Shown here: positions 1-64,000 of the stretch, piece by piece
How the letters are laid out: each line of letters begins with the position of its first letter
Position numbering within the stretch: position 1 is the stretch's first letter
NCBI GenBank assembly: GCA_964630525.1
Contig: CAZVUY010000001.1
Coordinates: 114,901 to 178,900, forward strand
DNA: 64,000 bases
Direction of reading: 5' to 3'
From: an uncultured Candidatus Saccharibacteria bacterium
Lineage (GTDB): Bacteria > Patescibacteriota > Minisyncoccia > Phycocordibacterales > WO2-35-19
The notes under the pieces: generated by a model
Databases searched by the model: none
What the model saw: only the letters and a program-made list of their open reading frames with translations
Told to the model about the DNA's origin: nothing
Position numbers and translations under genes: made by a program

Positions 1-308
1 CTAGTATTATCAGTGTGATAATAGCCACGATAGTATCTGTCCTTATTGCTGGGGGAATTTTCATACTATCACCTTTCAAAAAAGAACCACATCACCATTA
101 GGAGCACTGCAGCAACAATGCCCAGCACGGTGGTATATTTTATCTGCGGATCTTCCTGGATTTTCATTCAAATACCAACCCTTTCTTGACGCATTATATC
201 ATAAAAATTAGCAAAAACAATGACGTGTATTTATTATTGTTTGCCCAATTAAAACATTCAGTATATTGATGCTAAAAATCTTGTTTATGTTATAATTGGG
301 TCATGAGT

Positions 309-379
309 CCCGTAGTGAATTTTGGCTATAATTCCTACGGAATCAGTTACAAAATAACTTAGCCAAAATCTACTACGGG
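309..379 (+). repeat. ~70-bp miniature element with ~18-bp terminal inverted repeats (copy 1), ending directly at the ATG of the downstream gene
   Basis: The left arm cccgtagtgaattttggc and the right arm gccaaaatctactacggg are reverse complements with 2 mismatches. An inner palindrome attcctacggaat is present. A near-identical copy lies at 11843-11909. Confidence 0.6.
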
Positions 380-745
380 ATGAGAAACGATATAGATACA
401 AACTATTTCAAGGGGAAGCTCGAGGAGGAGTTGGTTTTGGTAGAAAAAGAGCTCAACGATGTTGGACGTAAAAACCCCGACAACGCCAAAGACTGGGAAG
501 CGGAACCGGCAGACTTAGACACCAGCACCGCTGATGATAGTGAAACCGCCGACAAAATAGAAGAGTTCGAGGGAAATACCGCCATTCTAAAAGAGCTCGA
601 AATCAGATACAACGATATCAAAGACGCTCTCGCTAAAATAGAAAAAGAGGAATATGGTTTTTGCGAAGTTTGCGGTGCGCCAATCGAAGAAGATCGTCTC
701 AAAGCCAATCAGGCCGCCCGCACTTGCAAAACTCATATGCAATAA
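380..745 (+). CDS. DksA/TraR-family C4 zinc-finger protein
   Basis: The C-terminal motif CEVCGAPIEEDRLKANQAARTCKTHMQ (CxxC...C) and an acidic coiled-coil N-terminus are typical of DksA/TraR. Confidence 0.6.
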   Translation: MRNDIDTNYFKGKLEEELVLVEKELNDVGRKNPDNAKDWEAEPADLDTSTADDSETADKIEEFEGNTAILKELEIRYNDIKDALAKIEKEEYGFCEVCGAPIEEDRLKANQAARTCKTHMQ

Positions 746-766
746 TGATTAAAAGATTGAACTATC

Positions 767-2302
767 ATGTCCTACGCGAAAGTTCACAGCGCTCAGGCAC
801 ACCTACTAAAACCTTATATTGTTGACGTGGAAGCAGACCTCTCGCGGGGTCTGAATTCGTTTTCGATCGTTGGGTTGGGGGACAAGGCAGTCGATGAGGC
901 TAAAGACCGGATCAGTGCTGCAGTCAAAAATACCGGCTTCGAATCTCCCAAGTCCAAAAATCACAAGGTAGTGATTTCTCTAGCGCCAGCTGAGATCAGG
1001 AAGGAGGGCTCGGGTTTGGATGTAGCCATCGCCCTCTCTTATCTTCTAGCCAGCGGCGAGGTGGTTTTTGATCCAACTGACAAAATATTTTTGGGCGAAC
1101 TCTCACTCGACGGATCGCTGCGATCAGTGAGAGGTGCTTTGGCCTTTGCTCGCAAAGCCAAAGAGGCCGGCTTTAAAGAAGTCTACTTGCCAGTGGAAAA
1201 TACGACTGAAGCCGCGCTGGTGCATGGGATTCGTATTTTTGGAGCGGGCACCCTACAAGAAATAATCAACCATATCGCTCGAGACGCCGATGTGAAGCAA
1301 AAAATAAAACCAGAAAAACCGAGAGAGATTAGAAACACTCAGGAAATAATTTCAGACCTCGCTGATATCAAAGGTCAGGAGGCAGCCAAGCGCGCACTGG
1401 AGATCGCCGCGGCTGGTGGCCACAACATTGCTCTCTACGGCCCACCAGGGACAGGGAAGACCATGCTCGCTCGAGCCTTATCGAGCATTTTGCCCCCACT
1501 TTCGGCAGAGGAAATTTTTGAAGTAACAGAGATTCATTCGATGATCGGTGCACTGGATTATGATCTGCTCTCGGTCCGACCTTTTCGTTCACCACACCAC
1601 ACCGCTTCTCATGTAGCGATCATTGGGGGTGGCAGCAATCCGCGCCCCGGCGAAGTGACTCTGGCTCACAAAGGAGTTCTGTTCTTGGATGAATTTCCTG
1701 AATTTGAAAACAAAGCGATCGAAGCGTTAAGAGAGCCGTTGGAAGAAAGAGTGGTCTCGGTTTCTCGAGCCAAAGGCACGGTCAAATTTCCCGCTCACTT
1801 TATTTTGGTCGCCGCCATGAACCCTTGCCCTTGCGGCAACTTCGGCATCAAAGGCAAACCTTGCACCTGTTCGCCTCTCCAAATAGAAAGATACAAGCGC
1901 AAAATATCGGGACCTATTATTGACCGCATTGACATCTGGACCGAAGTTTCCAAAGTCGATCACGACAAGCTTACTGAAAAATCGGAGAAGAGTGAAAGTT
2001 TGCTGGCACGCGCGAGAGTTCTGCGAGCGAGAGATATCCAAAGCAAGAGATTTAAATTGGCAGGTCGCCAGATCGACACCAACGCAGAGATGAACGCTCG
2101 CGATATCGCCTCGATTTTAGAAATATCAGAAGAAGTCAAAGATATTTTGAACCGCTCCGCCAAGACTCTCGACCTCTCCGCCCGCTCCTATCATAAAATA
2201 ATCAAGCTCGCCCGCACCATCGCCGACCTGCAATCTAGTGCCGAAATCGCCCCTGCCCACCTCCTCGAAGCCATCTCTTATCGGCCTAAACAAAATCGCT
2301 AA
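767..2302 (+). CDS. comM: ComM/YifB Mg-chelatase-like AAA+ ATPase (competence-associated)
   Basis: An N-terminal Lon-like domain, the Walker A GPPGTGKT, the Walker B LFLDEF, a CxxC zinc ribbon and the C-terminal Mg-chelatase subunit ChlI-like region are all present. Confidence 0.8.
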   Translation: MSYAKVHSAQAHLLKPYIVDVEADLSRGLNSFSIVGLGDKAVDEAKDRISAAVKNTGFESPKSKNHKVVISLAPAEIRKEGSGLDVAIALSYLLASGEVVFDPTDKIFLGELSLDGSLRSVRGALAFARKAKEAGFKEVYLPVENTTEAALVHGIRIFGAGTLQEIINHIARDADVKQKIKPEKPREIRNTQEIISDLADIKGQEAAKRALEIAAAGGHNIALYGPPGTGKTMLARALSSILPPLSAEEIFEVTEIHSMIGALDYDLLSVRPFRSPHHTASHVAIIGGGSNPRPGEVTLAHKGVLFLDEFPEFENKAIEALREPLEERVVSVSRAKGTVKFPAHFILVAAMNPCPCGNFGIKGKPCTCSPLQIERYKRKISGPIIDRIDIWTEVSKVDHDKLTEKSEKSESLLARARVLRARDIQSKRFKLAGRQIDTNAEMNARDIASILEISEEVKDILNRSAKTLDLSARSYHKIIKLARTIADLQSSAEIAPAHLLEAISYRPKQNR

Positions 2303-2342
2303 TAAAATTTACTTTTCACCCAAAAACGATACTATGTATTGA

Positions 2343-3266
2343 ATGAGGAAATTTTTTATACTGATCGGTGTTATTGTGGGTTTAACACTTTTATATTTCA
2401 TCTCCCCCAAACAAGAATCTAAAATCTTTTTTGTCGGAGATATGTTTTTTGATAGACATATCAGAAAGGCAATGTACGCCAAAGGGGAAGACTACATTTT
2501 TTCTTGCATTGGTGATTTTTTGAAAGAGGCTGATTTGGTGGTCGGCAATTTGGAAGGTCCGGTCACCGAAAATGCTTCGGTCAGTCTCTTGAGCCAAGTG
2601 GGAGCACCAGACAATTTTACTTTTACTTTCCCGACCAATGTTCCAAAGCTTTTGGCCAAAAATAATATAAAAGTGGTTAGCCTTGGCAACAACCACATCG
2701 GCAATTTTGGCAAAGAAGGAATATTGTCGACCAGAAAGTTTTTGGCGGAAGCTGGGGTGGAATATTTTGGCGGTCTCTCTGGTGATGAACCAATACATCA
2801 AACCAAGATTGGGGGGCAGCAGATCAGTTTCATTGCTTACAACGAATTTGGCGGCGAAAGCAAGGAGAAAGTAGCAGAAAAAATAAAAAGTGAAAAAGCC
2901 GCTGGCCAAAAAGTGATCGTTTTTGCCCACTGGGGCGAAGAATACACATCACCTCCACAGCGAGTTAAAGATGCAGCCAGACTTTTTGCGGAAAATGGGG
3001 CTGATTTTATCGTCGGCGCTCATCCTCATGTTGTTTTAAATTCTGAAATCATTCCAATAGGATTTGAAGTCTCACCGACCGCAACTGGAGTCAGAAATGT
3101 CCCCGTTTACTATTCGCTCGGCAACTTCATTTTTGACCAATATTGGAATAAAGAAGTTTCGACAGGTTTGGTTTTGGAAGTAAAAATAAAGGGAAATGAT
3201 TTAGATATCACAGAACATGAAGTTTCAATAGGAAAGGATGGGAGAACGTGCCTGCTGAGAAACTAG
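2343..3266 (+). CDS. CapA/PgsA-family metallophosphatase-like protein (poly-gamma-glutamate capsule synthesis family)
   Basis: An N-terminal TM segment and the motifs GDMFFDRH, GNLEGP and GNNH match a CapA-type calcineurin-like fold. Confidence 0.55.
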   Translation: MRKFFILIGVIVGLTLLYFISPKQESKIFFVGDMFFDRHIRKAMYAKGEDYIFSCIGDFLKEADLVVGNLEGPVTENASVSLLSQVGAPDNFTFTFPTNVPKLLAKNNIKVVSLGNNHIGNFGKEGILSTRKFLAEAGVEYFGGLSGDEPIHQTKIGGQQISFIAYNEFGGESKEKVAEKIKSEKAAGQKVIVFAHWGEEYTSPPQRVKDAARLFAENGADFIVGAHPHVVLNSEIIPIGFEVSPTATGVRNVPVYYSLGNFIFDQYWNKEVSTGLVLEVKIKGNDLDITEHEVSIGKDGRTCLLRN

Positions 3267-3347
3267 GATTTTAAATATTCGACTTAATTATATTTATGTT
3301 TTGAGCTATTGATTTTTTGATGATTATTATGTACAATAATAATCATT

Positions 3348-4481
3348 ATGAAGATAGCCACAAACATCAAGAGGGAATTGGTCGGCGGTATAACCAACAC
3401 CGTACTTAGCCTTGTTAATCATTTGCACAAATTTGATGACCAATTTATAGGTATCGAGGTTGCTACTCAAATGTGCATGAAGGGACCGACCATGTTTAGA
3501 GTACTATCACCCGAATGGTTTGAGCACCATATAGTAAATATTCACCACCTTCCATTATCAGGGACCATAATCAAATCTAAAACTTTAAAAGAGATTGAGG
3601 ATTGTTATAAAGAACCGATTTTGGCGATTCGAAGAATTTTACGAGAAACAAAGCCGGATGTTTTGCTACTTAGTGGCACATACCATCTGCCTTGGCTCAT
3701 ATCTATAGCGGCCAAAAAAGAAAAGGTTCCGATTGTACTATGGTACGCTGGTATATACACACGAGAAACAAGCCACCATAAACCAGAAATCAGTAAAATA
3801 TACTCTCAAATGGAAAAATCAATAGTAAAAAGAGCAAAAAAAATAATTTTTCCATCAAAATTGTGTCGAACGGTGGTCGAAAAAGAGGTGGTTGGTAGAA
3901 AATTAAAAAAGAGTTTCGTCATCCCAAATCCAATATCAAGCGTTTTTACTGATTTAAACGTGGTTGGCAATTCTCTGGAAAGAAGAATCGCGGCTGTTGG
4001 ACGTTACTCAAAAATAAAAAATTTTCAGGCGTTTTTTGACTTACACAAAAAACTTAAGCAAAAAAAGTGGTATCATACTGCCTCTTTTGTTACTAACCAT
4101 AGTCAAAAAATTAAAGGTTTGCCTAAAGATGTAAACGTACTACCACCAATGCATCACGAGGGTCTAAAAGAATTTTATCTTACTCAAGGTCTCGTGATCT
4201 GCCCGTCTACTTTTGAAACCTTTGGCAACGTTCCAATGGAAGCCGCTTGTCTTGGGATACCAGTACTTGTGAGCGAAAATATGGGCTGCTCTGAAATACT
4301 AAAACAAGTTGGGTTGGACAACATGATAATTTCTTTTAGCGATATAGACAAAGTGACTGATCGCGTCATTCAGCTTTGTGGTCAACATATATTACCAAAA
4401 CAGTTAAACGCTTTGAAAAAAATTCTTGATTACCATTTTATAGGAGAAGAAATAAAAGCTGTTTTACAATCTGCAATTTAG
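3348..4481 (+). CDS. Glycosyltransferase family 1 (GT4-like)
   Basis: The C-terminal FETFGNVPMEAACLGIPVLVSE motif matches the EX7E region of GT1 enzymes. Confidence 0.65.
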   Translation: MKIATNIKRELVGGITNTVLSLVNHLHKFDDQFIGIEVATQMCMKGPTMFRVLSPEWFEHHIVNIHHLPLSGTIIKSKTLKEIEDCYKEPILAIRRILRETKPDVLLLSGTYHLPWLISIAAKKEKVPIVLWYAGIYTRETSHHKPEISKIYSQMEKSIVKRAKKIIFPSKLCRTVVEKEVVGRKLKKSFVIPNPISSVFTDLNVVGNSLERRIAAVGRYSKIKNFQAFFDLHKKLKQKKWYHTASFVTNHSQKIKGLPKDVNVLPPMHHEGLKEFYLTQGLVICPSTFETFGNVPMEAACLGIPVLVSENMGCSEILKQVGLDNMIISFSDIDKVTDRVIQLCGQHILPKQLNALKKILDYHFIGEEIKAVLQSAI

Positions 4482-4687
4482 CTATAGTAAAAAGCGAAGT
4501 GGCGCTCGCACCGCGTAGCTTTGGAGCGTAGCGGAGGAGTGAAGTGGTGGAGATGTTCGATACGCCTACCTCGCAATGCCAAAGCTTCAGCGAAGGATTG
4601 GCGAACTTTGGTTGAGGAGGTATATAAATCATTAGTGATAGGGGAATTGGAAATTTAAATAAAAAGAAAGCCACCCCGATCGTACAA

Positions 4688-5380
4688 TCAAAAGAGGTGA
4701 CTTATAAATCCAACGATAGACCGCAGAGCTTTGACTAGATATGGTTGCAAGAACTTTTCAGGTTCACCGACAATTCGCAAGCTAAACGAGTGGTAGATTA
4801 TAATTACCGAAACAGCAACCATCCCAATCAAAGCAAGAAGCGTCAAACACCGATGCAAATAACTAAGCTTAGAGATTTGAGACGGGGTAACAACTGCGCG
4901 GATCAATTTTCTGCCATCGTTGTTTATTCCCCAGACGCTAAGTAGATTACTCAACTCCAGGAAAGCGGCGAGGCAAGCCCCGATGATCACGTCCTCGTAT
5001 TTCCCAAACTCTCCACACGAAAAGATTAGGAGGCTAAACGCAAGACCAAACACGGGTCCCGTAGCGGTGGAAAAATTTCCTGATTCCCAGTTTCTAATTC
5101 TGGTCTTGTAAACGCAGAGCCCTCCAAACCACGGGAACAAGTAAATTCCACGAACCGGGATACCTTTTTGGTTTGCGCCAACCGCGTGGCCTATTTCGTG
5201 CATCCAGAGTCCCAAGAAAATAAGCAAGGCTATGGGGGCCCTGAAAACCAACCAATATGAGGCAAGGCATGTTGCTGCGAGAAAAATCTTGCCACAAGGG
5301 ATCTTGTCAACAAGTCTGCAGGTAAACTCTTGAATTTTGGTCACCTTACACCACCTTTCTTCTAAGGTAGATAGAATCAA
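4688..5380 (-). CDS. Polytopic membrane zinc metalloprotease-like protein (HExxH in a TM segment, M50/site-2 protease-like)
   Basis: It has the motif MHEIGHAVGA and several hydrophobic helices. Confidence 0.45.
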   Translation of the reverse strand: MILSTLEERWCKVTKIQEFTCRLVDKIPCGKIFLAATCLASYWLVFRAPIALLIFLGLWMHEIGHAVGANQKGIPVRGIYLFPWFGGLCVYKTRIRNWESGNFSTATGPVFGLAFSLLIFSCGEFGKYEDVIIGACLAAFLELSNLLSVWGINNDGRKLIRAVVTPSQISKLSYLHRCLTLLALIGMVAVSVIIIYHSFSLRIVGEPEKFLQPYLVKALRSIVGFISHLF

Positions 5381-5545
5381 AAAAATGGATAAATGTCAAT
5401 ATTAGAGATTACGGGATAAAGGCAAACTCACAATAGGTCTAAAAATAGGCGTATTTTAGAATGTTTGAAATTCAATTAAATATTGGAAAACAAAGGCGAA
5501 AGGAAAAACCCTTCGATAAACTCAGGGTCCTACAAAAATATAGTC

Positions 5546-5570
5546 GCAAAAAATCCGCCTAACGGCGGAC
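5546..5570 (-). terminator. Rho-independent terminator downstream of tmRNA
   Basis: The minus strand reads AGTCCGCC-GTTA-GGCGGA followed by TTTTTT. Confidence 0.6.
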
Positions 5571-5588
5571 TTTTACTCCTTATTTTTG

Positions 5589-6013
5589 TGGAGAAGGGGG
5601 CATTGAAGCCCCATCCAGATAAGTTTTAACAATGTTTCTACGCGATATATTCAACTTTGTTTCCGCCGATGAGACGGAAAATTCGACGCTTGTTCTTTAA
5701 AATTGAAGAAACAAACAAACGTCTAGTTTTTTAGTTCAAACATAGAGTAAACACTTTCCATGTCCTAAGTCCGATTTATTACAATTATTTCTTCCTCCGG
5801 ACGAAGAAAGAATAACCGTCGTTTAGGCCTGAACTTAATTAAGCTCGAGCGTAAGCGAAAGCAAAGTCATTGACTCCAAAGTATGGAGAAACAACGCCTT
5901 TTGCTTTTGCAACAATGTTTTCAGCATTTATTGCTTTCTCACCTTTTTAAGAGTTATGAGAGCTCTACCGCGCACATTGTCAAAGATCCTACCTGTCTAA
6001 ACCTTTCATCCCC
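5589..6013 (-). ncRNA. ssrA: tmRNA (ssrA)
   Basis: The minus strand begins GGGGAUGAAAGGUUUAGACAGG, matching the tmRNA 5' consensus GGGG.UG....GGUUU.GACAGG. The 3' end is a T-arm GGGGC-UUCAAU-GCCCC followed by the acceptor CUUCUCC and discriminator A, giving G3:U70 alanine identity. CCA is not encoded. The internal reading frame runs ...GUC AAU GAC UUU GCU UUC GCU UAC GCU CGA GCU UAA. The gene lies directly downstream of smpB on the same strand. Confidence 0.8.
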
Positions 6014-6117
6014 AAACTATTTTTTTAATTACATTTATTAAAAAAATAATTTGGGGCCCGAGGAGCACATGACGAGGGCCTGCTCTCAGGAACTTTTGAT
6101 TTTTACCTCTATACTAG

Positions 6118-6561
6118 CTACTTGCTACTAGATTCTCTTCTCATTTCTCTCTCCGTATCCCTTTTCTTGATCGTCTCGCGCTTATCAAACTTCTTCTTGC
6201 CGCGGACGATCGCGATCTCGAGTTTCAATTTTCTCCCCTTATTATACACCGAGATTGGCACTATTGTCAATCCTTTCTGAGCTTCCTCTTTGCTTAGGTG
6301 CTCTATTTCTTTTTTGGTGAGAAGGAGTCGCCGAGTCCGGAGGGGGTCGTATTCCTTAGGGGTGTTGGCTGGTTGGTAGGGAGGGATCTGCATATTGAGG
6401 ATAAAGGCTTCATTGCCGCGCACCGTTACGTGAGCGCCCTCGAGAGAACCTTGGCTATTTTTGAGAGATTTCACCTCAAAACCAAGCAGCTCAATACCAG
6501 CCTCGATTTTTTCGAGAATTTCGTAGTTAAAATGGGCTTTTTTGCTTTGAATAAGGGGCAT
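6118..6561 (-). CDS. smpB: SsrA-binding protein SmpB
   Basis: The whole-length sequence is characteristic of SmpB (KKAHFNYEILEKIEAGIELLGFEVKS...). Its C-terminal basic tail reads KKKFDKRETIKKR. Confidence 0.9.
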   Translation of the reverse strand: MPLIQSKKAHFNYEILEKIEAGIELLGFEVKSLKNSQGSLEGAHVTVRGNEAFILNMQIPPYQPANTPKEYDPLRTRRLLLTKKEIEHLSKEEAQKGLTIVPISVYNKGRKLKLEIAIVRGKKKFDKRETIKKRDTEREMRRESSSK

Positions 6562-6601
6562 GCTCGTAATATTAGCATTTTCGTGCTATGATTGCCCCAA
6601 C

Positions 6602-8521
6602 ATGGCTAAAAACCAAAAATCTAATACGCCACCCAAGGACCCGTTAGAGGGCGCTGGCGGCGGTTTCGGTAGTTCCTTTTTTGGTAATTTCCTGATTGGA
6701 ATTTTAATCATATTTCTTGTCATTTCCATTTATTCAGTTATTTCGGACAATAAACAAAAGGAGGAGATCAGCATTTCCGAATTGGCTAGAGCGGTGAAGG
6801 TGGGTGAGGTGAAAGAACTGCAAATAAAAAACGGCGCTGTGGAAGCTATTTTCAAAGATGAGAGCACCAAAAAATCAACCAAAGAAGACAACGCCAGTAT
6901 CGCTGAGACCCTCTCCGCTTACGGAGTGACTCCGGAAGAACTGGGTGCAATCAAGGTCAACGTCAACCAAGAAGAAGGATTCCTTTATTGGCTCGTCAAC
7001 CTTTCACCGATCCTTTTCCCGATTCTTTTCATCGCTGTCTTCATCTGGCTTATGACCAGACAAATAAAAGGGGCGGGGATGCAAGCGTTTTCTTTCGGTC
7101 AGTCACGAGCTCGACTCACTACTCCAGATGATCAGAAGCAAAAAGTTACCTTCAAAGACGTAGCTGGTTGTAAAGAAGCCAAGGAAGAACTTTCCGAAAT
7201 CGTCGATTTTCTAAAAAACCCTAAAAAGTTTTTTGAGATTGGCGCCAGAATCCCAAAAGGTATATTGCTCATGGGTGCACCTGGTACTGGTAAAACCTTG
7301 CTAGCGAGGGCGGTCGCTGGCGAAGCTGGTGTTTCTTTCTTCTCGATCTCTGGTTCGGAATTTGTCGAAATGTTTGTCGGAGTAGGAGCGAGCCGAGTGC
7401 GCGACCTTTTCTTGATCGCCAAAAAGGCGGCACCCGCTATCATTTTCATGGATGAGATTGATGCGGTCGGCCGAGTGAGAGGTGGGGGCTTAGGTGGCGG
7501 CAATGACGAGAGGGAGCAGACCCTCAACCAGATTTTGGTAGAAATGGACGGTTTTGAACCAACCGAAAAAGTGGTAGTGATGGCGGCCACCAACCGCCCA
7601 GACGTACTCGATCCAGCTCTTTTGCGACCAGGCCGATTTGATCGCAGAGTCACCATAGATCTACCGGACCGCAATGATAGGGAGGAGATCCTTAAAATCC
7701 ATGCGAAATCAAAACCGTTAGCCGAAGATGTAAACCTCTCAGTTATCGCCGAAAGAACACCTGGTTTTTCTGGGGCCGATCTTTATTCCCTGATGAATGA
7801 AGGTGCGATCCTGACAGCGAGGGAAAACAGAGGCAAAATATCTCAGTTTGACCTGATCCGCTCTATTGAGAAAGTAATGCTCGGTCCAGAACGCAGAAGT
7901 CACATCCTTTCGAAAAAAGAAAAAGAGATCACTGCTTATCATGAAGCCGGTCATGCCCTAGTCGCGAGCGCCCTACCTTATGCTGATCCGGTCCACAAAA
8001 TATCAATCATTAGCCGCGGCCGAGCTGCTGGCTACACCTTGAAACTGCCGATAGAAGACAGAAAGTTGCAATCCAAAAAAGAATTCCTGGACGATATCGC
8101 CATGTCACTTGGTGGTTATGTGACCGAAAAAATAGTTTTTGGCGATCTGACCACCGGCCCTTCCAACGATCTACAAGTTTCGACTGCCATGGCGAGAGAC
8201 ATGGTGACCAAATACGGTATGTCCGAAAATATTGGGCCCGTAGCCCTAGAAGAGGCGAGTGGCAAAGCCATCTTTGGCAAAGGAGTCAATGAGAAAGATT
8301 ATTCTGAACAGGTCGGCGCCCTTATCGATACTGAAGTCTCTAAAATTATGAAGGAGGCTTACAATAAAGCAGAGCAAATCATTACCGAGCACCGACCACT
8401 ACTCGACATTATCGCCAAAAGATTGATCGAGACAGAAACCATCGAAAGAGACGAGTTTGAAAAAATACTCATCGCAAACGGTATCCAACCAAAAAAGAAA
8501 GAGGAGGTTTCTGGCCAATAA
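6602..8521 (+). CDS. ftsH: ATP-dependent zinc metalloprotease FtsH
   Basis: It has an N-terminal TM segment, the AAA+ Walker A GAPGTGKT, the SRH region and the HEAGHAL zinc motif. The likely start is MAKNQ at 6602; the track ORF begins at 6560. Confidence 0.95.
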
Positions 8522-8592
8522 TCCAGATCTAGATTTGCTTGAGTTCAAAACTACTATAAGATTATAGTACTTGTTTAATTAAACAAAAATTA

Positions 8593-9075
8593 ATGATAAA
8601 AAACAAAAAAACTAAAGCTGGTTTTACCCTGATCGAACTTTTGGTAGTGATCGCTATTATCGGTATCCTCTCTTCCGTAGTACTCGCGAGCCTCAATATC
8701 GCAAGAAGTAGGGGGGCAGATGCAAAAGTGAAAGCTCAGATCGCAAACATTCGTTCATCGGCCGAAATTTATTCCGACACAAACAGTGGTTATAACGGCA
8801 GTGCCGGAGATATAGACGGAACAATTCTCACTTGCACTACTGCAGATTCAATGTTTCAAGATACTGATTCTGGCATGATCCAATACACTGATTTAAACAA
8901 TTATCCAGCCCCAACTACTATCAGATGCTCTTCTACCGCTGACTCTTTTGTGGTCAGTGCCTCGCTTAGTACCGCCGGCGAATTTTGGTGCGTTGATGGT
9001 AGCGGCAACTCCACTCTCATCACCGGTGTAGACCATCTCACTGCCCATCCTGACGGCGCCACCTCTTGTAGCTAA
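8593..9075 (+). CDS. Type IV pilin / pseudopilin with prepilin-type N-terminal cleavage-methylation domain
   Basis: The leader MIKNKKTKAG|FTLIELLVVIAIIGIL is a classic G|FTLIE prepilin signature. Confidence 0.8.
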   Translation: MIKNKKTKAGFTLIELLVVIAIIGILSSVVLASLNIARSRGADAKVKAQIANIRSSAEIYSDTNSGYNGSAGDIDGTILTCTTADSMFQDTDSGMIQYTDLNNYPAPTTIRCSSTADSFVVSASLSTAGEFWCVDGSGNSTLITGVDHLTAHPDGATSCS

Positions 9076-9138
9076 ATCAAATATTTGGCTAACCAAAAAT
9101 TGAAATTAGAGCTTAAAAAGGCTAGTATTTGATTACTT

Positions 9139-9215
9139 CCGCCCTTAGCTCAGTTGGTTAGAGCACAGAGCTTATACCTCTGGGGTCCCACGTTCGAATC
9201 GTGGAGGGCGGACCA
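9139..9215 (+). tRNA. tRNA, anticodon loop CUUAUAC gives anticodon UAU (Ile, AUA-decoding type)
   Basis: The cloverleaf has acceptor CCGCCCU/AGGGCGG, D-arm GCUC-AGUUGGUUA-GAGC, anticodon stem CAGAG/CUCUG, T-arm CCACG-UUCGAAU-CGUGG, discriminator A and an encoded CCA. The 1:72 pair is C:G, which is unusual. Confidence 0.6.
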
Positions 9216-9216
9216 G

Positions 9217-9291
9217 GCCGCCGTAGCTCAATGGATAGAGCAGTCCCGTCCTAAGGGAAAGATATGGGTTCGATTCCTGTCGGTGGCACCA
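9217..9291 (+). tRNA. tRNA-Arg (anticodon CCU)
   Basis: Acceptor GCCGCCG/CGGUGGC, D-arm GCUC-AAUGGAUA-GAGC, anticodon loop GUCCUAA, T-loop UUCGAUU and an encoded CCA. The overall sequence resembles known tRNA-Arg(CCU). Confidence 0.8.
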
Positions 9292-9346
9292 TGTAAAATT
9301 TGAACCATTAATTATATAATAATATTTATTATTATAATCTAATAAT

Positions 9347-9892
9347 ATGAGGCAACTTGATCCTAAAGCGGTTTGGTTATTTTTTCTCAGTTTTGTTTTA
9401 AGATGGGTATTCTTCGTGGCAATAATTGGGAGTCTTTGGGGAATATCGGTACTCCAAAACAGTCTTGTGGCTACCGGATACGATGAGGGTATGCCAGTTC
9501 CAATTAATTTTATCGGGTGGCTAATATCATTTACCCTGTTATTCTTTGTTATTTGCTTTATTTGGGCCAAACTTAGTTACAAATTTTACCGATATGAACT
9601 GACCGATCTTGGATTTAGAAAAGAATCTGGGGTAATTTATAAAAAATATGTGACAATACCTTACAATCGGATTCAGAACGTGGATATTTATAGAGGAATA
9701 CTGGCCCGACTTTTAGGGTTATCGGATCTCAACATTCAAACCGCTGGGTCAAGTGCTGTCATGGCTCAATATGGAGCTTACGGTATGGGTGCCGAAGGTA
9801 GACTCCCGGCCTTATCCAGAGAAGTGGCCGAGCAGTTGCGTGATGAGCTTATAAGGCGAGCATCAGAATCTCGAGGGAGTCAGGGATTATAA
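9347..9892 (+). CDS. Membrane protein with bacterial PH domain (bPH_2 / YdbS-YdbT-like)
   Basis: Two N-terminal TM helices are followed by the motif YRYELTDLGFRKESGVIYKKYVTIPYNRIQNVDIYRGILARLLGLSDL, typical of DUF304/bPH_2. Confidence 0.6.
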   Translation: MRQLDPKAVWLFFLSFVLRWVFFVAIIGSLWGISVLQNSLVATGYDEGMPVPINFIGWLISFTLLFFVICFIWAKLSYKFYRYELTDLGFRKESGVIYKKYVTIPYNRIQNVDIYRGILARLLGLSDLNIQTAGSSAVMAQYGAYGMGAEGRLPALSREVAEQLRDELIRRASESRGSQGL

Positions 9893-9996
9893 ACAAATTT
9901 CCCCGACTTCTAACTATCGCAGATCGGCGATTTTTGAGATCTCTCAATGTAAACAACTTTACTAGCCCACCAAATCGAGGGTGGTAGAATGGGGTT

Positions 9997-10755
9997 ATGA
10001 AAAATAAAAAAATTCTCACTTTTGGTATTATTTTAGTAATCATCGTCGCTATAATTATAAGTTTGGATTTTCCTTCAGAACCAAATCAACCTAACGAGTC
10101 CCAAGAAGAGGTAGCGGGTAAAGCGGGGGACAAAACAAACCCAACCGCCACAAATAAAGTTTCTACTCAGAGCAAAATTAACCAAACAGCACCCAGGGTG
10201 AGCTACCCTGAAATTGAATTCCTAGACAAGAGAACAGTCTTCAGTCTGAAAGATTTTCCAGGAGCCAAATTTACCATCGAAAAAGTGGTTTTCGGGAGAG
10301 GAAACTCGGTTATTTCTCCAGAATGCCAAGGGGTTCCAAATACCAATTTTACCACCTATCTCTACCCGGGTAGTCGAGCTTGCATAAAAGAATCTGCTGT
10401 AGACGGAAGTCCGGTGGGGATATTGGCCTTCCATCTCCTCGTAGAAAACAACAGCAATGTTGCTATCGGAGGTACAGATATTTTAAAACTTCACTATTTA
10501 AGGTCTGATCCTGCCGGATCACCTCAATTTAGATTTGCTACTCCACTCATAGATTTGCGTTCTTATTACATCAATGGATACTCTTCTAAAAATATTATTC
10601 TTTCTTATCTTGTCCCAGAAGATCAGTTAGTCTACAACCTAGTAGCCGGGTACAAGGAACCAAGTGTCGAGAATAGGACTTTGAACATCTATGACTTTTC
10701 GAAAAATGGCATCCTGATCGACTTTAAATCTAAAAACTTGACTGTTGTGAAGTGA
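9997..10755 (+). CDS. Hypothetical membrane-anchored/secreted protein
   Basis: The ORF has an N-terminal TM helix and no motif I recognise. A clean terminator follows it. Confidence 0.45.
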   Translation: MKNKKILTFGIILVIIVAIIISLDFPSEPNQPNESQEEVAGKAGDKTNPTATNKVSTQSKINQTAPRVSYPEIEFLDKRTVFSLKDFPGAKFTIEKVVFGRGNSVISPECQGVPNTNFTTYLYPGSRACIKESAVDGSPVGILAFHLLVENNSNVAIGGTDILKLHYLRSDPAGSPQFRFATPLIDLRSYYINGYSSKNIILSYLVPEDQLVYNLVAGYKEPSVENRTLNIYDFSKNGILIDFKSKNLTVVK

Positions 10756-10763
10756 TCCAAATC

Positions 10764-10788
10764 AAAACCCCCCTTACGGGGGATTTTG
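10764..10788 (+). terminator. Rho-independent terminator
   Basis: The sequence AAAACCCCCC-TTAC-GGGGG-ATTTTGAT lies right after the stop at 10755. Confidence 0.6.
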
Positions 10789-10843
10789 ATAAGTGAGAAC
10801 AAGATTTTTATATCCTGTTTTATTTAAAATAATAGCTTCGCTA

Positions 10844-11116
10844 TTATTTTACGGCATCCTTCAGGGCTTTTGAGGCTCTGAATTTTGGCACCCTCATGGC
10901 TGGTACACTGACTGAAGCACCAGTCCTTGGGTTCCTAGCGGTCCTCGCAGCTCTAGTTTTGGTAGAGAAGATGCCTAAGCCGGCAATCGAAACTTCACCA
11001 CCTTTTTTAAGAGCACCTACGATCTCACTTACAATAGTCTCAACCACTTCTTCGGCTTGCACCTTGGTACCACCAATCTTCTGGTGAACCACGTTGGCCA
11101 AATCTGCTTTATTCAT
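10844..11116 (-). CDS. hup: DNA-binding protein HU
   Basis: It is 90 aa and carries the HU/IHF signature ...GLGIFSTKTRAARTARNPRTGASVSVPAMRVPKFRASKALKDAV. Confidence 0.9.
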   Translation of the reverse strand: MNKADLANVVHQKIGGTKVQAEEVVETIVSEIVGALKKGGEVSIAGLGIFSTKTRAARTARNPRTGASVSVPAMRVPKFRASKALKDAVK

Positions 11117-11148
11117 TTTTTATAAAATTAAAAAGTTGTTAAATTCGA

Positions 11149-11184
11149 CCCGCCCGCAACGCTCTCGCTAGCGAGGCGGGCGGG
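11149..11184. repeat. GC-rich perfect hairpin element (CCCGCCCGC...GCGGGCGGG), copy 1
   Basis: It is 36 nt with a 9-bp GC stem and an inner CTCGCTAGCGAG palindrome. An exact reverse-complement copy lies at 22147-22182. A second hairpin (GACGGAC...GTCCGTC) follows at 11197-11223. Confidence 0.6.
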
Positions 11185-11296
11185 CCCTAGTTTTGCGACG
11201 GACAGTCTCGAGAGCCGTCCGTCAACCCTCCACAATCAAGTATATATTTAAGGAGTTTTTGGAGCAATATCTTGACCAAATAACAAAAAAATTTTG

Positions 11297-11641
11297 TTAT
11301 TTTACGTGAGAGATTATTTTTTTGATGATTTCTGGCTTATCAGCTGCAATTTCCGATAGCATCTTGCGATTCAAAACAACATTTTTCTTTTTGAGAGCCC
11401 CCATAAAAACACTGTAAGAAACTCCGCTCTGGTCGAGTAAAGCGTTTAAGCGCACATTCCAAATACGACGAAAGTCACCTTTCTTGTCTCGGCGGTGAGC
11501 AAAAGCGTAGCTACCGGCGTGAGAGATGGCTTCATACGCCTGGCGTTCCTTTTTTGAGCGTCCAAAACGATATCCTTTTACTTGTTTTAAAACATTCCTT
11601 CTGGTTTTGAGTGCATTGACTCCTTTTTTGACTCTGGTCAT
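11297..11641 (-). CDS. rplT: 50S ribosomal protein L20
   Basis: The full-length sequence matches L20 (MTRVKKGVNALKTRRNVLKQVKGYRFGRSK...). Confidence 0.95.
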   Translation of the reverse strand: MTRVKKGVNALKTRRNVLKQVKGYRFGRSKKERQAYEAISHAGSYAFAHRRDKKGDFRRIWNVRLNALLDQSGVSYSVFMGALKKKNVVLNRKMLSEIAADKPEIIKKIISHVK

Positions 11642-11656
11642 ATGTTTGTTGAAAAA

Positions 11657-11842
11657 TTAGAGATTGTTCAAGAAGCGGCCCCTTTCTTTATTAGACATAT
11701 CAATCAAAACTGATCGGCGTTTGCCGAGGGTAGTCCTGGTTCTGTTTTTTGCATTAAAATGGTTCTGGCCAATCTTGCGAGTTACCAATTTGCCATTTTT
11801 AGTGACTTTTATGCGTTTAGCGAAAGACTTGTTAGTTTTCAT
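11657..11842 (-). CDS. rpmI: 50S ribosomal protein L35
   Basis: The L35-like sequence is MKTNKSFAKRIKVTKNGKLVTRKIGQNHFNAKNR.... The track ORF extends 18 codons upstream via a TTG into the inserted repeat element. The ATG at 11842 abuts the element end. Confidence 0.8.
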   Translation of the reverse strand: MKTNKSFAKRIKVTKNGKLVTRKIGQNHFNAKNRTRTTLGKRRSVLIDMSNKERGRFLNNL

Positions 11843-11909
11843 CCCGTAGTAGATTTTGGCAATTTTTAAAAACGATTCCGTAGGAATTATTGCCAAAATT
11901 CACTACGGG
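11843..11909. repeat. ~67-bp miniature element with terminal inverted repeats (copy 2, inverted relative to copy 1), inserted between infC and rpmI
   Basis: The sequence cccgtagtagattttggc...gccaaaattcactacggg reverse-complements to about 85% identity with 309-379. In both copies the ...ACTACGGG end is followed directly by a gene ATG. Confidence 0.6.
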
Positions 11910-11923
11910 ATTCATGGGCTACT

Positions 11924-12439
11924 CTATTTTGCACGTTCTATTATAGATGTCAAGCCTTTAATGCTTTTTTTGGGCGCCTCGGCAATCCGGAAATCTTCAG
12001 ATATTAGCTTGAAAACTCGGTCGAGTCTTTCCTTCAAAAAAGCCTCATTCATATATTTGGTGCGGCCCGGTAGAAATAGGTCTATCTTGACCCTGTGACC
12101 CTCTTTTAGCCATTCCGACGCTTTCCTGGCCTTCAAGCCCAGATCGTGATCACCAGTACCAACCTTGATCTGTAAACTTTTGACTTCTACCGTCTTGCTT
12201 TTACTTTTGATTGACTTTTGTTTCTTATTTTCAGCATAGAGAAACTTGCCATAATCAACTATTTTAGCGATCGGGGGATTGGCGTTTGGAGATATTTCCA
12301 CCAGATCAAGACCAAATTCCATCGCCTTGTCCATCGCTTCCTTAAAGGGGGTAATACCGAAATTTTCTCCTTGCGGCCCGATCAAACGAACGTTTTCCGC
12401 CCTAATGAAGTTATTGATTCTGTGTTTTTCGTTGGCCAA
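11924..12439 (-). CDS. infC: Translation initiation factor IF-3
   Basis: It carries RINNFIRAENVRLIG and the ...DLVEISPNANPPIAKIVDYGKFLY... core. The start is non-ATG (TTG in the track), as is common for infC. Confidence 0.9.
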   Translation of the reverse strand: MANEKHRINNFIRAENVRLIGPQGENFGITPFKEAMDKAMEFGLDLVEISPNANPPIAKIVDYGKFLYAENKKQKSIKSKSKTVEVKSLQIKVGTGDHDLGLKARKASEWLKEGHRVKIDLFLPGRTKYMNEAFLKERLDRVFKLISEDFRIAEAPKKSIKGLTSIIERAK

Positions 12440-12515
12440 AAAAAGTTTCAGTTAAATTCTAAACAAGGGAAGCTTAGCATGTTTTTGAGTAATTGCCTAG
12501 ATGGTAGCCCGGCTA

Positions 12516-13499
12516 CTAAAAAGGGTTTTTGGCGCCACGAATCTCAAAGTGGAGATGTGGGCCTGTAGCTTTGCCGGTAGCCCCAATAAAGCCGATGATG
12601 TCTCCCTGTTTGACAGTATCGCCCACCGCAACAGCATTCTTACTATTGTGAGAATAGAGAGTTTGAGTACCGTTTGAGTGGCGGATAACCACATAATTGC
12701 CGTATCCACCATTCCAACCACCGCTTCTGCTTATGATCACCTCTCCATCAGCTGATGCATAGATCGGTGTACCGACCGGGGCTCCTATATCAACTCCGTT
12801 ATAGCCGTGAATACCTTGTGTTTTCTTACCACCAGCAACCGGCCTCATATAGTAGCCAGCATATTCTTTAAGACCACTCGATGAACTACCAGGGGGACGG
12901 GTCCCAGAACCAGAAGTGGATGAAGGGGCAGGCAAAACTTCACCGTCAGGAATAATGATCACCGAACCAACGGCCAGAGAATCCCCTTTATTTAGGTTAT
13001 TGTAAGCCAAGATTTCCTCCACATCTCCTTTGTATTTTTTGGCCAAAGAATTAACACTGTCACCCTTCTTGACGGTATGCTTAACCCCAGAAATAGGGAG
13101 GATGACCAACACCTCTCCCGCTTTTAAAGTATTGGAAGATAGATCGTTGCCCCATTTGATAGTGTTTACCGTCACATTGAACATCTCGGCTATCTGAGAA
13201 AGAGTATCGCCTTCCCGGACAACATAAACACTGATTTGATCGCTAGTCGCTTTATGAGCTATCGCCTCAGAAACAAGTCCGGCTGGTCCGGTTTCTGAGA
13301 CAAGGGCGTTGTGTTCAACCGTCGGTATGTGCTGACCAGAACCATTACTAAAAGGGGCGGCGCTCGCAACCAGTAAATTCATCTTGTGAATACTTTCCTG
13401 GTTTAACAAAATTTCATCACTTGTACCTTTAAAAATGCTGCTCAGGAAATTACCAACTGGACCAGCATAAACAGATATTGGCAACAGGAGTACAGCCAA
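12516..13499 (-). CDS. LysM-domain M23 family peptidoglycan endopeptidase
   Basis: Two LysM repeats (GDTLSQIAEMFNV...; VKKGDSVNSLAKKY...) are present. The C-terminal M23 domain reads HGYNGVDIGAPVGTPIYASADGEV...HSNGTQTLYSH...GATGKATGPHLHFEIR. Confidence 0.85.
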   Translation of the reverse strand: MAVLLLPISVYAGPVGNFLSSIFKGTSDEILLNQESIHKMNLLVASAAPFSNGSGQHIPTVEHNALVSETGPAGLVSEAIAHKATSDQISVYVVREGDTLSQIAEMFNVTVNTIKWGNDLSSNTLKAGEVLVILPISGVKHTVKKGDSVNSLAKKYKGDVEEILAYNNLNKGDSLAVGSVIIIPDGEVLPAPSSTSGSGTRPPGSSSSGLKEYAGYYMRPVAGGKKTQGIHGYNGVDIGAPVGTPIYASADGEVIISRSGGWNGGYGNYVVIRHSNGTQTLYSHNSKNAVAVGDTVKQGDIIGFIGATGKATGPHLHFEIRGAKNPF

Positions 13500-13783
13500 C
13501 AGAACAGCTACCTTCCTGGTACTGAAAAGTTTTATTAGCTTATTATTTCGCCTGATTTTTGTTGGAAAATAACGTTTTTTCGAATCAGGGTCATTAAGAG
13601 AGGTTAAAATAGCCTTTGGATTAATGATAATTCGGCTTTTTCTGTAAAAAATGGCTTAACTGAGCCATTTGGTGGAAATGCGGAAAAATCAAACCACGAG
13701 TCAAATTTTAACAAACAGAGCTAAGAGGTCAACCTTGCTTTCCCCAACGATCTTTACTCTAAATTTTCTGGTAAGATAGACGG

Positions 13784-15724
13784 GTGGAAATATTTAATTC
13801 ACTCAATGGGGCCCAAAAAGGGGCAGTTCTAAAAACCGATGGGCCAGTATTGGTGCTTGCCGGGGCGGGGGCCGGTAAAACCAAGACTGTTACTTATCGG
13901 ATTTTAAATTTAGTTCACCAAGGGGTCGCCCCAGAATCGATCCTGGCCGTTACCTTTACCAACAAAGCGGCCAAGGAAATGAAGGAGCGAGTGCTAAAAC
14001 TATTTTCCGAAACAAAGGAGCTTAACAGACCCATTTCGCCAGACACTCTACCTTTTGTTGCCACCTTCCATTCTCTTGGTGCTTATATCATCAAGGAAAA
14101 TTTGGACAAAGTGGGTTTAAAAAAACATTTTAGTATCTACGACCGAGAAGATTCCAAAAAAGCGATCAAGGAAGCTTTGGAAAAAAATAGCTTCAATCCA
14201 AAAGAGTTCGATCCAAACAAAATACTCTCGATCATCTCCAGAGAAAAAGGAGCCTTCGTTGGAGTAGATGAATACCTAGAAAGGGGGGCGGATAGTTTCT
14301 TTGGTGAAGTGGTAGGTAAGGTTTGGCAAGAGTATGAGACGATCCTACGCCATGAAAACGCCTTGGATTTCGATGATCTATTGCTAGTCACCGGTAAATT
14401 GCTGCAACAAGAAGAGGTTCGAAAAAAGTACAGCGAGAGGTGGCGGTATGTCCATATAGACGAATACCAAGACACCAACAAAGTACAGTATGCGATCACC
14501 GCAGCGATCGTCCAAGATCACCACAATATTTGCGCGGTCGGCGATATCGACCAAAATATTTATAGCTGGCGAGGGGCCAATATTCGCAACATTATGAATT
14601 TTGAGCGCGATTTTCCGGGCGCCGAACTGATCGTACTCGAGGAAAATTATCGGTCCACCAAAACCATTTTGGCAGTAGCCAACAAGGCTATCGAGAAAAA
14701 TAAATACCGTCGCGAAAAAACTTTGGTTACCAAAAACGGTGCCGGCGAAAACGTAAGTGTGTTTGAAGCACTGACCGAGGAACACGAGGCTCAATTTGTC
14801 GTAGAAAAAATAAAAGAATTGAGAAACCAGGGAATTCCCCTTGGGGAAATAGCGGTGCTTTATCGAGCCAACTTCCAATCTCGAGTATTGGAGGAACAGT
14901 TCTTAAAAAAAGAAGTTCCTTACCAAATACTTGGCACCAGATTTTTCGATCGCAAGGAAATCAAAGATATTTTGGCTTTTATGCGGCTTTCGCTCAACAG
15001 AGAGAGTATTGCTGATTTGAAAAGAGTGATCAACGTACCACCGAGAGGTATCGGCAAAACCACCTTGCTTAAAATAGTAGAGGGTAAGGAAGCTTTGCTG
15101 CCTGCTAGCATGAGAATAAGGATAGCTTCTTTTCGAAACCTGTTGGAGCGCATCAAAAATTTTGGTTTGCACAATCCACCATCAAAAACAGTTTTTTTCG
15201 TAGCCGAAGAAGTTGGTCTCAACCAAAACTTGGAAAAAACCGAAGAGGGAGTGGAGCGAATCGAAAACATCAAGGAGTTGGGAGCACTCGCTTCGATGTA
15301 CGACCATTTGCCCCCAGAAGAGGGTTTGGGTAAATTGCTTGAAGATACTTCTTTGGTTTCTGATCAGGATAGTGATCAAAAAGAAAAAGACGGGGTAAGG
15401 CTGATGACGGTCCATGCCAGCAAAGGATTGGAATTTGCCTATGTTTTCGTGACCGGCCTTGAAGAAGGGCTCTTCCCTCACAACAAAGATGGGGCTAACC
15501 TGAGTGAGGATGAGGCCGAGGAGGAGAGGCGGCTCTTCTATGTTGCCGTCACCAGAGCCAAGAAAAAACTTTTCCTCACTTACGCCCAGACTCGCACCAT
15601 TTTCGGCAGCCGAGGAGTGAATATCCCATCCGAATTTGTACTTGAGTTGCCAGATGAATACATCGATAAAGAATTCTTAGACTACACCCCAAAAAGAAAG
15701 CCGCTTCTGCATATTGAATTTTAA
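13784..15724 (+). CDS. pcrA: UvrD/PcrA-type ATP-dependent DNA helicase
   Basis: The Walker A AGAGAGKTKTVTYR, TFTNKAAKEMKERV, DEYQDTN and the UvrD C-terminal motifs VTRAKKKLFLTYA are present. Confidence 0.9.
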   Translation: MEIFNSLNGAQKGAVLKTDGPVLVLAGAGAGKTKTVTYRILNLVHQGVAPESILAVTFTNKAAKEMKERVLKLFSETKELNRPISPDTLPFVATFHSLGAYIIKENLDKVGLKKHFSIYDREDSKKAIKEALEKNSFNPKEFDPNKILSIISREKGAFVGVDEYLERGADSFFGEVVGKVWQEYETILRHENALDFDDLLLVTGKLLQQEEVRKKYSERWRYVHIDEYQDTNKVQYAITAAIVQDHHNICAVGDIDQNIYSWRGANIRNIMNFERDFPGAELIVLEENYRSTKTILAVANKAIEKNKYRREKTLVTKNGAGENVSVFEALTEEHEAQFVVEKIKELRNQGIPLGEIAVLYRANFQSRVLEEQFLKKEVPYQILGTRFFDRKEIKDILAFMRLSLNRESIADLKRVINVPPRGIGKTTLLKIVEGKEALLPASMRIRIASFRNLLERIKNFGLHNPPSKTVFFVAEEVGLNQNLEKTEEGVERIENIKELGALASMYDHLPPEEGLGKLLEDTSLVSDQDSDQKEKDGVRLMTVHASKGLEFAYVFVTGLEEGLFPHNKDGANLSEDEAEEERRLFYVAVTRAKKKLFLTYAQTRTIFGSRGVNIPSEFVLELPDEYIDKEFLDYTPKRKPLLHIEF

Positions 15725-15738
15725 TATACGAAAATTTT

Positions 15739-16743
15739 ATGAAAAATAAAAAGACCTCACCCCAAAGAAAACTAGGTCCCAAAAAATCATTGGGGCAAAA
15801 TTTTTTGAGAGATCCGAAAATTTTGAAAAAAATAGTTGATTTCGCTCAAATCGAAAAAGGTGACACTGTGGTAGAGGTTGGACCAGGCGAAGGAGGCTTG
15901 ACGGAAGAGTTGTTAAAACAAGCAAAAAAAGTAATCGCGATCGAAAAAGATGAGGAGCTAGCAAAAAAGCTGGAAGATAAATTTCGGGATCAAATTCTAA
16001 ACTCAAGACTGAAGATTTTGGTGGGAGATATATTGGAGCTGAGAGCTGAGAGCTTAGAGCTTGAAGGAAGAAATCAGAAAAACAAAAACTCTGAGCTCTT
16101 AGCTCCAAGCTATAAGCTTGTCGGCAATATTCCGTACTACATTACCGGCGCTTTGTTTAAAAAATTTTTGGAAACAGAGCAACAACCAAAATCGATCACC
16201 TTTGTTGTCCAAAAAGAAGTGGCGGAGAGGATAGTGGCCCGAAACCCCAACTCCGCTAAAGCTTCGCGGGGCAAGCAAAAGGAAAGTATTTTGAGTATAT
16301 CGGTCAAGGTATATGGGGAACCAAAATTTGGCGGAGTCATCAAGGCTGGTAGCTTCTTTCCTAAACCAAAAGTTGATTCGGCTATTTTAAGTATTAGGAA
16401 TATCAGCAAAGAAAGATTCAATGATCTAATCCCCCCAACCCCCTTTACTTTAAAGGGGGAGGAGGCTCGAATAGAAAATAATTTTTTTGAAGAAATAACT
16501 CCCCCAACCACTCTTACAACAAGAGGGGAGTTGGAAAATAAATTTTTTGAAATATTAAAGACTGGCTTTGCTCACAAAAGAAAGCTGCTACTCCGCAACC
16601 TCCTCGACGCAAAAGTGTCAAAGGGCACCTTTGACACTTTTGCGATTAAAGAGGTTTTTGGAGTTTGTGGGCTGGATGAGAAAGCGCGGGCTGAAGATTT
16701 GAGAGTGGAAGACTGGCTAGCGCTTACACAAAAACTGGCCTAA
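15739..16743 (+). CDS. rsmA: 16S rRNA adenine dimethyltransferase RsmA/KsgA carrying two in-frame insertions
   Basis: It has LGQNFLRDPKIL...VVEVGPGEGGLTEEL and NIPYYIT. It is about 334 aa against about 260-290 typical. The first insert is the palindromic AGCT element at 16035-16119. The second is a ~65-bp x2 tandem duplication at 16431-16560. Confidence 0.85.
   Translation: MKNKKTSPQRKLGPKKSLGQNFLRDPKILKKIVDFAQIEKGDTVVEVGPGEGGLTEELLKQAKKVIAIEKDEELAKKLEDKFRDQILNSRLKILVGDILELRAESLELEGRNQKNKNSELLAPSYKLVGNIPYYITGALFKKFLETEQQPKSITFVVQKEVAERIVARNPNSAKASRGKQKESILSISVKVYGEPKFGGVIKAGSFFPKPKVDSAILSIRNISKERFNDLIPPTPFTLKGEEARIENNFFEEITPPTTLTTRGELENKFFEILKTGFAHKRKLLLRNLLDAKVSKGTFDTFAIKEVFGVCGLDEKARAEDLRVEDWLALTQKLA
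16035..16119. repeat. AGCT-rich palindromic miniature element inside the rsmA reading frame
   Basis: The left arm is ggagctgagagctgagagcttagagcttgaagg, an A-rich loop follows, and the right arm is ctctgagctcttagctccaagctataagctt. The same family occurs at 22327-22420, 22831/23247, 23857-23925, 53065-53115 and 55205-55280. Confidence 0.65.
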
Positions 16744-16833
16744 TTATTCTAATTTACCTAAACAATCTCAAAACCGAGTCTTGATTTAGAATAATTAGAG
16801 TACTTGAAATCATTCCTGTGTTACAATTAGATT

Positions 16834-17151
16834 ATGGTTTTAAGATTTTCATCTGTTTTGTTTCTGGTATTCGTTGTTAGCCTGTTTTTCTACCAGAAAA
16901 GTTACGCATTTATTGGTTTTGGTGGCAACATTATTGCTGTTACTCCTTGTAGCGTTGGAGTATTGTTAGTTGTTGGTCCTCCACGAGGGGGAGTTTTTTT
17001 GTTGCCACCAGGAGCAAAAATTTATCCGTTCTTTAGTATAAAACCTGGATCTTGGGTTTTGGGTGCCTATGCCCCAGTTGGAACTTGTGTTGTGGGCTTT
17101 ATTCCCGTACCGGTACAAGGGACCATTCTCATGCTTGGAACTTCTGGGTAG
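16834..17151 (+). CDS. Hypothetical small secreted Gly/Pro/Val-rich protein (first gene of co-directional secretion-like cluster)
   Basis: It has an N-terminal signal-like hydrophobic segment and no motif I recognise. Confidence 0.35.
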   Translation: MVLRFSSVLFLVFVVSLFFYQKSYAFIGFGGNIIAVTPCSVGVLLVVGPPRGGVFLLPPGAKIYPFFSIKPGSWVLGAYAPVGTCVVGFIPVPVQGTILMLGTSG

Positions 17152-17192
17152 TAACCTTGGTTATTAAGACAAATTGTTGATATAATTTTGGT

Positions 17193-18032
17193 ATGGTTTT
17201 GCCTAGCCGAAAAGTTTTGAGTTTGATGGTGCTCACCATCGCTTTGGTCGCTTCGATCATTATTGTTTTTGGTAAAGAAAAATCCGGCCAAGCGATCAAT
17301 TTTGCCAACAACTTAGTGGCAGGGGAGAAGTTTAATATCCCAGAAAATGACGGCTGGCAAACAGAGGTCAACCAAGTAGCCAAGCCAATCGACGTCCCCG
17401 AGCTTGAAGCTGAAGAGCAGACGGTCACTGATACCGTCTCCACCACCATCCTCTCCAACTACCTGGCTCTAAAACAAAATGACGCTCTCACCCAGGAGTC
17501 GGCACAAGAACTTATCGATCAGGCATCTGATTATATAAAACAAAACACCCCAACCAAGACACAGTTGGCAGATTTGAAAATAGTGGAAAGCAGTAAAGAG
17601 TCTATAGCCACCTATGGAGAAACCCTCGGTGAAATATTAAGAAGGAACAAACCAAAAAATTTTATAGACGAGATCTCAGTCATAGAAAAAATTGTTGGTG
17701 GGACAAACAACAAATCTATAAATAACGAACTTGAGATAGTGATAAAAAATTACCAGTCACTGGCAACAGAAATAAAAAAAATGCCAGTTCCTAAAATACT
17801 TGCCAAAACAAATCTGGAAATGATCAGTGGCCTAGAGGGAATAACCTATGGTCTTGAAGAAATAAAGAAAATCTCAAATGACCCTTTGCTAGGATTGGAG
17901 GGAATAAAGGTCTATAAGTTGGGAGGAAACTTGTTTATACAAGCACTCAAAACGGCAACCGAATTTATAAAACAAAGTAATATTGACTATAAACAGGGTA
18001 GTGGTGGTTATTACCTTTTTTACGGCATATAA
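17193..18032 (+). CDS. Hypothetical bitopic membrane protein (N-terminal TM, helical ectodomain)
   Basis: It has the TM segment LSLMVLTIALVASIIIVF. Its topology is compatible with a VirB8/VirB10-like accessory protein, but no motif supports that. Confidence 0.4.
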   Translation: MVLPSRKVLSLMVLTIALVASIIIVFGKEKSGQAINFANNLVAGEKFNIPENDGWQTEVNQVAKPIDVPELEAEEQTVTDTVSTTILSNYLALKQNDALTQESAQELIDQASDYIKQNTPTKTQLADLKIVESSKESIATYGETLGEILRRNKPKNFIDEISVIEKIVGGTNNKSINNELEIVIKNYQSLATEIKKMPVPKILAKTNLEMISGLEGITYGLEEIKKISNDPLLGLEGIKVYKLGGNLFIQALKTATEFIKQSNIDYKQGSGGYYLFYGI

Positions 18033-18041
18033 TTAAATAAA

Positions 18042-19331
18042 ATGCCAGAAAAAAATAGAAAAAAATTCAATAAATACTTTGGGTTTTTATCCATAGTTTT
18101 AATTTCTCTGTTTATTTTTTCTCCAATAGTGGTCCATAGAGCTAGCGCTCAACTTTTTGTACCAGTCTGGGATCCTGCCAACTTATCCGCCAACACAGTT
18201 ACCGCATCGAATGCCACCAGTCTCTCAATAAAGGAGCATATTTTAGACGCCATTGTTTACAAGGTATTGGATCTTATAATACAAAAAATGGCCGCAAGTA
18301 CCGTTAATTGGATAAACAGCGGGTTTAAAGGAAAACCCACTTTCATCACAAACCCTGGAGCCTTTTTTCAAGACGTTGGTGATAAAGTAGCGGGTCAATA
18401 TATATACGCCAACCCAAATCTAAACTTCCTCTGTGGACCAATCAGTGGTCGAATAAAAATTGCCCTTTCAAACAAATACCGTGGCAACGATATTAGGTGG
18501 CAGTGTACCCTTACTGACGTGGCGGGCAATATGGAAGATTTCATAAATGATTTTGACAAGGGTGGCTGGGATAAATTTTTCAGATTGACTCAAGATCCTC
18601 AGAACAACCCAATCGGTGCCTACATTCAAGCCGAAGGGGAACTGGCAAGACGAATTGCCAAAGAAACGGATGAGAAAAATAAAGAACTTAGTTGGGGTAA
18701 AGGTTTTTTTTCTACAACAAAATGTCCGGCTGGTCGCAGTATAACTAACGTAGTAGATAATCCAGAAGGTGGGAAGACGGTTACTTATGAGGACGGATCA
18801 ACCATAAACCAAATGCCTGACCCGAGCCTAAAGGTTGGAGGATGCGGAGTTAAAGAAAACATAGTTACACCAGGGTCAGTTGTTGAGGGACAACTGGGAG
18901 AGGTTCTCAGTATTGGCGGTAAAAAACTAGCTGTTGCCGATGAGATAAATGAAATAATAAGTGCACTACTTAACCAACTGGTCAGCAAAGCTTTTAGTGG
19001 ACTTGCGAGTCTGAGTCAACGCAACCCGACAAACGAAGGGGGGCGTTCATTTACAGAGTTATTGCACAGCTCCACAACCGATTCGGTTATTGATAACTAT
19101 ATAGAGTCGTCAACAGAAACCCTTCAACAGGCTATCCAAAATTCTATTGACAATCCTTACAATCCTTACGCCTGCAGAGATAATCCAAACCTCCCAGAGT
19201 GTCAAGTGCCTCAAGGACAGGTTGGTGGTAGTGGAGGAATAGATGGTAGTGGCGGAACAAGGTCATCCTGTGATCCAACCATAGAAACTTGCGAAGCCCA
19301 AGGAGCGCCAGGTGGTGGGCGAGGGAGATAA
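18042..19331 (+). CDS. Hypothetical secreted/anchored protein
   Basis: It has an N-terminal TM/signal (FGFLSIVLISLFIFSPIVV), several Cys and a Gly-rich tail. Confidence 0.45.
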   Translation: MPEKNRKKFNKYFGFLSIVLISLFIFSPIVVHRASAQLFVPVWDPANLSANTVTASNATSLSIKEHILDAIVYKVLDLIIQKMAASTVNWINSGFKGKPTFITNPGAFFQDVGDKVAGQYIYANPNLNFLCGPISGRIKIALSNKYRGNDIRWQCTLTDVAGNMEDFINDFDKGGWDKFFRLTQDPQNNPIGAYIQAEGELARRIAKETDEKNKELSWGKGFFSTTKCPAGRSITNVVDNPEGGKTVTYEDGSTINQMPDPSLKVGGCGVKENIVTPGSVVEGQLGEVLSIGGKKLAVADEINEIISALLNQLVSKAFSGLASLSQRNPTNEGGRSFTELLHSSTTDSVIDNYIESSTETLQQAIQNSIDNPYNPYACRDNPNLPECQVPQGQVGGSGGIDGSGGTRSSCDPTIETCEAQGAPGGGRGR

Positions 19332-19342
19332 AATTTTTAAAC

Positions 19343-21748
19343 ATGGATATTTTAAAAAATACCAAAAAACCGACGATTAAAAAGATATTAACGATTATTG
19401 TTATAGTCACTATAACAATAGGGGTTTTGGGATTTCCTGATAAAACTGTTCTGGCAGATGTAAGTTTGCTTCAAGCAGCATTGGGACCGGGTGCCATAGG
19501 GTTGGGCATGATGGGTGTAGATGTTTTTGAGGTTATGGCAAAAGGTACAGCAGAAATGCTAATTAAAATTTCAGGTTTATTTCTAACAATAACAGGAAAG
19601 ATGTTTGACTATGTTGTTGATTTTACAATCCTCAATATGGCCCAGAGAGTTGGTAATTCCGAGGGAGGATTAGGGGCTAGCATTAGCGCGTCTTGGGCAT
19701 CTTTGCGTGATATAGCAAACATGTTGTTTATTTTTGTACTTTTGTACGTAGCCTTTAAAGCGATATTTGATTTAGACTTTGGTAGCGTAAGTAAGTCAAT
19801 CAGAAATATTATTATTGTTGCCCTACTAATTAACTTTAGTCTCTTTTTCTCGAAAGTAGTGATAGACGCCTCAAATATTGTGTCCATTGGATTCTATAAC
19901 TCTATAGTAACGGCTAACACCAGGAGTGTACAAGGAGAGGGTGCGGTGGTTGGTAACCAAACTATTTCAACTGGTTATATGCGGTTACTTGGACTAACAA
20001 AGTGGTTTGATTCAAAAATACTGGAAAAAACAAAAATGACTGACGCAAAACAAATACTGGCTTATGGAATTTTAACATTCATATTTATGATGGTGGTAAC
20101 AGTGGTTTTGCTTATCGCCACAATAATGCTGTTGGCTAGATTTGTCATGCTTATATTTATCATGATCCTTTCGCCACTTGCCCTAATTGCCATTATAGTT
20201 CCAGGTATGAGAGGTTATTTTGATAAGTGGTTTCATGCCCTAATAGACCAATCCTTTTTTGCCCCAGTTTTCCTTGCCTTAACTTGGGTAGTATTCAAAA
20301 TAGCCTCCACTCCCGGTTTTATAGTCGGTGGTACAACAATAATCGCTTCGCAGGGTGCCTCATACACCGATCTGATGTCCGAGGCACCATCTGGTGGAGT
20401 GCTAGCCCTTGTGCTTAATTACGCATTGATAATAGGATTTACAATCGCGTCTCTGGTGATCTCCAAACAAATGGCGAGCAGGACCGCCGGGTTTACAGCC
20501 ATCAGTGGTGGTATAGGTGCCGGTGCTATTGGTGGCGCGGCGATACTAGGAAGACAAACTATTGGGAGGGGGGCAAAAATGCTCGCCGAATCAAGCAAAC
20601 TTCGAGATGCGGCTTCTGCTGGCAAATGGTATTCGGGAGCTGCCCGAGCAGGCCTTTGGACGGCTGACAAGGGGGCAGGTGGTAGTTTTGATTTGAGAGC
20701 AACCGACACTTTAAAAAAGGTTCCGGGGCTTGGTAAGGAACTAGATCTGTTGGGCAAAGCGGGTGGTAAGGGTGGTTTTGTTAAAGCGGTTGAACAAAAA
20801 GCAGATGATAAAGCTAAATACGCTAAGCGTGTTTATGGTCAAACTGCGACTGAAACTGAAAAAGCGCGGGAATTGGAGATAGATTATAACAAGCAAAAAT
20901 CTTTAGATGAAATTAGGATTAAAACAGAAAGAGAAAAGATGGCTCGCGAGAAAGAAACTATTCATAATAGAAACATTATCAATAGAGATAGGTACTTCAA
21001 TGACTCAAGGGTGGCTGGAGACCAAAGACTTATAGATATTCAAAATGATTTTGAGTTTAAAAAAGACGAGTATGAAAAGGCAAAGAAATCAGGAACAAAA
21101 ACCAAGGAAGAGTTGGAAGAGCTAATGAAAGCCAGGGATGAAAGTAGAGAAAACATGGAAAAAACTCAGACATCTATCGCTGATGAGGTATTCAAAGGGG
21201 ATGTTGATTATGTGAACACTAGGGAAGCAGCCAAGTCAAGCAAAGAAGAGCTACGGAAAGCGAAAGAGAGGTTGAAAATGAACAAAGAAAATAAGTTTGA
21301 TGATAATGAATATTTGGATGAAGTGCAAAACCTAAAGAAAGAATGGGTAGCCAAAAAAGAAGCGGGTAAAAGGAGGATGATAGAATTTGCGGATAGAGTA
21401 GAAAAAGGTTCACCGGTTTCAACGATGGTGGGAGGGTTGGCTGGTGGCGCCTTAGGAACAATATTTGGGGGACCTATTGGGACGCTGATTGGAGCTGGAG
21501 CTGGTGCGGGAGGTGGCAGCTGGGCGGGCGGCAAGCTACCTAAGCGAGCTAACTGGGCAGGAAACACAGAGGCGGGAAGAAAAATAAGAGCGGCAGCCGA
21601 AGGAAGAGATAAAAAAGATCCTAAGAAACTTAAGAAAGAGATAGATGATTTGTTTGGTATAAAAAATGAAGAAGGGGATGGTCAAAGTGGTGACGAAGGA
21701 AATAAAAAAGAAGGCGAGGAAGATAAAGATAAGAAAAAAGAATCGTAA
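19343..21748 (+). CDS. Polytopic membrane protein with long charged coiled-coil C-terminus (VirB6/TrbL-like architecture)
   Basis: The first ~400 aa hold at least 6 hydrophobic helices. A K/E-rich region and GGxGG repeats follow. The likely start is MDILKNTKKP at 19343. Confidence 0.5.
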   Translation: MDILKNTKKPTIKKILTIIVIVTITIGVLGFPDKTVLADVSLLQAALGPGAIGLGMMGVDVFEVMAKGTAEMLIKISGLFLTITGKMFDYVVDFTILNMAQRVGNSEGGLGASISASWASLRDIANMLFIFVLLYVAFKAIFDLDFGSVSKSIRNIIIVALLINFSLFFSKVVIDASNIVSIGFYNSIVTANTRSVQGEGAVVGNQTISTGYMRLLGLTKWFDSKILEKTKMTDAKQILAYGILTFIFMMVVTVVLLIATIMLLARFVMLIFIMILSPLALIAIIVPGMRGYFDKWFHALIDQSFFAPVFLALTWVVFKIASTPGFIVGGTTIIASQGASYTDLMSEAPSGGVLALVLNYALIIGFTIASLVISKQMASRTAGFTAISGGIGAGAIGGAAILGRQTIGRGAKMLAESSKLRDAASAGKWYSGAARAGLWTADKGAGGSFDLRATDTLKKVPGLGKELDLLGKAGGKGGFVKAVEQKADDKAKYAKRVYGQTATETEKARELEIDYNKQKSLDEIRIKTEREKMAREKETIHNRNIINRDRYFNDSRVAGDQRLIDIQNDFEFKKDEYEKAKKSGTKTKEELEELMKARDESRENMEKTQTSIADEVFKGDVDYVNTREAAKSSKEELRKAKERLKMNKENKFDDNEYLDEVQNLKKEWVAKKEAGKRRMIEFADRVEKGSPVSTMVGGLAGGALGTIFGGPIGTLIGAGAGAGGGSWAGGKLPKRANWAGNTEAGRKIRAAAEGRDKKDPKKLKKEIDDLFGIKNEEGDGQSGDEGNKKEGEEDKDKKKES

Positions 21749-21753
21749 ATAAT

Positions 21754-22326
21754 ATGGAGGAGAGTAATAAAATATTAAAAGAACAGATAGAAAAATTGCC
21801 AACAGCGCTTAAAAATTTTGTGCTTAGCAATGAGTGGACAAAAAAATTGAGAGTATACCTGGATAGTCTTCAGCTGGAAGAGTGGCAGAAAGTTTCGGTA
21901 GAAAACGAAGTGTTTTTGATCTTGATGGGTTTCGAAGAGTATGCAAATTTACCAGGCAACATATCCGAAAATACCGAAATGGATTTTGAGGTAGCCGAAA
22001 AAATATCGGAGTTTGTAATAAAAGATATTTTGAAACCAGTAGCAGATTTGGTAGTAAAAGAATTTGAAAAATCGGAACAACCGCCATCCAGTTCAATCGG
22101 CAACTCATTCGAACGTATCATCTTAAACCAAGCGAGGGCGATGCAGCCCGCCCGCCTCGCTAGCGAGAGCGTTGCGGGCGGGCCAGCCCGCGAAGCGGGT
22201 AGTGGTAGCCAGCAACCAGCACCTAGCAGCCGGGTTCCGGACAATCTGCCGACTGAAGATTTGAAACCAAAACCTACAACACCAAATTATTCTGGGCAGG
22301 ATCCGTATAGAGAACCGGTGGAGTAG
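21754..22326 (+). CDS. Hypothetical acidic cytoplasmic protein with REP-hairpin-encoded low-complexity C-terminus
   Basis: The C-terminal residues ...ARAMQPARLASESVAGGPAREAGSG... are encoded by the GC hairpin copy at 22147-22182. Confidence 0.45.
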   Translation: MEESNKILKEQIEKLPTALKNFVLSNEWTKKLRVYLDSLQLEEWQKVSVENEVFLILMGFEEYANLPGNISENTEMDFEVAEKISEFVIKDILKPVADLVVKEFEKSEQPPSSSIGNSFERIILNQARAMQPARLASESVAGGPAREAGSGSQQPAPSSRVPDNLPTEDLKPKPTTPNYSGQDPYREPVE

Positions 22327-22420
22327 GGAGCTTGGAGCTAAAAGCTTAGAGCTTAGAGGAGAAAAATAAAAAATGATATAATTTTGAAAGCTTACAGCTC
22401 TAAGCTCTAAGCTCTAAGCT
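22327..22420. repeat. AGCT-rich palindromic miniature element filling the intergenic spacer exactly (stop-to-start)
   Basis: The sequence is ggagcttggagctaaaagcttagagcttagagg, an A/T loop, then aagcttacagctctaagctctaagctctaagct. Confidence 0.65.
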
Positions 22421-22423
22421 AAA

Positions 22424-22843
22424 ATGCGTTTTCAAATCCCACAATTCATCGACGTTGAAGATAAAATATTTGGTCCTTTTACCTTGAAGCAATTTATCTA
22501 CTTAGCCGGGGGGGCCAGTATCGCCCTCGCCTGCGTTACTATTTTCGGCTTAGTTTTGGGGCTCATGATCGCCTCACCGATCATCATCCTCGCCGCCGCG
22601 CTCGCTTTTTATAAGGTCAACAACAGACCGTTCATCAACATGCTCGAGTCTGCTTTCAAATATCTCACCAAAGACAAGCTTTATATTTGGCAAAAAAGCG
22701 AAAAAACTGAAGCTGAGATGGTGGCGGAAGAGAAAAAGTATAGCTCGGTCATTGTACCCAATCTTGGTGATAGCAAACTCAAAGACATGAACTGGCAATT
22801 GGATGTGAAGAAAAAGGAAGATGATCTATTAGCTAAGAGCTGA
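22424..22843 (+). CDS. Small two-TM membrane protein (VirB3-like position and topology)
   Basis: It is 139 aa with a hydrophobic hairpin LAGGASIALACVTIFGLVLGLMIASPIIILAAALAF. It lies upstream of the VirB4-like ATPase, as in Gram-positive T4SS operons. Confidence 0.4.
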   Translation: MRFQIPQFIDVEDKIFGPFTLKQFIYLAGGASIALACVTIFGLVLGLMIASPIIILAAALAFYKVNNRPFINMLESAFKYLTKDKLYIWQKSEKTEAEMVAEEKKYSSVIVPNLGDSKLKDMNWQLDVKKKEDDLLAKS

Positions 22844-22863
22844 GAGCTTGGAGCTTAGAGTAG
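22831..22863. repeat. Left half-arm of AGCT palindromic element
   Basis: The sequence agctaagagctgagagcttggagcttagagtag supplies the stop codon of the upstream gene. Confidence 0.55.
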
Positions 22864-22866
22864 AAA

Positions 22867-23235
22867 ATGCTAAAAACTTATAGAGATTTACTCATATGGA
22901 AAAGGTCGATAGATTTGGCAACAAAAGTATATAAAGTTACAGAAATTTTTCCAAAATCAGAAATATACGGGATTGTATCCCAAATGAGAAGATCGGCTGT
23001 TTCTATATCTTCAAACATAGCAGAGGGAAGGAACAGGGGCACAAGAAAAGATTTTGCTCAATTTTTGAGAATAGCGTTGGGTTCTACAGCGGAACTAGAA
23101 TCTCAGACAGAGATATCAAAAAATTTGAATTTTATAAACCAGATTGAATATTCACAGATAATCTCTGAGACAAATGAAATAGGAATGATGTTGCGTGCTA
23201 TAATTAGAAAGCTGGACTCTAAGCTCCAAGCTTAA
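22867..23235 (+). CDS. Four-helix-bundle protein of the '23S rRNA intervening-sequence protein' family
   Basis: It is 122 aa with YRDLLIWKRSIDLATKVYKVTEIFPKSEIYGIVSQMRRSAVSISSNIAEG, typical of the TIGR02436-like family. Half-arms of the AGCT element flank it on both sides. Confidence 0.75.
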   Translation: MLKTYRDLLIWKRSIDLATKVYKVTEIFPKSEIYGIVSQMRRSAVSISSNIAEGRNRGTRKDFAQFLRIALGSTAELESQTEISKNLNFINQIEYSQIISETNEIGMMLRAIIRKLDSKLQA

Positions 23236-23247
23236 AGCTCTAAGCTT
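23212..23247. repeat. Right half-arm of AGCT palindromic element
   Basis: The sequence ctggactctaagctccaagcttaaagctctaagctt encodes the last residues and the stop of the four-helix-bundle gene. Confidence 0.55.
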
Positions 23248-23250
23248 TTT

Positions 23251-23871
23251 ATGAAAAATGCTACTCAAGAATTTGTACCGATAGACGATGTGCGCGATGG
23301 GATAGCCATCCTCAAAAGCGGTGGGATGCGCGGCGTACTCATGGCTTCAAGCGTAAACTTCTCCCTCAAGTCAGAAGAGGAGAGGCAGGCTATCCTATTC
23401 CAATTCCAAGATTTCTTAAACTCTCTGGATTTTTCGGTCCAGATCATCGTCCAATCAAGAAAGCTCGATATCAGACCCTATATCGCCCTTTTGGAGAACA
23501 GGCACAAAGAGCAAACCAACGACCTGATGAAAATCCAGATCGAACAATACATTGCTTTCATTAGAAGTTTTACCGAATCGACCAACATCATGACCAAAAA
23601 CTTCTTCATTGTGGTCCCATATGATGCCGCCATCATCTCTACCAAAACAGGGTTGTTGGACAATTTGCGAGGCAATAGGAACAAAGAGACAAAGGAAGAA
23701 GATTTCGAAGAAAGGCGCAATCAGCTCGAGCAGCGAATGGGAGTGGTAGAGCAGGGCTTGGTGCGCTCCGGCGTCAGGGTAGCCAAGCTCGGTACCGACG
23801 AAGTGGTCGAGTTGTTTTATAAGATATTTAATCCGGGAGAAACGGAGAAACCAATCAAGCTTGGAGCTTGA
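23251..23871 (+). CDS. VirB4/TrbE/CagE N-terminal-domain-like protein (separate ORF)
   Basis: The motif IDDVRDGIAILKSGGMRGVLMASSVNFSLKSEEERQAILFQFQDFLNSL resembles the N-terminal domain of VirB4-family ATPases. Its stop codon lies inside a palindromic element. Confidence 0.5.
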   Translation: MKNATQEFVPIDDVRDGIAILKSGGMRGVLMASSVNFSLKSEEERQAILFQFQDFLNSLDFSVQIIVQSRKLDIRPYIALLENRHKEQTNDLMKIQIEQYIAFIRSFTESTNIMTKNFFIVVPYDAAIISTKTGLLDNLRGNRNKETKEEDFEERRNQLEQRMGVVEQGLVRSGVRVAKLGTDEVVELFYKIFNPGETEKPIKLGA

Positions 23872-23925
23872 AGCTAATAGCTTAGAGGAAAAAACTTTAA
23901 ACTCCAAGCTCTTAGCTCTAAGCTT
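23857..23925. repeat. AGCT-rich palindromic miniature element separating the two VirB4-like ORFs
   Basis: The sequence is aagcttggagcttgaagctaatagcttagagg, then aaaaaactttaaa, then ctccaagctcttagctctaagctt. Confidence 0.65.
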
Positions 23926-23933
23926 TCAAAAAT

Positions 23934-25727
23934 ATGTTCGACTTTTTAAAGAAAAAACCAAAAGAAAATCTGACCACCGTTTCGATCTTGCCCAAATCGA
24001 TCACCGAGAGCTCCGAGCTTGAGCTGCGCGATATCTTGGCCCCGAGCGCCCTCAAGGTCAATGTTAAAGAACTGAATTTGGGCGAGAAAGTAGTGAGAAC
24101 TTTTTTCGTCATCTCTTATCCTAGGTTTTTGTCCGAAGATTGGTTCGCACCGGTCATCAACATGGACAAAATGTTTGATATTTCTATCTTCATCCACCCA
24201 GTTGAGACCGCGACCGTCCTACGTGGTTTTCAAAAAAAGGTAGCCGAAGTACAAAGCCAGATCAGGATCAGGGAAGAGAAGGGGTTGGTCCGCGACCCGA
24301 TTTTAGACACCGCCTATCAAGATTTGGAGAATTTGCGCGACCAACTCCAACAAGCCCAAGAGAAAATGTTTGAGGTCGGTCTCTATGTATCCATCTACGC
24401 CAACAATACCGACGAGCTCGACAAGGCCGAATCCGAGATCAAATCGATCCTCGAATCAAAGCTAGTCTATATGAAGCCAGCCCTCTTCCAGCAAGAGCAA
24501 GGCTTTCGCAGCATCCTACCAATCGGTGAGGACGAACTCGCTGTCCACTCGAAAATAAACTCTTCGCCGCTTTCAAGTATTTTCCCTTTTATCTCCTTCG
24601 ACCTCACTTCCGACAAGGGTATCCTCTACGGTATCAACCGACACAACTCCTCTCTGGTACTTTTCGACCGTTTCTCGCTTGAGAACTACAATTCCGTCAC
24701 CTTCGCCAAATCCGGTTCTGGTAAATCATACGCTACCAAACTCGAGATTCTTCGTACTTTGATGTTCGATACCGAAGTAATTGTGATGGATCCGGAAAAC
24801 GAGTACCAATATATGGCTGAAGCGGTGGGTGGTCGTTATTTCAATATTTCTCTCAATTCCGACCATCATATCAATCCGTTTGAGCTGCCGGTGCCCGGAG
24901 AAGATGAGTCGAGCGCCTCGGTCTTGCGCTCCCAAATCATCAACTTGGTAGGTCTTTTCCGGATCATGATGGGTGGCCTCACCGCTGAAGAAGACGCGAT
25001 CATCGACCGAGCTATCACTGAGACTTACGCCCTCAAAGACATCACCGCTGATTCTGATTTTAAAAATGTTGAACCACCACTTCTCTCCGACTTCGAGCTC
25101 GTGCTAGGTGGGATGGAGGGAGGGGAGTCACTCGCTCAACGCCTTTCCAAATACACCCGCGGCACCTGGTCCAACTTCATCAACAAACCTTCCAATATCG
25201 ACATCAATAAAAAGTTTGTCGTCTTCTCGATTCGCGACATGGAAGACGAGCTCAAACCGGTCGCTATGTACATCGTCATGCACTACATCTGGAATGCTAT
25301 TAGGCGGGAGATCAGGAAGCGTCTCTTGGTGATCGACGAGGCCTGGTGGATGATGAAATCTGAAGACACCGCCTCCTTTCTCCTGTCGCTCGCCAAACGT
25401 GGCCGCAAATATTATCTCGGGCTCGCCACCATCACTCAAGACGTCGACGACTTTTTGAAATCACCTTATGGCATGCCGATCGTCACCAACTCTTCAATCC
25501 AAATACTACTCAAACAGTCGCCAACCACCATCGACCGACTGCAGGAAGTTTTCAACCTGACCAACGAAGAGAAATACTTGCTCATCGAGTCGGGGGTAGG
25601 TGAGGGAATATTTTTCGCCGGCCTCAAACACGTAGCGATCAAGATCATTGCCTCCTACACCGAAGACCAGATCATCACCTCCGATCCGTCTCAAATCTTG
25701 GCGATCAAAAAACAAAATGCAAAATAA
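23934..25727 (+). CDS. VirB4/TraC/CagE-family type IV secretion ATPase (ATPase domain)
   Basis: It has the Walker A FAKSGSGKSY, the Walker B LLVIDEAWWMM, and the C-terminal LGLATITQDVDDF and KQSPTTIDRL motifs. Confidence 0.8.
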   Translation: MFDFLKKKPKENLTTVSILPKSITESSELELRDILAPSALKVNVKELNLGEKVVRTFFVISYPRFLSEDWFAPVINMDKMFDISIFIHPVETATVLRGFQKKVAEVQSQIRIREEKGLVRDPILDTAYQDLENLRDQLQQAQEKMFEVGLYVSIYANNTDELDKAESEIKSILESKLVYMKPALFQQEQGFRSILPIGEDELAVHSKINSSPLSSIFPFISFDLTSDKGILYGINRHNSSLVLFDRFSLENYNSVTFAKSGSGKSYATKLEILRTLMFDTEVIVMDPENEYQYMAEAVGGRYFNISLNSDHHINPFELPVPGEDESSASVLRSQIINLVGLFRIMMGGLTAEEDAIIDRAITETYALKDITADSDFKNVEPPLLSDFELVLGGMEGGESLAQRLSKYTRGTWSNFINKPSNIDINKKFVVFSIRDMEDELKPVAMYIVMHYIWNAIRREIRKRLLVIDEAWWMMKSEDTASFLLSLAKRGRKYYLGLATITQDVDDFLKSPYGMPIVTNSSIQILLKQSPTTIDRLQEVFNLTNEEKYLLIESGVGEGIFFAGLKHVAIKIIASYTEDQIITSDPSQILAIKKQNAK

Positions 25728-25728
25728 C

Positions 25729-25802
25729 ACCCCTCCCAACCCTCCCCAAAAGAGAGGGTTCCAAACCCCCTTCCCCTTCGGGGAAGGGTTGAGGATGGGG
25801 TG
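25729..25802. repeat. GC-rich hairpin cluster (CCCTTCCCC-TTCG-GGGAAGGG etc.)
   Basis: It sits directly after the VirB4 stop. It is terminator-like and related in style to the other GC-rich REP-like hairpins. Confidence 0.45.
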
Positions 25803-25825
25803 GAAATGATATAATCAAGTGAAAT

Positions 25826-26263
25826 ATGGAAGAAGAAGTCCAACCAAAACAAAAACTAATTAGAAGGTCAGTGCCGCAACCTGCCCAACCAGAACAAAAA
25901 AAAGAGCGAATAAAAGTTTGGGTTGGTTTTATGTTAGCAGCCATTGTTTTGTTTATTGATGGGTTCCAAGCTTTGTTGGGCACCTTTGCCATAGGTATTG
26001 CCATAAATTCGGTTATAACAGCTGTGGCTTACTTTGCTTTCTGGGTCATATTTATGATCCTGGGAGTGTCTTTTATGGGAAATCCGAAAAGTTTTGCCGC
26101 CATAGGAGTGTCCGGGTTGGCAGAATTAATTCCAGCATTAAACATGCTGCCGGCATTGAGCGCTGGAGTCATATCTGTGATCTTGATCACTATGGCCGAA
26201 GACAAAGGTGGTATAATTGGTGAAGCTGCCGGCTTAATGCAAGGTAAATTCAAACAAGGATGA
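25826..26263 (+). CDS. Small polytopic membrane protein
   Basis: Three hydrophobic helices follow a basic N-terminus. Confidence 0.45.
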   Translation: MEEEVQPKQKLIRRSVPQPAQPEQKKERIKVWVGFMLAAIVLFIDGFQALLGTFAIGIAINSVITAVAYFAFWVIFMILGVSFMGNPKSFAAIGVSGLAELIPALNMLPALSAGVISVILITMAEDKGGIIGEAAGLMQGKFKQG

Positions 26264-27252
26264 GAATTTTTAGTAAAATCACAATATTATTTTTTGGTTT
26301 CTTATTGGTGCCAGCACTCTCTTTTGCCCAAACATTTGGCGCTTCTACCTTTGCAAATGAACTCGGTGTAGAGATCATCCCCACCTATCCCAAACCAAAC
26401 CAAAACGTTTCAATCAACCTTACTCTTTACAGTGGGGATCTGAATTCTGCAGATATCACTTGGTATCAAAACGGTAAAAATGTTTTGAGCGGCAAAGGGG
26501 AGAAACGCTACTCCTTCAAAATGGGTCCGGCTGGTACAGAAACAGATATAGAAATCAGAATAAAGCTCATGGGCGGCAGCTCCTTTACCAAAACTTTTAC
26601 TTTAGGCGGAGCCGGTGTGGATCTGGTCTGGGAAGCTAGCACTTACACTCCTCCATTTTACAAAGGCAAAGCGATGCATGGGTTCCAGGGCTATCTGAAA
26701 GTGGTAGCCATGCCTGATTTTATAAGGAATGGCAATCGAATCTCACCTAAAAACCTAATTTATGAATGGTCAAACAGTACCAGTGTTTACGAGGATCAGT
26801 CTGGCTATGGTCGAGACACTTTGGTCTTAAATGGTTCGTTGCTTGGCCGAGAAGAGCAGGTCGACGTTTTGGTCACCGATCCAACTACCAACCTGGTTGC
26901 TACTAACTTTATTATTATAAATCCGATTGAGCCGGAAATTATTTTCTATGAGAACAGTCCTTACTATGGACCCATTTTCGATAAGGCCATCAGGAGTTTG
27001 GAATTGGAAGCTGAAGAAACTCAAATTTTAGCTGCCCCTTACAACCTCTCAAAAGAGCCTTTGGGCAAATTGGTGTACGATTGGCGACTCAACGGTGTCT
27101 CGGTGCCAGAGCTCAAAAATTCTCGCACTGCTATCTTCAAAAAACCAGAAGAAGGGAGCGGTCAATCAGCGATCTCTCTCAGTATTGAAAATTTGAATCG
27201 CATTCTCCAGCAAGGGAGCGGCCAAGTAAATATCCAATTCAAAAATGATTAA
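26260..27252 (+). CDS. Secreted protein (signal peptide, beta-rich)
   Basis: It has the signal peptide ILFFGFLLVPALSFA. Its start overlaps the previous stop (ATGA). Confidence 0.5.
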   Translation: MRIFSKITILFFGFLLVPALSFAQTFGASTFANELGVEIIPTYPKPNQNVSINLTLYSGDLNSADITWYQNGKNVLSGKGEKRYSFKMGPAGTETDIEIRIKLMGGSSFTKTFTLGGAGVDLVWEASTYTPPFYKGKAMHGFQGYLKVVAMPDFIRNGNRISPKNLIYEWSNSTSVYEDQSGYGRDTLVLNGSLLGREEQVDVLVTDPTTNLVATNFIIINPIEPEIIFYENSPYYGPIFDKAIRSLELEAEETQILAAPYNLSKEPLGKLVYDWRLNGVSVPELKNSRTAIFKKPEEGSGQSAISLSIENLNRILQQGSGQVNIQFKND

Positions 27253-28168
27253 AAGATTTTATTTTTCAGTTATTTTGTTCGTTGTCTTGCTGGGTTTTAT
27301 GGCTCCGGTTTTGACTGCAGTCGCCCAAACAGCAGCGGATCGTGAATATACCGTACTAGCCCCACTGCCTGGCACCACTCTTGAAAATTGCGTATCTGGT
27401 CCAGAATGTAAAACAACCTTAGCAAAGTACCTACCCAGCCTCTTCAAATTATTGGTTGGTTTGGCAGCAGCAGGAGCGGTTTTGCGGATCGTTTTCGGTG
27501 GTTTCCTTTACATATCTTCAGATGCTCTCCAAGGCAAAGAAGATGGCCGGACCATGATCTGGAATTCGGTCAAAGGCTTGGTCTTGATAATCGGCGCCTG
27601 GCTCATTCTCTACACTATCAACCCCGGACTGCTTGAACTGCGACTCAACATAGAAACAGTCGAAATCAGCGGTCCACCCTCAAGTGCTAATGGTGGGGTA
27701 TTGTCTGGTGGTGGCACTCCAGGTAGAGCGATGACTCAAGCAGAAATAGATGAGAGCAATGCAATAAGAGAGGCTTTAGAAAAAGTGGGAGTTTACACCT
27801 ACACCGGCCCTTGCACCAAGGGACAGACCAGAGGTTGCGTAAATTTAAACGGATTAACCCAGACAACTCAAAGTGGGCTGGATGCATTAACTAAAATGTT
27901 AGCCGAAAATGGAGCGGCACGATTTATAACATTGACTGGAGGCACAGAAGGTGGGCATTCGAGTACTGGAGGGCACCCCGCTGGGGACTCTGTAGATATA
28001 GGAAGATCGGCTAACAGTGCTAGTTATACAGCGCTGAGTAATTTTATAATCTCCCGTGGTGGCACCCCAGTTCCAACTTCTTATGGGAACCTTTATACCA
28101 TCCAAATCAACGGCCGACCAGTAACATTTTTGGATGAAAATGATCATTGGCACGTAACTTTCAAATAA
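27245..28168 (+). CDS. Secreted protein with TrbC/VirB2-pilin-like hydrophobic hairpin plus Gly/Thr-rich C-terminal domain
   Basis: A signal peptide is followed by LPSLFKLLVGLAAAGAVLRIVFGGFLYISSD...GLVLIIGAWLILYTI, two hydrophobic helices separated by a short polar loop as in TrbC/VirB2. Confidence 0.45.
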   Translation: MIKRFYFSVILFVVLLGFMAPVLTAVAQTAADREYTVLAPLPGTTLENCVSGPECKTTLAKYLPSLFKLLVGLAAAGAVLRIVFGGFLYISSDALQGKEDGRTMIWNSVKGLVLIIGAWLILYTINPGLLELRLNIETVEISGPPSSANGGVLSGGGTPGRAMTQAEIDESNAIREALEKVGVYTYTGPCTKGQTRGCVNLNGLTQTTQSGLDALTKMLAENGAARFITLTGGTEGGHSSTGGHPAGDSVDIGRSANSASYTALSNFIISRGGTPVPTSYGNLYTIQINGRPVTFLDENDHWHVTFK

Positions 28169-28169
28169 A

Positions 28170-29408
28170 ATGTCAAAGAAAATATTATTGATTGTTGGAA
28201 TAATCTTGATCCTCGCCGTAGCCGCCTTCTTTATTTTCCGAGGCCAACCTCAAAACGGGGAAGAGGGTTTCGGTTTTTCTTTTGGTGACTTTTTACCCTT
28301 TGGTAGTAGCGGGAATATCGGCAGTGAGGCTGTTGTTGATACCACACCCAAAAAAGAAGAGAAGCCAAACCAGGCCGTTTCTGGTGTGGTGCCGAAACTC
28401 CGAAAAATATCGAGTGGACCAGTGGCTGGAGCAGCGATTTTCAACATTGGTAGCACCACCTACGTCAGGTTTGTCGAGAAGGGTACTGGCAATGTTTATG
28501 AAGCGAGATCTGATTCTTCGGAGGTAAAAAGGTTGACCAACACCACCATCCCTAAAATAATTCGTGCTTTTTGGTTGGGAGACGGCTCCGGTTTCCTAGC
28601 TCAAACACTGGTACCTGATACCGAGATAATCGAAACCACTTTTGTAAAACTTGGCAAAAATACAGCGACCAGCTCGACCGAAAGCCTGACCCCATTTACT
28701 ACCACTTTAAGCAAATTGCCGACCGGTATAGCTGAGCTCAGTATTAGGCCTGATGGAACAAAAATATTCTATTACACTCTCTCTCAAAATGGTTCCAATT
28801 GGTACACCAGCAATCCAGATGGTACTGGTGCCACTCTAGTCAATAACCATCCGCTCTCTGAATGGTTGCCGGCTTGGGTTTCTAACAATCTGATCACTAT
28901 GCAAACAAAAGGAAGTGTCGGAGTCACTGGCCACCTCTATCATTTTGATCCAACTACCAAAGGACTTAGAAAAGTGGGGGTACAAACTTTTGGCTTATCC
29001 ACCAAATCAAAAGATGGGAACATCACTCTTTTCTCAAAAGGTGGCAGTATCCCTCGTTTATTCGTCTTTAATAGCAAAGAAAACAATACTACTGATAGCA
29101 CCAGGGACACTCTGGCCGAAAAGTGTGTTTGGTCTGCCAAGGACAGTCTTTCGGTCTATTGTGGAGTGCCTGACAGCTTTGGTCCTGGCCTTTATCCAGA
29201 CAGTTGGTACAAGGGACTCACTAATACCGAGGATTCGATTCGCAAAATAGACCTGAATAACCTGGTTGACTACACCGTTTCCTATCTTTCTGACGAATCA
29301 GGCGAAAAAATAGACGTGGTAGACCCAAGGATCTCAAAAGATGAGTCTCATCTTGTGTTTAACAACAAAATCGATGGTTATTTGTGGGTTTTGAGAATAG
29401 GGGAATAG
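28170..29408 (+). CDS. Secreted/anchored protein, beta-rich
   Basis: It has the N-terminal TM segment ILLIVGIILILAVAAFFIF. Confidence 0.5.
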   Translation: MSKKILLIVGIILILAVAAFFIFRGQPQNGEEGFGFSFGDFLPFGSSGNIGSEAVVDTTPKKEEKPNQAVSGVVPKLRKISSGPVAGAAIFNIGSTTYVRFVEKGTGNVYEARSDSSEVKRLTNTTIPKIIRAFWLGDGSGFLAQTLVPDTEIIETTFVKLGKNTATSSTESLTPFTTTLSKLPTGIAELSIRPDGTKIFYYTLSQNGSNWYTSNPDGTGATLVNNHPLSEWLPAWVSNNLITMQTKGSVGVTGHLYHFDPTTKGLRKVGVQTFGLSTKSKDGNITLFSKGGSIPRLFVFNSKENNTTDSTRDTLAEKCVWSAKDSLSVYCGVPDSFGPGLYPDSWYKGLTNTEDSIRKIDLNNLVDYTVSYLSDESGEKIDVVDPRISKDESHLVFNNKIDGYLWVLRIGE

Positions 29409-29461
29409 TGTTGTATTATTTATATAGTGATTGTGTCTTTTATAAGAGTCATCATTAAAAA

Positions 29462-30538
29462 ATGAAAAAAAATATTATTGGCGGACTTATCGGACTGGCT
29501 TTATTGCTCCCAGGTGTGGCCTCTGCGACAGTAAATGAGCTTGAGGAATTGCGCGCTCGGATCAACAGTTTGCTTGCTATAGTGGCCCAACTTCAATCCC
29601 AGCTTGCGTCCCAAACAGGGGCATCCGAAGGGGCTTTTTGTTTTACTTTTAATACAGATCTAAAAATAGGGGATAGGGGTAGTGGGACAGGATACCTACA
29701 CAAAGCTCTTGAAAGAGAAGGGTTTTCTATACCAGACAGCGAGAAGCCACAAAAGGATGGGGAGACTATTAACGATAGCTTTTTTGGTGAAGCGACCGCT
29801 TCAAGAGTGAGTGCTTTTCAAGAAAAATATAGAAGTGAAATTTTGACTCCGGCTGGTCTTTCCAACGGTACTGGCTATCTCGGCGCTAGGACCAGAGCAA
29901 AATTAAATCAACTTTATGGGTGCAACCAAACACCTTGCACAGACGTAACCGGATCAAGGTGTGCTTACATAGAAAACCCAAATTGGTATCCAAAACCCAT
30001 AGCCATGTGCGACTATCCTGCTCCTCCGGAAAATTGCAAATACGTAGATGGGCCAAATTTTAATCCGACCACTCAGTGTGGCAAAATACTGAGCTGTTCT
30101 ACCACCATAAACCCAATCGCTTGCACCCTGGAGGCCAAACTTTGTTCTGACGGTAAAACTTATGTTGGCCGCACCGGCCCAAAATGTGAGTTTTCTGCTT
30201 GTCCTAATACAACAAATACACTTAAAATTGTTTCCCCAAACGGAGGGGAAAGATGGGAAACAGGTAACATCTACACCATTTCATGGGCAGGAACTAGTGC
30301 CAGCCCCGATTATTATGTTGGTAGAGTAGCACTTTACAAAGGCAATGATTTTGTGATCGACTTAGTGCCTTTTATGAAGCGCTCACTCCTAAATGGGTTT
30401 GTTCAGTATAAAGTACCGGCAACCAATGTACTGGGTCATGATTTTAGAGTTCAAGCTATTCTTTACAAAGGCGATTCAGAAATAATTCAGGATTGGAGCG
30501 ATGGTTATTTTAGTATAATCTCCCCAACAACAGACTAG
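29462..30538 (+). CDS. Secreted protein with peptidoglycan-binding-like domain and Cys-rich C-terminal region
   Basis: A signal peptide is followed by GDRGSGTGYLHKALEREGF...ASRVSAFQEKY, a PG_binding_1-like region, then about 14 Cys. Confidence 0.55.
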   Translation: MKKNIIGGLIGLALLLPGVASATVNELEELRARINSLLAIVAQLQSQLASQTGASEGAFCFTFNTDLKIGDRGSGTGYLHKALEREGFSIPDSEKPQKDGETINDSFFGEATASRVSAFQEKYRSEILTPAGLSNGTGYLGARTRAKLNQLYGCNQTPCTDVTGSRCAYIENPNWYPKPIAMCDYPAPPENCKYVDGPNFNPTTQCGKILSCSTTINPIACTLEAKLCSDGKTYVGRTGPKCEFSACPNTTNTLKIVSPNGGERWETGNIYTISWAGTSASPDYYVGRVALYKGNDFVIDLVPFMKRSLLNGFVQYKVPATNVLGHDFRVQAILYKGDSEIIQDWSDGYFSIISPTTD

Positions 30539-31251
30539 ATTGTTTGCTTGGTTAAACTTTTCTTTATATACAAATCTTGGGCAATACCTACCAAGTTGCT
30601 GACAAACCAATAAAGAGATACCACGGCGGATATTTTCCAAGAAACCAGAAAAACCACGACTGGCATGGTGTATTTCATTTGTTTGGCCATCATTTTAGCA
30701 AAATCTTCAGTGTTTCCAGGTTTGTTATTTGTTGGTGTGTTTGGAGAAGAGAGGTGCATTTGCCAAAAAGTACTGATCGCGGCAAATAGAGCCAAAATAA
30801 TACTTTTCTGGGACACATCGATAAAACCAAAAAGAGTCATCGAAACTGAGGCTGGCGCCTTGATAAACGAGTAGAGCAGGTTGGTGTCGATCACGGGCAG
30901 CCCGGACCTGAAAAATACGTAATAAAGCGAAAAGACGATCGGTATCTGGAGCAGGATAGTAAAAATACTTGAGAAAGGATTGATATTGTTTGTTTTGTAA
31001 AACTCCATCACTTTTAGGGCCTGCTCTTCACGGCTTTTGTATTTCTCCTTGATTGCCAAAAGCTCGCCTTCCTTTTCCTTCATTTTAAGTTGAGTAATGG
31101 TTGCTTTTTTAGAGAGGGGGTAGAGGAGTAGCTTCACCAAAACCGTGAGGATTATCGCCGCGAGCCCTACATCGACCCATTCTACATTCAAGATAAGGAT
31201 CAATATGTTGTATAAAGGGGTATAGATAATTGTTTTGAAAAAATTTATCAT
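30535..31251 (-). CDS. yidC: Membrane protein insertase YidC (short form)
   Basis: It carries ...LLYPLSKKATITQLKMKE...FYKTNNINPFSSIFTILLQIPIVFSLY.... The conserved rpmH-rnpA-yidC order supports the call. Confidence 0.85.
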   Translation of the reverse strand: MINFFKTIIYTPLYNILILILNVEWVDVGLAAIILTVLVKLLLYPLSKKATITQLKMKEKEGELLAIKEKYKSREEQALKVMEFYKTNNINPFSSIFTILLQIPIVFSLYYVFFRSGLPVIDTNLLYSFIKAPASVSMTLFGFIDVSQKSIILALFAAISTFWQMHLSSPNTPTNNKPGNTEDFAKMMAKQMKYTMPVVVFLVSWKISAVVSLYWFVSNLVGIAQDLYIKKSLTKQTI

Positions 31252-31263
31252 CTTATTTAAAAA

Positions 31264-31593
31264 TTACATTAGATTTGCTCTTTTAAAGACTTCTTTGAAA
31301 GCCACTTCGATTGAAATTTTGTCTGTCGGTATTTTTTTAAAAGAAAGGAGGGCTATTATATCTTTTTTGATATTTGGAATGTTTTTGGCAATAAGAGCAT
31401 ACCCCGATCTCCTTAGTTTGTTCCTTGTAACTGCTTTTTTGGCCACCTTCTTAGACACCGACACCCCAAAACGACTGCCTAGGTGTTGATTTCGATTAAA
31501 CCTTAACAAAAACAAGTCGTTTCCGAAAAACTTAGCCTGCTTCAAAAGAAGACTAAACATTTTCCTTGGGATTCGACTTTTTTTAGGCAACAT
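31264..31593 (-). CDS. rnpA: RNase P protein component
   Basis: It is a basic 109-aa protein with ...VSVSKKVAKKAVTRNKLRR... and sits downstream of rpmH. Confidence 0.85.
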   Translation of the reverse strand: MLPKKSRIPRKMFSLLLKQAKFFGNDLFLLRFNRNQHLGSRFGVSVSKKVAKKAVTRNKLRRSGYALIAKNIPNIKKDIIALLSFKKIPTDKISIEVAFKEVFKRANLM

Positions 31594-31606
31594 CTTGATC
31601 CGCTCC

Positions 31607-31741
31607 TTAAGGGGTCAGCTTTTTGCGCCCCTTGCGACGCCTACCTCTCAAAACTTTTGACCCAGAAGTTGTCTTGCTGCGCTTCAAAAATCCATGAGTT
31701 TTTGATCTTTTTCTTTTTTTGGGCTGGTATGTGATTGACAT
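31607..31741 (-). CDS. rpmH: 50S ribosomal protein L34
   Basis: The 44-aa [47 protein letters not shown] is not in the track because it is under 60 aa. I translated it by hand. Confidence 0.85.
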
Positions 31742-31909
31742 ATTAATACTTTATTCTTCCTTTTTAAGAAAATAGGGTTATAAACACATTATAAACACAT
31801 TTGGTTACAAACACAAGTTCCCGAAATTATTTTTAAATATATAATAGGCTCATAAAAATGGTTAGGTTTGAGTTTAAACGATAAGCATTACGATTAATTT
31901 CTAAAATAA
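31742..31909. promoter_or_regulatory. AT-rich spacer upstream of dnaA with tandem 11-mers TTATAAACACA x2 and TTACAAACACA (candidate oriC/DnaA-box-like part)
   Basis: The repeats are seen at about 31777-31814. The region is divergent between rpmH and dnaA. Confidence 0.4.
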
Positions 31910-33253
31910 ATGGATATCCATGAACTTTGGAAAGATGTCTTACCTAAAATAGAAGCTTCTGTTTCAAAAGCTAACTTCTCCACTTGGTTTAAAGATACTA
32001 AGGTAGCCGGTTTTGAGGGTGGCATAATATACCTAAGTGTCCCAAACACCTTTGTTCAAGAATGGCTATTAAAGAAATTTCATCAGCTTATTTTGCGATT
32101 CCTTAGGGAGTCCTCTGAATCAATCCATGCATTAGAATACGTAATCAAAGAAGAGGTTGAAACAAAAAACCAATACATCCCAACCAAAAACACTTCGGCT
32201 ACCAAGGAGTTGCCACTCTCTGAACATTATGTGAATAAGGACGATAATCTAAACCCACGCTATACTTTTGAATCTTTCGTAGTTGGTCCATTTAATGAGC
32301 TGGCTCACTCTGCTGCCCAAGCGGTCATTCGCAACCCAGGCATCGCCTATAACCCACTGTTTATCTACGGTAATACGGGGCACGGAAAGACCCATTTGAT
32401 CCAAGCAATCGGTAATGCCATAAAAGCTGTCGACGCATCCAAAAAAGTTTACTATTTCAACTCGGAAAAGTTCATCAACGATTATGTAAACTCTGTTCAA
32501 TCAAACAAGGTTAGCCAATTCAAAGAAAAATATCGAAAATACGATATGTTAATAATGGACGATGTCCAGTTCCTTTCTGGTAAAGAAAAAACCCAGGAGG
32601 AGCTTTTCCATCTATTTAACATCATGAAAGAGAGTAACAAACATATTGTCTTCTCTTGCGATAAGCACCCCAATTTCGTCACCGGCCTAGAAGATAGATT
32701 AAAATCCAGATTCTCAGCTGGTATGGTTATCGATATTCCAGCCCCAGATCACGAATCAAGAGTGGCGATTATAAAATCAAAATGTGCCAGCATCAACCTC
32801 TTTATAGAAGATGATGTTATAAATTATTTGGCTGATGCCATAAAGGGTAACATTCGAGATCTAGAAGGGGCGATCAATTTGATTGTTTGCCAGTCAGAAA
32901 CAAAAAACAAAGTTCTTAACTTAAACGAAATTAAAGATTTAGTTAAAAACAGTATAAAACAAAAGAAATTATTGTCTTACAAAGAAGTTGTGAAGATAAT
33001 ATCTGATTTTTATAAAATAGAAGAAGGTTCAATATACGAAAAAACCAGAAGAAAGGAAATAATAAAACCGAGACAAATTATTATGTATATTCTCCGAGAA
33101 GATTTCAGTATCTCTTACCCTTCGATAGGAGAAAAACTTGGTGGTAGAGACCACACTACAGTTATCCACTCTTGTGAAAAGATAAAAAAAGAAATAAAGG
33201 TCGATTCTTTATTATTAAAAGAAATTCAGGAAATCCGATCAATGATTGGATGA
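31910..33253 (+). CDS. dnaA: Chromosomal replication initiator DnaA
   Basis: It has the Walker A GNTGHGKTHL, the sensor motifs and the C-terminal DNA-binding domain ...GGRDHTTVIHSCEKI. Confidence 0.95.
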   Translation: MDIHELWKDVLPKIEASVSKANFSTWFKDTKVAGFEGGIIYLSVPNTFVQEWLLKKFHQLILRFLRESSESIHALEYVIKEEVETKNQYIPTKNTSATKELPLSEHYVNKDDNLNPRYTFESFVVGPFNELAHSAAQAVIRNPGIAYNPLFIYGNTGHGKTHLIQAIGNAIKAVDASKKVYYFNSEKFINDYVNSVQSNKVSQFKEKYRKYDMLIMDDVQFLSGKEKTQEELFHLFNIMKESNKHIVFSCDKHPNFVTGLEDRLKSRFSAGMVIDIPAPDHESRVAIIKSKCASINLFIEDDVINYLADAIKGNIRDLEGAINLIVCQSETKNKVLNLNEIKDLVKNSIKQKKLLSYKEVVKIISDFYKIEEGSIYEKTRRKEIIKPRQIIMYILREDFSISYPSIGEKLGGRDHTTVIHSCEKIKKEIKVDSLLLKEIQEIRSMIG

Positions 33254-33463
33254 TAATTTGTTATTTAACTGTTAATAACTTGTTCCCAAACCAAGTTGAT
33301 TTAGTGGATAAGTTTAGAGTGGTCGTAGGGTTGTTGATTTGATCAATAGACTATGCACAATTGATTATAGGAAAATTATCAACAAAACATTGATTAATAA
33401 ATACTTTATTGAGATATCCACAAATCCACAGTAATAATAAGAGTTTGTTTCTTTAAATAAAAA
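33254..33463. promoter_or_regulatory. dnaA-dnaN intergenic region with DnaA-box-like 9-mers (candidate oriC)
   Basis: GTGGATAAG, TTATCAACA, ATATCCACA and AATCCACAG all lie within an AT-rich spacer. Confidence 0.55.
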
Positions 33464-34573
33464 ATGAAATTTAAATCAGAAAAAATAAAAGTTGAAAATG
33501 TTTTTCAGAAGGCCGTCCGATTTTCAGGAAAACACCTAACTCTACCAGTATTGGCGTGTGTTTATTTGGAAACCATTGGCAATAACAAGGTTTTAGTCAA
33601 GGCAACTAATCTTGATGTTGGTATTGAGATTGAATTCAAATCAGAAGTCTTGGAGCCTGGATCGATGGCGGTACCAGCAAATATTATTCTAAATACAATC
33701 TCTTCAATGAGAGAAGGGGAGATCTCTTTTGAAACAATAGACAACAACCTGAAGATTTCTTCTGGTAAGAATTCTGTATTGATAAAATCAATGTCTCACG
33801 AAGATTTCCCGGTTATTCCAAGATTAAATCCGGATAATAATTCAAAATTTGTAAAAATCAGCAGTCATGATCTGGTTCTTGGTTTCAAGTCTGTTTGGTA
33901 TAGCGCCTCAAATTCAAATATCAAACCAGAATTAGGAAGTGTTTTTGTTTATCATAATGACAATAATCTAGTTTTTGTTTCCACTGATTCTTTTAGGTTG
34001 GCTGAGAAAAAAATAACAACAAAATCTGATTTGGAATTTCCACCAGTTTTGATTCCCTATAAAAACGCGGTTGAAATAATAAAACTTTTTGAGGATTATA
34101 AAGGGGATATAGAGATCATTTTTGAGAAAAACCAAGCGGCCTTTATGGTAGATGGGTTATACCTCATCTCTCGTTTGGTAGACGGCTCATTTCCTGATTA
34201 TAAACAAATAATACCAAAATCATTTGTCGCCAAAGCAACTGTTTTAAAAAACGATCTTCTAAACTCCATCAAAGTTTCAAATATTTTTTCTGACAACCTT
34301 AATCAGGTAAAATTAAAAATAAATATTAAAGATAAAATTATTAACCTCGAATCAAAAAATAATGATGTTGGGGAATATAAAGAGTCAATCAAAGCAACTC
34401 TTTCTGGTGATGATTTGGAGTTAAATTTCAACAACAAATATCTGACGGACTGTTTTCAATCTATACCAAGTGAGAGTGTTGATCTGGATTTTGGTGGTTT
34501 GGGTAAGCCGCTTATAATCACAGGACACAATGATAAAAGTTTTATGTATTTAGTGATGTCTATGAATAGATAA
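33464..34573 (+). CDS. dnaN: DNA polymerase III beta sliding clamp
   Basis: It is 369 aa and sits directly downstream of dnaA. Confidence 0.9.
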   Translation: MKFKSEKIKVENVFQKAVRFSGKHLTLPVLACVYLETIGNNKVLVKATNLDVGIEIEFKSEVLEPGSMAVPANIILNTISSMREGEISFETIDNNLKISSGKNSVLIKSMSHEDFPVIPRLNPDNNSKFVKISSHDLVLGFKSVWYSASNSNIKPELGSVFVYHNDNNLVFVSTDSFRLAEKKITTKSDLEFPPVLIPYKNAVEIIKLFEDYKGDIEIIFEKNQAAFMVDGLYLISRLVDGSFPDYKQIIPKSFVAKATVLKNDLLNSIKVSNIFSDNLNQVKLKINIKDKIINLESKNNDVGEYKESIKATLSGDDLELNFNNKYLTDCFQSIPSESVDLDFGGLGKPLIITGHNDKSFMYLVMSMNR

Positions 34574-34814
34574 AATGATCAATATCTCCGGTTTTTTAAA
34601 TAAATTCTTAAAGCTAGACAAGGACAATGAATCCAAAAAGAGTGTTGCTATCAGCATCATTAAGTCTTTTGTTGGTGTAGATCTGCCGGTAGATAGGTTG
34701 GAGATAAAAGGGGATAAACTTTTTATCAAATGTAACCCGAGTATTAGGAACGAGATTTTTATGCACCAAGAATCAATCAAGAACAGTCTTGTTTCCCAGA
34801 ATATATTTTTAGAT

Positions 34815-36968
34815 TTAATTTAGAATAACCGGCTTGTCTTCGTGTAGGTTGTTTTGTTGAGCCCAGATTCTGACACCGTACTCCCAACGTTCATATTGAG
34901 AGTCGTCACTAGGGTTTTCTGGGACCGACCCCCTCGGGTCGTCTTTGTTTACCCAGTTTAAGATTGTGTGGATACCGCCCACAACCATTTTCTCATTCCT
35001 GGTTGAGGTGGCGTATTCTCCACCTTGCCAAATACCTCTCAAAACTGGTTTTAACGATTCAACATCTTCTATTAATGGAGCCTCAAATTGACTGTCTGGT
35101 ATTTTGGCTAAAGCTTGGTCCATAAAAGCCCGCCACATTGGGGCAACGATAAAACCAGCCACCTTCTTTTCCATAGGAGTGTTGTCGTTGTTGCCGGCCC
35201 AGGCCCCAACAGCGATGTCGGGTGTATAACCCATAATCCAAGCGTCTTTGTAGTCGTTGGTGGTACCGGTTTTTACTGCTACGTCTCTATTGGCGAAATA
35301 AAGAACAGAGGTTTGGCCAAAAGCTGGTGCCCTCGCTACATTATCGGAGAGAATATCTGATATTTTTAAAGCGACTTCTTTTGGTAAAACCTGATTTTCA
35401 ATTGGATTTATCTTTTCCAAAACTTCGCCACTCTTATTTTTTATTTCAATGATTGGGGTTAAGTTTACTTTTGCTCCGTTGTTAGCAAAAACACCATAAG
35501 CACCAGTGAGCTCTAGGGGAGTAACTTCGCCACCTCCAAGAACCAAGGTCAGCCCATAGTCACCCTTGTTGCTCAGCGACTCTATGCCCATGTCTCTAGC
35601 TAGTCTGATAGACTCGTTTAAACCAGCCAAATATAAAACCTTAACAGAGGGAATGTTTAAAGATTGGGCCAAGGCGTTTCTTAAGGTTATTGGCCCCCTG
35701 AAAAGGTTGTCGTAATTTTCTGGCGAGTAGCAGCCGTTTCCGGTGGTGAGGTTGTTGGCGGCGCACGACGTAGAAAACTGGGTTTTAAGATCGAACACCA
35801 CTGTTTCCGGGGTGTAGCCCTTAATGAAGGCTTGAGAATAAACAAATGGTTTGAAAGTTGAACCAGGCTGTCTTTTGGCGGTAGTAACATTGAACGCCCC
35901 GTCTATTTCTTGGTCAAAATAATTTCTGGAACCAACCATTGTTAAGATCCCTCCCGTTTTCGGATCGGTGGCCACAATGGCACCATTTTCTGCGTTAAAA
36001 TTTTTTTTATTTTGGAGAGCGTAGTCGTGAGCGATCTTTTCGGCAATTGATTGGAGATCATAATCGAGGGTGGTTGTTACTCTCAGGCCACCAGTATTTA
36101 CAATATCTTCGCCGTATTTATTTTTGATGTACTCTAAAACATAGAAGACAAAGTGGGGCGCCTTAACACTCTGGTCTCCCTTTTCCAAAAAAGAAACTTT
36201 CTCTTGTTTTGCCGCCTCATATTCTTCCTCGGTTATAAAATTGTTACTTAACATTTCTCGTAAAACCAAGTTCTTTCTCTCCTCAAGCTTATCTTTATTT
36301 TTACCATAAGGAGAATAAAAAGAGGGGGCTTTTGGTAGGGCCGCCAAATAGGCAGCTTCAGCCAAAGTAACTTCCCCAGATTTTTTACCAAAAAAAGCCT
36401 CGCTTGCCTCTTCTACTCCATAAATCACACCCCCGTAAGGTATCTCATTTAGGTACATGGAAAGAATCTCTTCTTTTGAGGCCATCTGCTCTAGCTTTAT
36501 AGCCAGCACCCATTCTTTCATTTTGCGGGAGATCAACTTCTCATTAGTTAGAATAGAATTTTTTACTACCTGTTGGGTGATGGTTGATCCGCCCTGGCTA
36601 AAATCTAAAGAAAGCAGATTTACCAAGATTGCTCTCAAAAAAGCAGTTGGTCTAACTCCGATGTGGTTGTAAAACTCAGTATCTTCAATGGCGATGGTAG
36701 CGTTTTTTATGTGTCTAGAGATTTCTTCGATTGGCACAATACTTCTCCTTACGTTACCACCGGTATCATAAAGCAAAACTTTACCAGTTTTGTCGTATAT
36801 TTTGGTTGACTCAGTAACCCTTCTTTCCCTAATTGACTCAGAGGTTGGCACCTTAAAAGTGCTAATCCAAATCAAAACAAAGGCGCTAACGATAAGACCT
36901 ATAGAAATACCAAGTATTAGTAGGGTTTTTAAGAGGTGGCCGTGTGTTTTTAAAGATATTTTAACCAT
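34815..36968 (-). CDS. Class A penicillin-binding protein (transglycosylase + transpeptidase)
   Basis: It has the GT51 motifs EDTEFYNHIGV and GGSTITQQVVKN, and the TP motifs STFKPF and KTGTT. Confidence 0.9.
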   Translation of the reverse strand: MVKISLKTHGHLLKTLLILGISIGLIVSAFVLIWISTFKVPTSESIRERRVTESTKIYDKTGKVLLYDTGGNVRRSIVPIEEISRHIKNATIAIEDTEFYNHIGVRPTAFLRAILVNLLSLDFSQGGSTITQQVVKNSILTNEKLISRKMKEWVLAIKLEQMASKEEILSMYLNEIPYGGVIYGVEEASEAFFGKKSGEVTLAEAAYLAALPKAPSFYSPYGKNKDKLEERKNLVLREMLSNNFITEEEYEAAKQEKVSFLEKGDQSVKAPHFVFYVLEYIKNKYGEDIVNTGGLRVTTTLDYDLQSIAEKIAHDYALQNKKNFNAENGAIVATDPKTGGILTMVGSRNYFDQEIDGAFNVTTAKRQPGSTFKPFVYSQAFIKGYTPETVVFDLKTQFSTSCAANNLTTGNGCYSPENYDNLFRGPITLRNALAQSLNIPSVKVLYLAGLNESIRLARDMGIESLSNKGDYGLTLVLGGGEVTPLELTGAYGVFANNGAKVNLTPIIEIKNKSGEVLEKINPIENQVLPKEVALKISDILSDNVARAPAFGQTSVLYFANRDVAVKTGTTNDYKDAWIMGYTPDIAVGAWAGNNDNTPMEKKVAGFIVAPMWRAFMDQALAKIPDSQFEAPLIEDVESLKPVLRGIWQGGEYATSTRNEKMVVGGIHTILNWVNKDDPRGSVPENPSDDSQYERWEYGVRIWAQQNNLHEDKPVILN

Positions 36969-37012
36969 TCTAATATTATGCCAAAAATTTCAAATTATGG
37001 TAGCATTCTTCT

Positions 37013-38227
37013 ATGTTTTGGAATGAACCTAAAGTTTCAATAGATGAGAAAAAAATCGACAACCTTTTGAGTAGGGGGGTAGACAGGATTTACCCTTCAA
37101 GAGAAGCTTTAAAACAACTACTCATGTCTGGCAAGAGGTTGAGGCTTTATCAAGGCTTTGATCCGACCGGTAAAGACCTTCATATTGGTCATATGGTTGG
37201 TTTGCGTAAACATCGCGAATGGCAGGAGCTCGGCCATGAGGTCATTTTTTTGATCGGTGACGGTACTGGTACCGCTGGTGATCCGAGTGGCAAAAAAAAG
37301 ACCAGGGATAAATTTTTTACCAAAAAAGAATTACGGGAAAATGCTCATGGTTATCTCAATCAAGCTGGCAAGCTGGTGCGTTTTGACGGGCCAAACCCAG
37401 TAAAAGTAATGTACAACGGTGACTGGTTAGACAAACTCACTAAAGAAGATATTTTAAACATAGCCCAAAATTTTTCGGTGCAACAACTTATTGAGCGTGA
37501 CATGTTTCAAGAAAGGTTAAAACTCGGGGAGTCTATCAATATGCGAGAATTTCTATACCCACTCCTCCAAGGCTATGATTCTGTAGCAATGGATGTGGAT
37601 TTGGAAATCGGCGGTACCGACCAGACATTCAACATGTTGGCGGGCCGAACTCTAATGAGGGCCATGAAGGGTAAAGAGAAATTTGTTATGACAACCCCAC
37701 TCCTGGTTGATGCCAAAGGGGTAAAAATAGGCAAGAGCGAGGGGAATGTAATCGCTCTTAACGATGAACCAAGTGTGTTGTTTGGTAAAATAATGTCCCT
37801 TGGGGACGACGCCATTGTTCCAATGTTAAACTTGCTTTCCGATATCTCCTCCGAAGAAATAGCTACCTTTGATATTCAAAAAAATGCCATGTCCCTCAAG
37901 AAGATGGTCGCGGAAATCATTATAAAACAACTGTATGGGGTAGAATTGGCGAGTCAAGCTAGGGCCAAATTTGAAAATACTTTTGGTCGAGGAGAGTTCC
38001 CAACGGACGCCCTGGAAATCAAAGCTCCAAAAGAATCTAAATTGGTAGATGTTTTGGTTTCAGAAAAAATAATTGAATCAAAGTCGGAATTTCGTAGATT
38101 GATTGAGGCTGGAGCAATTTCTGATTTTCCTGATCAAAAAATTTCTGACCCAAATGAAGTGGTGGGGGAGTCAAAGAGAAAAATAAAAGTTGGTAAAAAA
38201 ACTTTTGTATTCGTTATTCCTCTATAA
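37013..38227 (+). CDS. tyrS: Tyrosyl-tRNA synthetase
   Basis: It has HIGH (GKDLHIGHMVG), KIGKSEGN (KMSKS-like) and a C-terminal S4-like domain. Confidence 0.8.
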   Translation: MFWNEPKVSIDEKKIDNLLSRGVDRIYPSREALKQLLMSGKRLRLYQGFDPTGKDLHIGHMVGLRKHREWQELGHEVIFLIGDGTGTAGDPSGKKKTRDKFFTKKELRENAHGYLNQAGKLVRFDGPNPVKVMYNGDWLDKLTKEDILNIAQNFSVQQLIERDMFQERLKLGESINMREFLYPLLQGYDSVAMDVDLEIGGTDQTFNMLAGRTLMRAMKGKEKFVMTTPLLVDAKGVKIGKSEGNVIALNDEPSVLFGKIMSLGDDAIVPMLNLLSDISSEEIATFDIQKNAMSLKKMVAEIIIKQLYGVELASQARAKFENTFGRGEFPTDALEIKAPKESKLVDVLVSEKIIESKSEFRRLIEAGAISDFPDQKISDPNEVVGESKRKIKVGKKTFVFVIPL

Positions 38228-38484
38228 TAAAAACAGACCCTCTAAATTTGGATCTGTTTTTATTGTTTCTATTCTTCCCTCTCCTCTCCTTCTTCGTCGG
38301 TTTCGTCTTCCTCTTCGTCAACCTCATCCCCAGTATCTTCTCCCACACCTTCTGTATCTTCCACTTCTTCTTCTAAAACATCTTTTTGTGGATCAAAATC
38401 ATCACTCATGATTTTAAAATTATCTTTCTAATTATCCGCTGGCGCGGCTAATACTTTTTAGCATACCAAAAACTTTTTGCAACA

Positions 38485-39000
38485 CTAATTAAGCGGAATT
38501 GTGGATTGGGTGATAGAAGCGCAAGTGATGGCTACCGCTATGGCGTCGTACTCATCATCATAACGTTTTTTTTCTTTTATTTTTAATAATCGCTCTACCA
38601 TGTTTATGACCTGGTTTTTATCACTCTTACCATAACCGGTAACTGCCAGCTTGATTTGATTAGGGTTGAACTCCCTTATTTTCAAGTTGTTTTTAGCGGC
38701 TGCAGCTAAAATCACCCCTCTGGCTTCGGCCACTAACAAAGCGGTCTTTTTGTTTTTACTCCAAAGAAGGGTTTCGAGAGCGAATTGATCAGGGTTGAAT
38801 TCTTTTATTATTTCTTCAATCTTGCAGCCCAATTTAAATAACCTTAGTGAATGGGGTAGCTTCACCTCGGTTTCAAAGCATTCCGAATAGATAAGCTTTT
38901 GATCGGGACCTTTTGTTTTTAGGATGGCAATACCCATTCGACCGTAGCCTGGATCAATGCCAATAATAGTCGAACAAGGGTCTTTGATTTTTTTATTCAT
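38485..39000 (-). CDS. ruvC: Holliday junction resolvase RuvC
   Basis: IIGIDPGYGRMGIAIL is the RuvC N-terminal catalytic motif. Confidence 0.9.
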   Translation of the reverse strand: MNKKIKDPCSTIIGIDPGYGRMGIAILKTKGPDQKLIYSECFETEVKLPHSLRLFKLGCKIEEIIKEFNPDQFALETLLWSKNKKTALLVAEARGVILAAAAKNNLKIREFNPNQIKLAVTGYGKSDKNQVINMVERLLKIKEKKRYDDEYDAIAVAITCASITQSTIPLN

Positions 39001-39006
39001 GATTTG

Positions 39007-39543
39007 CTATTCCGCGTTGGTGTAAACTTCTCTCACCTCGTCGTTTTCTTCAAGCTCCTCAATTAGCTTATCGAGAATTAACCCATCTGATTCGCTGACT
39101 GATACTTTCAAATTGGGTTCCCAAGAACTGTCGGCCGATTTGGTAAAAGCCCAAGAAGCTGAACCAGGGGCGGCCAGTTCGAAACCATTTTTAGAAAGAA
39201 TATGCTTGATCTCCTGAGCTGCTTTATTTCGGTTGTCTGTGAGAGCATCAATGATAAGAGCACACCCCCCCGGACCGTAAGCTTCATAAGTTATCTGCTC
39301 CAAGTTTCCGCCCTCGCTACCGCTTTTGCCTTTGCTGACTGCCCGTTCAATGTTGTCATTTGGTACATTGGCGGCTCGAGCTTTTTCAATCGCACTTCGT
39401 AGGCTGGGCGAATTTATATCCCCACCACTCTTTTTTGACTCGATTGTAATAAAACGGACTAGTTTGCCAAAAATCTTACTCTTCTGGGCATCGGTGACCG
39501 CTTTTTTATTCTTTATTTTTGACCATTTATTGTGTCCGGACAT
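39007..39543 (-). CDS. YebC/PmpR-family transcriptional regulator (short form)
   Basis: The N-terminus MSGHNKWSKIKNKKAVTDAQKSKIFGKL matches the YebC family. Confidence 0.8.
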   Translation of the reverse strand: MSGHNKWSKIKNKKAVTDAQKSKIFGKLVRFITIESKKSGGDINSPSLRSAIEKARAANVPNDNIERAVSKGKSGSEGGNLEQITYEAYGPGGCALIIDALTDNRNKAAQEIKHILSKNGFELAAPGSASWAFTKSADSSWEPNLKVSVSESDGLILDKLIEELEENDEVREVYTNAE

Positions 39544-39567
39544 ATAACGAATATATCATAATTTTTA

Positions 39568-39618
39568 AAACCCCACCCGGCTTTTCAGCCACCCTCCCCT
39601 TGTTCAGGGGAGGGAAGG
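39568..39618. repeat. GC-rich REP-like element (ccccaccc...ccaccctcccctt-gttcagg-ggagggaagg), left copy flanking DUF559 gene
   Basis: An inverted copy lies at 40002-40049 and a direct copy at 46317-46362. Confidence 0.6.
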
Positions 39619-39626
39619 CACCACAT

Positions 39627-39977
39627 TCACGCTAAATGGTTTTGTATGGTACTCAACACTTCGTTTATATTTTGTTCAATTTGAGCATTGGAAAATCTCA
39701 AAACTTTATAATCTAAATCTGTTAAAAACTTGTCCCGTACCTCATCATACCCTTTGGCCTCTCTGGTATTATGTATTTTACCGTCAAGTTCAATGATTAG
39801 TTTCTTTTCCTTGCAATAAAAATCAAGAATATAACCACTTACACTGTGTTGTCTTCTAAACTTAATTCCCAATCTTTTATCTTTCAAATACCACCATAAT
39901 TTTTCTTCTTGAGAAGTTTGGTTTTTTCTTAATTCTTTTCGACGATCAACAAGTTTATGAATATTATGAATTTTCAC
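39627..39977 (-). CDS. DUF559 / Vsr-like endonuclease-domain protein
   Basis: KLWWYLKDKRLGIKFRRQHSVSGYILDFYCKEKKLIIELDGKIH is typical of DUF559. A ~48-bp inverted REP pair flanks it. Confidence 0.7.
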   Translation of the reverse strand: MKIHNIHKLVDRRKELRKNQTSQEEKLWWYLKDKRLGIKFRRQHSVSGYILDFYCKEKKLIIELDGKIHNTREAKGYDEVRDKFLTDLDYKVLRFSNAQIEQNINEVLSTIQNHLA

Positions 39978-40001
39978 TACACTCTAAATTATCGCGGTTT
40001 T

Positions 40002-40049
40002 CCCTCACCTGAACAAGGGGAGGGCTACGCGAAGCGAGGGGTGGGGTTT
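40002..40049. repeat. GC-rich REP-like element, right (inverted) copy flanking DUF559 gene
   Basis: ccctcacctgaacaaggggagggc...cgaggggtggggttt is the reverse complement of the left copy, with a few mismatches. Confidence 0.6.
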
Positions 40050-40111
40050 GCATTGGTTTGAAAAATAATAAGAGTGGAGTATGATTTAGGTATTAAAATT
40101 AATATAAACAT

Positions 40112-40438
40112 ATGGGAATGGAATCATTTGGCGGAGTACCTTCTAAAAAAGAAATTGAGGAACAGATTACCCCAGAAGTAATGAATGAATCGCATGATAA
40201 ATTTTTAGAGGAAGCCAGAAGGCAAGCTGAGTATTGGAACGAGGCCATAAAAGGATACCAAGCCAAAATTGAGGAATACGAAAAAGCTACTGAAGACGAG
40301 AATGGAAATATTGTCGATAAAACAGTAGGCCACACTACTACAAAAAGAGAAGGTATCCAAGGAGTGAAGAAATTAATAGAAGAGGCCGAAATAGCAAAGG
40401 AAAAAGAGGAAACTAAATTTATGTCTAAACTAGAGTAA
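40112..40438 (+). CDS. Hypothetical coiled-coil protein
   Basis: It is an E/K-rich 108-aa ORF with no motif I recognise. Confidence 0.35.
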   Translation: MGMESFGGVPSKKEIEEQITPEVMNESHDKFLEEARRQAEYWNEAIKGYQAKIEEYEKATEDENGNIVDKTVGHTTTKREGIQGVKKLIEEAEIAKEKEETKFMSKLE

Positions 40439-41461
40439 TTTCTCTCTTCTCTCCCCCGGAAAAAATAATCCTAAATGTTCATATCCTAATTTGGTCAACA
40501 CTCTACCACGAGGGGTGCGTTCGATAAATCCAATTTGGATCAGATAAGGCTCATTGAATTCTTCAATCGTAGCCTCTTCTTCGGCGAGAGAGGTGGCCAA
40601 AGTATTGAGGCCGACTGGGCCGCCATTAAATTTTTGAGCGATTGTTGTTAATAAATTTCTGTCAGACAGGTTTAGGCCAACCTCGTCTATACCAAGTAGG
40701 GCGAAAGCCTGGTTTACCACCTCTTCATCTATTTTTCTTTTTTCCATTTGGGCGTAGTCGCGAGCCCGCTTCAGCAGATAGTTGGCGGTTCTGGGGGTGA
40801 AGCGGCTGCGGCTAGCGATCGCTTTTTGAGCCGGTGTATCCAACTCGATTCCCAAAATATCAGCCGATCTTTTTACTATCTCCATTATTTCTGCTGGTGT
40901 GTAAAATTCGAGCTTGAAAATACCACCAGAAAAACGGCTCCGAAGTGGGGAAGAGATCATCGCTACTTTAGTTGTCGCTCCGATCAGGGTGAATTTGGGC
41001 AACTCTAGCTGGATAGTTCTGGCACTCGGACCCTTGCCAAGAATTATATCCAACGAACCAGATTCCATGGCGGGGTAGAGAACCTCTTCGATGTTTTTGT
41101 TGAGCCGATGAATTTCGTCTATAAACAAAATATCCTGAGCAGAAAGATTGGTTAATATCGAAGCGAGATCACCGACCTTTTCGATAGCTGGGCCAGAGGT
41201 TGAGCGCATTTGACTACCAGACTCTTTGGCGATAAGGTGGGCCAGGGTTGTTTTGCCTAAACCTGGTGGTCCATAAAAAAGCAGGTGCTCGGGAGGGTGG
41301 TTGCGTTCTTTGGCTGCTGAGAGCAGAATATGGAGGTTTTTCTTGATGTTTTCTTGGCCGATATAATCTGACCAGCGAGATGGGCGTAAGGTTTGGTCCA
41401 AAAAATCATAATCTCGCCCCTCATCTGACTGATCAGCAGGGTTTTTTGTTTTCCTTGACAT
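40430..41461 (-). CDS. ruvB: Holliday junction branch-migration helicase RuvB
   Basis: It has the Walker A LLFYGPPGLGKTTLA and a winged-helix C-terminus. Confidence 0.95.
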   Translation of the reverse strand: MSRKTKNPADQSDEGRDYDFLDQTLRPSRWSDYIGQENIKKNLHILLSAAKERNHPPEHLLFYGPPGLGKTTLAHLIAKESGSQMRSTSGPAIEKVGDLASILTNLSAQDILFIDEIHRLNKNIEEVLYPAMESGSLDIILGKGPSARTIQLELPKFTLIGATTKVAMISSPLRSRFSGGIFKLEFYTPAEIMEIVKRSADILGIELDTPAQKAIASRSRFTPRTANYLLKRARDYAQMEKRKIDEEVVNQAFALLGIDEVGLNLSDRNLLTTIAQKFNGGPVGLNTLATSLAEEEATIEEFNEPYLIQIGFIERTPRGRVLTKLGYEHLGLFFPGERREKLL

Positions 41462-41524
41462 ATTTTATGCTACATGATATACTTCTCCAGAATTTGCATT
41501 GTGGCAAAATTGGCGGCGGTTGGA

Positions 41525-41684
41525 GGTACAAATCTCTAAGCGGCGGTTCACCTTGGGTGGATTTTGACATTAAATCAAGGAAGTGCCGGTGCCATCTTTC
41601 TAAGAGGGATTGCTAGCGCTCTCCTCAGAGTAATGTTTTGCTTTCGATATAAAAATTGAAAGTGCCGCTTAGAGATTTGTATCC
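41525..41684. other. ~160-nt element closed by a 20-bp perfect long-range inverted repeat (ggtacaaatctctaagcggc / gccgcttagagatttgtatcc); candidate structured RNA or miniature element
   Basis: The arms lie at 41525-41546 and 41664-41684 in the pilB-ruvB intergenic region. The interior contains GAAGUGCCGG and GAAAGUGCCGC motifs. Confidence 0.3.
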
Positions 41685-41747
41685 CTAATTCCCATTATTC
41701 ATAAAAGGTTGCCTCGGGCAATTTTTTATGTGAATAACTTTTCATTC

Positions 41748-43427
41748 TTAAGACTCTATATCGATGACCCTGCTCAGTTCATCCAAAGAAGTGATTCCTT
41801 TTAGAATTTTTATTACCCCATCTTGGAGCATGTTCGGTATGCCTTGATCTTCAGCGGCCTTATTTATCTCTCTTTCGCTCGGGTTTTGGATGACCGCAGC
41901 CTCTATTCTTTCGTCAGTAACGATCGCTTCATAGATACCGGTTCTACCTCGATAGCCGGTGAAATTGCACAGGGCACAACCGACCGCTTCATGAATGTTG
42001 TTTGGGTCAATTTCTTTCAAGAAATCCTTGTCTTTGATTTCACTCAAAACTTTTTTGATCAGGGCCGCGTCTCTCTCGTTTGGTAGTGATTTTTTCTTGC
42101 ATTTATCACAAAGTTTTCTTACCAATCTTTGAGCCATAGCCAAATTGATAGCGGAAGTAATAACTTTTGGGTTTACCCCGAGATCAATCAATCTGGGGAA
42201 TGTGCCAGCGGCGTTGTTAGTGTGTAAGGTAGAGAAAACCAAGTGTCCAGTCAAAGCCGAGTTTACGGCTATCTCAGCTGTTTCTTCGTCGCGAATTTCT
42301 CCAACCATGATAATGTCCGGATCTTGGCGTAAAGCACTCCTGAGGCCTTCCAGAAAAGTGTAACCTTTTTCTTCCTCTGTTTGGGTTTGGACGATTCCCT
42401 TGAGATGGTACTCGATCGGGTTTTCAATAGTGATAATTTTGACTTCTGGCGAGTGGATCTTTCTCAAGAAAGCATAAAGGGTGGTGGTTTTACCCGAACC
42501 AGTCGGCCCGGTATTGAGAATCATTCCGTTGGGTTTCTTTAGTTCTTTCAGAAGGATGTTTAACAGCTTATTGTTGATACCCAAATCTTCCAAAGAGACA
42601 GCGATGGCGTTTGGGTTGAGGACTCGCAGCACCACGGAGTCGCCATAATTACCAGGGAGTAGGGAAGTACGGATCTCTATTTCGGTATCGCCAATTTTTA
42701 TACTAAACCTACCGTCTTGAGCCTTACCTTTAATGTTGAGCTTAAGGTTTGAAATGAGCTTGATTCGGGAGAGTAACAGACTGTAAATATTGTGATCAAG
42801 CTCTAAGATATCGTTTAGTACTCCGTCTAGTCGGTAACGCAGTCGGACCGAAGCCTCTTCTGGTTCGATGTGGATATCCGAGGCGTTTATGGAGATGGCG
42901 CCCGCTAGGATGATCTCTAAGATTCTGGTTATTCGATAACTCTTTTTTTGGGCCAAGACTTGGTCAATAGAATTTTTGATATCGGAAACACTTTTGACGT
43001 TTTTCACTAAGTCCTGGATTTCTTCATTCGCAATATCCAAAGCACCTCCCTTGGTTTCCATCGAATAAGATAAGTCCTTGTAGCGCTCCCAAACTTTTTG
43101 GAGACTTTGGTGAGAGACCATAAAAAGATTGACCAAGTAGCCTCTACTTTTCAAATCATCTATTATTTCAATCGTTTTCGGGTTGTTGGGGGAAATAATC
43201 GCCAAGGAAACCTTTTTGTTTATTATATTGAAGGGGGCGACTTCCGCTGCCTTTGCCACCTCTTCTTTTACAAGACGTAGAGCATCAATATTGATCGGGT
43301 TTACGCCCAGGTCAATATAGGAGAGACCGTATTTTTGAGACATTATCTTTGCCAACCCCTCTTCTTCCTCTTCTCGTAGGGTTTCTAATTTTCTTTTCTG
43401 CTTTCCTTCGTTGAATTGGATAACCAT
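41748..43427 (-). CDS. pilB: Type IV pilus assembly ATPase PilB (GspE family)
   Basis: It has the Walker A LNTGPTGSGKTTTL, an Asp box, His box and a tetracysteine motif. Confidence 0.9.
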   Translation of the reverse strand: MVIQFNEGKQKRKLETLREEEEEGLAKIMSQKYGLSYIDLGVNPINIDALRLVKEEVAKAAEVAPFNIINKKVSLAIISPNNPKTIEIIDDLKSRGYLVNLFMVSHQSLQKVWERYKDLSYSMETKGGALDIANEEIQDLVKNVKSVSDIKNSIDQVLAQKKSYRITRILEIILAGAISINASDIHIEPEEASVRLRYRLDGVLNDILELDHNIYSLLLSRIKLISNLKLNIKGKAQDGRFSIKIGDTEIEIRTSLLPGNYGDSVVLRVLNPNAIAVSLEDLGINNKLLNILLKELKKPNGMILNTGPTGSGKTTTLYAFLRKIHSPEVKIITIENPIEYHLKGIVQTQTEEEKGYTFLEGLRSALRQDPDIIMVGEIRDEETAEIAVNSALTGHLVFSTLHTNNAAGTFPRLIDLGVNPKVITSAINLAMAQRLVRKLCDKCKKKSLPNERDAALIKKVLSEIKDKDFLKEIDPNNIHEAVGCALCNFTGYRGRTGIYEAIVTDERIEAAVIQNPSEREINKAAEDQGIPNMLQDGVIKILKGITSLDELSRVIDIES

Positions 43428-43558
43428 GAATTAAATTGTACCATAAGACCTCACCCCCGACCCCTCTCCCCCCGCTTCGCCAAGGCTTCGCTGGGCGAGT
43501 AGAATTAGGAGAGGGGAGAAATAGAAGCTTGTAGTTTTATGGTAGTATAGAAAATTAT

Positions 43559-43999
43559 ATGGAAATTATTTCTAAAAATACAGAAGAAACCAAACAGGCA
43601 GCTTTCGATTTTGCCGCTAATTTAAAGCCGAGAGGTACCGGCGCGACCATAGTCGGTCTTTATGGCGAGCTTGGTGCTGGCAAGACCACTTTTATGAAAT
43701 ATTTAGCCGAACATTTTGGAGTAAAAGAAACAGTACAGAGTCCAACTTTTGTGATTATGAAATCTTTCAATCTTTCGACCCCTCCTTTTTTTAATAAGCT
43801 GATCCATATTGACGCCTATCGCCTAGAAGACCCGTCAGAGATGCTCAAATTGGGTTGGCAAGAAATGATTGGTTACCCCAAAAATCTGATTTGTATCGAA
43901 TGGCCGGAAAAAATAGAAAACATCTTACCACCCCATATTGTGGTAAGATTTGAGCATGTTAAAGACGGGGAAAGTCAAAGAAAGATTAGTTTTGCTTGA
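43559..43999 (+). CDS. tsaE: tRNA threonylcarbamoyladenosine biosynthesis protein TsaE
   Basis: It has the P-loop GELGAGKTTFMKYLAEHFG and QSPTF. Confidence 0.8.
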   Translation: MEIISKNTEETKQAAFDFAANLKPRGTGATIVGLYGELGAGKTTFMKYLAEHFGVKETVQSPTFVIMKSFNLSTPPFFNKLIHIDAYRLEDPSEMLKLGWQEMIGYPKNLICIEWPEKIENILPPHIVVRFEHVKDGESQRKISFA

Positions 44000-46316
44000 T
44001 GCCCACGCCATCATTCACCGGGCGTATCACGCTTTGCCGGATTTTGCGACTAGCCGAGGGGAACCGACCGGGGCTCTCTACGGCCTTACTTTGATGGTTT
44101 TGAAGATCGCTTCCGAACTGAAACCCGATTTCCTGATCGCTTGTTTTGATCTGCCCAAACCCACTTATCGACACGAGGTTTACGAGGGCTACAAAGCTGG
44201 TCGGCAGAAGACTGACGACGACCTGGCAATCCAGCTTGAGAAGTCGAAATCGATCTGCGAGGCGCTCAACATCCCGATCTACTCCAAAGAAGGATTCGAA
44301 GCCGATGATATGCTTGGGACCATTGTGGAAAGGTTGAAAAATGAAGATTTAGAAATCATTATCGCTTCTGGTGATATGGACACTCTCCAGCTTGTCGACG
44401 GCCAGGTGAAAGTCTATACCCTTAAAAAGGGAATCAAAGACACGATCCTTTATGATGAAAAAGCTGTTAAAGAAAGATTTGGTTTTGAACCCCGACTTCT
44501 GCCCGATTATAAAGGTTTGCGGGGCGACCCCTCAGACAACATTATTGGAATTCCCGGTATTGGTGAGAAAAGTGCGACCGAACTCATCACCAACTTTGGT
44601 AGTCTGGAAAACATATACAAAAAATTAAAAGCCAAAAACTCAGAACTTCAGGAAAAAATAAAACCAAGAACTCTGGAATTGTTGAAAGAGGGAGAAGAGG
44701 AAGCCAAATTTAGCAAAATGCTCGCTACCATTAGAAGGGATGCCTCGATAGATTTTGAACTACCTAAAAAACGTTGGTCTGATGGACTAGACTTAAAAAG
44801 AGCTGAAGAGATATTTACCGCCTTTGAATTTAGAACAATGGGCCAAAAACTCAGGGAGGCTTTAAATAAAAATGGGACAGCAACAGTAGAAAAACAAAAA
44901 CAAACAGAAGATATAAATCCTACCGAACTAGAAGAGACTCTCTTGGCTTTGTGGGTGGTGGATTCGAATATCACTAACCCGAAAATCGAAGATCTTTTCA
45001 GATTTGCTCAGACTGAGGATTTCCGTGTGGCTAGAGACAAAGTTTTCTTGGAGCTTAAAAAGAGAGAAAGCGAATCTGTTTTTGCCGAAATAGAAAAGCC
45101 GCTAATCCCGATCCTGAAGGAAACCGAGCGCTATGGTATTTTGGTCGATAAAGTTTTTTTGGGTAAACTCAAAGAAGAATATTCCAAAGAATTGAAAGAG
45201 GTTGAAGAAAAGATCTGGCAACTGGCTGGTGCCACTAAATTCAATATCGCTTCACCAAAGCAACTCTCAGAGATTCTTTTTGATAAGCTTGGACTCCAGG
45301 TTAAAAATCACAAGAAGACTGGATCTGGTGCCAAGTCGACCCGCGAATCAGAATTGGAGAAGATGAAAGGAATGCACCCGATCGTACCGTTGGTGCTGGA
45401 GTATCGGGAAATCAGCAAACTTCTCTCTACTTATATCGAACCGATCCCAAAAGCACTTGACCAAAATTCAAGACTTCATTCTCACTTTGTCCAAGCCGGA
45501 GCAGCGACAGGTAGAATGTCTTCGGAAAATCCAAATTTGCAAAATATTCCGATTGGGAGTGAGAGGGGTAGAAGAATAAGACATGCTTTCTTGGCATCAA
45601 CAGGCCACCAGCTGCTGGCTCTCGACTATTCCCAGATTGAACTAAGGATCGCCGCTATCTTATCCAGAGAAGATAGTCTGATTGATATTTTTAAGAGCGG
45701 CAAGGATGTGCACACCGCGGTTGCGGCAGAAGTGTTTGGTGTTTCTCTGGAATCGGTGACCAAAGAGATGCGTCGCCAAGCGAAGGTGATAAATTTCGGT
45801 ATTCTCTATGGTATGGGAGTGAACGCTCTTCAGGTTAATCTGGGTACTGACCGGAAAACTGCCCAACAATTTTTGAATGCTTATTTTGCTAATTTCCCGA
45901 AATTGTCAGAGTATTTGGATCAGTCAAAACTGAGGGCGGAGCGTGATGGTTATACAAAAACCATCTTTGGCCGGCGCCGCTATTTTGAAGGGATCAAATC
46001 AAAAATCCCTTACATCAAGGCAGCGGCGGAGAGGATGGCGATCAACGCGCCAATTCAGGGTACCAACGCTGACATTGTCAAAATAGCAATGAAAAGAATT
46101 GATGAGATGCTACAGCAAGAGGGGTGGTCAAAAGAAGTACATCTGCTCATGCAAATACATGACGAATTGGTGTACGAAGTGAATGACCGGCTTATCGACC
46201 CTTTTAGTAGGGTGGCAAAAGAGATCATGGAACAAGTGTTGACCAAGGAGCAGACTCTCGGGGTGCCGATCGTTGTCAATCATTCAGTTGGGCCAAATTG
46301 GGGGGAGATGAAATGA
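43950..46316 (+). CDS. polA: DNA polymerase I (5'-3' exonuclease + polymerase domains)
   Basis: It has the 5'-nuclease N-terminus, motif A DYSQIELRIAA, motif B RRQAKVINFGILYGMG and motif C QIHDELVYEV. Confidence 0.95.
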   Translation: MSMLKTGKVKERLVLLDAHAIIHRAYHALPDFATSRGEPTGALYGLTLMVLKIASELKPDFLIACFDLPKPTYRHEVYEGYKAGRQKTDDDLAIQLEKSKSICEALNIPIYSKEGFEADDMLGTIVERLKNEDLEIIIASGDMDTLQLVDGQVKVYTLKKGIKDTILYDEKAVKERFGFEPRLLPDYKGLRGDPSDNIIGIPGIGEKSATELITNFGSLENIYKKLKAKNSELQEKIKPRTLELLKEGEEEAKFSKMLATIRRDASIDFELPKKRWSDGLDLKRAEEIFTAFEFRTMGQKLREALNKNGTATVEKQKQTEDINPTELEETLLALWVVDSNITNPKIEDLFRFAQTEDFRVARDKVFLELKKRESESVFAEIEKPLIPILKETERYGILVDKVFLGKLKEEYSKELKEVEEKIWQLAGATKFNIASPKQLSEILFDKLGLQVKNHKKTGSGAKSTRESELEKMKGMHPIVPLVLEYREISKLLSTYIEPIPKALDQNSRLHSHFVQAGAATGRMSSENPNLQNIPIGSERGRRIRHAFLASTGHQLLALDYSQIELRIAAILSREDSLIDIFKSGKDVHTAVAAEVFGVSLESVTKEMRRQAKVINFGILYGMGVNALQVNLGTDRKTAQQFLNAYFANFPKLSEYLDQSKLRAERDGYTKTIFGRRRYFEGIKSKIPYIKAAAERMAINAPIQGTNADIVKIAMKRIDEMLQQEGWSKEVHLLMQIHDELVYEVNDRLIDPFSRVAKEIMEQVLTKEQTLGVPIVVNHSVGPNWGEMK

Positions 46317-46362
46317 CCCCACCCAGCCTTTGGCCACCCTCCCCTTGGTAAGGGGAGGGAAG
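46317..46362. repeat. GC-rich REP-like element, third copy
   Basis: ccccacccagcctttggccaccctccccttggtaaggggagggaag lies immediately after the polA stop. Confidence 0.55.
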
Positions 46363-46370
46363 ACAAAAAC

Positions 46371-46799
46371 ATGGAAAATCAAAGTTTATTTAAAGAATAC
46401 AAAGGAGTTTTTGAAGAAGAAGTCGAAACTCCAAAAGAAAAGAAAGAGCTTGAATATACGTATTCTCCTTTTGCCCTACAAGATGCGATTGGGGAGCGGA
46501 ATGTTAAAAATATTTGGATACAATACAACAAACTCATCTTCCAAGGTGTTGAACCCGAAGAGTTGGTCCATAAAATTGTTGGCAAAGTGAGAGATATGGT
46601 GGCGATCGGTGCTGGGGCTAGTGCGCTAGACTTGGGTATCAAAGATTATCCATTCAATAAATCAAAAAAAGATTTGAAAAATTGGAAAACAGACGATTTG
46701 AAAAATTTTTATACCAAACTAATCACTCTTTATCACGAATCAAGAATGGGTGGTGATGAGCTAGGGATTGCTTTAGAGAAAGCACTGCTAAGTTTATAA
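46371..46799 (+). CDS. Hypothetical protein; its last ~25 codons are duplicated at 48122-48199
   Basis: The C-terminus is ...HESRMGGDELGIALEKALLSL. Confidence 0.5.
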   Translation: MENQSLFKEYKGVFEEEVETPKEKKELEYTYSPFALQDAIGERNVKNIWIQYNKLIFQGVEPEELVHKIVGKVRDMVAIGAGASALDLGIKDYPFNKSKKDLKNWKTDDLKNFYTKLITLYHESRMGGDELGIALEKALLSL

Positions 46800-46842
46800 T
46801 TACACCGAATTATAGTATGGAGATAAAGTAACGAATAAGTGC

Positions 46843-48108
46843 TTACCCAGCAAAACCTATAAAAGCGACGTATCTCCCAATTACAGCTCCAACTATCACA
46901 ATAATAATACACACGGAAAGAGTGATCATCAGATGAGATGGAGTGGCGTTAGTCGCTATTCCAGATAATTTCTTTTTATTGTTAAACTTGTAAGCCATTA
47001 CGGTAAAAATTATTGCGGAAATCCAGTAAAAAAAGATTGGGTCTGTTGTTTGTCCCACTACTTCACCCAAACGGGCAACAAAAATATTCCTGTAGGCGCT
47101 GTTTAGGAAACCATATTCCGAAGTTAGGGTAGACAATAAAGCGAGAATACTTGTAAAAAACCCTGCAAAAGAATAAACGTTTATTTTTACAAAATCATTC
47201 GTATTGTTTTTATAAATTAAAAATCCAATAAAGATGATTAGTAGAATTCGCATGATGTTTGTAAAAACCCCAGTCTCTAAGCCGGGAGTAATTTTTACAT
47301 CATCAATCATTGTGGGAAAATTTGTTGTCGTGTAATCCAACCACTGGCCCCTCTCTTTTTGTAACTGCTCTAATGTTGCAATATCGCTGATTTTTCTTAC
47401 CTGACTGTAAGAATTGTATGCTACATGGGGGTAAACGCTCCTATAAATTCCTGGCGAGATTTCCCCTTCATAACCTATTCCACCCGGACTGTATTTAACG
47501 GTATAATCCGCGGCGGGGACACTTATTATGTAATCATTATATTCTGCTGCTAATGCGTATATGTCGGTCACATCTACGTTGTCAAAATACTTTGTAATTT
47601 TAAAATAATGAGTACATGAACCATTACCACATAAGAAATTTATAATTTCTGTATCAGGGGCTTGGCCACTTGTTACAGGAAGACCATTACTTTGGGGGAA
47701 AGGCGTCTGGTCATCAGTGGTTACAGTAGGAATTGTTATTCCAAATTTATTACTAATTTCTAAACTCCCAGGAGCAATAATATATATCTTAAAACCATAG
47801 CCAGAACCATAAATGTCTGGAACAATCAAACTATATGAACCATTATTTGGTACTCCGGAAGCAATTTCATATACATAATTTCTGTCAGGGTTGTCGTTAT
47901 TCGGTACTTCTAGCTTAATATCAACAGTAGGAGAATTGGTGAAAGTGTTCCACTTTATATCAAAACTTGAACCTTGGACCAAATTTTCATTACCACTAGG
48001 GGCAAGAATAAAAGAGCTTGGGCTCGGTGTAGTAACTTGCGCGTAGATATGGAATGGGAATAAGACTAAAAACTCAAAAATAGCTATAAACGCTATTATC
48101 CTTCTCAT
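46843..48108 (-). CDS. Hypothetical surface protein: signal peptide, extracellular domain, C-terminal multi-TM anchor
   Basis: It is 421 aa with at least 4 C-terminal hydrophobic helices. Direct repeats at 46732-46765 and 48132-48165 bracket it. Confidence 0.55.
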   Translation of the reverse strand: MRRIIAFIAIFEFLVLFPFHIYAQVTTPSPSSFILAPSGNENLVQGSSFDIKWNTFTNSPTVDIKLEVPNNDNPDRNYVYEIASGVPNNGSYSLIVPDIYGSGYGFKIYIIAPGSLEISNKFGITIPTVTTDDQTPFPQSNGLPVTSGQAPDTEIINFLCGNGSCTHYFKITKYFDNVDVTDIYALAAEYNDYIISVPAADYTVKYSPGGIGYEGEISPGIYRSVYPHVAYNSYSQVRKISDIATLEQLQKERGQWLDYTTTNFPTMIDDVKITPGLETGVFTNIMRILLIIFIGFLIYKNNTNDFVKINVYSFAGFFTSILALLSTLTSEYGFLNSAYRNIFVARLGEVVGQTTDPIFFYWISAIIFTVMAYKFNNKKKLSGIATNATPSHLMITLSVCIIIVIVGAVIGRYVAFIGFAG

Positions 48109-48239
48109 TCTGAAATATTACATGAACCAACATCACGAATCAAGAATGGGTGGTGATGAGCTAGGTCTTGACCTCGAAAAGGCGATTCTCAAACTTTGAT
48201 TTATTATAATTTTATAGTATATTTGCTCTTGTATTTATT

Positions 48240-48315
48240 GCGCCCGTAGCTCAGTCGGTAGAGCAGCTCCCTTTTAAGGAGATGGTCGTAGGTTCGATTC
48301 CTACCGGGCGCACCA
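48240..48315 (+). tRNA. tRNA-Lys (anticodon UUU)
   Basis: Acceptor GCGCCCG/CGGGCGC, D-arm GCUC-AGUCGGUA-GAGC, anticodon loop CUUUUAA, T-arm GUAGG-UUCGAUU-CCUAC and an encoded CCA. Confidence 0.85.
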
Positions 48316-49779
48316 GAAAGGAAATTGCAAGTCAGAGCTCGCCGCCTCGCTCTGCTCGGCGGCTCGCGCGTATTGTATTTTCGGCTCAAAACGGAATTCG
48401 CGATTTCGCAAAACATGGTTCGCGCCGATGTTTTTTAGAAATGCTGTCATTTTGGCAAAATCATTTTCGTTAGTCAGATTCGCGGCTTGATTCAAGGATA
48501 AAACAAATTCACGAGCCGGTTCGAGCCAAGACGCTCCTTTTTGCTCGATGTCGGTAATTTTCTCCTCCAATCGCACTTTTTCATACACGAGAGAGTTCTT
48601 TTTGGCGGCGTATTCGTCTGTGGATAGCGCGTCAGAAAGATAAAGGTTGAGAAGTTTTTCGAGCTTTGCCTCAATCTGCGCGAGTTCTCTTTTTAGAGTT
48701 TCCGCTTCTGTTCGCGCTTCCTCCTTTGCTTGCTCCTCGTCTTGTTCCAACGCCGCCAAAACTTTCTTGGTGTCTTGGCCCGATAAAGAAACTTTTTGAA
48801 GATAAGTTTTGATTTGCGCGGCAAGCATAGTTTCGCTGATGTAGCGTTCCGGGCACGCGCCTCGTTTTTTGGTACAGCGATAGTAGGTATAAGAGCCACC
48901 ATTGCCTTTTGCATATTGCGCGGTAATAGAACAACCGCACGAGGCGCATTTGAGTAGTCCGAGGAACGCGAAACTGTGTTTGCGGTCTGGTCGCACCTTG
49001 CCGCGCTTTTGCATAACTTCTTGGCATTTATCAAAAAGTTTCTTTGAAATTAACGGCTCGTGTTTTCCCTCAAAAGTTTCCGACTTGTACCTCATCAAAC
49101 CAGTGTAGAAAGGATTTTGGAGTATGGACTGAACATTGCTTAATGATATTTTCTTGCCTTTGTTGCCGAGCAGTTTCTTTTTCTCACACCAATTTGCGAG
49201 AGCAGAAAGTGGATATGCTCCGGTGGCGTAGAGTTCAAACATTTTTCTCACTTTCGGTGCTTTGTCGGGGTCAATATCAATTATTCTCGTCTTGGGATTG
49301 TTGAGATAGCCCACCGGAGCCCAGCCGGGCCATACTCCATTTCGTATCTTTTGCCGCAAACCTCTTTTTACATTCTCTCTCAAATTGTCTACGAAATATT
49401 TACTCTGTCCGAAAGCAATGTTCAACATAAACAAGCCTTGTGGTGTCGGTTCAAACCAAAAAGTCGGAAACTTGAGGGAACGAATCAAGCCGCGATCAAT
49501 CAGATGTATGATTTTGCCTCCGTCCACCGAATTTCGGGCAAGGCGGTCGGGGTGCCACGCGATAATGCCGTCTGCTTTTTGTCGTTCAATCAATGACAGC
49601 ATTTCTGCGAACTTCGTTCGCCCGGGCTCTTTTGCGGTTTTCGCCTCCTCAAAGGAGGCGACAATTTCAAGTTTTTCTTTGACGGCGAATGCGCGCAACT
49701 CTTCAAGTTGCGCCTGAATAGAAAGCACCTGTCTGTCCTCTTCCTCTGTACTTTTTCTTGCGTAGAGTATGTATCTCAT
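48301..49779 (-). CDS. Large serine recombinase (resolvase/invertase catalytic domain + recombinase domain + zinc ribbon)
   Basis: It carries YARKST and the active-site Ser region, ...VGYLNNPKT..., CxxC...C, and a coiled-coil C-terminus. The ORF reads through IR-A into the tRNA, so the true 3' end is uncertain. GC content is visibly higher than in flanking genes. Confidence 0.8.
   Translation of the reverse strand: MRYILYARKSTEEEDRQVLSIQAQLEELRAFAVKEKLEIVASFEEAKTAKEPGRTKFAEMLSLIERQKADGIIAWHPDRLARNSVDGGKIIHLIDRGLIRSLKFPTFWFEPTPQGLFMLNIAFGQSKYFVDNLRENVKRGLRQKIRNGVWPGWAPVGYLNNPKTRIIDIDPDKAPKVRKMFELYATGAYPLSALANWCEKKKLLGNKGKKISLSNVQSILQNPFYTGLMRYKSETFEGKHEPLISKKLFDKCQEVMQKRGKVRPDRKHSFAFLGLLKCASCGCSITAQYAKGNGGSYTYYRCTKKRGACPERYISETMLAAQIKTYLQKVSLSGQDTKKVLAALEQDEEQAKEEARTEAETLKRELAQIEAKLEKLLNLYLSDALSTDEYAAKKNSLVYEKVRLEEKITDIEQKGASWLEPAREFVLSLNQAANLTNENDFAKMTAFLKNIGANHVLRNREFRFEPKIQYARAAEQSEAASSDLQFPFWCAR
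48309..48408. repeat. ~100-bp perfect inverted repeat IR-A (partner 49826-49925) bracketing the serine recombinase; begins inside the tRNA-Lys 3' end
   Basis: gcaccagaaaggaaattgcaagtcagagctcgcc...cggaattcgcgatttcg has an exact reverse complement at 49826-49925. Confidence 0.7.
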
Positions 49780-49825
49780 GTTGTTTTGATTGAATTAAGG
49801 ATTAAAAATTTTTCTTCCCCTCAAA

Positions 49826-49925
49826 CGAAATCGCGAATTCCGTTTTGAGCCGAAAATACAATACGCGCGAGCCGCCGAGCAGAGCGAGGCGGCGAGCTCT
49901 GACTTGCAATTTCCTTTCTGGTGCA
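49826..49925. repeat. IR-A' (inverted copy of 48309-48408)
   Basis: It is an exact reverse complement of IR-A. The 26-bp IR-C ggattaaaaatttttcttcccctcaa (49799-49824) precedes it, and its partner is at 50061-50086. Confidence 0.7.
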
Positions 49926-50012
49926 GGATACTTGAATTAGTGCGAACCCACCGCGCCTTCGGCGCGGCACAACCCCCGCCAAAAATGCAGGCGGCGAAGC
50001 CGCACCGCTCAA
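49921..50012. repeat. ~92-bp perfect inverted repeat IR-B (partner 51006-51097) bracketing a membrane-protein gene
   Basis: gtgcaggatacttgaattagtgcgaacccaccgcgccttcggcgcggcacaacccccgccaaaaatgcaggcggcgaagccgcaccgctcaa has an exact reverse complement at 51006-51097. Confidence 0.7.
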
Positions 50013-50257
50013 AACCGCAAAAGAGCCCGGAAAAAACATCGGCGCGAACCATGTTTTGAATTGAGGGGAAGAAAAATTTTTAATCCAATAAATTCCCAAG
50101 GAAGAAGCCGCAATCGTGCGGATTTTTCGTTGCCCTTGACGTAAGGTACGGAATATGCTATGCTTATTTGCGAAAGATTGAGCCATGGTGGCTTGGTCGC
50201 AATAGCACATTTTCAACTCAAAAAACGGAGGTGCAGCTTGAGCGCAGAAACGATTGG

Positions 50258-50849
50258 CATGGTTTCTGGGCTGTTGGTGGTGGCGAGCGTCATCCCTTAC
50301 AGCATCAGAACCCACCAGGGCAAGGTGCAGCCGAACCTGACGAGCTGGTCGCTCTGGACGCTGATCGGCCTCGCCCTCTTGCTCACTTACAAGAGTTCGG
50401 GTGCCGAAGCGAACGTCTGGCCAGCGGTGTTCGGGTTCACTAACCCGCTCCTCATCACCTTGCTTGTTCTCAAACAGCATGGTGGGTGGACGAAGCCAAA
50501 CCGAGTCGAGGTCGCTTGTCTCGTGTTTGGCCTGTTGTCTCTCGGCCTGTGGCTGGGAGTTCGCGAAAACAAGGAGATGGCCCAATGGGCTCTCTATCTG
50601 GCAATTGTCGCGGACTTGTTCGCGGCGATTCCCACGATTGTGTTCGTGTGGACGCAACCGAATGGCGACCGACCGTTTGCTTGGGCGTTCTTCGCCGTCG
50701 GCTATGGTCTGGCAATCTTCGCCATTACCGAACACACCTTCGCGAACTACGTTCTCCCGCTCTACATGTTCTTCGGAGCGTTGAGCGTTACTCTCCCACT
50801 CGTTCTGTATCGGTGGCGACACAAAGTCCCGTTGTCGGAGTGGGTATGA
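50258..50849 (+). CDS. Hypothetical polytopic membrane protein (about 6 TM) inside IR-B/IR-B' segment
   Basis: The sequence from MVSGLLVVASVIPYS... onward is GC-rich. The track ORF starts at 50160. The antisense ORF 49821-50975 is an alternative that I judge spurious. Confidence 0.45.
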
Positions 50850-51005
50850 GTCAGAGACGAATAGCAAATCCGAGGCCCCTTGTGGTAGCAACATCACCAC
50901 TTGGGGCCTTTCTTCTTTTTGATTTGTTTGGTTATTTTTCATACAATACATTTGGTGTTTGCTTCGCAAACTCACATTTATTCGCCGTCAAAGAAAAACT
51001 TGAAA

Positions 51006-51097
51006 TTGAGCGGTGCGGCTTCGCCGCCTGCATTTTTGGCGGGGGTTGTGCCGCGCCGAAGGCGCGGTGGGTTCGCACTAATTCAAGTATCCTGCAC
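51006..51097. repeat. IR-B' (inverted copy of 49921-50012)
   Basis: It is an exact reverse complement of IR-B. Confidence 0.7.
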
Positions 51098-51280
51098 AAA
51101 ATAGCGGAGCAATTTTGTGCGCCCGAGCAAGCAAACTGCTTTGCTTGCGGGTAGGAATCGAACGGCGGAATGTGAAATTTGGAGCACCAAATTTCCATGA
51201 GCCGGTGCCCAGACCAAAAATTTGTGACTGACAAATTTTTGAGTCGAGGGAGATATTCCTACCGAGATTTTATTATTATC

Positions 51281-51309
51281 TTGACAAATCCTTCCCAAAG
51301 AGGTAATTT
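51281..51309 (+). promoter_or_regulatory. Sigma70-like promoter (TTGACA-17-TAATTT) with strong SD AAGGAGG before 51387
   Basis: ttgacaaatccttcccaaagaggtaattt is followed by ggctaaggaggtcgcATG. Confidence 0.45.
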
Positions 51310-51386
51310 TGTGGTGGAACCGACTCAGACTTTTCCTATATGGGATTGCTCTGAAATCTACAAGCCTATATGGCTAAGGAGGTCGC

Positions 51387-51923
51387 ATGATAACACAAAG
51401 AGCCTTCAAAAAGCTCGCTGAACAGAACCGTTGGTTGGTTGGTGCCTTGGAAAATCTGAAGCATCCCGACGACGACAGACCGTTTGAACGACGGGTCAAG
51501 GAGAGCATTGCCTTTATCGCTTTTCGCCCATTTGAGAAGCTGAGTCCAAACTGGCTGGCAAAGGGTGAATTTTACCCAATCTTCCACAAATCTCGGATGG
51601 CTGGAAGTGACGGAGCAATGTGTAGCTCCTATCCGCTTATTGTTTTTCATAAAGAGGGTTGGGAAGGCTTCAAGTATGTCCAACTCTCTCCACTCAACAC
51701 GGGTCTGACGATCGGGAAATGTATGGAGTGGTATGTAGACACTGCAAAGAAGAATGGATATCCAAAATGTATTGCCTTTGATGCAGTTATTATCCCGCTT
51801 CAAGTTCGCATCAACCCACACCGAATGATCGCCGAGTGTTACGAGATTTACCGATTTCCCGAGCCACTTGATTTTAAGTTTGACGACTTCAAGAAGTGGC
51901 TGGTAACCGCACCGCAGGAGTAA
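51387..51923 (+). CDS. Hypothetical protein (island cargo)
   Basis: It is 178 aa with no motif I recognise. It has a strong RBS and promoter. Confidence 0.5.
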   Translation: MITQRAFKKLAEQNRWLVGALENLKHPDDDRPFERRVKESIAFIAFRPFEKLSPNWLAKGEFYPIFHKSRMAGSDGAMCSSYPLIVFHKEGWEGFKYVQLSPLNTGLTIGKCMEWYVDTAKKNGYPKCIAFDAVIIPLQVRINPHRMIAECYEIYRFPEPLDFKFDDFKKWLVTAPQE

Positions 51924-52202
51924 TCAGAGGCTCGCCTAGTAGTGGAGACACGAACGGCGAGTCTTCTTCGTTTTTATATTGACAATTCGTGCACAAAACA
52001 ATATTCTTCCGTCTAAGTCAGGTTCCTTGCGGAATGGAATGGGTAGAACGCGGTCAAGTCTGAACTGCAAGCTAGTATAGAGTTCGTGCCATTCTTCACT
52101 TGCTCCAACGTATAAGTGAGCGAGGCTTCTCTTGGGTTGGAAATCTGACAAGTGCCCGGGCGTTCACGCGTCCGGGCTATAATTTATACAAATAAGTATT
52201 TT

Positions 52203-52607
52203 CTACAACGGTAAATCGACAGCGAAGGCGCCGGCGCCGGAGAGGAGAAGGGAGAGTAGGATTGATAAAATCAAAATATAGAAGACAAAGTTTCTTTTGA
52301 GAATGCTCGGGTCTTTATATTCCACATAAGCTTCGGCAAAGGTGAGGAGGGCGAGCACTAGGGCAATGATTTGGGTATAAAATCCAACTAGCAACATAAG
52401 TCCTCCGATCACCTCGACGGTACCCAGTATTTTGACTGCCAATTCTGGTCTCGGTATTCGGAGGGCGGAACAGGAAACTATCCAACACCTCTTTTCGTTT
52501 TTGAAGGCGAGAGCGCCCAAATTTACGAATATCAAACCCACCACCACCCGGATAATAAAAGGCGAAAGAAGCGAGAAGGCGAGCAGGTCTGGAAATGGAT
52601 TTAACAT
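52203..52607 (-). CDS. DoxX-family membrane protein
   Basis: It has four hydrophobic helices and LLSPFIIRVVVGLIFVNLGALAF...GTVEVIGGLMLLVGFYTQIIALV. Confidence 0.7.
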   Translation of the reverse strand: MLNPFPDLLAFSLLSPFIIRVVVGLIFVNLGALAFKNEKRCWIVSCSALRIPRPELAVKILGTVEVIGGLMLLVGFYTQIIALVLALLTFAEAYVEYKDPSILKRNFVFYILILSILLSLLLSGAGAFAVDLPL

Positions 52608-52655
52608 TGGGGTAAATTATTCTAATTAACCTAATTATTCTAATTATACTAAACA

Positions 52656-53264
52656 ATGACTAAAACCCAAAACCCCAATATCGTCGTTGTTTTAAATGAT
52701 ATAAGGAGTAACGAAAATGTCGGCTCGATTTTTCGTACCTGCGATGCGGCTGGCGTCTCCAAGATTTTTTTATGTGGCTACACTCCAGCTCCGGTTGACC
52801 GATTTGGCCGGGAAAACAAGGGGTTGACCAAAGCGTCTTTGGGAGCCGAGAGGTGGGTTCTGTGGGAAAAAGTAGAAAGTTTGCAGGGGGCTATTGAAAA
52901 AATTAAGCAGCTTCCTTCGGGGAATTCTCAAAAATGCACGGATATTTTCTTGCTAGAAAATTCCTCGTGCTCGGCTCAGTCAGCCTCGCAAGGCATTTTT
53001 GATAACACCCACTCAGGAAGCTGCTTAGTGGTTGGAGTCGAACAATCAGAAAATTCGATTGATTACCGCGAGCTCAAAAAATCTACGCTCCTAGCTTCTA
53101 GCTCTCAGCTTGCTCTTGTTTTTGGAAATGAGGTAGGTGGTTTGTCTCAGGAAGACTTAAAACTTTGTGATCTGGTGGCCGAAATTCCAATGCATGGTCG
53201 CAAAGAGTCCCTCAATGTGGCCGTCTCAGTGGGTGTCGTCCTGTTTTCGTTAGTAGCTGACTGA
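52656..53264 (+). CDS. SpoU/TrmH-family RNA 2'-O-methyltransferase with in-frame insertion
   Basis: It has NVGSIFRTCDAAG, LVFGNEVGGLSQEDL and a C-terminal SPOUT knot. An inserted segment at about 52900-53115 ends in an AGCT-element arm (53088-53115). Confidence 0.8.
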   Translation: MTKTQNPNIVVVLNDIRSNENVGSIFRTCDAAGVSKIFLCGYTPAPVDRFGRENKGLTKASLGAERWVLWEKVESLQGAIEKIKQLPSGNSQKCTDIFLLENSSCSAQSASQGIFDNTHSGSCLVVGVEQSENSIDYRELKKSTLLASSSQLALVFGNEVGGLSQEDLKLCDLVAEIPMHGRKESLNVAVSVGVVLFSLVAD

Positions 53265-54179
53265 GTCGACGATCAGACCGTTGCGATCGTGGAGGTTGAG
53301 TTTTTCACGTTCTTTGCGCCAGAGAGGGCCAAATTTGTTGAGGTAGACACGGTACTGGTTGCCGGGGAAATCGGTGTCGCCAAAATGGAGGGCGACACAG
53401 GAGTTGTAGTTGATCTGGGTTTTCAAATAATTTTTGCAAGAAGTAGGCACGGTATCTGGCAATTTTCGGATAAATTCATTGCCGACGGTGGTGCAACGGG
53501 GGATCCGTTCTATGAGATCTATACATTCATCCTGACGGTCTAGATCGGTTGAAAATCTGGGCAATTTTTCATCTTCTGGTTCAGGGCACTGGCGGGGTAG
53601 GCCAGGAGTGAAGCGCCGATTTTCTTCAAAGAAGCCGGTACACTTGTTGGTGCGGAAGGAAATACCGATCGGAGAGAAACCTTTGGTGATGATGGCGCGG
53701 TCACCTCTTTGTAGCACTACATCACTTTCGGTTTTGGTGAAGGGGAAGGGGAGGAGAGAGGCTTTGCCGATAGTTGCGTAATAGCCGGTCACTTCGCTTT
53801 TAAAATACCAACCAGTGATGTTGACGGTCTCGTTTTTTTCTAGATTAGTAGAAAGTTCAATAAATTCTCTATTTGGATCATCGCCATAAATCCCAGAGAC
53901 TCCGGACATTCTGATTTTGTTGTAATAAGGTGATCTTTTGGTTTCGGCGATTTGTTTTTGAATATTTTTTTCCAATCTCTCAATGTCGTCCTCAACATCT
54001 CTGATATTTTCTGCCAATTCTTTGTTGGATGAATAACCCAGGCTTTGAGTTCCGTTACCAATGCTCGATCCACCTCTCGGAGTGTTGCTGGTCGTACGGT
54101 CAGCGTTTTTGATCGGCTCATAAGCCAACCCTAAAATAATGATGAGGATTATTAATATTGGTAGGGGGCTGTCCTTCAT
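53250..54179 (-). CDS. Hypothetical secreted protein with lamin-tail-domain-like segment and Cys-rich C-terminus
   Basis: It has an N-terminal TM segment, an NITGWYFKSEVTGYYATIGK...LQRGDRAIITKG LTD-like pattern and 8 Cys. Confidence 0.45.
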   Translation of the reverse strand: MKDSPLPILIILIIILGLAYEPIKNADRTTSNTPRGGSSIGNGTQSLGYSSNKELAENIRDVEDDIERLEKNIQKQIAETKRSPYYNKIRMSGVSGIYGDDPNREFIELSTNLEKNETVNITGWYFKSEVTGYYATIGKASLLPFPFTKTESDVVLQRGDRAIITKGFSPIGISFRTNKCTGFFEENRRFTPGLPRQCPEPEDEKLPRFSTDLDRQDECIDLIERIPRCTTVGNEFIRKLPDTVPTSCKNYLKTQINYNSCVALHFGDTDFPGNQYRVYLNKFGPLWRKEREKLNLHDRNGLIVDSVSY

Positions 54180-54324
54180 CCTGTTAGTGAAAAAATGGCA
54201 TAGCTTTCTGAAAGCCTCCCATTTTATTTATTAAATTTGTAATGAAATAAACCATCGACATTTTAATTTAATCTGATCGAAAAAGCTCTTCAATGCCATT
54301 TTATACTACAGGATTCATTTTGTT

Positions 54325-55200
54325 CTATAGATAAATTTTTTGATGTTTGGGGCAGAAATGAGCACTACGTCCTCTAACCACCGTTCTTTCTATTATACCG
54401 CTACAACTCTTTTTCTGACACCTCTCTTTTTTCTTACCATATACCTGATGAAAATTTTGGAAGCCACCCTTTTCTCCAAAGGCATTGCGATAATCTGATT
54501 TGGAGTCGCCACCGTGTTTGATTGAAAATTTTAGTATCCGCTGCATGTTTTTGAATATCTCATCAAATTTTTTCTTCGGAACTTTATCGGCTCTCGAAAG
54601 TGGGTGAATACCGCTTGCCCAGAGGATTTCATCAGAATAGATATTGCCAATGCCGGCAATTATTTTTTGGTCCAACAAGGCTGATTTGATAGGTGTGTTT
54701 TTGCGTTCACCGACCATTTCAAAAAGTTTTTTGGCACTCAGCTTGGGGTCAAGAGCGTCTGGTCCTAGTTTTGCTGCATCATGGCTCCCGAGGTCGTTTG
54801 TTTCGACGATCGAAACGGAAGCAAATTTCCGCAGGTCTGACAAAAGTAGAAAATCACCACTTTTAAAAGAGAGTACAAAATGGACGTACTTTTCTGTCTT
54901 ACTTTTTTTGTACATCAAGCAGCCAGTCATTTTCATGTGGACTATTATAGTGAAAGCCCCGCCTCCTGCCGGAGGATTGAGGTGGATCAAGATGTGTTTG
55001 CCACGCCTTTCCAGATTGTTGATTGTAGAACCAATGACTAGTTTTTTGAATCTTTCAAAATATTTTTTGTTTTTTATTGTCTGGCGGTCGCCATGAGCGC
55101 TGCCAATATGAAAATCCGACCAAGCATCCGTTATTGTTTTGCCTATGATCACCGTCTTTAGACCCTCGACGGTAGTATGGACTTCTGGTAGTTCTGGCAT
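54325..55200 (-). CDS. mutM: Formamidopyrimidine-DNA glycosylase (Fpg/Nei family)
   Basis: It has the N-terminus MPELPEV, an H2TH region and the C-terminal zinc finger CQKKSCSGIIERTVVRGRSAHFCPKHQ. Confidence 0.85.
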   Translation of the reverse strand: MPELPEVHTTVEGLKTVIIGKTITDAWSDFHIGSAHGDRQTIKNKKYFERFKKLVIGSTINNLERRGKHILIHLNPPAGGGAFTIIVHMKMTGCLMYKKSKTEKYVHFVLSFKSGDFLLLSDLRKFASVSIVETNDLGSHDAAKLGPDALDPKLSAKKLFEMVGERKNTPIKSALLDQKIIAGIGNIYSDEILWASGIHPLSRADKVPKKKFDEIFKNMQRILKFSIKHGGDSKSDYRNAFGEKGGFQNFHQVYGKKKERCQKKSCSGIIERTVVRGRSAHFCPKHQKIYL

Positions 55201-55204
55201 ATTG

Positions 55205-55280
55205 AAAGCTTAAAACTAAGAGCTTTTAGCTTAGAGTGTAAGGGAATAAACTTCAAGCTCCTAGCTCTCAGCTCTAAGCC
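55205..55280. repeat. AGCT-rich palindromic miniature element between mutM and murE; encodes the last residues and stop of the Mur ligase
   Basis: The sequence is aagcttaaaactaagagcttttagcttagagtg, then taagggaataaact, then tcaagctcctagctctcagctctaagcc. Confidence 0.6.
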
Positions 55281-56640
55281 TTTGCAATTCTTCTCTGGCC
55301 ACACTGGCGTCATCCCACTCCTCTTTGCTTCCATTTGGCCCCATGATGTAAGGGTCAGTACCTTTGCCAGTGATGAGTACGGCTACGTTTTCGGATTGTT
55401 TATCGTAAGCGAGCTCCTTAGCTTTAGAGAGAGCGAGTCGGATAGCCTCTCTTCTGTCCATTATTATTTCCACTTTATTTTTTTCTGTTATACCGCCAAC
55501 CATCTCCTCAACTATTTTTTTCGGATCTTCATCGTAAGGGTCTTCGTTGGTCAGTATTATCTGATCGCAATATTGGTCAGCTACTTTGCCCATCTCTGGT
55601 CTTTTCCAAGTATCGCGGCCACCGCCAGTGTTGCCCAGTACACAAATCAATTTATGCTTGATTCCGGATTTTTCTTGAGACTTGTATGTTTCGTAAACTG
55701 CTTTTAGTGAGTCTGGAGTGTGGGCATAATCGACTATCACCTCAAAGTTTTGTCCGACCGCTATCTTTTCCATTCGACCTCGCACCAACTCTATTTTTTC
55801 GAGGGCGGTTTTTATTTTCTGATCTTGGATACCGGCAAATTTGGCGAAGGCGATGGCTCCTAGCATGTTGTAGATACTGAAAACGCCAGGCAAATGGCTA
55901 TGGATCACGATTTTGCCGACTTGGAACGAAGAACCATTGTTGTCTGTCTTTACATTGACCGCATCGCGCAAAGAATAGGGGATTTTGTTTTTAATATTGA
56001 GGGCCAAAAATTTCTGACCCTCTTTGTCATCGGTGTTGGCGATAATTACCGGTTCAAAATAATGGGAAGAAAAATTTTGAGAAGCGTGGGAACCATTTAA
56101 GGAGGAGCTTTCAAAATTTTTCTTCCCATTATTTTCTAGTTCTTTAGCAATAGACAGCTTGGCTTCAAGATACTTTTGATACGAACCATGAGATTCTACA
56201 TGTTCCGGTGCCAAGTTGGTGAAGATCAAAGCGTCGGGGTAGGTAAATTTGTGGCGGAACTGTTTCGCACCCTCACTCGTCATCTCAATGACGGCGTGGC
56301 TGCAACCTTTTTTGATAGCGTCAGAGAGGAATTTTTGGATGAAGAAACGGCCGGGCATGCTCATCTTGAACAAGTTTCTTTCTGACCGCCTACCAATTTT
56401 AAATCGCAAAGTATTCATGAGAGCCGTTTGAAAGCCGGCTTCTTCTAGAATGGCATTTACCAGTTCGGTCACGGTGCTTTTGCCTTTGGTGCCCGTCACT
56501 CCGACGACGATTATTTTTTTACCCGGAAAGCCGTAGAGAGTAGCGCCGAGCAAAGCCAGTAGATAATGATAAATCGGCTGACCGAGTCGAAAGATTTTTT
56601 TTGGTATTATTTTTTTTGCCAATTTAAGCAAACTATTCAT
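55261..56640 (-). CDS. murE: Mur ligase family protein, MurE-like
   Basis: It has the P-loop VGVTGTKGKSTV, the central domain and the C-terminal ILTNEDPYDEDP...ITGKGTDPYIMG pattern, like MurE DNPR...AGKGHE. Confidence 0.65.
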   Translation of the reverse strand: MNSLLKLAKKIIPKKIFRLGQPIYHYLLALLGATLYGFPGKKIIVVGVTGTKGKSTVTELVNAILEEAGFQTALMNTLRFKIGRRSERNLFKMSMPGRFFIQKFLSDAIKKGCSHAVIEMTSEGAKQFRHKFTYPDALIFTNLAPEHVESHGSYQKYLEAKLSIAKELENNGKKNFESSSLNGSHASQNFSSHYFEPVIIANTDDKEGQKFLALNIKNKIPYSLRDAVNVKTDNNGSSFQVGKIVIHSHLPGVFSIYNMLGAIAFAKFAGIQDQKIKTALEKIELVRGRMEKIAVGQNFEVIVDYAHTPDSLKAVYETYKSQEKSGIKHKLICVLGNTGGGRDTWKRPEMGKVADQYCDQIILTNEDPYDEDPKKIVEEMVGGITEKNKVEIIMDRREAIRLALSKAKELAYDKQSENVAVLITGKGTDPYIMGPNGSKEEWDDASVAREELQRLRAES

Positions 56641-56660
56641 ATATTTTGATCTTATTTGGA

Positions 56661-57224
56661 TTATTTACCCAGATTTTTGAGGGCGATTTTTATTTTCTCA
56701 TTGGTGCCAGTGACTTCTTTTGGCAAGTTGCGGATCACTTCTTGGATATCTTTTTCTCGATAGCCGAGCGACTTGAGGGCGTCAAAAACATCAATATCTT
56801 CTCTGTTGTCTCGATGTTCTGATCTGGTGACTAATTTGCCATTGAGCTCTATCACTATTCGTTCGGCTGTTTTTTTGCCGATGCCGGATATTTTGGTGAG
56901 AGCTGAAATGTCTCCGGAGCCGACCGCTTCTTCGATCGCTCTTACTCCGGCTACTCCCAAAATAGCCAAGCCCGACTTTGGACCAACCCCAGAAACAGAG
57001 ATGAGAAGTTCAAAAACCCTCAATTCTTCTTCGGTTTCAAAACCGTAAAGATCGATTGAATTTTCTCGGACAGCCGTATATGTCCAGAAACTTGCTTCCA
57101 GACCAGCCCTTAGTCGTTCACTATAGGAGGGGACGATGTGGATGGTAAAGCCGATCCCACCAGTCATGACGATGACCTTGGTCGGTTTGAGATCAAATAT
57201 TTTGCCGCTGATGTAGCCAAACAT
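56661..57224 (-). CDS. ruvA: Holliday junction DNA helicase RuvA
   Basis: It has an OB-fold N-terminus MFGYISGKI and the HhH motifs VSGVGPKSGLAIL and ISGIGKKTAERI. Confidence 0.9.
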   Translation of the reverse strand: MFGYISGKIFDLKPTKVIVMTGGIGFTIHIVPSYSERLRAGLEASFWTYTAVRENSIDLYGFETEEELRVFELLISVSGVGPKSGLAILGVAGVRAIEEAVGSGDISALTKISGIGKKTAERIVIELNGKLVTRSEHRDNREDIDVFDALKSLGYREKDIQEVIRNLPKEVTGTNEKIKIALKNLGK

Positions 57225-57373
57225 AAATTAAGTGGCCAGTAGCAAGTAGCTAGTAGCTGGATATAATATAGCAAACCTAAGGTTATTTTGCCGTTGCATT
57301 TTTTAAAGCTTTCTGTTACTGTATTTAAGCCAATTTCCTAGATACTGGATACTGGCTACTAAATACTAAAATT

Positions 57374-57631
57374 ATGCCAATCACAAGTTCAGCCAAAAAA
57401 GCCCTCCGTTCTTCCAAAAGGAAGAAGGTTTTCAATTTGAAAAGAAAGAACGAAATGCAGGGGGTGATCAAGGAATACAAAAAACTCCTCGCTGGGAAGA
57501 AAGGTGAGGAAGCCAAGAAGCTTCTCCCTAAGCTCCAGCAGGCGATCGACAAAGCTAGCAAAAAAGGGGTGATCAAAAAGAACACTGCTTCTCGCAAAAA
57601 GTCTCGTTTGATGAAAAAACTGGCTAAATAA
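57374..57631 (+). CDS. rpsT: 30S ribosomal protein S20
   Basis: It begins MPITSSAKKALRSSKRKKVFNLKRKNEM.... Confidence 0.9.
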   Translation: MPITSSAKKALRSSKRKKVFNLKRKNEMQGVIKEYKKLLAGKKGEEAKKLLPKLQQAIDKASKKGVIKKNTASRKKSRLMKKLAK

Positions 57632-57762
57632 AGTTGGTCGCTCCTCAATATTTACAGGAGTGACACCAAGGCAACTTTGTTGGTATAGAGCAGGCCTCCG
57701 TCTGCCTTTTTGAAATTCCAATAGCCGGTTTTTTGTCTAGATCCAAACTGGGGATAACCCTA

Positions 57763-57790
57763 TTGACTAAATAGAAATTTTGTGTATTAT
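57763..57790 (+). promoter_or_regulatory. Sigma70-like promoter TTGACT-16-TATTAT upstream of protease gene
   Basis: The sequence is ttgactaaatagaaattttgtgtattat. Confidence 0.4.
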
Positions 57791-57856
57791 TTGGGCTAGA
57801 GTCCCATTTGGTTGGGGCCGCACTTTGAATATTTTTTGAACCCACGGGAGGAGTTT

Positions 57857-59296
57857 ATGTCCAACTGCGCTCGCATGTTGTTTGTGTTGCTCTGCGCAAC
57901 CATCTCTGTCTTTGGTCAGGTCAGCCTGATTGAAGGCAAATGGGAGGACGTAAAACCCCTTCCAAAACCGGAAACAGTTCGCTCAGCTGAAGCCGATATG
58001 CCAAATGATCCTCTGGTTCCATACCAGAATGCCATGTTTCGGCAAATCGGTTTTATTGATCTTGTGCGCGAGTATGGTATCGGTGTGTTGCGGCAGGAAT
58101 TTGATGTTCCTGTCGTAATTGTTGATACTGGCGTCTTTTCTCTCAAAGACTTTGAGGGGAGGGTTGACCCGGCCAAGAGTCGGACTTTCGCTCAAGACGG
58201 CGGAGATCCTTCGCAAGACGATGGTCCCCATGGGACTGCAGTCTCCTCGATTGGGTTTGCCACCGCTAACAACGGGACCGGGCTTGCGGGGATCAATTCC
58301 TCGAGCACCATCATATCGGTAAAGGCGCTTGGCGCTTACACCAACTCGTTCGGGCAGAAGGTTTTACGGCGGGACGACATGAATGGACTTGTTGAGTCCC
58401 TTAAGCATGTACGTTCGCTATCAGAAGAGCACCCTCTTTTGGTGGTAAACACGTCTCTTGCGGTTGACGGCATACCGGCGGAACTGCAGGAGGTGTTGGA
58501 CGACTTGCAACAGGGGAACAAAGTTCTCATTGTTGCCGCTGCGGATAACTTCCCGGGCGACTTGGCGAAACTCAAAAAGTCGTTCTGTGTCGATGAGCCG
58601 CATGTTTTATGCGTGGCCTCCCTTTCGGGCGAGGAAGGGCAGACATTCCTGTCTCTCTTCTCGGCTCACGGGTTACCGATCAACTATATCGCTCGGTGTC
58701 ACGATATCGCGGCTCAGTACACTGAGGGCTTCTATGGACGCTTCACTGGCAACAGTGGTTGTGCTCCACAGGTCTCGGCTGCTGCTTCTTTGGTCGCTAG
58801 TTATATGGCGAGCAAAGGGCGCATCCTCAAGGCATCGGAACTCAAAAATCTGATGCTACGAGGGGGGGAATTTGACCCGGGTCTCATCTCTGGAACTCGG
58901 CCAATCCGATACCCAATCACTCTCAACATGCTGCGTCTCTTTCGAGAGGCCGACAGTGTGTTGAAAAATCCAGAGTCGAACCTTCGTTCGCTTTCGGTCC
59001 TGCTGCAGGCAAATTCTCTCAAAGGAGAAGACGGCAAACCTCTCCGAGAAATCGAGAAGGGGAGGATCTATAAAGTTGAAGGTGTGGGATTTGGTGAGAA
59101 CACAACCGTGTTTCTCAATCGGATTCCGCTGGGGACAGTAGTTTTGTCCCCAAACACTTTGGAGTTTCGGGTAGGGGACGAATCATCCCTTGCTTCCGGC
59201 GAGAAGGTGGTCTATGTCGCCAACAGAGGGAATGATGGCAACATCAATCCTCTCGAGGTCGTACCAATCCTTCTCGGGTTGATAAATATTCGCTAG
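57857..59296 (+). CDS. Subtilisin-like (S8) serine peptidase, secreted
   Basis: It has a signal peptide and an Asp VVIVDTGV, His HGTAVSS and Ser GNSGCAPQVSAAASLVAS triad pattern. It is GC-rich relative to the genome. The likely start is MSNCARM at 57857, after GGGAGGAG. Confidence 0.65.
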   Translation: MSNCARMLFVLLCATISVFGQVSLIEGKWEDVKPLPKPETVRSAEADMPNDPLVPYQNAMFRQIGFIDLVREYGIGVLRQEFDVPVVIVDTGVFSLKDFEGRVDPAKSRTFAQDGGDPSQDDGPHGTAVSSIGFATANNGTGLAGINSSSTIISVKALGAYTNSFGQKVLRRDDMNGLVESLKHVRSLSEEHPLLVVNTSLAVDGIPAELQEVLDDLQQGNKVLIVAAADNFPGDLAKLKKSFCVDEPHVLCVASLSGEEGQTFLSLFSAHGLPINYIARCHDIAAQYTEGFYGRFTGNSGCAPQVSAAASLVASYMASKGRILKASELKNLMLRGGEFDPGLISGTRPIRYPITLNMLRLFREADSVLKNPESNLRSLSVLLQANSLKGEDGKPLREIEKGRIYKVEGVGFGENTTVFLNRIPLGTVVLSPNTLEFRVGDESSLASGEKVVYVANRGNDGNINPLEVVPILLGLINIR

Positions 59297-59327
59297 TCCG
59301 CCAGCGTACGGGTTACAAAGGCGGTGA

Positions 59328-59382
59328 ACGGGTTTGGTGTTTGCGAGGATGAAGAGTCCACGCAAACACCGGCCCGTTTTTT
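59328..59382 (+). terminator. Rho-independent terminator
   Basis: ACGGGTTTGGTGTTTGCG...CGCAAACACCGGCCCG is followed by TTTTTT. Confidence 0.6.
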
Positions 59383-59397
59383 GCTGTACATTTTTGC

Positions 59398-59426
59398 TTG
59401 ACAGATTTAATGAGACATGTAATAAT
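59398..59426 (+). promoter_or_regulatory. Sigma70-like promoter TTGACA-17-AATAAT
   Basis: The sequence is ttgacagatttaatgagacatgtaataat. Confidence 0.5.
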
Positions 59427-59476
59427 AGAGGGCAGAAAAACGTCGGGCACTTCGTCCCGCAAGAAAGGAGGGCGTT

Positions 59477-60139
59477 ATGAACGCTCTTGTGATGATTTTT
59501 GTCATTTTCTTCGGGGCGCTGGCCCCGGGGCAAACCATTAGTGAGATGAAAATGCTGGAAGGCGGAGTGATGGCGTCGCAAGATGGTGTGCATCTCTACC
59601 TCTCCTCCCCGGCTGGGGTGGATGTTAAGATCGGTGACATCGAACTGAAGAGTGGGGATGGTCCTCATTGGGGAGAAAAACTTTCCAATGGGATCGAAAA
59701 ATTCCCATTGAAAAATTTTGGCTTGGTGGGGGCTGGAGAGATCGTGGTTGGGATTCGGCAGCCTTCCGGCGAATTTATCAACCAAAAGGTTGAGAATATC
59801 GCTGGCAAGGTTACGTTGCTTCCGGGCGACGTGACCCTGATTGAGGGGCAGCAGCTTCGGATCGCCACACTCATTTTCGGCGCCCCGTCGGAGGTTCGCC
59901 TTATAGCCGGCTTCAAGCAATTGAAGCTTGGCATCGAAAAGAGGAAATCAACTCTTTCATCTGGCGCAGTGGCTACCGAATATCTGGAAGGATTCGAGTT
60001 GCCAGCGGGTGACTGGAAGGTTACCTTCTCTGCCCGAAACGCAAAAGGATTTTTCTCGGACACTATCCGTGTCAGGGTACTCAAAACTCTACAGATGGTC
60101 GCGTGCTCGACACGCGACTGCGACAACATCCTCAAGTGA
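59477..60139 (+). CDS. Hypothetical secreted protein (GC-rich island cargo)
   Basis: It has the signal peptide MNALVMIFVIFFGALAPG. A terminator hairpin plus TTTTCTTTT follows at about 60150-60200. Confidence 0.45.
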   Translation: MNALVMIFVIFFGALAPGQTISEMKMLEGGVMASQDGVHLYLSSPAGVDVKIGDIELKSGDGPHWGEKLSNGIEKFPLKNFGLVGAGEIVVGIRQPSGEFINQKVENIAGKVTLLPGDVTLIEGQQLRIATLIFGAPSEVRLIAGFKQLKLGIEKRKSTLSSGAVATEYLEGFELPAGDWKVTFSARNAKGFFSDTIRVRVLKTLQMVACSTRDCDNILK

Positions 60140-60302
60140 TCCGCGCGGGATGCGACGAGATCACACAACATACTGCCTTGGCGCATGACACGCCTGGGCA
60201 GTTTTCTTTTGGTAAAAATCTGTGGATAAAAAAGCTAGACAGAGGGGATGCGTGATATACTTATATTTGAATAAATATTTATTTTAGACTCCAAGCAAAT
60301 CC

Positions 60303-60758
60303 ATGAATAAACTCCAAATTTTTTTGATTGTGATCGTGGTCGCCATCCTAGCCTTTTTGGGTTTTAGGTATTATCAAGAACAAAAAGAAATATTGCCCCC
60401 GGTCGAAGAACCGAAAGTGGTGGTTGATAATGTGCCAACCGAAGAGTTGCCCCAGCGTTTCCCGGCCAATTTTCCTATAGAGAAAAACGTACCAGTGAAC
60501 GCTAACTATACCGCTCAGGCAGAGGGTGCTTTCCAGTCGACTCGGCAGTTTATCAGCACGAAAAGTGTGGCTGAAAATTTTAAAATTTATAATGATTTTC
60601 TAAAGAAAGATGGCTGGACCATACAAGCGGTGTTGGATCAGGAAAATATAAAGTCGATCTTTGCTCAAAAGAGCGAGAGATATTCGGTCACTGTTACTAT
60701 AAACAAGAGCGATTCGACCAGCGAAGTAACAGTCGACATCTCTTTTACTTATAGATAG
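60303..60758 (+). CDS. Hypothetical membrane-anchored protein
   Basis: It has the N-terminal TM segment IFLIVIVVAILAFLGF. Confidence 0.45.
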   Translation: MNKLQIFLIVIVVAILAFLGFRYYQEQKEILPPVEEPKVVVDNVPTEELPQRFPANFPIEKNVPVNANYTAQAEGAFQSTRQFISTKSVAENFKIYNDFLKKDGWTIQAVLDQENIKSIFAQKSERYSVTVTINKSDSTSEVTVDISFTYR

Positions 60759-60775
60759 AAAAATAAATTAAAATC

Positions 60776-63700
60776 ATGAAAAAATTGTTTTTTAATAAAG
60801 ACGTATCAAAAGTATTTTTTGTGGCGACTGTATTTCTGGGTTTGTTTTCTGTAACAACTAGTGTTTTTGCTGCAACACAAATAAATTTTGTTGGTATAAA
60901 TCAGGGGGCAAGTAATTGTACCGGTGGATCAGGGGGTGCCTGCCAGTCTTTGTTAACTAACAATACTACCGTAGGAATTACGTCTGACAGTAACCCGACC
61001 CAAAATAGTAACACCGCCATTATTGGTAGTGAGGGTTTAACAAATTGGCAGCCGTCAGGCGCCTTTCAGCTTCGAGGGATCAATTTTGGAGCCACTGGCA
61101 GTACTGTGCCTGGGAACGGGGTAATTCGAAATTTAGGTGGAGACCCCAGCGAATACGAGGCTCAGTATGCTTGTAGTGTTGGTGGCGGCAATACTGTGTA
61201 CCGCAACGAACCGGTTTCTTCAAACGGCACTTGGACAGCTTCCTTACCGGATGGTGCGACCTGTACTCTTCAGATTAGTCATACGGGGTTTGAACCAGAT
61301 CCGGTAAACCCAACCGCCTGTGATGGTACACCAAGTAATCCTTGTCGAATCAGTATATGTGAGACAGGACAATGTAAGGCAGTAACTAATTATCCCGATG
61401 GTACACCGGTTCAACCCGGTGCTCGAAGTCAATGCGGTCTGGAGGCAGGTACCGGAGCAGAAACAAGTTGCCTAACCCAATTTACCGTTTCTGTTTCGCC
61501 GGTCAATACGACCATCAATAAGGGCGGTGCAGCAGTTTATGCGGTGACTTTCAATTTCAATAACAACAAGCCTTATCGTTACGCGAACATAAACGTGAGT
61601 GCTCCCGGTCTTGCCAATAACAATTTTTCTTGGTCGGGCGTAGGGTATACCAACCAAACCTTAGGTTACCCTTCCTCAAATCCAAGTTTGGGTATTTTGG
61701 ATATGTATAACCCCAGCACCATGGCAATGGACCAAAGCAGAACCCTTTTCCTTACCGTCAGTAACGCCCCCGTGGGGAGTTATACATTAAATATCCGTGC
61801 TTCTACCGGAGATCCTGTGGGCGCTTTGAACGCGAACTCCCAGTTTGAATTTACCAACTGTTTCGGTGGTTGCAACCCGACAGCAGATGCGACCTTGACT
61901 GTTCAAGAAACGTCCTGTGCTTCTCTTATAACCACCAATCCAACCCCTGGACCTAATCAGTGTGGCAACACTTCTTCTACTGGCTATACGCTAGGTTGGA
62001 CCAGAGCGAACGGGACTTACCCTACTCAATATGTCAGAGTCTCCACTTCCTATGAGGGAGTAGCGAGTGGCTTGTGCGCAGTACCTGGTTCGCCGAGCTA
62101 TGATCCGGTCAATTGCCGCAACGATGTTTCAAATAGTGCCTCCACTTTTCCGGCTACCGGTTTGCAACCTGGTACGGTCTATTACAACAGGGTAGCTGCT
62201 GTCTGTACAGAAAACGGAATGGTGAAGTATAAAGATACACCGGTATGGACCTGTACTACCGGTTCGGGCGGGTCTTCCTGTGTTGATAATCCGACAATAA
62301 CTAGCATAAATGGGCAGTCTGTCCCAGTGAGCTCGGTTACTCTATCTGCAGCTACTGGCGATATTACCTTTAACTGGGCGTCTGTGGCTGGCGCTTCCGG
62401 TTATCGAGTGGAATTGTATCGAGCCGACAGCGGCTTAGTATTTCTTGAATCAAAGAATGTGTCTGGAACATCGGCGACTTTTTCAGTAACACCCGCCGCT
62501 GCGGGTACTAGATATGCTGTCGCCATCTATAGCAGTGTCACAGCTCCAGCCACCGCCTGTGTCGGTGTCAACTATTTCAATGTTATAGTTTTCCCGCCAG
62601 CCACATCTTGTCCGAGCACCCAAGGTACGGTGGTGCTTAGTAAATACACTTCATATGTGGGTGATACTAGCCCGATCAAAGCTTATTCTCCTCCTGGTTA
62701 TTCTTGCGGTGGTTTTAATAGTAGCGATAATGGAATAGTAAGTGCTCAGCCGGCTACTGGTAACCCGTCTAGCAGCGACCTTGTTTTGATGGGTGGTAAT
62801 GGTACAGCCACTATTAGCGCCAGCTCTAATTCATGTGTTTATCAGGGAGGACCAACTTGTCCGGTCAATTCTACTCAGCTTGTGGTAAATGCTGCACCGC
62901 CGCCTGCTGGTTATGATTTTACTATCACCCCTTCAGTTAGCCTTGAAGCCAAGTTGGTCAATGGATTACCAGTGATTAATCCGAGCGTGAAAGATTTTAA
63001 CATTACCAATACTGGTTCAAACTGGATGGCGGTCTGGCCAGTCTATGCTCAGACTCCAGCCAATGATAACCCCATCTTTAGTTTTGACAGGTACATATGG
63101 CGTACGGGTACTGGCCATGGCTTGAACCCCCTTCAACAATCATCGGTTACCGGGACAACTGTTTCCCCAGACGGCATATCTTTTGAGGATAGTGAATATG
63201 TGAGGAGGGTGGGGAATTATACAGAAACAATAGCTTTTGCCGGATACGACAGTACCGGTAATCCAGCTAACAAGCTTACAGCTGATAAATTCATTACAGT
63301 CAATCTTGCTGTTACGGTGGCCAACTCTTCTTATACCGTCAGTCCAGCTAATCTTACTTTTCCAGCTTCGGGATTAATGACAAGAGGAGGTACGTTACCT
63401 ACCGGTCAACCAATAACAGTTTATAACAATGGCGATGTTGATCTGAATATCAATGTTTCAGAATCTATTCCTTGGGCCACTTTGTCTGTGCCTGGAGGAG
63501 GATCAAGTTTTACTTTAAATCAGGGTGAGACCAAAGTAGTTACAGTGAATGTTACAGACAATAATCCTAGTCCGGATACTGAAACATCATACACCGGCGC
63601 TATAAACTTCACCGAAAGTTCTGCAGGGAACAAAACAGTGGGGGTAACTTACAATTTTGCTAGCGGGGGAGGTTCGTGTACTCCGGTTGATGGAGGTCCT

Positions 63701-64000
63701 TCAGGTTGGAGCGAATGTTCTTCTGGGTATAGAACACGGACATGTACTAACCCCGCACCATCTTGTGGTGGTGCGCTTTGCACAGAATCTTTAAGAGAGG
63801 CTTGCACCAATAATCCTGGTGAGGTAACGATAGAAAGGAGTGGGTGCGGTACGGTAACCAACACAAGCAACACTGGCAGTCCGGCAAACCTAAATTGCGG
63901 TCCGACCGGATCGGTCTGTCAGGCATCATTCCCACAAGATACAACAGTTCAGCTGACAGCCACACCATCTAGCCGCTGTGTCTTTATCGAATGGCAGGGC
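60776..64000 (+). CDS. Giant Cys-rich secreted surface protein (partial, continues beyond window end)
   Basis: It begins ATG at 60776 with the signal peptide VFFVATVFLGLFSVTTSVFA. I translated a stop-free frame by eye to the window end (1075 codons). The track lists only minus-strand ORFs here, which is consistent. The sequence is Thr/Ser/Gly/Asn-rich with many paired Cys, suggesting Ig-like or fibronectin-like repeats. Confidence 0.6.
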   Translation, partial: MKKLFFNKDVSKVFFVATVFLGLFSVTTSVFAATQINFVGINQGASNCTGGSGGACQSLLTNNTTVGITSDSNPTQNSNTAIIGSEGLTNWQPSGAFQLRGINFGATGSTVPGNGVIRNLGGDPSEYEAQYACSVGGGNTVYRNEPVSSNGTWTASLPDGATCTLQISHTGFEPDPVNPTACDGTPSNPCRISICETGQCKAVTNYPDGTPVQPGARSQCGLEAGTGAETSCLTQFTVSVSPVNTTINKGGAAVYAVTFNFNNNKPYRYANINVSAPGLANNNFSWSGVGYTNQTLGYPSSNPSLGILDMYNPSTMAMDQSRTLFLTVSNAPVGSYTLNIRASTGDPVGALNANSQFEFTNCFGGCNPTADATLTVQETSCASLITTNPTPGPNQCGNTSSTGYTLGWTRANGTYPTQYVRVSTSYEGVASGLCAVPGSPSYDPVNCRNDVSNSASTFPATGLQPGTVYYNRVAAVCTENGMVKYKDTPVWTCTTGSGGSSCVDNPTITSINGQSVPVSSVTLSAATGDITFNWASVAGASGYRVELYRADSGLVFLESKNVSGTSATFSVTPAAAGTRYAVAIYSSVTAPATACVGVNYFNVIVFPPATSCPSTQGTVVLSKYTSYVGDTSPIKAYSPPGYSCGGFNSSDNGIVSAQPATGNPSSSDLVLMGGNGTATISASSNSCVYQGGPTCPVNSTQLVVNAAPPPAGYDFTITPSVSLEAKLVNGLPVINPSVKDFNITNTGSNWMAVWPVYAQTPANDNPIFSFDRYIWRTGTGHGLNPLQQSSVTGTTVSPDGISFEDSEYVRRVGNYTETIAFAGYDSTGNPANKLTADKFITVNLAVTVANSSYTVSPANLTFPASGLMTRGGTLPTGQPITVYNNGDVDLNINVSESIPWATLSVPGGGSSFTLNQGETKVVTVNVTDNNPSPDTETSYTGAINFTESSAGNKTVGVTYNFASGGGSCTPVDGGPSGWSECSSGYRTRTCTNPAPSCGGALCTESLREACTNNPGEVTIERSGCGTVTNTSNTGSPANLNCGPTGSVCQASFPQDTTVQLTATPSSRCVFIEWQG

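Follow-up and report, generated by a model that had tools for sequence, protein, structure and literature searches.

A small gene for a DUF559 protein lies between ruvB and the yebC-ruvC pair of a Patescibacterium and is enclosed by an inverted pair of structured repeats. This arrangement raises the question of whether gene and repeats form a single mobile unit and, if so, whether the encoded nuclease acts on the repeats that surround it. The window, that is the whole stretch of 64,000 nucleotides that was analysed, also contains dispersed copies of these repeats, which are compared below with the BoxC/PIT/TM motifs. In E. coli the latter have been on record since the 1990s, and they are catalogued in thousands of genomes. 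To our knowledge, they have been assigned neither a protein partner nor a mechanism of mobility nor a function, and their origin is unexplained. The same holds for DUF559, a very large family for which a structure has been solved but, as far as we know, no role has been identified.

The DUF559 gene and the interrupted ruvB-yebC-ruvC run

The region between ruvB and yebC comprises the following features.

39544-40429, no strand: 886-bp segment from the ruvB stop to the yebC start, missing in close relatives
39627-39977, minus strand: gene for a DUF559 (Vsr-like PD-(D/E)XK) nuclease of 116 aa, GTG start, PF04480
40112-40438, plus strand: open reading frame of 108 codons (orf108), part of the indel but lying beyond the repeat-bounded cassette; unlikely to be a conserved gene

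The identities of ruvC, a short yebC, ruvB and polA were confirmed with profiles, and the gene neighbourhood described by the initial annotation is correct, including ruvA, which lies at 56661-57224, about 15 kb from ruvB. It had further been proposed that a cassette splits this neighbourhood and that related genomes be compared for its presence or absence. In the relatives L144/L145, L146 and L147, whose YebC proteins are 97%, 82% and 78% identical to that of the window, the DUF559 region is missing and the ruvB stop is separated from the yebC ATG by only 4-12 nt. It follows that the segment 39544-40429 is an indel by which a native ruvB-yebC-ruvC run has been split, and insertion of the DUF559 cassette accounts for the interruption of this run in the window.

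In L144, the nearest relative, the flanking DNA matches the window at 93% identity up to 39543 and again from 40473, and the empty site is a 12-nt spacer without any repeat. Since no repeat existed there beforehand, simple homing into a repeat fails as an explanation of this insertion. At 886 bp, the indel is also larger than the repeat-bounded cassette of 476 bp (39571-40046), with about 380 bp beyond the repeats assigned to the ruvB side, including orf108, and 27 bp to the yebC side, so that the data do not demonstrate clean insertion of the 476-bp unit. For orf108, no homologue was found outside this species and three of the four strain differences are non-synonymous. It was consequently rejected as the companion gene of a conserved two-gene module, and its reality as a gene is doubtful. 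Strain comparison gave a single difference in 533 nt of 39571-40111 (the cassette and 65 nt of adjoining spacer) as against 37 differences in 1569 nt of the flanking ruvB and yebC; judged by this low diversity, the cassette appears to be younger than its surroundings.

The 116-aa DUF559 gene reported by the initial annotation was borne out by its match to PF04480 (E 3e-35, 120.8 bits, curated cut-off 20.6). The NCBIfam model PRK09767, the YcjD equivalog, was matched at E 2.6e-24 and 85.5 bits, under its cut-off of 218, and on this score the protein is a relative of YcjD and not an orthologue. An AF2 model (pLDDT 86.8) returned in Foldseek the structure 3hrl as best hit (E 1.8e-7), then the homing endonuclease I-Bth0305I (3r3p, 1e-4), and Vsr (1cw0) with a probability of 0.98, so that a restriction-endonuclease-like fold is predicted. 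In alignments of 14 and 28 sequences, D52, E63, D65, H69 and D78 are invariant and E24 is nearly so. Vsr itself uses E25, D51, H69 and D97, and an EDxHD composite has been described (residue roles: PMC3239194). The position-by-position mapping from DUF559 to Vsr was taken from alignment and not from superposition; at that level the Vsr-type catalytic set appears to be conserved. With pN/pS of about 0.2 against homologues, the gene is predicted to encode an intact Vsr-fold nuclease under purifying selection, for which binding or cutting of the repeats is an inference. No obvious separate DNA-binding domain is present in the 116 residues.

Two other roles for the nuclease were considered. No methyltransferase gene was found among the genes profiled from 37013 to 46799, the neighbours being ruvB, orf108, yebC and ruvC, and a very-short-patch repair pair of the Vsr and Dcm type was rejected for lack of a C5-cytosine methyltransferase among these genes. 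A defence system was also set aside, as PADLOC models gave only weak domain-level matches.

Structure of the repeats and putative expression signals

The repeats and the spacer next to the gene are as follows.

39571-39614, plus strand: element copy 1, downstream cassette end, inverted relative to the upstream end; CCCCACCC (39571-39578), a 13-nt middle GGCTtttcAGCC and the hairpin CCCTCCCC-ttgttca-GGGGAGGG (39592-39614)
39978-40001, minus strand: conserved spacer from the upstream hairpin to the start codon, with a -10-like GATAAT at 39988-39993
40002-40046, minus strand: element copy 2, upstream cassette end, opposite to copy 1; hairpin at 40002-40024, a 13-14-nt middle and GGGGTGGGG at 40038-40046; in gene orientation CCCCACCCC, a mini-hairpin region and CCCTCCCC-ttgttca-GGTGAGGG
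43449-43512, plus strand: related element with C-block CCTCACCCC, cga and the hairpin CCCCTCTCC-loop-GGAGAGGGG
46317-46359, plus strand: element copy 3, solo and direct relative to copy 1, in the gap that follows the polA stop codon and precedes the next gene

The inverted GC-rich pair that had been noticed around the DUF559 gene was thus recovered in place and its limits refined to 39571-39614 and 40002-40046, the two elements being 44-45 nt long. A repeat search of the window gave inverted arms of 25 nt that are 96% complementary. The 23-nt hairpin pattern with at most three mismatches occurs at exactly three sites of the window, with none expected from 100 shuffles. Because the hairpin itself is palindromic, the inversion is visible only in the loop (ttgttca versus tgaacaa) and in the outer CCCCACCC/GGGTGGGG blocks, and both are concordant. 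Copies 1 and 2 do not share the sequence of their 13-14-nt middles. For the downstream end, computed DNA folding gave z-scores of -3.2 and -4.2.

The direct copy that had been reported after polA was found again at 46317-46359, and it is also present in the contigs L001 and L002 of the same species. The motif set noticed near 43451-43518 proved to be a related element (43449-43512), whose loop carries a strain-specific 30-nt insert at 43470-43499. No other copy of this insert was found in the window or in 228 fetched loci. Rfam 15 covariance models run over 38000-47500 at E <= 1 did not match any of the elements.

The spacer raised the possibility that the flanks are expression signals only, with a promoter upstream of the gene (loop TTG, 17 nt, GATAAT) and an mRNA 3' stabiliser or terminator downstream, while ordinary recombination moves the gene and the symmetry has no bearing on mobility. 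The GATAAT at 39988-39993 sits 17 nt downstream of the TTG of the hairpin loop (40011-40016), the TTG and ATA..T columns are invariant at fixed spacing in the cassette alignment, and the start codon follows about 10 nt further on. REP-like hairpins stabilise mRNA 3' ends, which also counts for this reading. The consensus scan nevertheless called neither a promoter for DUF559 at 39988-39993/40011-40016 nor an intrinsic terminator, and the promoter-like site that it did call, at 40058-40085, is near orf108. A promoter in the loop-to-spacer region remains a weak inference. Furthermore, conservation is highest (100%) in the outermost 8-mers, beyond the reach of any promoter, the orientation of the repeats is reversed in L098, L197 and L203, and solo, doublet and gene-less copies exist, all of which speaks against expression signals as the whole explanation. 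In E. coli, PIT elements acted neither as promoters nor as terminators when tested (PMC4666352). Taken together, we consider it improbable that the flanks have no other significance.

Other contexts of the cassette and association of the repeats with DUF559 genes

Homologues of the DUF559 protein with 67-77% identity were found with the same inverted flanks in three other contexts, namely nusA..tig, MFS..RNase J and comEC..acetyltransferase, as the suggestion to look for further DUF559 copies with such ends had anticipated. Alignment showed that the similarity begins exactly at (A)ACCCCACCC and ends at GGGTGGGGTT. Six cassettes from different contexts share the terminal 8-mers without a single difference (100%), and their upstream hairpin is 92% identical, compared with 57% for third codon positions and 38-39% for the DNA outside. 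By this comparison with third codon positions, the alignment shows the cassette ends to be under selection. The flanks are A/T-rich (..TAA | element | TTAAAA..). No target-site duplication was consistent across the six cassettes, and no recognised transposase is present in the cassette, the sole gene of which is the 116-aa DUF559. Clustering of the motif copies, which had also been proposed, yielded a dispersed family that includes solo copies, inverted doublets and gene-less forms: L093 has kept both ends without the gene and L083 is a compact palindrome. In some lineages the repeats are reversed relative to the gene. On a superficial look, the DUF559 cassette of L197 and L210 is apparently embedded in a methyltransferase-like reading frame.

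Several of these observations bear on whether the nuclease may instead be a domesticated host enzyme, as argued for RAYTs, which would process or resolve repeat hairpins or triplexes or regulate itself, would be mostly vertically inherited and would use the flanks as binding sites, not as transposon ends. Two pairs of related genomes each share the position of the gene (L005/L008 at nusA..tig, L011/L021 at MFS..RNase J), the gene is under strong purifying selection, a single copy of it is accompanied in the window by several solo repeats, and ycjD is stably conserved in E. coli phylogroups A, B1 and C. On the other hand, a close relative lacks the gene at the site and diversity inside the cassette is very low. 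The cassette occurs in differing contexts across genomes and its gene-less forms keep both ends, features that are typical of mobile units. A host enzyme of this kind is thus unlikely, without being negligible. The selfish or mobile nature that had been suspected for this gene is supported by the indel, the multiple contexts and the gene-less derivatives.

The association was then considered across bacteria, in 68 metagenomic DUF559 genes (42-78% identity) whose flanks were available on both sides and in 21 neighbouring control genes, counting C-rich pyrimidine/purine hairpins within 160 nt of the gene. A hairpin was found on at least one side of 57 of the 68 DUF559 genes and of 8 of the 21 controls (Fisher p ~1e-4), and on both sides of 27 of the 68 and of none of the 21 (Fisher p ~2e-4). 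Hairpin density was 4.5 per kb near DUF559 genes and 0.2 per kb elsewhere. Such elements adjoin DUF559 genes in Brevundimonas, Prevotellaceae, Caldilineaceae and Zambryskibacteria, and in these sampled sequences the repeats show enrichment next to DUF559 genes across phyla. Conversely, DUF559 was present in only 4 of 120 repeat-centred 8-kb genome loci. Could an abundant intergenic repeat simply have fallen by chance on both sides of an unrelated small gene? C-rich hairpins do occur on 19% of the control gene sides, in related contigs. This is set against the presence of just three copies and one related element in 64 kb, two of which bracket DUF559 in inverted orientation, against the same bracket in six independent contexts and against the two-sided counts given above, and coincidence is hardly credible.

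Near DUF559 genes, a mirror rule was followed by 83 perfect mirror blocks, which comprise more than 15 arm types, compared with 20 direct-repeat controls, and on one strand the loops of the mini-hairpins are often of the GNRA or UNCG-like type. These loops would fit a partnership at the RNA level, in which a RAP-like DUF559 protein binds or cuts structured RNA made from the elements and has no action on DNA; the fold search also returned RAP-type proteins of apicomplexan mitoribosomes right after the nucleases. Nevertheless, the complete Vsr-type catalytic set is conserved, the inverted layout means that the two ends would yield different RNA strands, the upstream element precedes the likely transcription start and purine-motif triplexes do not form in RNA (PMC4666352). 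We regard an exclusively RNA-based role as very improbable.

In E. coli K-12, TM_ECO copy 9, one of 23 in this strain, lies about 170 nt downstream of ycjD; the intact motif is on the downstream side only, and a degenerate motif overlaps the stop codon. The gene is accessory (3377 of 5426 E. coli genomes). TM-like sites were more numerous in the sampled ycjD-positive chromosomes (median 17 versus 8, p = 6e-9), a contrast that is confounded by phylogroup. ycjD occupies the site that holds eefRABCD in other phylogroups, and this operon has been lost independently at least twice (PMC12817139). TM loci are also rearrangement hot spots in E. coli (PMC4666352). The pairing of gene and repeats suggests a protein partner for the BoxC/PIT/TM repeats. 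As a tentative extension, which we hold to be possible and short of probable, stand-alone DUF559/YcjD proteins would be the cognate enzymes of these repeats, would recognise folded three-block DNA and cut at it, would thereby spread the repeats, and also the gene where an inverted pair brackets it, and would cause the instability of TM loci.

From all these data, the indel, a unit conserved in several contexts, selection on its ends, gene-less derivatives and the cross-phylum enrichment of repeats by DUF559 genes can be regarded as established, and mobility of the gene-plus-repeats unit is well supported. That DUF559 binds or cuts the repeats, and how the unit moves, is inferred. The explanation we favour, with somewhat better than even confidence, is a selfish cassette of small size, with a Vsr-fold nuclease that acts on the repeats in a manner like that of REP/RAYT systems or homing endonucleases. 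The DUF559 gene and its inverted ends (39571-40046) would form a discrete, horizontally mobile cassette, and an 886-bp insertion that included it would have entered the ruvB-yebC gap in a Paceibacteria-like lineage. The nuclease may recognise the repeats in their structured form, probably a DNA hairpin or triplex that replication or supercoiling has caused to extrude, and nick or cut at them. Repair or recombination between dispersed copies would then spread the repeats and anything inside an inverted pair, the nuclease gene included. There is no biochemical evidence linking DUF559 to the repeats, and literature searches (on DUF559 together with repeats or with mobile elements, on COG2852, on homing of the Vsr-like kind and on intrastrand triplexes in connection with ycjD) brought up no publication that links them.

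Comparison with known systems

The cassette shares with MITEs and small insertion sequences its terminal inverted repeats, its short gene-less derivatives (L093, L083) and its insertion polymorphism, and differs from them in having no DDE or other known transposase and no detected target-site duplication. With the Vsr-like EDxHD homing endonuclease I-Bth0305I (PMC3239194), the protein has in common its fold (Foldseek E 1e-4, TM-score 0.65-0.76) and the type of catalytic residues, and, like homing endonuclease genes, the cassette appears selfish and shows presence/absence polymorphism at an otherwise conserved site. Unlike I-Bth0305I, the DUF559 protein lacks an N-terminal NUMOD/HTH DNA-binding region, and its gene is outside any intron or intein, free-standing in intergenic DNA and bounded by inverted repeats. 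Stand-alone DUF559 proteins of the same family and size as the window protein are known from E. coli (YcjD) and N. gonorrhoeae (NGO0050, PDB 3hrl); identity is about 40%, with 42% to 3hrl in the Foldseek alignment.

REP/RAYT systems (TnpA-REP, REPIN doublets) show the same layout of one nuclease-type gene between inverted short structured repeats that are otherwise dispersed as singlets or doublets. The logic proposed for the cassette would be like theirs, or like that of a free-standing homing endonuclease, with both enzyme and repeat being different. RAYT is a HUH Y1 (IS200/IS605-like) transposase, whereas the cassette enzyme is predicted to have a Vsr-like PD-(D/E)XK fold. The cassette repeats have no GTAG head and possess a third mirror block, and their core sequence, unlike that of REPs, is common to several phyla. 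The description of the elements as REP-like holds for an inverted and dispersed repeat pair; it does not extend to REPs in the strict sense, since the architecture is that of BoxC/PIT/TM intrastrand-triplex motifs. Classical REP identity was rejected on the grounds of the three-block mirror architecture.

The closest likeness is with the BoxC/PIT/TM_ECO intrastrand-triplex motifs (Hoyne et al. 2000; Holder et al. 2015, PMC4666352). Both are GC-rich and built in the order pyrimidine arm, loop, purine arm, spacer and, as third block, a mirror image of the purine arm. The three-block mirror rule (G to G; A to A or T) is met in the window by CCCTCCCC / GGGGAGGG / GGGTGGGG, where GGGGAGGG is mirrored by GGGTGGGG to give a T.A:T position. 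Like the present family, BoxC/PIT/TM motifs are intergenic, occur singly or in inverted pairs, are found widely among Proteobacteria and Cyanobacteria and are tied to local indels. The differences are that the blocks in the window are 8 nt long and not 9, that loop 1 has 7 nt and not 3-6, that loop 2 is a covarying mini-hairpin of 13-14 nt and not 3 nt, and that the host is a Patescibacterium. The strict TM_ECO pattern CCCTCNCCC-N3-6-GGGNGAGGG-N3-GGGNGAGGG is not met by the window elements. They are best described, on the basis of their letters, as a variant of the BoxC/PIT/TM class and not as a TM_ECO copy, with triplex formation itself inferred and only hairpin folding computed. For BoxC/PIT/TM motifs, no mobility genes were found nearby and no transposase-like activity was ever seen near them, and published tests of PIT elements found no stable triplex in vivo (PMC4666352).

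The physical link between DUF559 and the repeats is reproducible from Patescibacteria to E. coli K-12, which opens both problems to experiment in a standard strain. If stand-alone DUF559 proteins were indeed the cognate enzymes, a large DUF would gain a function and repeats unexplained since the 1990s an origin, and the pair would amount to a cross-phylum analogue of REP/RAYT built on the Vsr fold and triplex-prone DNA.

Inverted ends around the DUF559 gene

The window has a G+C content of about 42% and, judged from the source names of homologues, belongs to a Paceibacteria/Zambryskibacteria-like lineage of the Patescibacteria. Its DUF559 open reading frame (ORF) carries on each side, in inverted orientation, a G+C-rich element of 44-45 nt. 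The cassette and the copies related to its ends comprise:

39571-39614, plus strand: downstream end element with blocks CCCCACCC and GGCTTTTCAGCCA and the hairpin CCCTCCCC-ttgttca-GGGGAGGG
39627-39977, minus strand: DUF559 ORF, 116 aa, GTG start, DUF559 profile match with E 3e-35
40002-40046, inverted: upstream end element, imperfect reverse complement of 39571-39614
43449-43512: related element, C-block and hairpin CCCCTCTCC...GGAGAGGGG
46317-46359: third copy of the element, directly after the polA stop codon

The end hairpin is itself a palindrome, so that its loop and the outer CCCCACCC/GGGTGGGG blocks set the orientation. These agree that the end elements form a true inverted pair, between which a repeat search found 25-nt arms that are 96% complementary. 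The initial annotation had described such a pair bracketing the 116-aa gene, a third copy after polA and a related motif near 43451-43518, and all three were recovered, the last as a relative; its gene identities were also correct, with ruvA about 15 kb from ruvB. When up to 3 mismatches are allowed, the 23-nt hairpin occurs at exactly 3 sites in the 64-kb window versus 0 expected. No Rfam model matched the window's elements.

The AF2 model of the DUF559 protein is confident (pLDDT 86.8) and is best matched by the DUF559 structure 3hrl, and also by RAP-type mitoribosomal proteins, PvuRts1I and Vsr. The conserved residues E24, D52, E63, D65, H69 and D78 are the counterparts of the catalytic residues reported for Vsr and for homing enzymes of the EDxHD type (PMC3239194).

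Several other repeats were observed in the window. Within its loop, the related hairpin element has a 30-nt insert, CCCCGCTTCGCCAAGGCTTCGCTGGGCGAG (43470-43499), present in the window and in the same-species contig L002 and missing from the same-species L001 and L003 and from the closest relative, L144, in which the loop is only 'tagaatta'. No second copy was found in any fetched sequence, and the insert is a strain-level indel inside the hairpin loop. A cluster of long, perfect or near-perfect inverted repeats (48301-51104) holds the gene for a large serine recombinase (48301-49779, minus strand; domains Resolvase, Recombinase and Zn-ribbon). The repeats include two 99-nt pairs (48310-48408 / 49826-49924 and 49914-50012 / 51006-51104) and several pairs of 26-29 nt; the region may be capable of inversion or movement, or may be a product of misassembly. 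A second repeat family of AGCTnAGAGCT-like units, unrelated to the cassette ends, is found at 16037-16118, 22329-22420, 22831-22877, 23213-23246, 23858-23924 and 55214-55280, and since its copies occur in both orientations they could form hairpins. The G+C-rich 37-nt CCCGCCCGCAACGCTCTCGCTAGCGAGGCGGGCGGGC recurs at a distance of 11 kb as its perfect reverse complement (11149-11185, 22146-22182). An 11.5-kb segment has inverted repeats at its two sides (302-386 and 11836-11916; 53 nt at 89% and 25 nt at 96%), and the gene at 46843-48108, whose 421-aa product contains a Kre9/KNH-like domain, stands between the copies of a 52-nt direct repeat (85%; 46732-46783 and 48132-48183).

Probable gain at ruvB-yebC and recurrence elsewhere

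The arrangement of the window is found in 4 metagenomic contigs of the same species at 98-100% identity. Whether related genomes carry the cassette, a point raised by the initial annotation, was checked in relatives with YebC 97%, 82% and 78% identical: all keep the window's order, T2SSE-ruvB-yebC-ruvC-tyrS, and lack the cassette, with 4-12 nt from the ruvB stop codon to the yebC ATG. The L144 flanks match the window at 93% identity up to 39543 and from 40473. Because the window's RuvB C-terminus resembles that of another of these relatives (L146), the most likely position of the added DNA is 39544-40429 (886 bp). As two more distant relatives are also empty, parsimony favours a gain in the lineage of the window. 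This indel exceeds the repeat-bounded unit and, on the ruvB side, also contains a 108-codon ORF (40112-40438). The ORF is doubtful; no homologue was found outside this species, and 3 of its 4 between-strain differences are non-synonymous. Between strains, the 533 nt compared from 39571 to 40111 (cassette and 65 nt of adjoining spacer) show 1 difference, versus 37 of 1569 positions, mostly synonymous sites, in the flanking ruvB and yebC, from which the cassette looks younger than its surroundings, or homogenised.

Two same-species contigs end near the cassette: L002 stops within the downstream repeat, about 40 nt past the DUF559 stop codon, and L004 slightly outside that repeat, about 110 nt past the same codon. 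Such breaks are what a multi-copy element would be expected to cause in an assembly. YebC, usually about 240 aa long, has just 178 aa in the window (39007-39543) and 176-182 aa in nearly all of its 120 closest homologues. Pfam matches domains 2 and 3 in two stretches, the best being positions 1-55 of a 160-position profile.

A search for other DUF559 copies with the same flanks was successful. The nearest homologues, 67-77% identical, occupy three other gene contexts, all with the same inverted ends:

L005, L008: between a nusA-region gene and tig
L011, L021: between an MFS transporter and RNase J
L015: after comEC

Alignment of the six cassettes gives similarity from (A)ACCCCACCC to GGGTGGGGTT, beyond which identity drops to 38-39%; no target-site duplication is consistent across them. 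It is well supported that the cassette forms a discrete unit and has moved from one genomic site to another. The terminal 8-mers are identical in 6 of 6 and the upstream hairpin is 92% identical, versus only 57% at third codon positions of the DUF559 gene, so the non-coding ends are, in this alignment, more strongly constrained than silent sites. It is likewise well supported that the ends are functional. The protein is under purifying selection (pN/pS about 0.2, silent sites close to saturation). Gene-less forms also occur. In one of them, from a Zambryskibacteria genome (L093), about 30 nt link the two ends and keep the sequence normally adjoining the start and stop codons, and in L083 a compact palindrome has a single central hairpin between both outer arms.

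Some cassettes have additional features. A second small gene adjoins the DUF559 cassette in L021 (5488-6069, 149 aa) and L143 (4449-4927, about 116 codons, convergent), each with its own copy of the upstream-type element, giving a two-gene unit with inward-facing repeats at its limits. The metagenomic, reversed-arrangement cassettes of L197 and L210 (1380-1900 in both) appear embedded in a frame running on into a DNA methyltransferase-like motif (..LDPCCGSGHFLV..); an ORF terminates within the DUF559 match of L197, so that this copy may be a pseudogene.

Association of DUF559 genes with the repeats

Metagenome contigs were scanned for relatives of the window protein, and 80 were obtained (42-78% identity). 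Perfect C-rich pyrimidine/purine hairpins with a stem of at least 7 bp have a density of 4.5 per kb within 160 nt of DUF559 genes versus 0.2 elsewhere in the same loci. Among DUF559 genes with both flanks available, 57 of 68 have such a hairpin within this distance and 27 have one on both sides, versus 8 and 0 of 21 neighbouring control genes (Fisher p ~1e-4 and 2e-4). The repeats are common in these genomes, C-rich hairpins being present on 19% of control gene sides, and the signal is therefore an enrichment, not exclusivity. Preferential bracketing of DUF559 genes by triplex-motif repeats is well supported.

The outer block lies on the side away from the gene, as in the window cassette, or the arrangement is the reverse; in Brevundimonas (L098), an example of the latter, the gene is placed within a doublet type that is common without it in Alphaproteobacteria. 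Symmetry around the gene is retained in both arrangements, which speaks for a DNA-level role of the repeats and against one that depends on a single RNA strand. Conversely, DUF559 occurs in 4 of 120 repeat-centred genome loci among the matches listed, from four phyla, and abuts the repeat in each.

It is inferred, without biochemistry, that the DUF559 nuclease would act on the repeats and that this action would spread them; rival readings are coincidence, a partner RNA, signals for expression alone, and a repeat-processing enzyme that has been domesticated. Weak points are that the window indel is not bounded by repeats, that no target duplication was seen and that no repeat is present at the empty site. 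No publication linking DUF559 or YcjD to these repeats was found in a search without subscription journals, so an earlier description cannot be excluded.

Relation to triplex-motif repeats and E. coli ycjD

An exact-pattern scan for CCCCACCC-N8-22-CCCTCCCCTTG in one genome per species gave at least 120 stretches. Among the matches listed, the closing GGGGAGGG arm is also present in 88 of about 125, and the hosts include Nostocales, Rhizobiales, other Alphaproteobacteria, Prevotella/Bacteroides, Gammaproteobacteria, a spirochaete and several Patescibacteria. Clustering of the motif copies, as envisaged initially, yielded dispersed repeats from several phyla, with gene-less forms. The 98 distinct middle segments among the matches listed are mostly predicted to form small hairpins of quite unlike sequence (mean folding energy -5.9 kcal/mol versus -2.1 for shuffles). 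At least 27 types of arm (CCCTCCCC, CCCTCTCC, CCTTCTCC, CCCCTCC and others) occur in the main hairpin beside DUF559 genes, always with the complement present. The outer block is the purine arm in mirror, with A kept or changed to T; a perfect mirror block is found within 35 nt of 83 hairpin sides versus 20 for a direct-repeat control. This mirror rule is what defines the BoxC/PIT/TM intrastrand-triplex motifs, and membership of the cassette ends in this class is well supported.

These motifs are abundant and conserved in Enterobacteria and Cyanobacteria, as singles and inverted pairs; their triplex forms in vitro, not demonstrably in vivo, and rearrangement is more frequent at their loci than at controls (Holder et al. 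2015, PMC4666352). In that study a mobility function was never found near them, mechanism and origin were left open, and neither ycjD nor the word endonuclease occurs.

The best NCBIfam match of the window protein is the YcjD family, under the equivalog cut-off. K-12 has ycjD between sapF and fabI, with a degenerate motif that overlaps the ycjD stop codon. The gene and its downstream region are found in 3377 of 5426 complete E. coli genomes. In a spread sample of chromosomes, the median of other TM-like matches is 17 in ycjD-positive (n = 37) versus 8 in ycjD-negative ones (n = 23; Mann-Whitney p = 6e-9), many of the latter having 1-2; the contrast follows phylogroup and is thus only suggestive. 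The place of ycjD is exactly where other phylogroups carry the eefRABCD operon, for which at least two independent losses were inferred (2026 study, PMC12817139). As a separate observation, the last ~35 nt of K-12 ycjD are repeated (L229, NC_000913.3, 8330-8500 = 1351329-1351499): a second copy of the tail ggagacggtgctggagaatattc...ctgaaccg follows about 90 nt downstream of the first, with the degenerate triplex-type motif between both, as if an element had inserted with duplication.

Copy 9 of Holder's 23 TM_ECO copies (1351204-1351239) lies about 170 nt downstream of K-12 ycjD with its hairpin proximal and third block distal, as in the window cassette. The E. coli consensus is CCCTCNCCC-N3-6-GGGNGAGGG-N3-GGGNGAGGG (PMC4666352). 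Judged by their sequence, the window copies are a variant of the BoxC/PIT/TM class, which differs from TM_ECO in its 8-nt blocks and in a second loop formed by a 13-14-nt mini-hairpin instead of 3 nt.

Follow-up and report, generated by a model that had tools for sequence, protein, structure and literature searches.

The last 11 codons of a small holA-like gene in an uncultured member of the Zambryskibacteria, a lineage of the candidate phyla radiation (CPR), have been replaced by a foreign allele that arrived with an insert carrying a single gene for a predicted surface or membrane protein. The original native 3' end of the gene is found displaced behind the insert. The locus lies in a window of 64 kb, which is the whole stretch of DNA that was analysed. 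On balance, this structure is best explained by a circle with a near-identical core sequence that crossed over once into the 3' end of the holA-like gene, either as an integrase-less islet like the cis-mobilizable elements (CIMEs) or by host recombination.

Structure of the locus

The window contains exactly two copies of the 34-nt sequence ATCACGAATCAAGAATGGGTGGTGATGAGCTAGG, referred to as the core, at positions 46732-46765 and 48132-48165, and this number does not change when up to three mismatches are allowed. The repeat was recovered in 0 of 100 dinucleotide shuffles, no occurrence is expected by chance, and the pair is the sole long direct repeat of such kind within the 64 kb. Its description in an earlier note on this DNA is thus confirmed. 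Copy 1 (plus strand, attL-like) provides the codons for HESRMGGDELG inside the holA-like gene, which extends from 46371 to 46799 on the plus strand and encodes a protein of 142 aa (Pfam PF21694, E=3.7e-6) ending with ...HESRMGGDELGIALEKALLSL*. Of the DNA polymerase III delta subunit, this protein has the C-terminal domain alone, and its 174 homologues, all of about 140-150 aa, occur in Zambryskibacteria/Paceibacteria.

The core is followed by the imported tail of the gene, (G)IALEKALLSL plus stop codon (46766-46799, plus strand), a 43-nt spacer between two convergent stop codons (46800-46842), the cargo gene on the minus strand (46843-48108) and the right insert end with 23 nt upstream of the cargo ATG (48109-48131). 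Core, replacement tail with stop codon (34 nt), spacer, 421-aa gene and the terminal 23 nt form a unit of 1,400 nt. Copy 2 of the core (plus strand, attR-like) marks where the displaced native 3' end begins, as identified by alignment with the related locus L001, and continues into the displaced tail LDLEKAILKL with its stop codon (48166-48199, plus strand). An ORF of 25 codons in this region (48122-48199), translated as MNQHHESRMGGDELGLDLEKAILKL*, starts with an ATG that the insert end happens to provide; copy 2 and the tail of this mini-ORF are a non-functional stub and not a gene.

tRNA-Lys(UUU), which natively adjoins the holA-like gene on the right, is located at 48240-48315 on the plus strand (ARAGORN; Rfam RF00005, 74 bits) and is the only structured RNA found with Rfam in the region. 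The ORF and tRNA positions agree with the earlier description of an opposite-strand gene between the two copies and before tRNA-Lys. A consensus scan revealed a promoter-like site on the plus strand at 48196-48223 (TTGATT, 16-nt spacer, TATATT), which overlaps the stop codon of the stub; we infer from its sequence that it serves as the promoter of tRNA-Lys. No exact records were found for the holA-like protein, the recombinase, and the 229-aa protein of the window.

Empty sites in related genomes

The syntenic relative L001, with a nucleotide identity of about 92-96%, carries the empty site. Its holA-like gene (142 aa) has the tail encoded by the mini-ORF of the window and stops about 40 nt short of tRNA-Lys, the 43-nt spacer is missing, and positions 48132-48313 of the window are 96% identical to positions 8362-8543 of L001. 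The same arrangement, with tRNA-Lys about 40 nt downstream of the holA-like gene and without the 421-aa gene, is found in L002 and L005 as well as in the distant loci L012, L021, and L022, whose holA-like proteins show just 47-68% identity to that of the window. In L012, an apparent 'tRNA-Stop(tta)' has the same anticodon loop and is a normal tRNA-Lys. The suggestion of the earlier note that relatives might have the gene directly before tRNA-Lys is borne out by these six loci. The insert is absent from L007, too, where the contig breaks off inside the tRNA. Between the stub and the tRNA, conservation across L001, L007, and the sister strain L045 described below amounts to 95-100%.

The body of the holA-like protein is 96% identical to P0001 from an empty-site relative. 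P0001 and P0002 both end with GLALEKAILKL, and the window stub has a private GCC-to-GAC change. The native tail of close and distant empty-site relatives equals that of the stub, which supports an insertion. The mini-ORF had previously been regarded as a diverged duplicate; the polarity is the reverse, as it represents the native end, and its copy in L045 is identical to L007. An ancestral occupied arrangement, lost from the empty relatives through deletion between the cores, is very unlikely. Recombination between the 34-nt repeats would yield exactly the structure of L001 and L007, but the direct adjacency of holA and tRNA-Lys also in the distant L012, L021, and L022, the rarity of the 421-aa gene, and the native allele in the L045 stub, which indicates a recent event, argue against this possibility; moreover, the repeats would still require an earlier integration.

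No second case of a tail-swapping insert was found among the 44 related loci listed. When the C-terminal 30 aa of each locus were used as its own tblastn query, the sole real hit was the window (E=1e-8). Weak hits with E-values of 0.05-0.1 were obtained for L017/L037 and L015/L027/L028, and the one in L017 falls within an AT-rich spacer, over a possible hairpin.

Origin of the two tails

Past the core, 16 of the 33 nt are different between the tails, 10 of them at third codon positions, and 7 of 11 residues are kept. Synonymous sites are saturated (pS ~1, pN ~0.3), and 16 randomly placed substitutions would result in an equal amino-acid identity without a stop codon with P ~2e-4. The divergence is of the coding type that a Ka/Ks comparison had been proposed to reveal, and the observation that the peptides stay similar beyond the point where the DNA diverges holds true. 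The imported tail is nearest to the L008 lineage, with 27/33 identical nucleotides compared to 17-18/33 for the native tail, and its peptide is the same as the tail of P0051, a distant member of the family. The tail on the holA-like gene is a foreign allele that arrived with the insert, and the gene is a chimera of a native body and imported last 11 codons. For annotation, this means that the 25-codon mini-ORF is a gene remnant and that the holA-like gene is chimeric.

An in-place tandem duplication of the 3' end of the holA-like gene, followed by divergence and a separate insertion of the surface-protein gene, would agree with the similarity of both peptides and with their same orientation. 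This scenario is effectively refuted: in-place divergence cannot produce 0/34 nucleotide differences beside 16/33 with saturated synonymous sites, the attached tail is nearer to another lineage (27/33) than to the native tail (17-18/33), and the insert is 100% identical in two strains. From the former proposal of an insertion that duplicated the target 3' end, the insertion is retained on account of the empty sites; the duplication is not, as only the core of at most 34 nt is shared and the tail is foreign. Across the family, the core is conserved no better than the tail, with mean nucleotide identities per 6-nt bin of 0.47-0.68 and 0.39-0.77, respectively. That the two cores are nevertheless identical at 34/34 positions (33/34 in L045) and the tails at 17/33 supports an insertion by a single crossover.

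Occurrence in a sister strain and in independent assemblies

The same insert is present in L045, a sister strain assembled independently from another sample with another assembler. The L045 contig spans tRNA-Lys, the stub, the cargo gene, and the chimeric gene and extends into polA. In this strain, the cores differ at position 26, with T in copy 1 and C in copy 2, so that the repeat consists of 25 + 8 nt. T is found at this position in copy 1 of both the window and L045, and C in native sequences. Copy 2 of L045 is wholly native, and its stub is identical to the native sequence of L007; from this persisting identity with the native allele it follows that the event is recent. The perfect 34-mer of the window may be partly secondary. 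The insert itself shows 100% identity between the window and L045, and both strains probably share a single ancestral event. A binomial estimate of P=6e-9 for zero insert mismatches between L045 and the window had been considered as a sign of recent spread and was withdrawn: mismatches are clustered, and a 1.5-kb stretch of polA has none either.

Two further runs provided the Logan contigs L046 (1,430 nt) and L047 (1,426 nt), which match the structure at 100%. Both are bounded by the core, and they were not accepted as a circular form, as such a unitig is expected at a repeat longer than k-1 (k=31). Least probable of all is an assembly artefact in which a short repeat led to a chimeric join; the metagenome-type genome and the patchworked appearance of the neighbouring recombinase region could be put forward in its favour. 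L045 reads through the structure with an exact repeat of just 25 nt, which is shorter than k, and the complete match of two more runs likewise contradicts an artefact.

The cargo gene

The cargo gene encodes a 421-aa predicted surface or membrane protein with a Kre9/KNH Ig-like domain (Pfam PF10342, E=7.7e-8). The signal peptide and the multiple transmembrane segments ascribed to it earlier are in line with hydropathy, according to which an N-terminal signal-like segment is followed by the Ig-like domain, a beta-rich middle part, and hydrophobic C-terminal transmembrane segments. An AlphaFold2 model of the fold was unusable (pLDDT 34.7). Distances of 43 nt and 23 nt separate the gene from the first stop codon and the second core, respectively, and all other ORFs of at least 20 aa in the insert lie in or overlap it.

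Only two protein clusters among 5.8 billion contain the 421-aa protein. Its only homologue, P0122, is 81% identical (dN/dS 0.16) and is encoded at L048 beside tRNA-Arg and pilMNO-like genes without flanking repeats. The one other lineage with the cargo gene thus has it in different surroundings, which suggests that the gene moves as a module. Homology with L048 starts about 16 nt upstream of the cargo ATG and defines the boundary of the right insert end; the 43-nt spacer has no homology to L048 or L008. Further matches of the cargo protein concern only the Ig-like domain within giant proteins. The search for a donor of the 421-aa protein returned P0122 alone, in its other context, and thus no donor. 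P0051, with the same peptide tail, was dismissed as a donor locus, as it sits in an ordinary sigma/anti-sigma context.

No recombinase or integrase is encoded in the insert, the cargo ORF matching the Kre9_KNH domain alone and having no match in PHROG and PADLOC. With regard to a phage or plasmid origin, the cargo protein was unmatched in viral contigs, INPHARED phages, and PLSDB plasmids, and the core sequence had 0 matches in viral contigs. Neither an inverted repeat joining the two insert ends nor a transposase was detected. At the right insert end, the minus strand contains a weak -10-like TAATAT, with a -35-like TTGATT in the adjoining core. Inspection of the sequence by eye suggested a hybrid promoter across this junction (TTGATT, 17-nt spacer, TAATAT, ATG 6 nt on); with 8/12 positions it is weak and below the scan threshold.

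Proposed mechanism of insertion

In the favoured reading, the chromosome would have recombined with a hypothetical circular DNA that bore, in this order, a core identical at 33/34 positions, the foreign tail, and the cargo gene. A single reciprocal (Campbell-type) crossover in the core would generate the observed structure. The crossover point would lie within the first 25 nt of the core, because L045 combines T in copy 1 with the native C in copy 2; copy 1 bears T in both strains and L045 copy 2 is native throughout, matching a crossover left of position 26. The native tail now lies displaced 1.4 kb downstream and persists just upstream of tRNA-Lys, and the holA-like gene stays intact because the incoming DNA brings its own last 11 codons. 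Precise excision via the same repeats would restore the native holA-like gene. The abrupt ends of homology and the compact insert, in which one gene is flanked by only 23 and 43 non-coding nt, also support an insertion. Since the insert encodes no recombinase, the crossover would have been catalyzed in trans, possibly by a putative site-specific recombinase, which would make the insert a decayed, integrase-less CIME-type islet, or alternatively by homologous recombination of the host at the short stretch of identity. Points against this reading are the insert's lack of a recombinase, the different site used by the one recombinase nearby, the failure to find a donor or, among the 44 related loci listed, a second case, and a core in which neither dyad symmetry nor secondary structure is convincing. 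On the chromosome, the core with subsequent GATTGC occurs only after ...CACTCTTT, and ...GAACCAAC with the core only before TCTTG. The predicted junction of a circle or tandem reads ...ACATGAACCAAC + core + GATTGCTTTAGAG, and an empty site of the same strain would read ...ATCACTCTTT + core + TCTTG[A/C]CCTC, with T at 46727 as strain marker.

A possible but distinctly less probable route is a one-off event without any mobile element, in which linear DNA of a related Zambryskibacteria lineage, acquired from the environment, became joined through homology-facilitated illegitimate recombination or a template switch during replication. On the left, the junction would have formed via the short identity of the core; the right one, '...GAACCAAC|ATCACG...', would be illegitimate, re-copying 34 nt of the recipient. 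An insert without recombinase, terminal inverted repeats, or hairpin and a structure restricted to a single lineage are compatible with this route. Lineages with tails like that of copy 1 share long exact stretches of the core with the window, for instance 21 nt including T at position 26 in L015, so that short homology alone could anchor the join, and there is strong evidence that lineages recombine at the holA-like gene, as L007 is a mosaic and L045 diverges in patches. However, two coordinated junctions would be needed that spared the holA-like ORF, the cargo gene with its 23 nt, and the tRNA-Lys promoter region, and a recipient-derived copy 1 should have C at position 26, where both strains have T. 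To our knowledge, homology-facilitated illegitimate recombination, as described so far, removes recipient DNA and does not duplicate it.

It is rather improbable that the insert is an active integrase-less single-gene cassette that targets the last codons of the holA-like gene, always with its own replacement tail, and is mobilized in trans by a recombinase that is either host-encoded or the serine recombinase 200 nt away. If true, this would be a minimal cassette system for the exchange of rare surface proteins in CPR bacteria at a polA/holA-like/tRNA-Lys hot spot.

Comparison with known systems

Tail-swapping insertions in the 3' end of a gene are well known from prophages and genomic islands; here, one is found without an integrase. 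In Escherichia coli, e14 supplies a 3' end that keeps the icd ORF, and an icd' pseudogene of 163 bp is located at its far end (PMC6379469, PMC13626634). When e14 excises, native icd is restored (PMC6379469, PMC13626634; Hill et al. 1989 cited therein). Compared with the native one, the icd end of e14 has no more than two conservative substitutions, along with some synonymous changes (PMC13626634). As in e14 and phage 21, the insert described here lies inside the 3' end of a housekeeping gene, with a substitute end, a displaced native pseudogene, flanking direct repeats, one of them in the target 3' end, and unoccupied sites; an element-encoded integrase beside the att site is missing. e14 has a size of about 15 kb and its own integrase and excision functions, whereas the insert has 1.4 kb, one cargo gene, and no recombinase. 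In addition, the replaced tail comprises only 11 codons with about 50% nucleotide identity, in contrast to the near-identical icd end of e14.

CIMEs reside in 3' ends of housekeeping genes and have attL and attR but no genes for integration or transfer, and classical CIMEs with cargo have 1.2-13 kb (PMC5704250, PMC7563491). The insert resembles those of streptococci (fda, rpsI, rpmG) in that direct repeats flank it in the 3' end of a conserved gene, and it agrees with the definition in having kept attL and attR and carrying cargo on 1.4 kb without integration or transfer genes. CIMEs are recognized by a cognate integrative conjugative or mobilizable element (ICE or IME) that shares their att site and frequently lies in tandem with them, whereas no such partner was found among the 44 related loci listed, in which protein-guided scans detected no integrase-bearing element sharing the core. 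No conjugative elements are known from the CPR lineage of the host.

With genomic islands at tRNA 3' ends the locus shares a direct repeat of the target 3' end flanking the insert and the restoration of the product. Here, however, the target is protein-coding, so that the restored part can and does diverge at synonymous sites, and the insert lies outside of the tRNA, on the 5' (promoter) side of tRNA-Lys. Campbell-type integration of a suicide plasmid, in which one crossover duplicates the homologous segment on either side, has the same topology but concerns laboratory constructs with hundreds of bp of homology, compared to 34 nt and a hypothetical circle in this case. Unlike an integron attC site, the reconstructed 134-nt circle junction is not more stably folded than shuffled sequences (z -1.65 and -1.35; core alone z ~-1.3), and no IntI tyrosine recombinase or attI platform is present among the scanned window ORFs, the neighbours being polA, the holA-like gene, tRNA-Lys, and the serine recombinase. 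Insertion sequences and transposons do not fit either, because terminal inverted repeats and a transposase are lacking and the repeat has 34 nt and continues into a homologous diverged coding tail. The shared 34 nt likewise differ from the few-nt core of phiC31-type large serine recombinases.

The variable region around tRNA-Lys

The interval from the holA-like gene via tRNA-Lys to DoxX contains accessory genes that vary among relatives, including toxin-antitoxin, Fic, reverse-transcriptase, and serine-recombinase genes. In the window, a serine-recombinase element forms a second, independent insertion at the 3' end of tRNA-Lys, and its junctions share only GCAC. Its large serine recombinase (48301-49779), the only recombinase nearby, uses another site, which has a 4-nt overlap at the tRNA end. 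Beside it, at 48300-51100, the sequence shows an apparent patchwork of inverted attP-like segments. L001 has a 22-nt repeat of the tRNA-Lys 3' end (8527-8548 and 8701-8722), and L007 is a recombinant mosaic with the switch inside the holA-like gene. The recombination hot spot that had been considered in the earlier note as an alternative is therefore partly justified for the wider locus, given the variable accessory genes, the second insertion, and the L007 mosaic.

The mechanism class has long been known from e14/icd, CIMEs, and tRNA islands, and the value of this locus lies in a clean example from an uncultured lineage and not in a new principle; the event is ordinary in kind, and the host is unusual. 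The region from polA and the holA-like gene through tRNA-Lys to DoxX is a variable region in Zambryskibacteria. At this site, a strain-specific surface-protein gene has entered a tiny CPR genome in a case that is controlled by empty sites and defined at base-pair resolution, and its entry left a conserved replication-related gene and the tRNA-Lys promoter undamaged.

Organization of the holA-like locus

The window contains two exact copies, and no more, of the 34-nt sequence ATCACGAATCAAGAATGGGTGGTGATGAGCTAGG, one at 46732-46765 (core copy 1) and one at 48132-48165 (core copy 2); the sequence was not found in any of 100 shuffled sequences, and the 64 kb contain no other long direct repeat of this kind. 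Core copy 1 lies near the end of a holA-like gene (46371-46799, 142 aa) downstream of polA (43950-46316), and core copy 2 lies in a 25-codon mini-ORF (48122-48199) preceding tRNA-Lys(UUU) at 48240-48315. ORF and tRNA calls reproduce the ORFs, the mini-ORF, and tRNA-Lys as the earlier note had described them, including a 421-aa surface-protein ORF on the minus strand (46843-48108).

The only part of the DNA polymerase III delta subunit that the holA-like protein matches is the C-terminal domain (PF21694), and the protein has 174 database homologues of ~140-150 aa each, encoded in genomes of Candidatus Zambryskibacteria and related Patescibacteria. This lone domain of ~142 aa is conserved beside polA; a distant relative (L025, 4677-5297) has a longer form of 206 aa. 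The usual backbone in relatives comprises polA and the holA-like gene, optionally an opposite-strand ECF sigma/anti-sigma pair, and then tRNA-Lys, DoxX, and SpoU. The tRNA-Lys is on the minus strand in the related loci L013-L016 and L019 and on the plus strand in the window, L001, L017, L018, and L020; as both orientations occur in Zambryskibacteria, the segment has been inverted during evolution. A near-identical GC-rich hairpin, GCCACCCTCCCCTTG...AGGGGAGGGAAG, is present at 39588-39620 and 46333-46365, each time after a gene, one of which is polA, and looks like a terminator-type motif.

Empty sites and polarity of the insertion

L001 (JGI Ga0490029_000041), the nearest relative, aligns collinearly to window positions 40473-46784 at ~92% identity; the alignment then skips to window 48132-48313, which matches L001 8362-8543 at 96%. 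Its holA-like gene ends at 8429 and its tRNA-Lys starts at 8470. The direct succession of gene and tRNA, which the earlier note had proposed to look for, is found with ~40 nt spacing in L001, L002, and L005 and also in the distant L012, L021, and L022. L007 likewise lacks the insert, its contig stopping inside the tRNA. These empty sites bear out an insertion between two copies of a 3' end, but not the proposed polarity: the proteins of empty-site relatives end in ...GLALEKAILKL, which is the mini-ORF tail but for one residue, so copy 2 represents the original 3' end (native tail, 48166-48199), and the 11 codons now ending the holA-like gene (tail 1, 46766-46799) came with the insert.

Past the core, the two tails disagree at 16 of 33 nt, 10 of these at third codon positions, while 7 of 11 residues remain the same (P about 2e-4). 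Nei-Gojobori counts give a pS of about 1 (saturated) and a pN of about 0.3, in line with the coding-type conservation suspected earlier. Tail 1 shares 27 of 33 positions with the L008-lineage tail, 21 with the L001 allele, and 17-18 with the native tail, and its peptide is identical to that of a distant family member (P0051). By these similarities, tail 1 is foreign. Since nucleotide conservation across the family is not higher in the core than in the tail, the identity step from 34/34 to 17/33 records the insertion event and not a sequence constraint.

Sister strain and core polymorphism

An independent Logan contig, L045, represents a sister strain in which tRNA-Lys, the native stub, the cargo gene, the chimeric gene, and polA follow one another without a break. 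Over 4,771 nt it shows 56 mismatches to the window, all of them outside the insert; as they are clustered, the clean insert alone is not evidence of recent spread. Within 43500-48270, differences reach ~3.6% in 43600-44745 and ~4.5% in 46433-46679, with none in a 1.5-kb stretch between these clusters, a pattern suggesting that short patches are often imported by recombination. L007 (1-1598, against window 45257-48269) is also a mosaic: its identity is ~70% over polA and the 5' portion of the holA-like gene and rises at ~46581 to 95-100%, a level maintained across the native tail and into tRNA-Lys. The switch indicates that lineages have recombined, the breakpoint falling within the holA-like gene.

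More telling is copy 2 of L045, which equals the native L007 sequence exactly, with C at position 26 of the core and the codon GCC; copy 1 has a T at this position. A single crossover left of position 26 between the native core and a T-bearing incoming core predicts exactly this pattern. The T and the GAC codon in copy 2 of the window would then be later changes, so that the perfect 34-mer is partly secondary.

The cargo gene

With a dN/dS of 0.16 against its homologue P0122, the 421-aa ORF is a real gene. The protein has a signal-like N-terminus, a Kre9/KNH Ig-like domain, and hydrophobic C-terminal segments. Among 5.8 billion proteins, the full-length architecture is found in only two clusters, and the remaining matches cover the Ig-like domain only, within giant proteins. 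A homologue in L048 adjoins tRNA-Arg(TCT) and pilMNO-like genes; the homology is confined to the stretch between ~16 nt before the ATG and the stop codon, and the gene has no flanking repeats there. This different context, the homology limited to the gene, and the lack of flanking repeats indicate that the cargo gene is a portable module.

Variability around tRNA-Lys

The suggestion of a recombination hot spot holds in part for the wider locus, which is variable and carries differing cargo in relatives and the window: RelB/YafQ in L008-10, Fic in L024, and a reverse transcriptase in L001. In the window, a 2.8-kb serine-recombinase element (48301-51104), absent from L001, is inserted at the 3' end of tRNA-Lys. 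It encodes a large serine recombinase on the minus strand (48301-49779, 492 aa; Resolvase, Recombinase, and Zn_ribbon_recom domains; phrog_95 integrase), whose last three codons and stop are supplied by the tRNA, and a membrane protein (50160-50849, 229 aa) with a GC content of 0.56. Its junctions, ...gggcGCAC/cagaaagg... and ...tatcctGCAC/aaaatagc..., have GCAC alone in common. Positions 49826-50012 are a 100%-identical inverted copy of both element ends joined, resembling an attP junction (49799-50086; with 48310-48436 and 50980-51104). Further perfect inverted patches of 20-29 nt surround it (49622-49641/50011-50030, 49662-49690/50980-51008, 49799-49824/50061-50086, and 48409-48436/50031-50058). 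The whole arrangement could be due to recombinase-driven rearrangement or to an assembly chimera of integrated and circular forms.

Two direct copies of a 22-nt sequence from the tRNA-Lys 3' end bracket ~170 nt in L001 (8527-8548 and 8701-8722), a stretch 99.4% identical to window 51094-51264 against a background of ~92%; the arrangement resembles what an earlier integration into tRNA-Lys would leave behind. The adjoining region is another strain-variable slot, holding an RVT_1 reverse transcriptase (291 aa) and a 103-aa ORF in L001 (8795-10036) and an unrelated, unannotated 178-aa ORF in the window (51265-52203). Elsewhere in the window, an intergenic repeat family, AGCT(K)RGAGCT(N)AGAGCTTAGAGCTT..., has four copies of 66-100% identity (16037-16083, 22329-22375, 22831-22877, and 23858-23904).

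Mechanism of insertion

ORF and domain searches revealed no recombinase or transposase in the insert. No terminal inverted repeats were found at its ends, no attC-like or other significant fold, no structured RNA in Rfam, and no insert-related matches in phage, plasmid, and viral-contig collections. With no integrase of its own, the insert is comparable to a cis-mobilizable element (CIME; PMC5704250, PMC7563491). The order of parts, chromosome left, core, tail 1, cargo, 23 nt, core, native tail, is the one expected of a single reciprocal crossover inside the core, between a circle and the chromosome. Such a crossover might have been made either by a site-specific enzyme supplied in trans or by RecA-type recombination on ~25-34 nt of identity. 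The tail carried by the incoming element keeps the holA-like gene intact, as that of e14 does in icd (PMC6379469, PMC13626634).

The chief alternative is that linear DNA of a related lineage was joined in once, illegitimately or by a template switch. As L015 illustrates, lineages of this sort can have 21 nt of the core in common with the window, the T at position 26 among them. Such a join needs two fortunate junctions and an extra mutation to account for the T in copy 1. The insertion with tail replacement is real and recent, and the event is a fresh example of an already known kind.

Follow-up and report, generated by a model that had tools for sequence, protein, structure and literature searches.

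The tRNA-Lys locus and its empty allele

We examined a 64,000-nt stretch of a contig from an uncultured Candidatus Saccharibacteria bacterium (hereafter, the window), in which a tRNA-Lys(UUU) gene is met by a convergent large serine recombinase (LSR) gene, followed by a single gene for a multi-pass membrane protein and a series of inverted repeats (Table 1). An earlier note on this DNA had proposed that a serine recombinase brought horizontally acquired DNA to the tRNA gene. The tRNA gene and the adjoining LSR proved real by ARAGORN, Rfam and Pfam domains, and the long inverted repeats were confirmed. The recombinase carries, in the order that characterises LSRs, the domains PF00239 Resolvase (E = 2.5e-22), PF07508 Recombinase (1e-18) and PF13408 Zn_ribbon_recom (2.4e-9). 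Near its N-terminus lies a YARKST motif (MRYILYARKSTEEEDRQ) that conforms to the Y-x-R-x-S-T signature and whose Ser10 is the presumed catalytic serine; the Y-x-R-K-S codons are kept in 43 aligned loci. Its closest solved structures are the SPbeta integrase (9dxh) and the A118/LI integrase (4kis), and it has more than 7,700 homologues. The last 15 nt of the recombinase ORF overlap the tRNA 3′ end, with the stop codon inside the tRNA gene. A promoter-like site (50136-50164) precedes the membrane-protein gene and a GC hairpin with a T-run, read directly from the sequence, lies 3′ of it (50872-50921).

Table 1. Positions of the features in the window.
Feature	Position	Strand	Details
tRNA-Lys(UUU) gene (ttt)	48240-48315	+	ARAGORN; Rfam RF00005, 74 bits; four-site comparison
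Large serine recombinase	48301-49779	-	492 aa; PF00239, PF07508, PF13408
Inserted element	48314-51093		2,780 bp; from L003 alignment
P1 arm (P′ half of attL)	48310-48408		99 nt; perfect inverted partner 49826-49924
P2	48409-48436		28 nt, in recombinase CDS; perfect inverted partner 50031-50058
P3	48437-48451		15 nt; inverted partner 49592-49606; both arms in recombinase CDS
P4	49622-49641		In recombinase codons ~30-53; partner P4′ 50011-50030
Small palindrome (hp)	49642-49660		Between P4 and P5, in recombinase codons ~30-53
P5	49662-49690		In recombinase codons ~30-53; partner P5′ 50980-51008
P7a	49799-49824		26 nt just upstream of recombinase start (5′UTR or promoter); inverted partner P7b
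Internal attP-type site (P6-GCAC-P1)	49826-50012	-	P1′ 49826-49924 and P6a 49921-50012
Staple segment P4′-P2′-P7b	50011-50086		Reverse complement of recombinase nt 139-158, nt 1344-1371 and upstream region
P7b	50061-50086		Inverted partner of P7a; precedes cargo gene
Cargo gene, multi-pass membrane protein	50259-50849	+	196 aa (229 aa if start is 50160); no Pfam family
P5′	50980-51008		29 nt; reverse complement of recombinase nt 90-118
P6b arm (P half of attR)	51006-51097		92 nt; perfect inverted partner 49921-50012

A search for an empty attB in relatives gave the exact ends of the insertion. The contig of one relative (L003, ~96% identity), which comes from an independent run and served as the empty-allele comparison, matches window positions 48259-48313 with its nt 1-55 (100%) and positions 51094-52294 with its nt 52-1253 (95.9% over the 1.2 kb flank), the tRNA-Lys 3′ end being fused straight to 51094 via a shared GCAC. 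Because L003 joins tRNA-Lys directly to 51094, its site is an empty attB, and the two contigs display the occupied and the empty allele of one tRNA-Lys site, as is typical of a tRNA island. The ends are ambiguous only by the 4-nt common core GCAC (48310-48313 / 51094-51097); at the distal end nothing else of the tRNA 3′ segment is directly repeated. LSR-driven integration of this DNA is well supported, and the sequence comparisons together indicate that a 2.8-kb integrative element adjoining the tRNA-Lys 3′ end was very probably inserted by its own LSR, so that the core of the earlier idea holds. The element contains the LSR gene, the GC-rich membrane-protein gene and the repeats, and no other gene; a gene for a recombination directionality factor was not found in it, and such a factor may be encoded elsewhere. 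The tRNA-Lys locus is variable on both flanks, and an inverted tRNA-Lys 3′ fragment lies outside the element at 51113-51163.

The earlier note had drawn a larger island, of 3.95 kb (48240-52190), with a 178-aa ORF and a DoxX-family gene as additional cargo. The 178-aa protein is exactly identical in L003, where the start of DoxX, the part within reach of that contig, is also present and the element absent, and the order tRNA-Lys-DoxX-SpoU is kept in four further relatives (L086, L087, L088 and L093; 50-70% amino-acid identity), which marks it as the ancestral gene order as far as these comparisons reach. Since both genes occur at the empty site and this order is ancestral, neither is cargo. 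In favour of the larger island, no homologue of the 178-aa ORF was found in the distant relatives examined, and GC remains at 0.46-0.47, above the window mean, to ~53.5 kb; however, no repeat or att-like junction was found near 52190, and we regard an island of ~4 kb as very improbable.

Windowed analysis confirmed the compositional deviation on which that proposal was built, the GC content of 48240-52190 being 0.486 vs 0.429 for the whole window (top 0.25% of same-size windows). The rise is real; its left-hand step had been overstated, as an unusual AT-rich segment at 46.3-48.2 kb (GC 0.36) exaggerates it, and the recombinase gene is of ordinary composition (GC3 0.495). Most of the signal is contributed by the single cargo gene together with the GC-rich repeat arms, rather than by the recombinase. 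The peak 500-nt GC of the whole window (0.582, at 50251) lies within the cargo gene, whose GC is 0.575 and whose GC3 is 0.74, vs 0.31-0.54 in neighbouring genes; it codes for a predicted membrane protein and is of foreign composition. Position 52190 is neither a compositional nor a structural boundary: GC is 0.45-0.47 in the 178-aa ORF, in DoxX and SpoU and in the genes that follow, and similar in PolA (0.44), and the stretch from 57.4 to ~60 kb is as GC-rich as the island.

Attachment sites and the choice of tRNA

In a four-site comparison of attB, attL, attR and the site inside the element, the arithmetic of an attP × attB exchange fits base for base, and the same logic holds at ~35 other loci. 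The attachment site has the 3′ part of tRNA-Lys as its B arm, and the encoded CCA of the occupied tRNA gene is supplied by the element, replacing the unencoded tail of the tRNA. Neither attL nor attR has a duplication beyond the 4-nt core, and this core co-varies with the tRNA, the forms being GCAC(CA), CCAC(CA) for Ala and GAGC(CA) for Asn. A T-loop-like GTTCRA motif occurs in both arms, at a distance from the core of 18 nt on the tRNA side and of 23 nt in the P6 arm (as GGTTCGCAC in P6b, together with GC hairpins). The offset between the arms is exactly 5 in 18/18 measurable loci, with the element arm always showing the greater distance between motif and crossover. In LSRs, the motif read by the ZD is shifted by 5 bp between attB and attP (PMC3783163), and the sites found here show both a tiny core and an arm motif whose distance to the centre is 5 bp shorter in attB. 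No conserved motif was found in the right half of attB across the loci compared.

The element is not bound to tRNA-Lys. A 92% identical element (L004) occupies tRNA-Val instead, and in 63/71 loci a convergent tRNA gene holds the recombinase 3′ end, with 25 anticodon species covered. By the four-site comparison, the recombinase exchanged strands between attP (P6 end, GCAC, P1 start) and attB (tRNA 3′ end, GCAC, downstream DNA), which produced attL at 48310 and attR at 51097. To judge from the spacing, it is probably the zinc-ribbon domain that reads GTTCRA, the universal T-loop sequence, in the tRNA arm and its counterpart, 5 bp more distant, in the P6 arm. Such T-loop reading would account for the use of nearly any tRNA gene by the family, while a few core bases (acceptor end, discriminator, CCA) would be matched to the tRNA class used.

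The inverted-repeat mosaic and its possible roles

The internal attP-type site consists of the 99 nt of P1′ and the 92 nt of P6a, which share the 4-nt core (187 nt in all), and equals the left half of attR joined to the right half of attL, with identity over the 80 nt displayed. This inverted joint of the element ends lies between recombinase and cargo in every canonical member and occupies the same position in nearly all related loci. The terminal inverted repeats of an insertion sequence are not present, as the start of P1 and the end of P6 are unrelated and each pairs with the internal site. Each P6 arm has a terminator-like hairpin at its inner end.

Each of the seven repeat pairs of the window is perfectly matched (100% identity), with junction overlaps of 0-4 nt, and the position of the mosaic is conserved across loci whose recombinases share 62-92% identity. 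The P1 arm, which also codes for the ~33 final recombinase codons, is 96.9% Watson-Crick paired across 43 loci, with 84/99 positions co-varying. Co-variation affects 11/28 positions in P2, 6/20 in P4 and 5/15 in P3 (92.8% paired), the last being one of six nested exact repeats within the recombinase CDS, against 0.07 expected. At the boundary of the tandem cassettes of one locus (L053), recombinase nt 87-154 are unbroken and the P4-hp-P5 stretch is continuous. We know of no counterpart in serine-recombinase biology to conserved, co-varying inverted copies of the attP and of recombinase-gene pieces within the same element.

The cargo sits at the centre of a long palindrome holding two inverted attP copies, one of which splits into attL and attR at integration, with the second remaining whole inside the element. 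With lower confidence, the cargo cassette may derive from a copy of the recombinase unit that was inverted and lost internal parts while retaining nt ~87-157, nt ~1343-1370 and the upstream region P7. Folding of one strand of the element might keep the complementary pieces identical, the fold having two abutting stems (P1 and P6) that three- and four-way junctions hold in place. By means of the double attP, the staples and the nested repeats, a folded strand could restore both attP and the upstream region as duplexes; the single strand could come from DNA uptake, Patescibacteria being naturally competent, or from a replication fork. Against a fold counts that the helices of the mosaic cross one another, so that a planar structure could not accommodate all of them. 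We tentatively take the folded state to be single-stranded DNA, a reading that we hold to be less likely than not; a read-through RNA ranks below it, and plain gene conversion lower still. That this is the first serine-recombinase element with a biology dependent on a folded single DNA strand, with repair keeping the paired pieces identical, is a bolder idea that we consider doubtful.

The repeats could instead serve RNA, if stems formed by read-through transcripts, started at the tRNA promoter or outside the element, were cut by RNase III or hid the recombinase start, insulating the tRNA and silencing the recombinase in the manner of the fold-back inhibition of IS10/IS50. The tRNA end is exactly where the stems begin, both P6 arms have terminator-like hairpins at their inner ends, pairing takes in P7 upstream of the recombinase start and the early codons (P5, P4), and nested long-range complementarity runs through the recombinase CDS. 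However, G:T pairs are not in excess among the mismatches on either strand, the mismatches resembling random new mutations; RNA is therefore not favoured and neither strand is identified. A perfect duplex of 90-100 bp also far exceeds the need of such control, a search of the window for promoter-like sites found none upstream of the staple segment on the recombinase strand, and the repeats have no Rfam family match. We consider this explanation unlikely.

Still less probable is a programmed DNA-inversion switch, akin to a shufflon or invertase system, that flips the recombinase segment between the P1 arms, the cargo segment between the P6 arms or the stretch between the P5 copies and turns genes on or off. 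Both genes are flanked by perfect inverted repeats, a P5 × P5′ flip would sever the N-terminal 30 codons with Ser10, and one locus (L085) has the structure expected from one flip followed by one deletion between the resulting direct repeats. Every piece, however, has a single orientation in all ~60 canonical loci; as no flipped isomers were found in ~60 assemblies, the repeats have no demonstrated recombination role. Moreover, the cargo has its promoter and terminator within its own segment, so a flip would not switch it, the enzyme is of the large integrase type rather than a small Hin/Gin invertase, and the empty site indicates insertion, not inversion. Lastly, we give practically no credence to the mosaic being an assembly or amplification artefact (de Bruijn mis-joins, MDA chimeras) around a mere recombinase gene beside a tRNA, which the perfect identity of the seven pairs and the many related contigs that end just upstream of the recombinase might suggest, since the relative positions are identical in dozens of independent assemblies from different groups and assemblers, the repeats vary between loci yet match within each, the junction overlaps are too short for a k-mer graph join, and L084 and L004 repeat the complete layout at 88-98% identity.

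A family of tRNA-borne elements in Patescibacteria

Relatives of the element occur in at least 545 species genomes, nearly all Patescibacteria, drawn from metagenome bins of which a few carry other labels. The family is widespread in this group, apparently undescribed, and accepts almost all tRNA genes as targets, inserting at their 3′ ends. Several copies per genome are common, every one with a different single gene. The cargo is typically one gene, and 35 loci yielded 33 unrelated cargo families; among the 35 cargo genes compared, that of the window is homologous solely to the L030 cargo.

The LSRs of phages (Listeria A118/LI, Bacillus SPbeta SprA, phiC31, Bxb1) resemble the three-domain enzyme of the element, A118 and SPbeta having the nearest solved structures. 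They also share short att sites with a minimal core, the 5-bp shift of the arm motif (PMC3783163) and attL/attR without long duplication. Instead of a phage, the carrier here is an element of 2.8 kb that has a single cargo gene and no directionality factor gene; many different tRNA 3′ ends are used rather than one locus, and conserved arms of ~90-100 bp accompany a second complete, inverted attP inside. Tycheposons likewise bring cargo to tRNA 3′ ends and build variable tRNA-adjacent regions, each integrase being tied to one tRNA and leaving partial-tRNA direct repeats (10.1101/2020.12.28.424599). They mostly use tyrosine recombinases, whereas here a single serine-recombinase lineage serves many tRNAs with a core of 4-6 nt only.

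As in integrons, the cargo is single-gene and highly diverse, and the occasional tandem cassettes of L053 are each followed by a ~100-nt structured, palindrome-containing module, but each cassette moves with its own recombinase. An integron was rejected, the enzyme being a serine recombinase and IntI tyrosine recombinase, attI and attC being absent. A small invertase of the Hin/Gin/Pin type (~190 aa, C-terminal helix-turn-helix, both orientations) was rejected as well, the enzyme having 492 aa and the loci one orientation. The clostridial transposons Tn4451/TnpX and Tn5397/TndX and the Ccr-moved SCCmec are small to medium elements that carry accessory genes and that LSRs move by way of a circular form, using a 2-bp core. 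The element is likewise small, LSR-moved and accessory-gene-carrying. To our knowledge, those elements have neither a palindromic double joint, nor copies of recombinase-gene pieces, nor tRNA targeting, and the present family differs in being confined mainly to Patescibacteria.

Folded single strands act as recombination substrates or promoters in the CTX phage attP, integron attC and the F plasmid Frpo. By resemblance to these systems only, pairing of inverted copies within one strand could restore a duplex site and, in this element, a duplex P7 as well. The known cases depend on tyrosine recombinases or RNA polymerase, whereas the element has a serine recombinase and its folded strand is hypothetical; we know of no serine recombinase that uses a folded strand.

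For genome engineering, an LSR that reads the T-loop with a short, tunable core would be attractive, since every genome has dozens of such sites, and the conserved repeat copies raise a clear and testable mechanistic question. Patescibacteria have tiny genomes with few recognised mobile elements, and this family would be a major overlooked route of gene exchange among them. If the fold and T-loop reading both proved true, they would amount to a pan-tRNA shuttle for single-gene cassettes, which might be responsible for a large share of gene flow among lineages of Patescibacteria.

Boundaries of the element at tRNA-Lys

An earlier note on this DNA had placed a GC-richer island at 48240-52190 and counted a 178-aa ORF and a DoxX protein among its cargo. 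The tRNA-Lys beside a large serine recombinase (LSR) on which that proposal was built was borne out by ARAGORN, by Rfam and by the domain set: the neighbouring ORF carries Resolvase, Recombinase and zinc-ribbon recombinase domains in this order and is therefore an LSR, its closest solved structures being SPbeta 9dxh and A118 4kis. The final 15 nt of this ORF overlap the 3′ end of tRNA-Lys.

Independent sequencing runs yielded three short contigs that encode exactly this 178-aa protein, two of them (L001 and L002) 100% identical to the window and the third (L003) 95.9% identical across a 1.2 kb flank. The first 55 nt of L003 correspond to the 3′ part of tRNA-Lys and are joined straight to window position 51094 through a common GCAC, so that its attB junction reads tRNA, GCAC, AAAATAGC. 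An empty site, which the earlier note had advised seeking in relatives, thus exists. This direct join and the comparison of the four sites (see table) therefore define the inserted DNA as 48314-51093 (2,780 bp). Within these ends are the recombinase, repeats and a single membrane-protein gene; the 178-aa ORF and DoxX fall beyond them. In relatives with 50-70% amino-acid identity (L086, L087, L088 and L093) we found PolA, the holA-like gene, tRNA-Lys(UUU), DoxX, SpoU, an LTD protein and Fpg; this shared order makes DoxX and SpoU ancestral neighbours of tRNA-Lys. A metagenome scan with SpoU recovered relatives of at most 64% identity, enough for synteny, and no second empty site, while exact-protein look-ups of the recombinase, SpoU and the 142-aa holA-like protein matched no record. 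Results showed a genuine island whose limits had been misplaced. What lies at the 3′ end of tRNA-Lys is an integrative element of 2,780 bp that carries an LSR and a single cargo gene and was very probably integrated by the LSR.

Features of the element and its surroundings. Alignment values are from 43 loci (WC, Watson-Crick pairs; variable, positions with at least two pair types).
Feature	Position	Strand	Length	Details
tRNA-Lys(ttt)	48240-48315	+		
LSR	48301-49779	-	492 aa	
P1	48310-48408 / 49826-49924		99 nt	WC 96.9%; variable 84/99
P2	48409-48436 / 50031-50058		28 nt	WC 89.9%; variable 11/28
P3	48437-48451 / 49592-49606		15 nt	both arms within coding sequence; WC 92.8%; variable 5/15
P4	49622-49641 / 50011-50030		20 nt	WC 92.8%; variable 6/20
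P5	49662-49690 / 50980-51008		29 nt	
P6	49921-50012 / 51006-51097		92 nt	
P7	49799-49824 / 50061-50086		26 nt	
Nested repeats in LSR	gene positions 173/1328, 284/1286, 306/693, 355/638, 734/980, 1018/1168		12-15 nt	
Cargo promoter-like site	50136-50164			
Hairpin and T-run	50872-50921			read directly from sequence
Kre9_KNH membrane protein	46843-48108	-	421 aa	
attB (L003)				left ...CCTACCGGGC; core GCAC; right AAAATAGCGG...
attL (window)				left ...CCTACCGGGC; core GCAC; right CAGAAAGGAA...
attR (window)				left ...CAAGTATCCT; core GCAC; right AAAATAGCGG...
Internal site	49885-49960	opposite		left ...CAAGTATCCT; core GCAC; right CAGAAAGGAA...

The rise in GC reported for 48240-52190 was present (0.486 versus 0.429 for the window, within the top 0.25% of same-size windows), but it is uneven and nothing changes at 52190. 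The peak 500-nt GC of the whole window (0.582) falls within the cargo gene, whose GC3 is 0.74 compared with 0.495 for the recombinase, and the 178-aa ORF, DoxX, SpoU and the genes beyond have a PolA-like GC of 0.45-0.47. The left-hand step looks sharp largely because the stretch at 46.3-48.2 kb is unusually AT-rich (GC 0.36).

On that side of tRNA-Lys (46732-48183), the 142-aa holA-like gene has its 3′ end present twice, as a 52-nt direct repeat (46732-46783 and 48132-48183, 85% identical) that brackets an AT-rich segment (GC 0.36) containing a 421-aa membrane-protein gene with a Kre9_KNH domain. We found no homologue of this gene at the locus in distant relatives, and a second insertion is likely here.

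Just beyond the other end of the element, the minus strand at 51113-51163 repeats part of the tRNA-Lys 3′ end in inverted form: 14 nt at 51150-51163 match the T-arm, and CGGGCGCAC recurs at ~51119-51127. Together with the real tRNA end this fragment generates a near-palindrome around 51098-51118. We considered a minus-strand tRNA gene here and dropped it, the sequence being a fragment only. The empty-site relative shares the fragment at least in its proximal part, inverted CGGGCGCAC included. Since most distant relatives have tRNA-Lys on the other strand, the locus seems likely to have undergone an inversion that broke within the tRNA 3′ end. A perfect 9-bp hairpin, GAAATTTGG AGCA CCAAATTTC, follows at 51174-51195; the two short-read contigs identical to the window both begin within it, at 51190, probably a k-mer graph break at the palindrome.

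A conserved mosaic of inverted repeats

Seven pairs of inverted repeats (P1-P7, see table), all 100% complementary, were found in the window. The inner P1 arm (P1′) and the adjoining P6 arm (P6a) reproduce in full, but inverted, the joint at which the element ends would meet in a circle, and constitute a second attP. The pieces keep their relative positions in nearly all related loci, and their sequences vary across loci yet agree inside each locus: partner columns in the alignment were predominantly Watson-Crick, while control partners shifted by 1-3 columns paired at just 0.2-0.5. An assembly artefact was ruled out by this within-locus match and co-variation and by junctions that overlap by 0-4 nt, less than a k-mer graph would need to join them. 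Six exact, properly nested inverted repeats are additionally present within the coding sequence of the recombinase. Codon shuffling gave a mean of 0.07 and never more than one, and five other window genes had none or one each.

Mismatches in the long arms were rare (55 in 8,137 positions). A strand test comparing G:T with A:C mismatches revealed no asymmetry in the long arms (18 versus 17), and the overall counts (261 versus 313) were unconvincing given shared ancestry. Such scarcity of mismatches, with neither strand showing a G:T bias, suggests that homogenisation acts on the DNA and that the pieces are not being kept as wobble-tolerant RNA. Rfam at permissive thresholds detected nothing but tRNA.

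Two views, one historical and one structural, fit these data. The reverse complement of P4′-P2′ equals recombinase nt 139-158 fused to nt 1344-1371 and looks like an internally deleted copy. In a locus with two tandem cargo cassettes (L053), recombinase nt 87-154 run unbroken at the cassette boundary; the cassette therefore comprises recombinase nt ~87-157, nt ~1343-1370, the upstream region P7 and the cargo. The P6 arms sit exactly at the spot occupied in the intact gene by a small palindrome (49642-49660). The cargo-side edges of P5 and P7 differ by lineage while their other edges are fixed, which fits the historical view, in which a single ancestral rearrangement would have been followed by many cargo replacements.

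According to the structural view, P1 and P6 would form, in one strand, two stems abutting at the core. The P2′-P7b segment would pair with both strands where they emerge from the P1 stem at its inner end, generating a three-way junction with 0-2 nt linkers, and the P4-palindrome-P5 segment would likewise generate a four-way junction on the P6 stem. The two stacked stems would then rebuild a duplex attP, with one strand continuous and the other broken where the host flanks meet the core. This conserved and co-varying architecture could reflect a single-stranded DNA stage that folds, pairing in a read-through RNA, or gene conversion.

Cargo and structural variants

In most loci the P6 arms enclose 0.6-1.8 kb; the locus with tandem cassettes has 2.7 kb there. 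This segment usually contains one ORF, divergent from the recombinase and often starting directly after P7. Among 35 loci we counted 33 unrelated cargo families, which include enzymes (a radical SAM enzyme, SAM methyltransferases, an NAD(P)HX dehydratase and an FAD oxidoreductase), an AHSA1/SRPBCC protein, DUF218, an HTH regulator, Kre9_KNH surface proteins and many unknown membrane or secreted proteins. The window cargo is a 196-aa multi-pass membrane protein, related only to the cargo of L030 among 35 cargo genes compared; Pfam searches with E up to 10 gave no family for it or for the 178-aa ORF. Each P6 arm has a terminator-like hairpin at its inner end. The cargo has a promoter-like site of its own, and P7 was dropped as its only promoter in the window. 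ORFs of 384 aa (49821-50975, minus strand) and 222 aa (50486-51154, plus strand) overlap the cargo gene and repeat arms, in a different frame or on the opposite strand, and look like by-products of GC-rich sequence, not genes.

Several loci depart from this layout. One (L062) lacks cargo, and its two P6 arms adjoin each other to form a palindrome. In two others (L071, 5799-7600; L083, 5794-7506) the P1 arms of the recombinase unit abut tRNA-Ala 3′ ends on both sides, the tRNA-Ala sequences being convergent and L071 having a partial tRNA fragment between the intact tRNA and the P1 arm; such an outcome would be expected from recombination between the internal attP and a second tRNA site. L085 (1-800), from another run and also in tRNA-Lys, has no inverted partners. 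Its recombinase lacks the first ~30 codons, including the catalytic serine, and lies directly downstream of a 67-aa membrane-protein cargo; the order P6-P4-P2-P7-cargo-P5-recombinase would result from one segment flip and one deletion between direct repeats. Finally, a ~105-nt miniature in L028 (720-840), 5 kb from a full element, consists only of the P1 start and P6 end with GCACCA on both sides and may be a non-autonomous remnant. In canonical loci each piece occurs in a single orientation, so routine flipping is not supported.

Distribution and recognition of tRNA targets

The recombinase has >7,700 database relatives, of which the best 120 share 70-94% identity and belong to Patescibacteria wherever named. 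When one genome per species was scanned, at least 545 had a relative, and 80 loci were fetched. A convergent tRNA with its 3′ end touching or overlapping the recombinase stop was present in 63 of the 71 loci that reach beyond the recombinase 3′ end, comprising 25 anticodon species and 13 amino acids. Some bins have two or three copies at separate tRNAs (e.g. L009, L032 and L035), and an element 92% identical to that of the window is sited in tRNA-Val (L004). Scanning 2.9 million viral contigs returned only two partial matches, at contig ends, so a phage is unlikely to be the usual carrier; a prophage remnant was considered and dropped.

The three-junction logic of the window is repeated in ~35 loci, and the shared core tracks the tRNA class: mostly GCAC(CA), with CCAC(CA) in tRNA-Ala lineages and GAGC(CA) or CGGAGC(CA) in tRNA-Asn. 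In the tRNA arm, 18 nt separate the T-loop GTTCRA from the first shared core base, and a matching GTTCRA in the P6 arm lies 23 nt from the core, an offset of exactly 5 nt in 18 of the 18 loci measurable in both. Rutherford and colleagues located the zinc-ribbon-domain motif of a serine integrase 5 bp nearer the centre in attB than in attP (PMC3783163), and the GTTCRA offset supports normal LSR site recognition. From spacing alone, it suggests that the recombinase reads the universal T-loop. On the downstream side of attB, no conserved motif was visible across loci.

The element shares enzyme type and att-site geometry with phage-type serine integrases but differs from them in its size, the many tRNAs used, arms that are long and conserved, an inverted attP kept inside it together with copies of its own gene, and the lack of a directionality factor gene within it. 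With tycheposons it has in common the tRNA habitat and cargo role, although these mostly use tRNA-specific tyrosine recombinases; with integrons it shares single-gene cargo diversity and not at all the mechanism. Our literature search did not find the family described, and since coverage was incomplete an earlier description is possible. The element family is widespread in Patescibacteria and targets tRNAs generally, a breadth that reading of the T-loop, if so, would explain.
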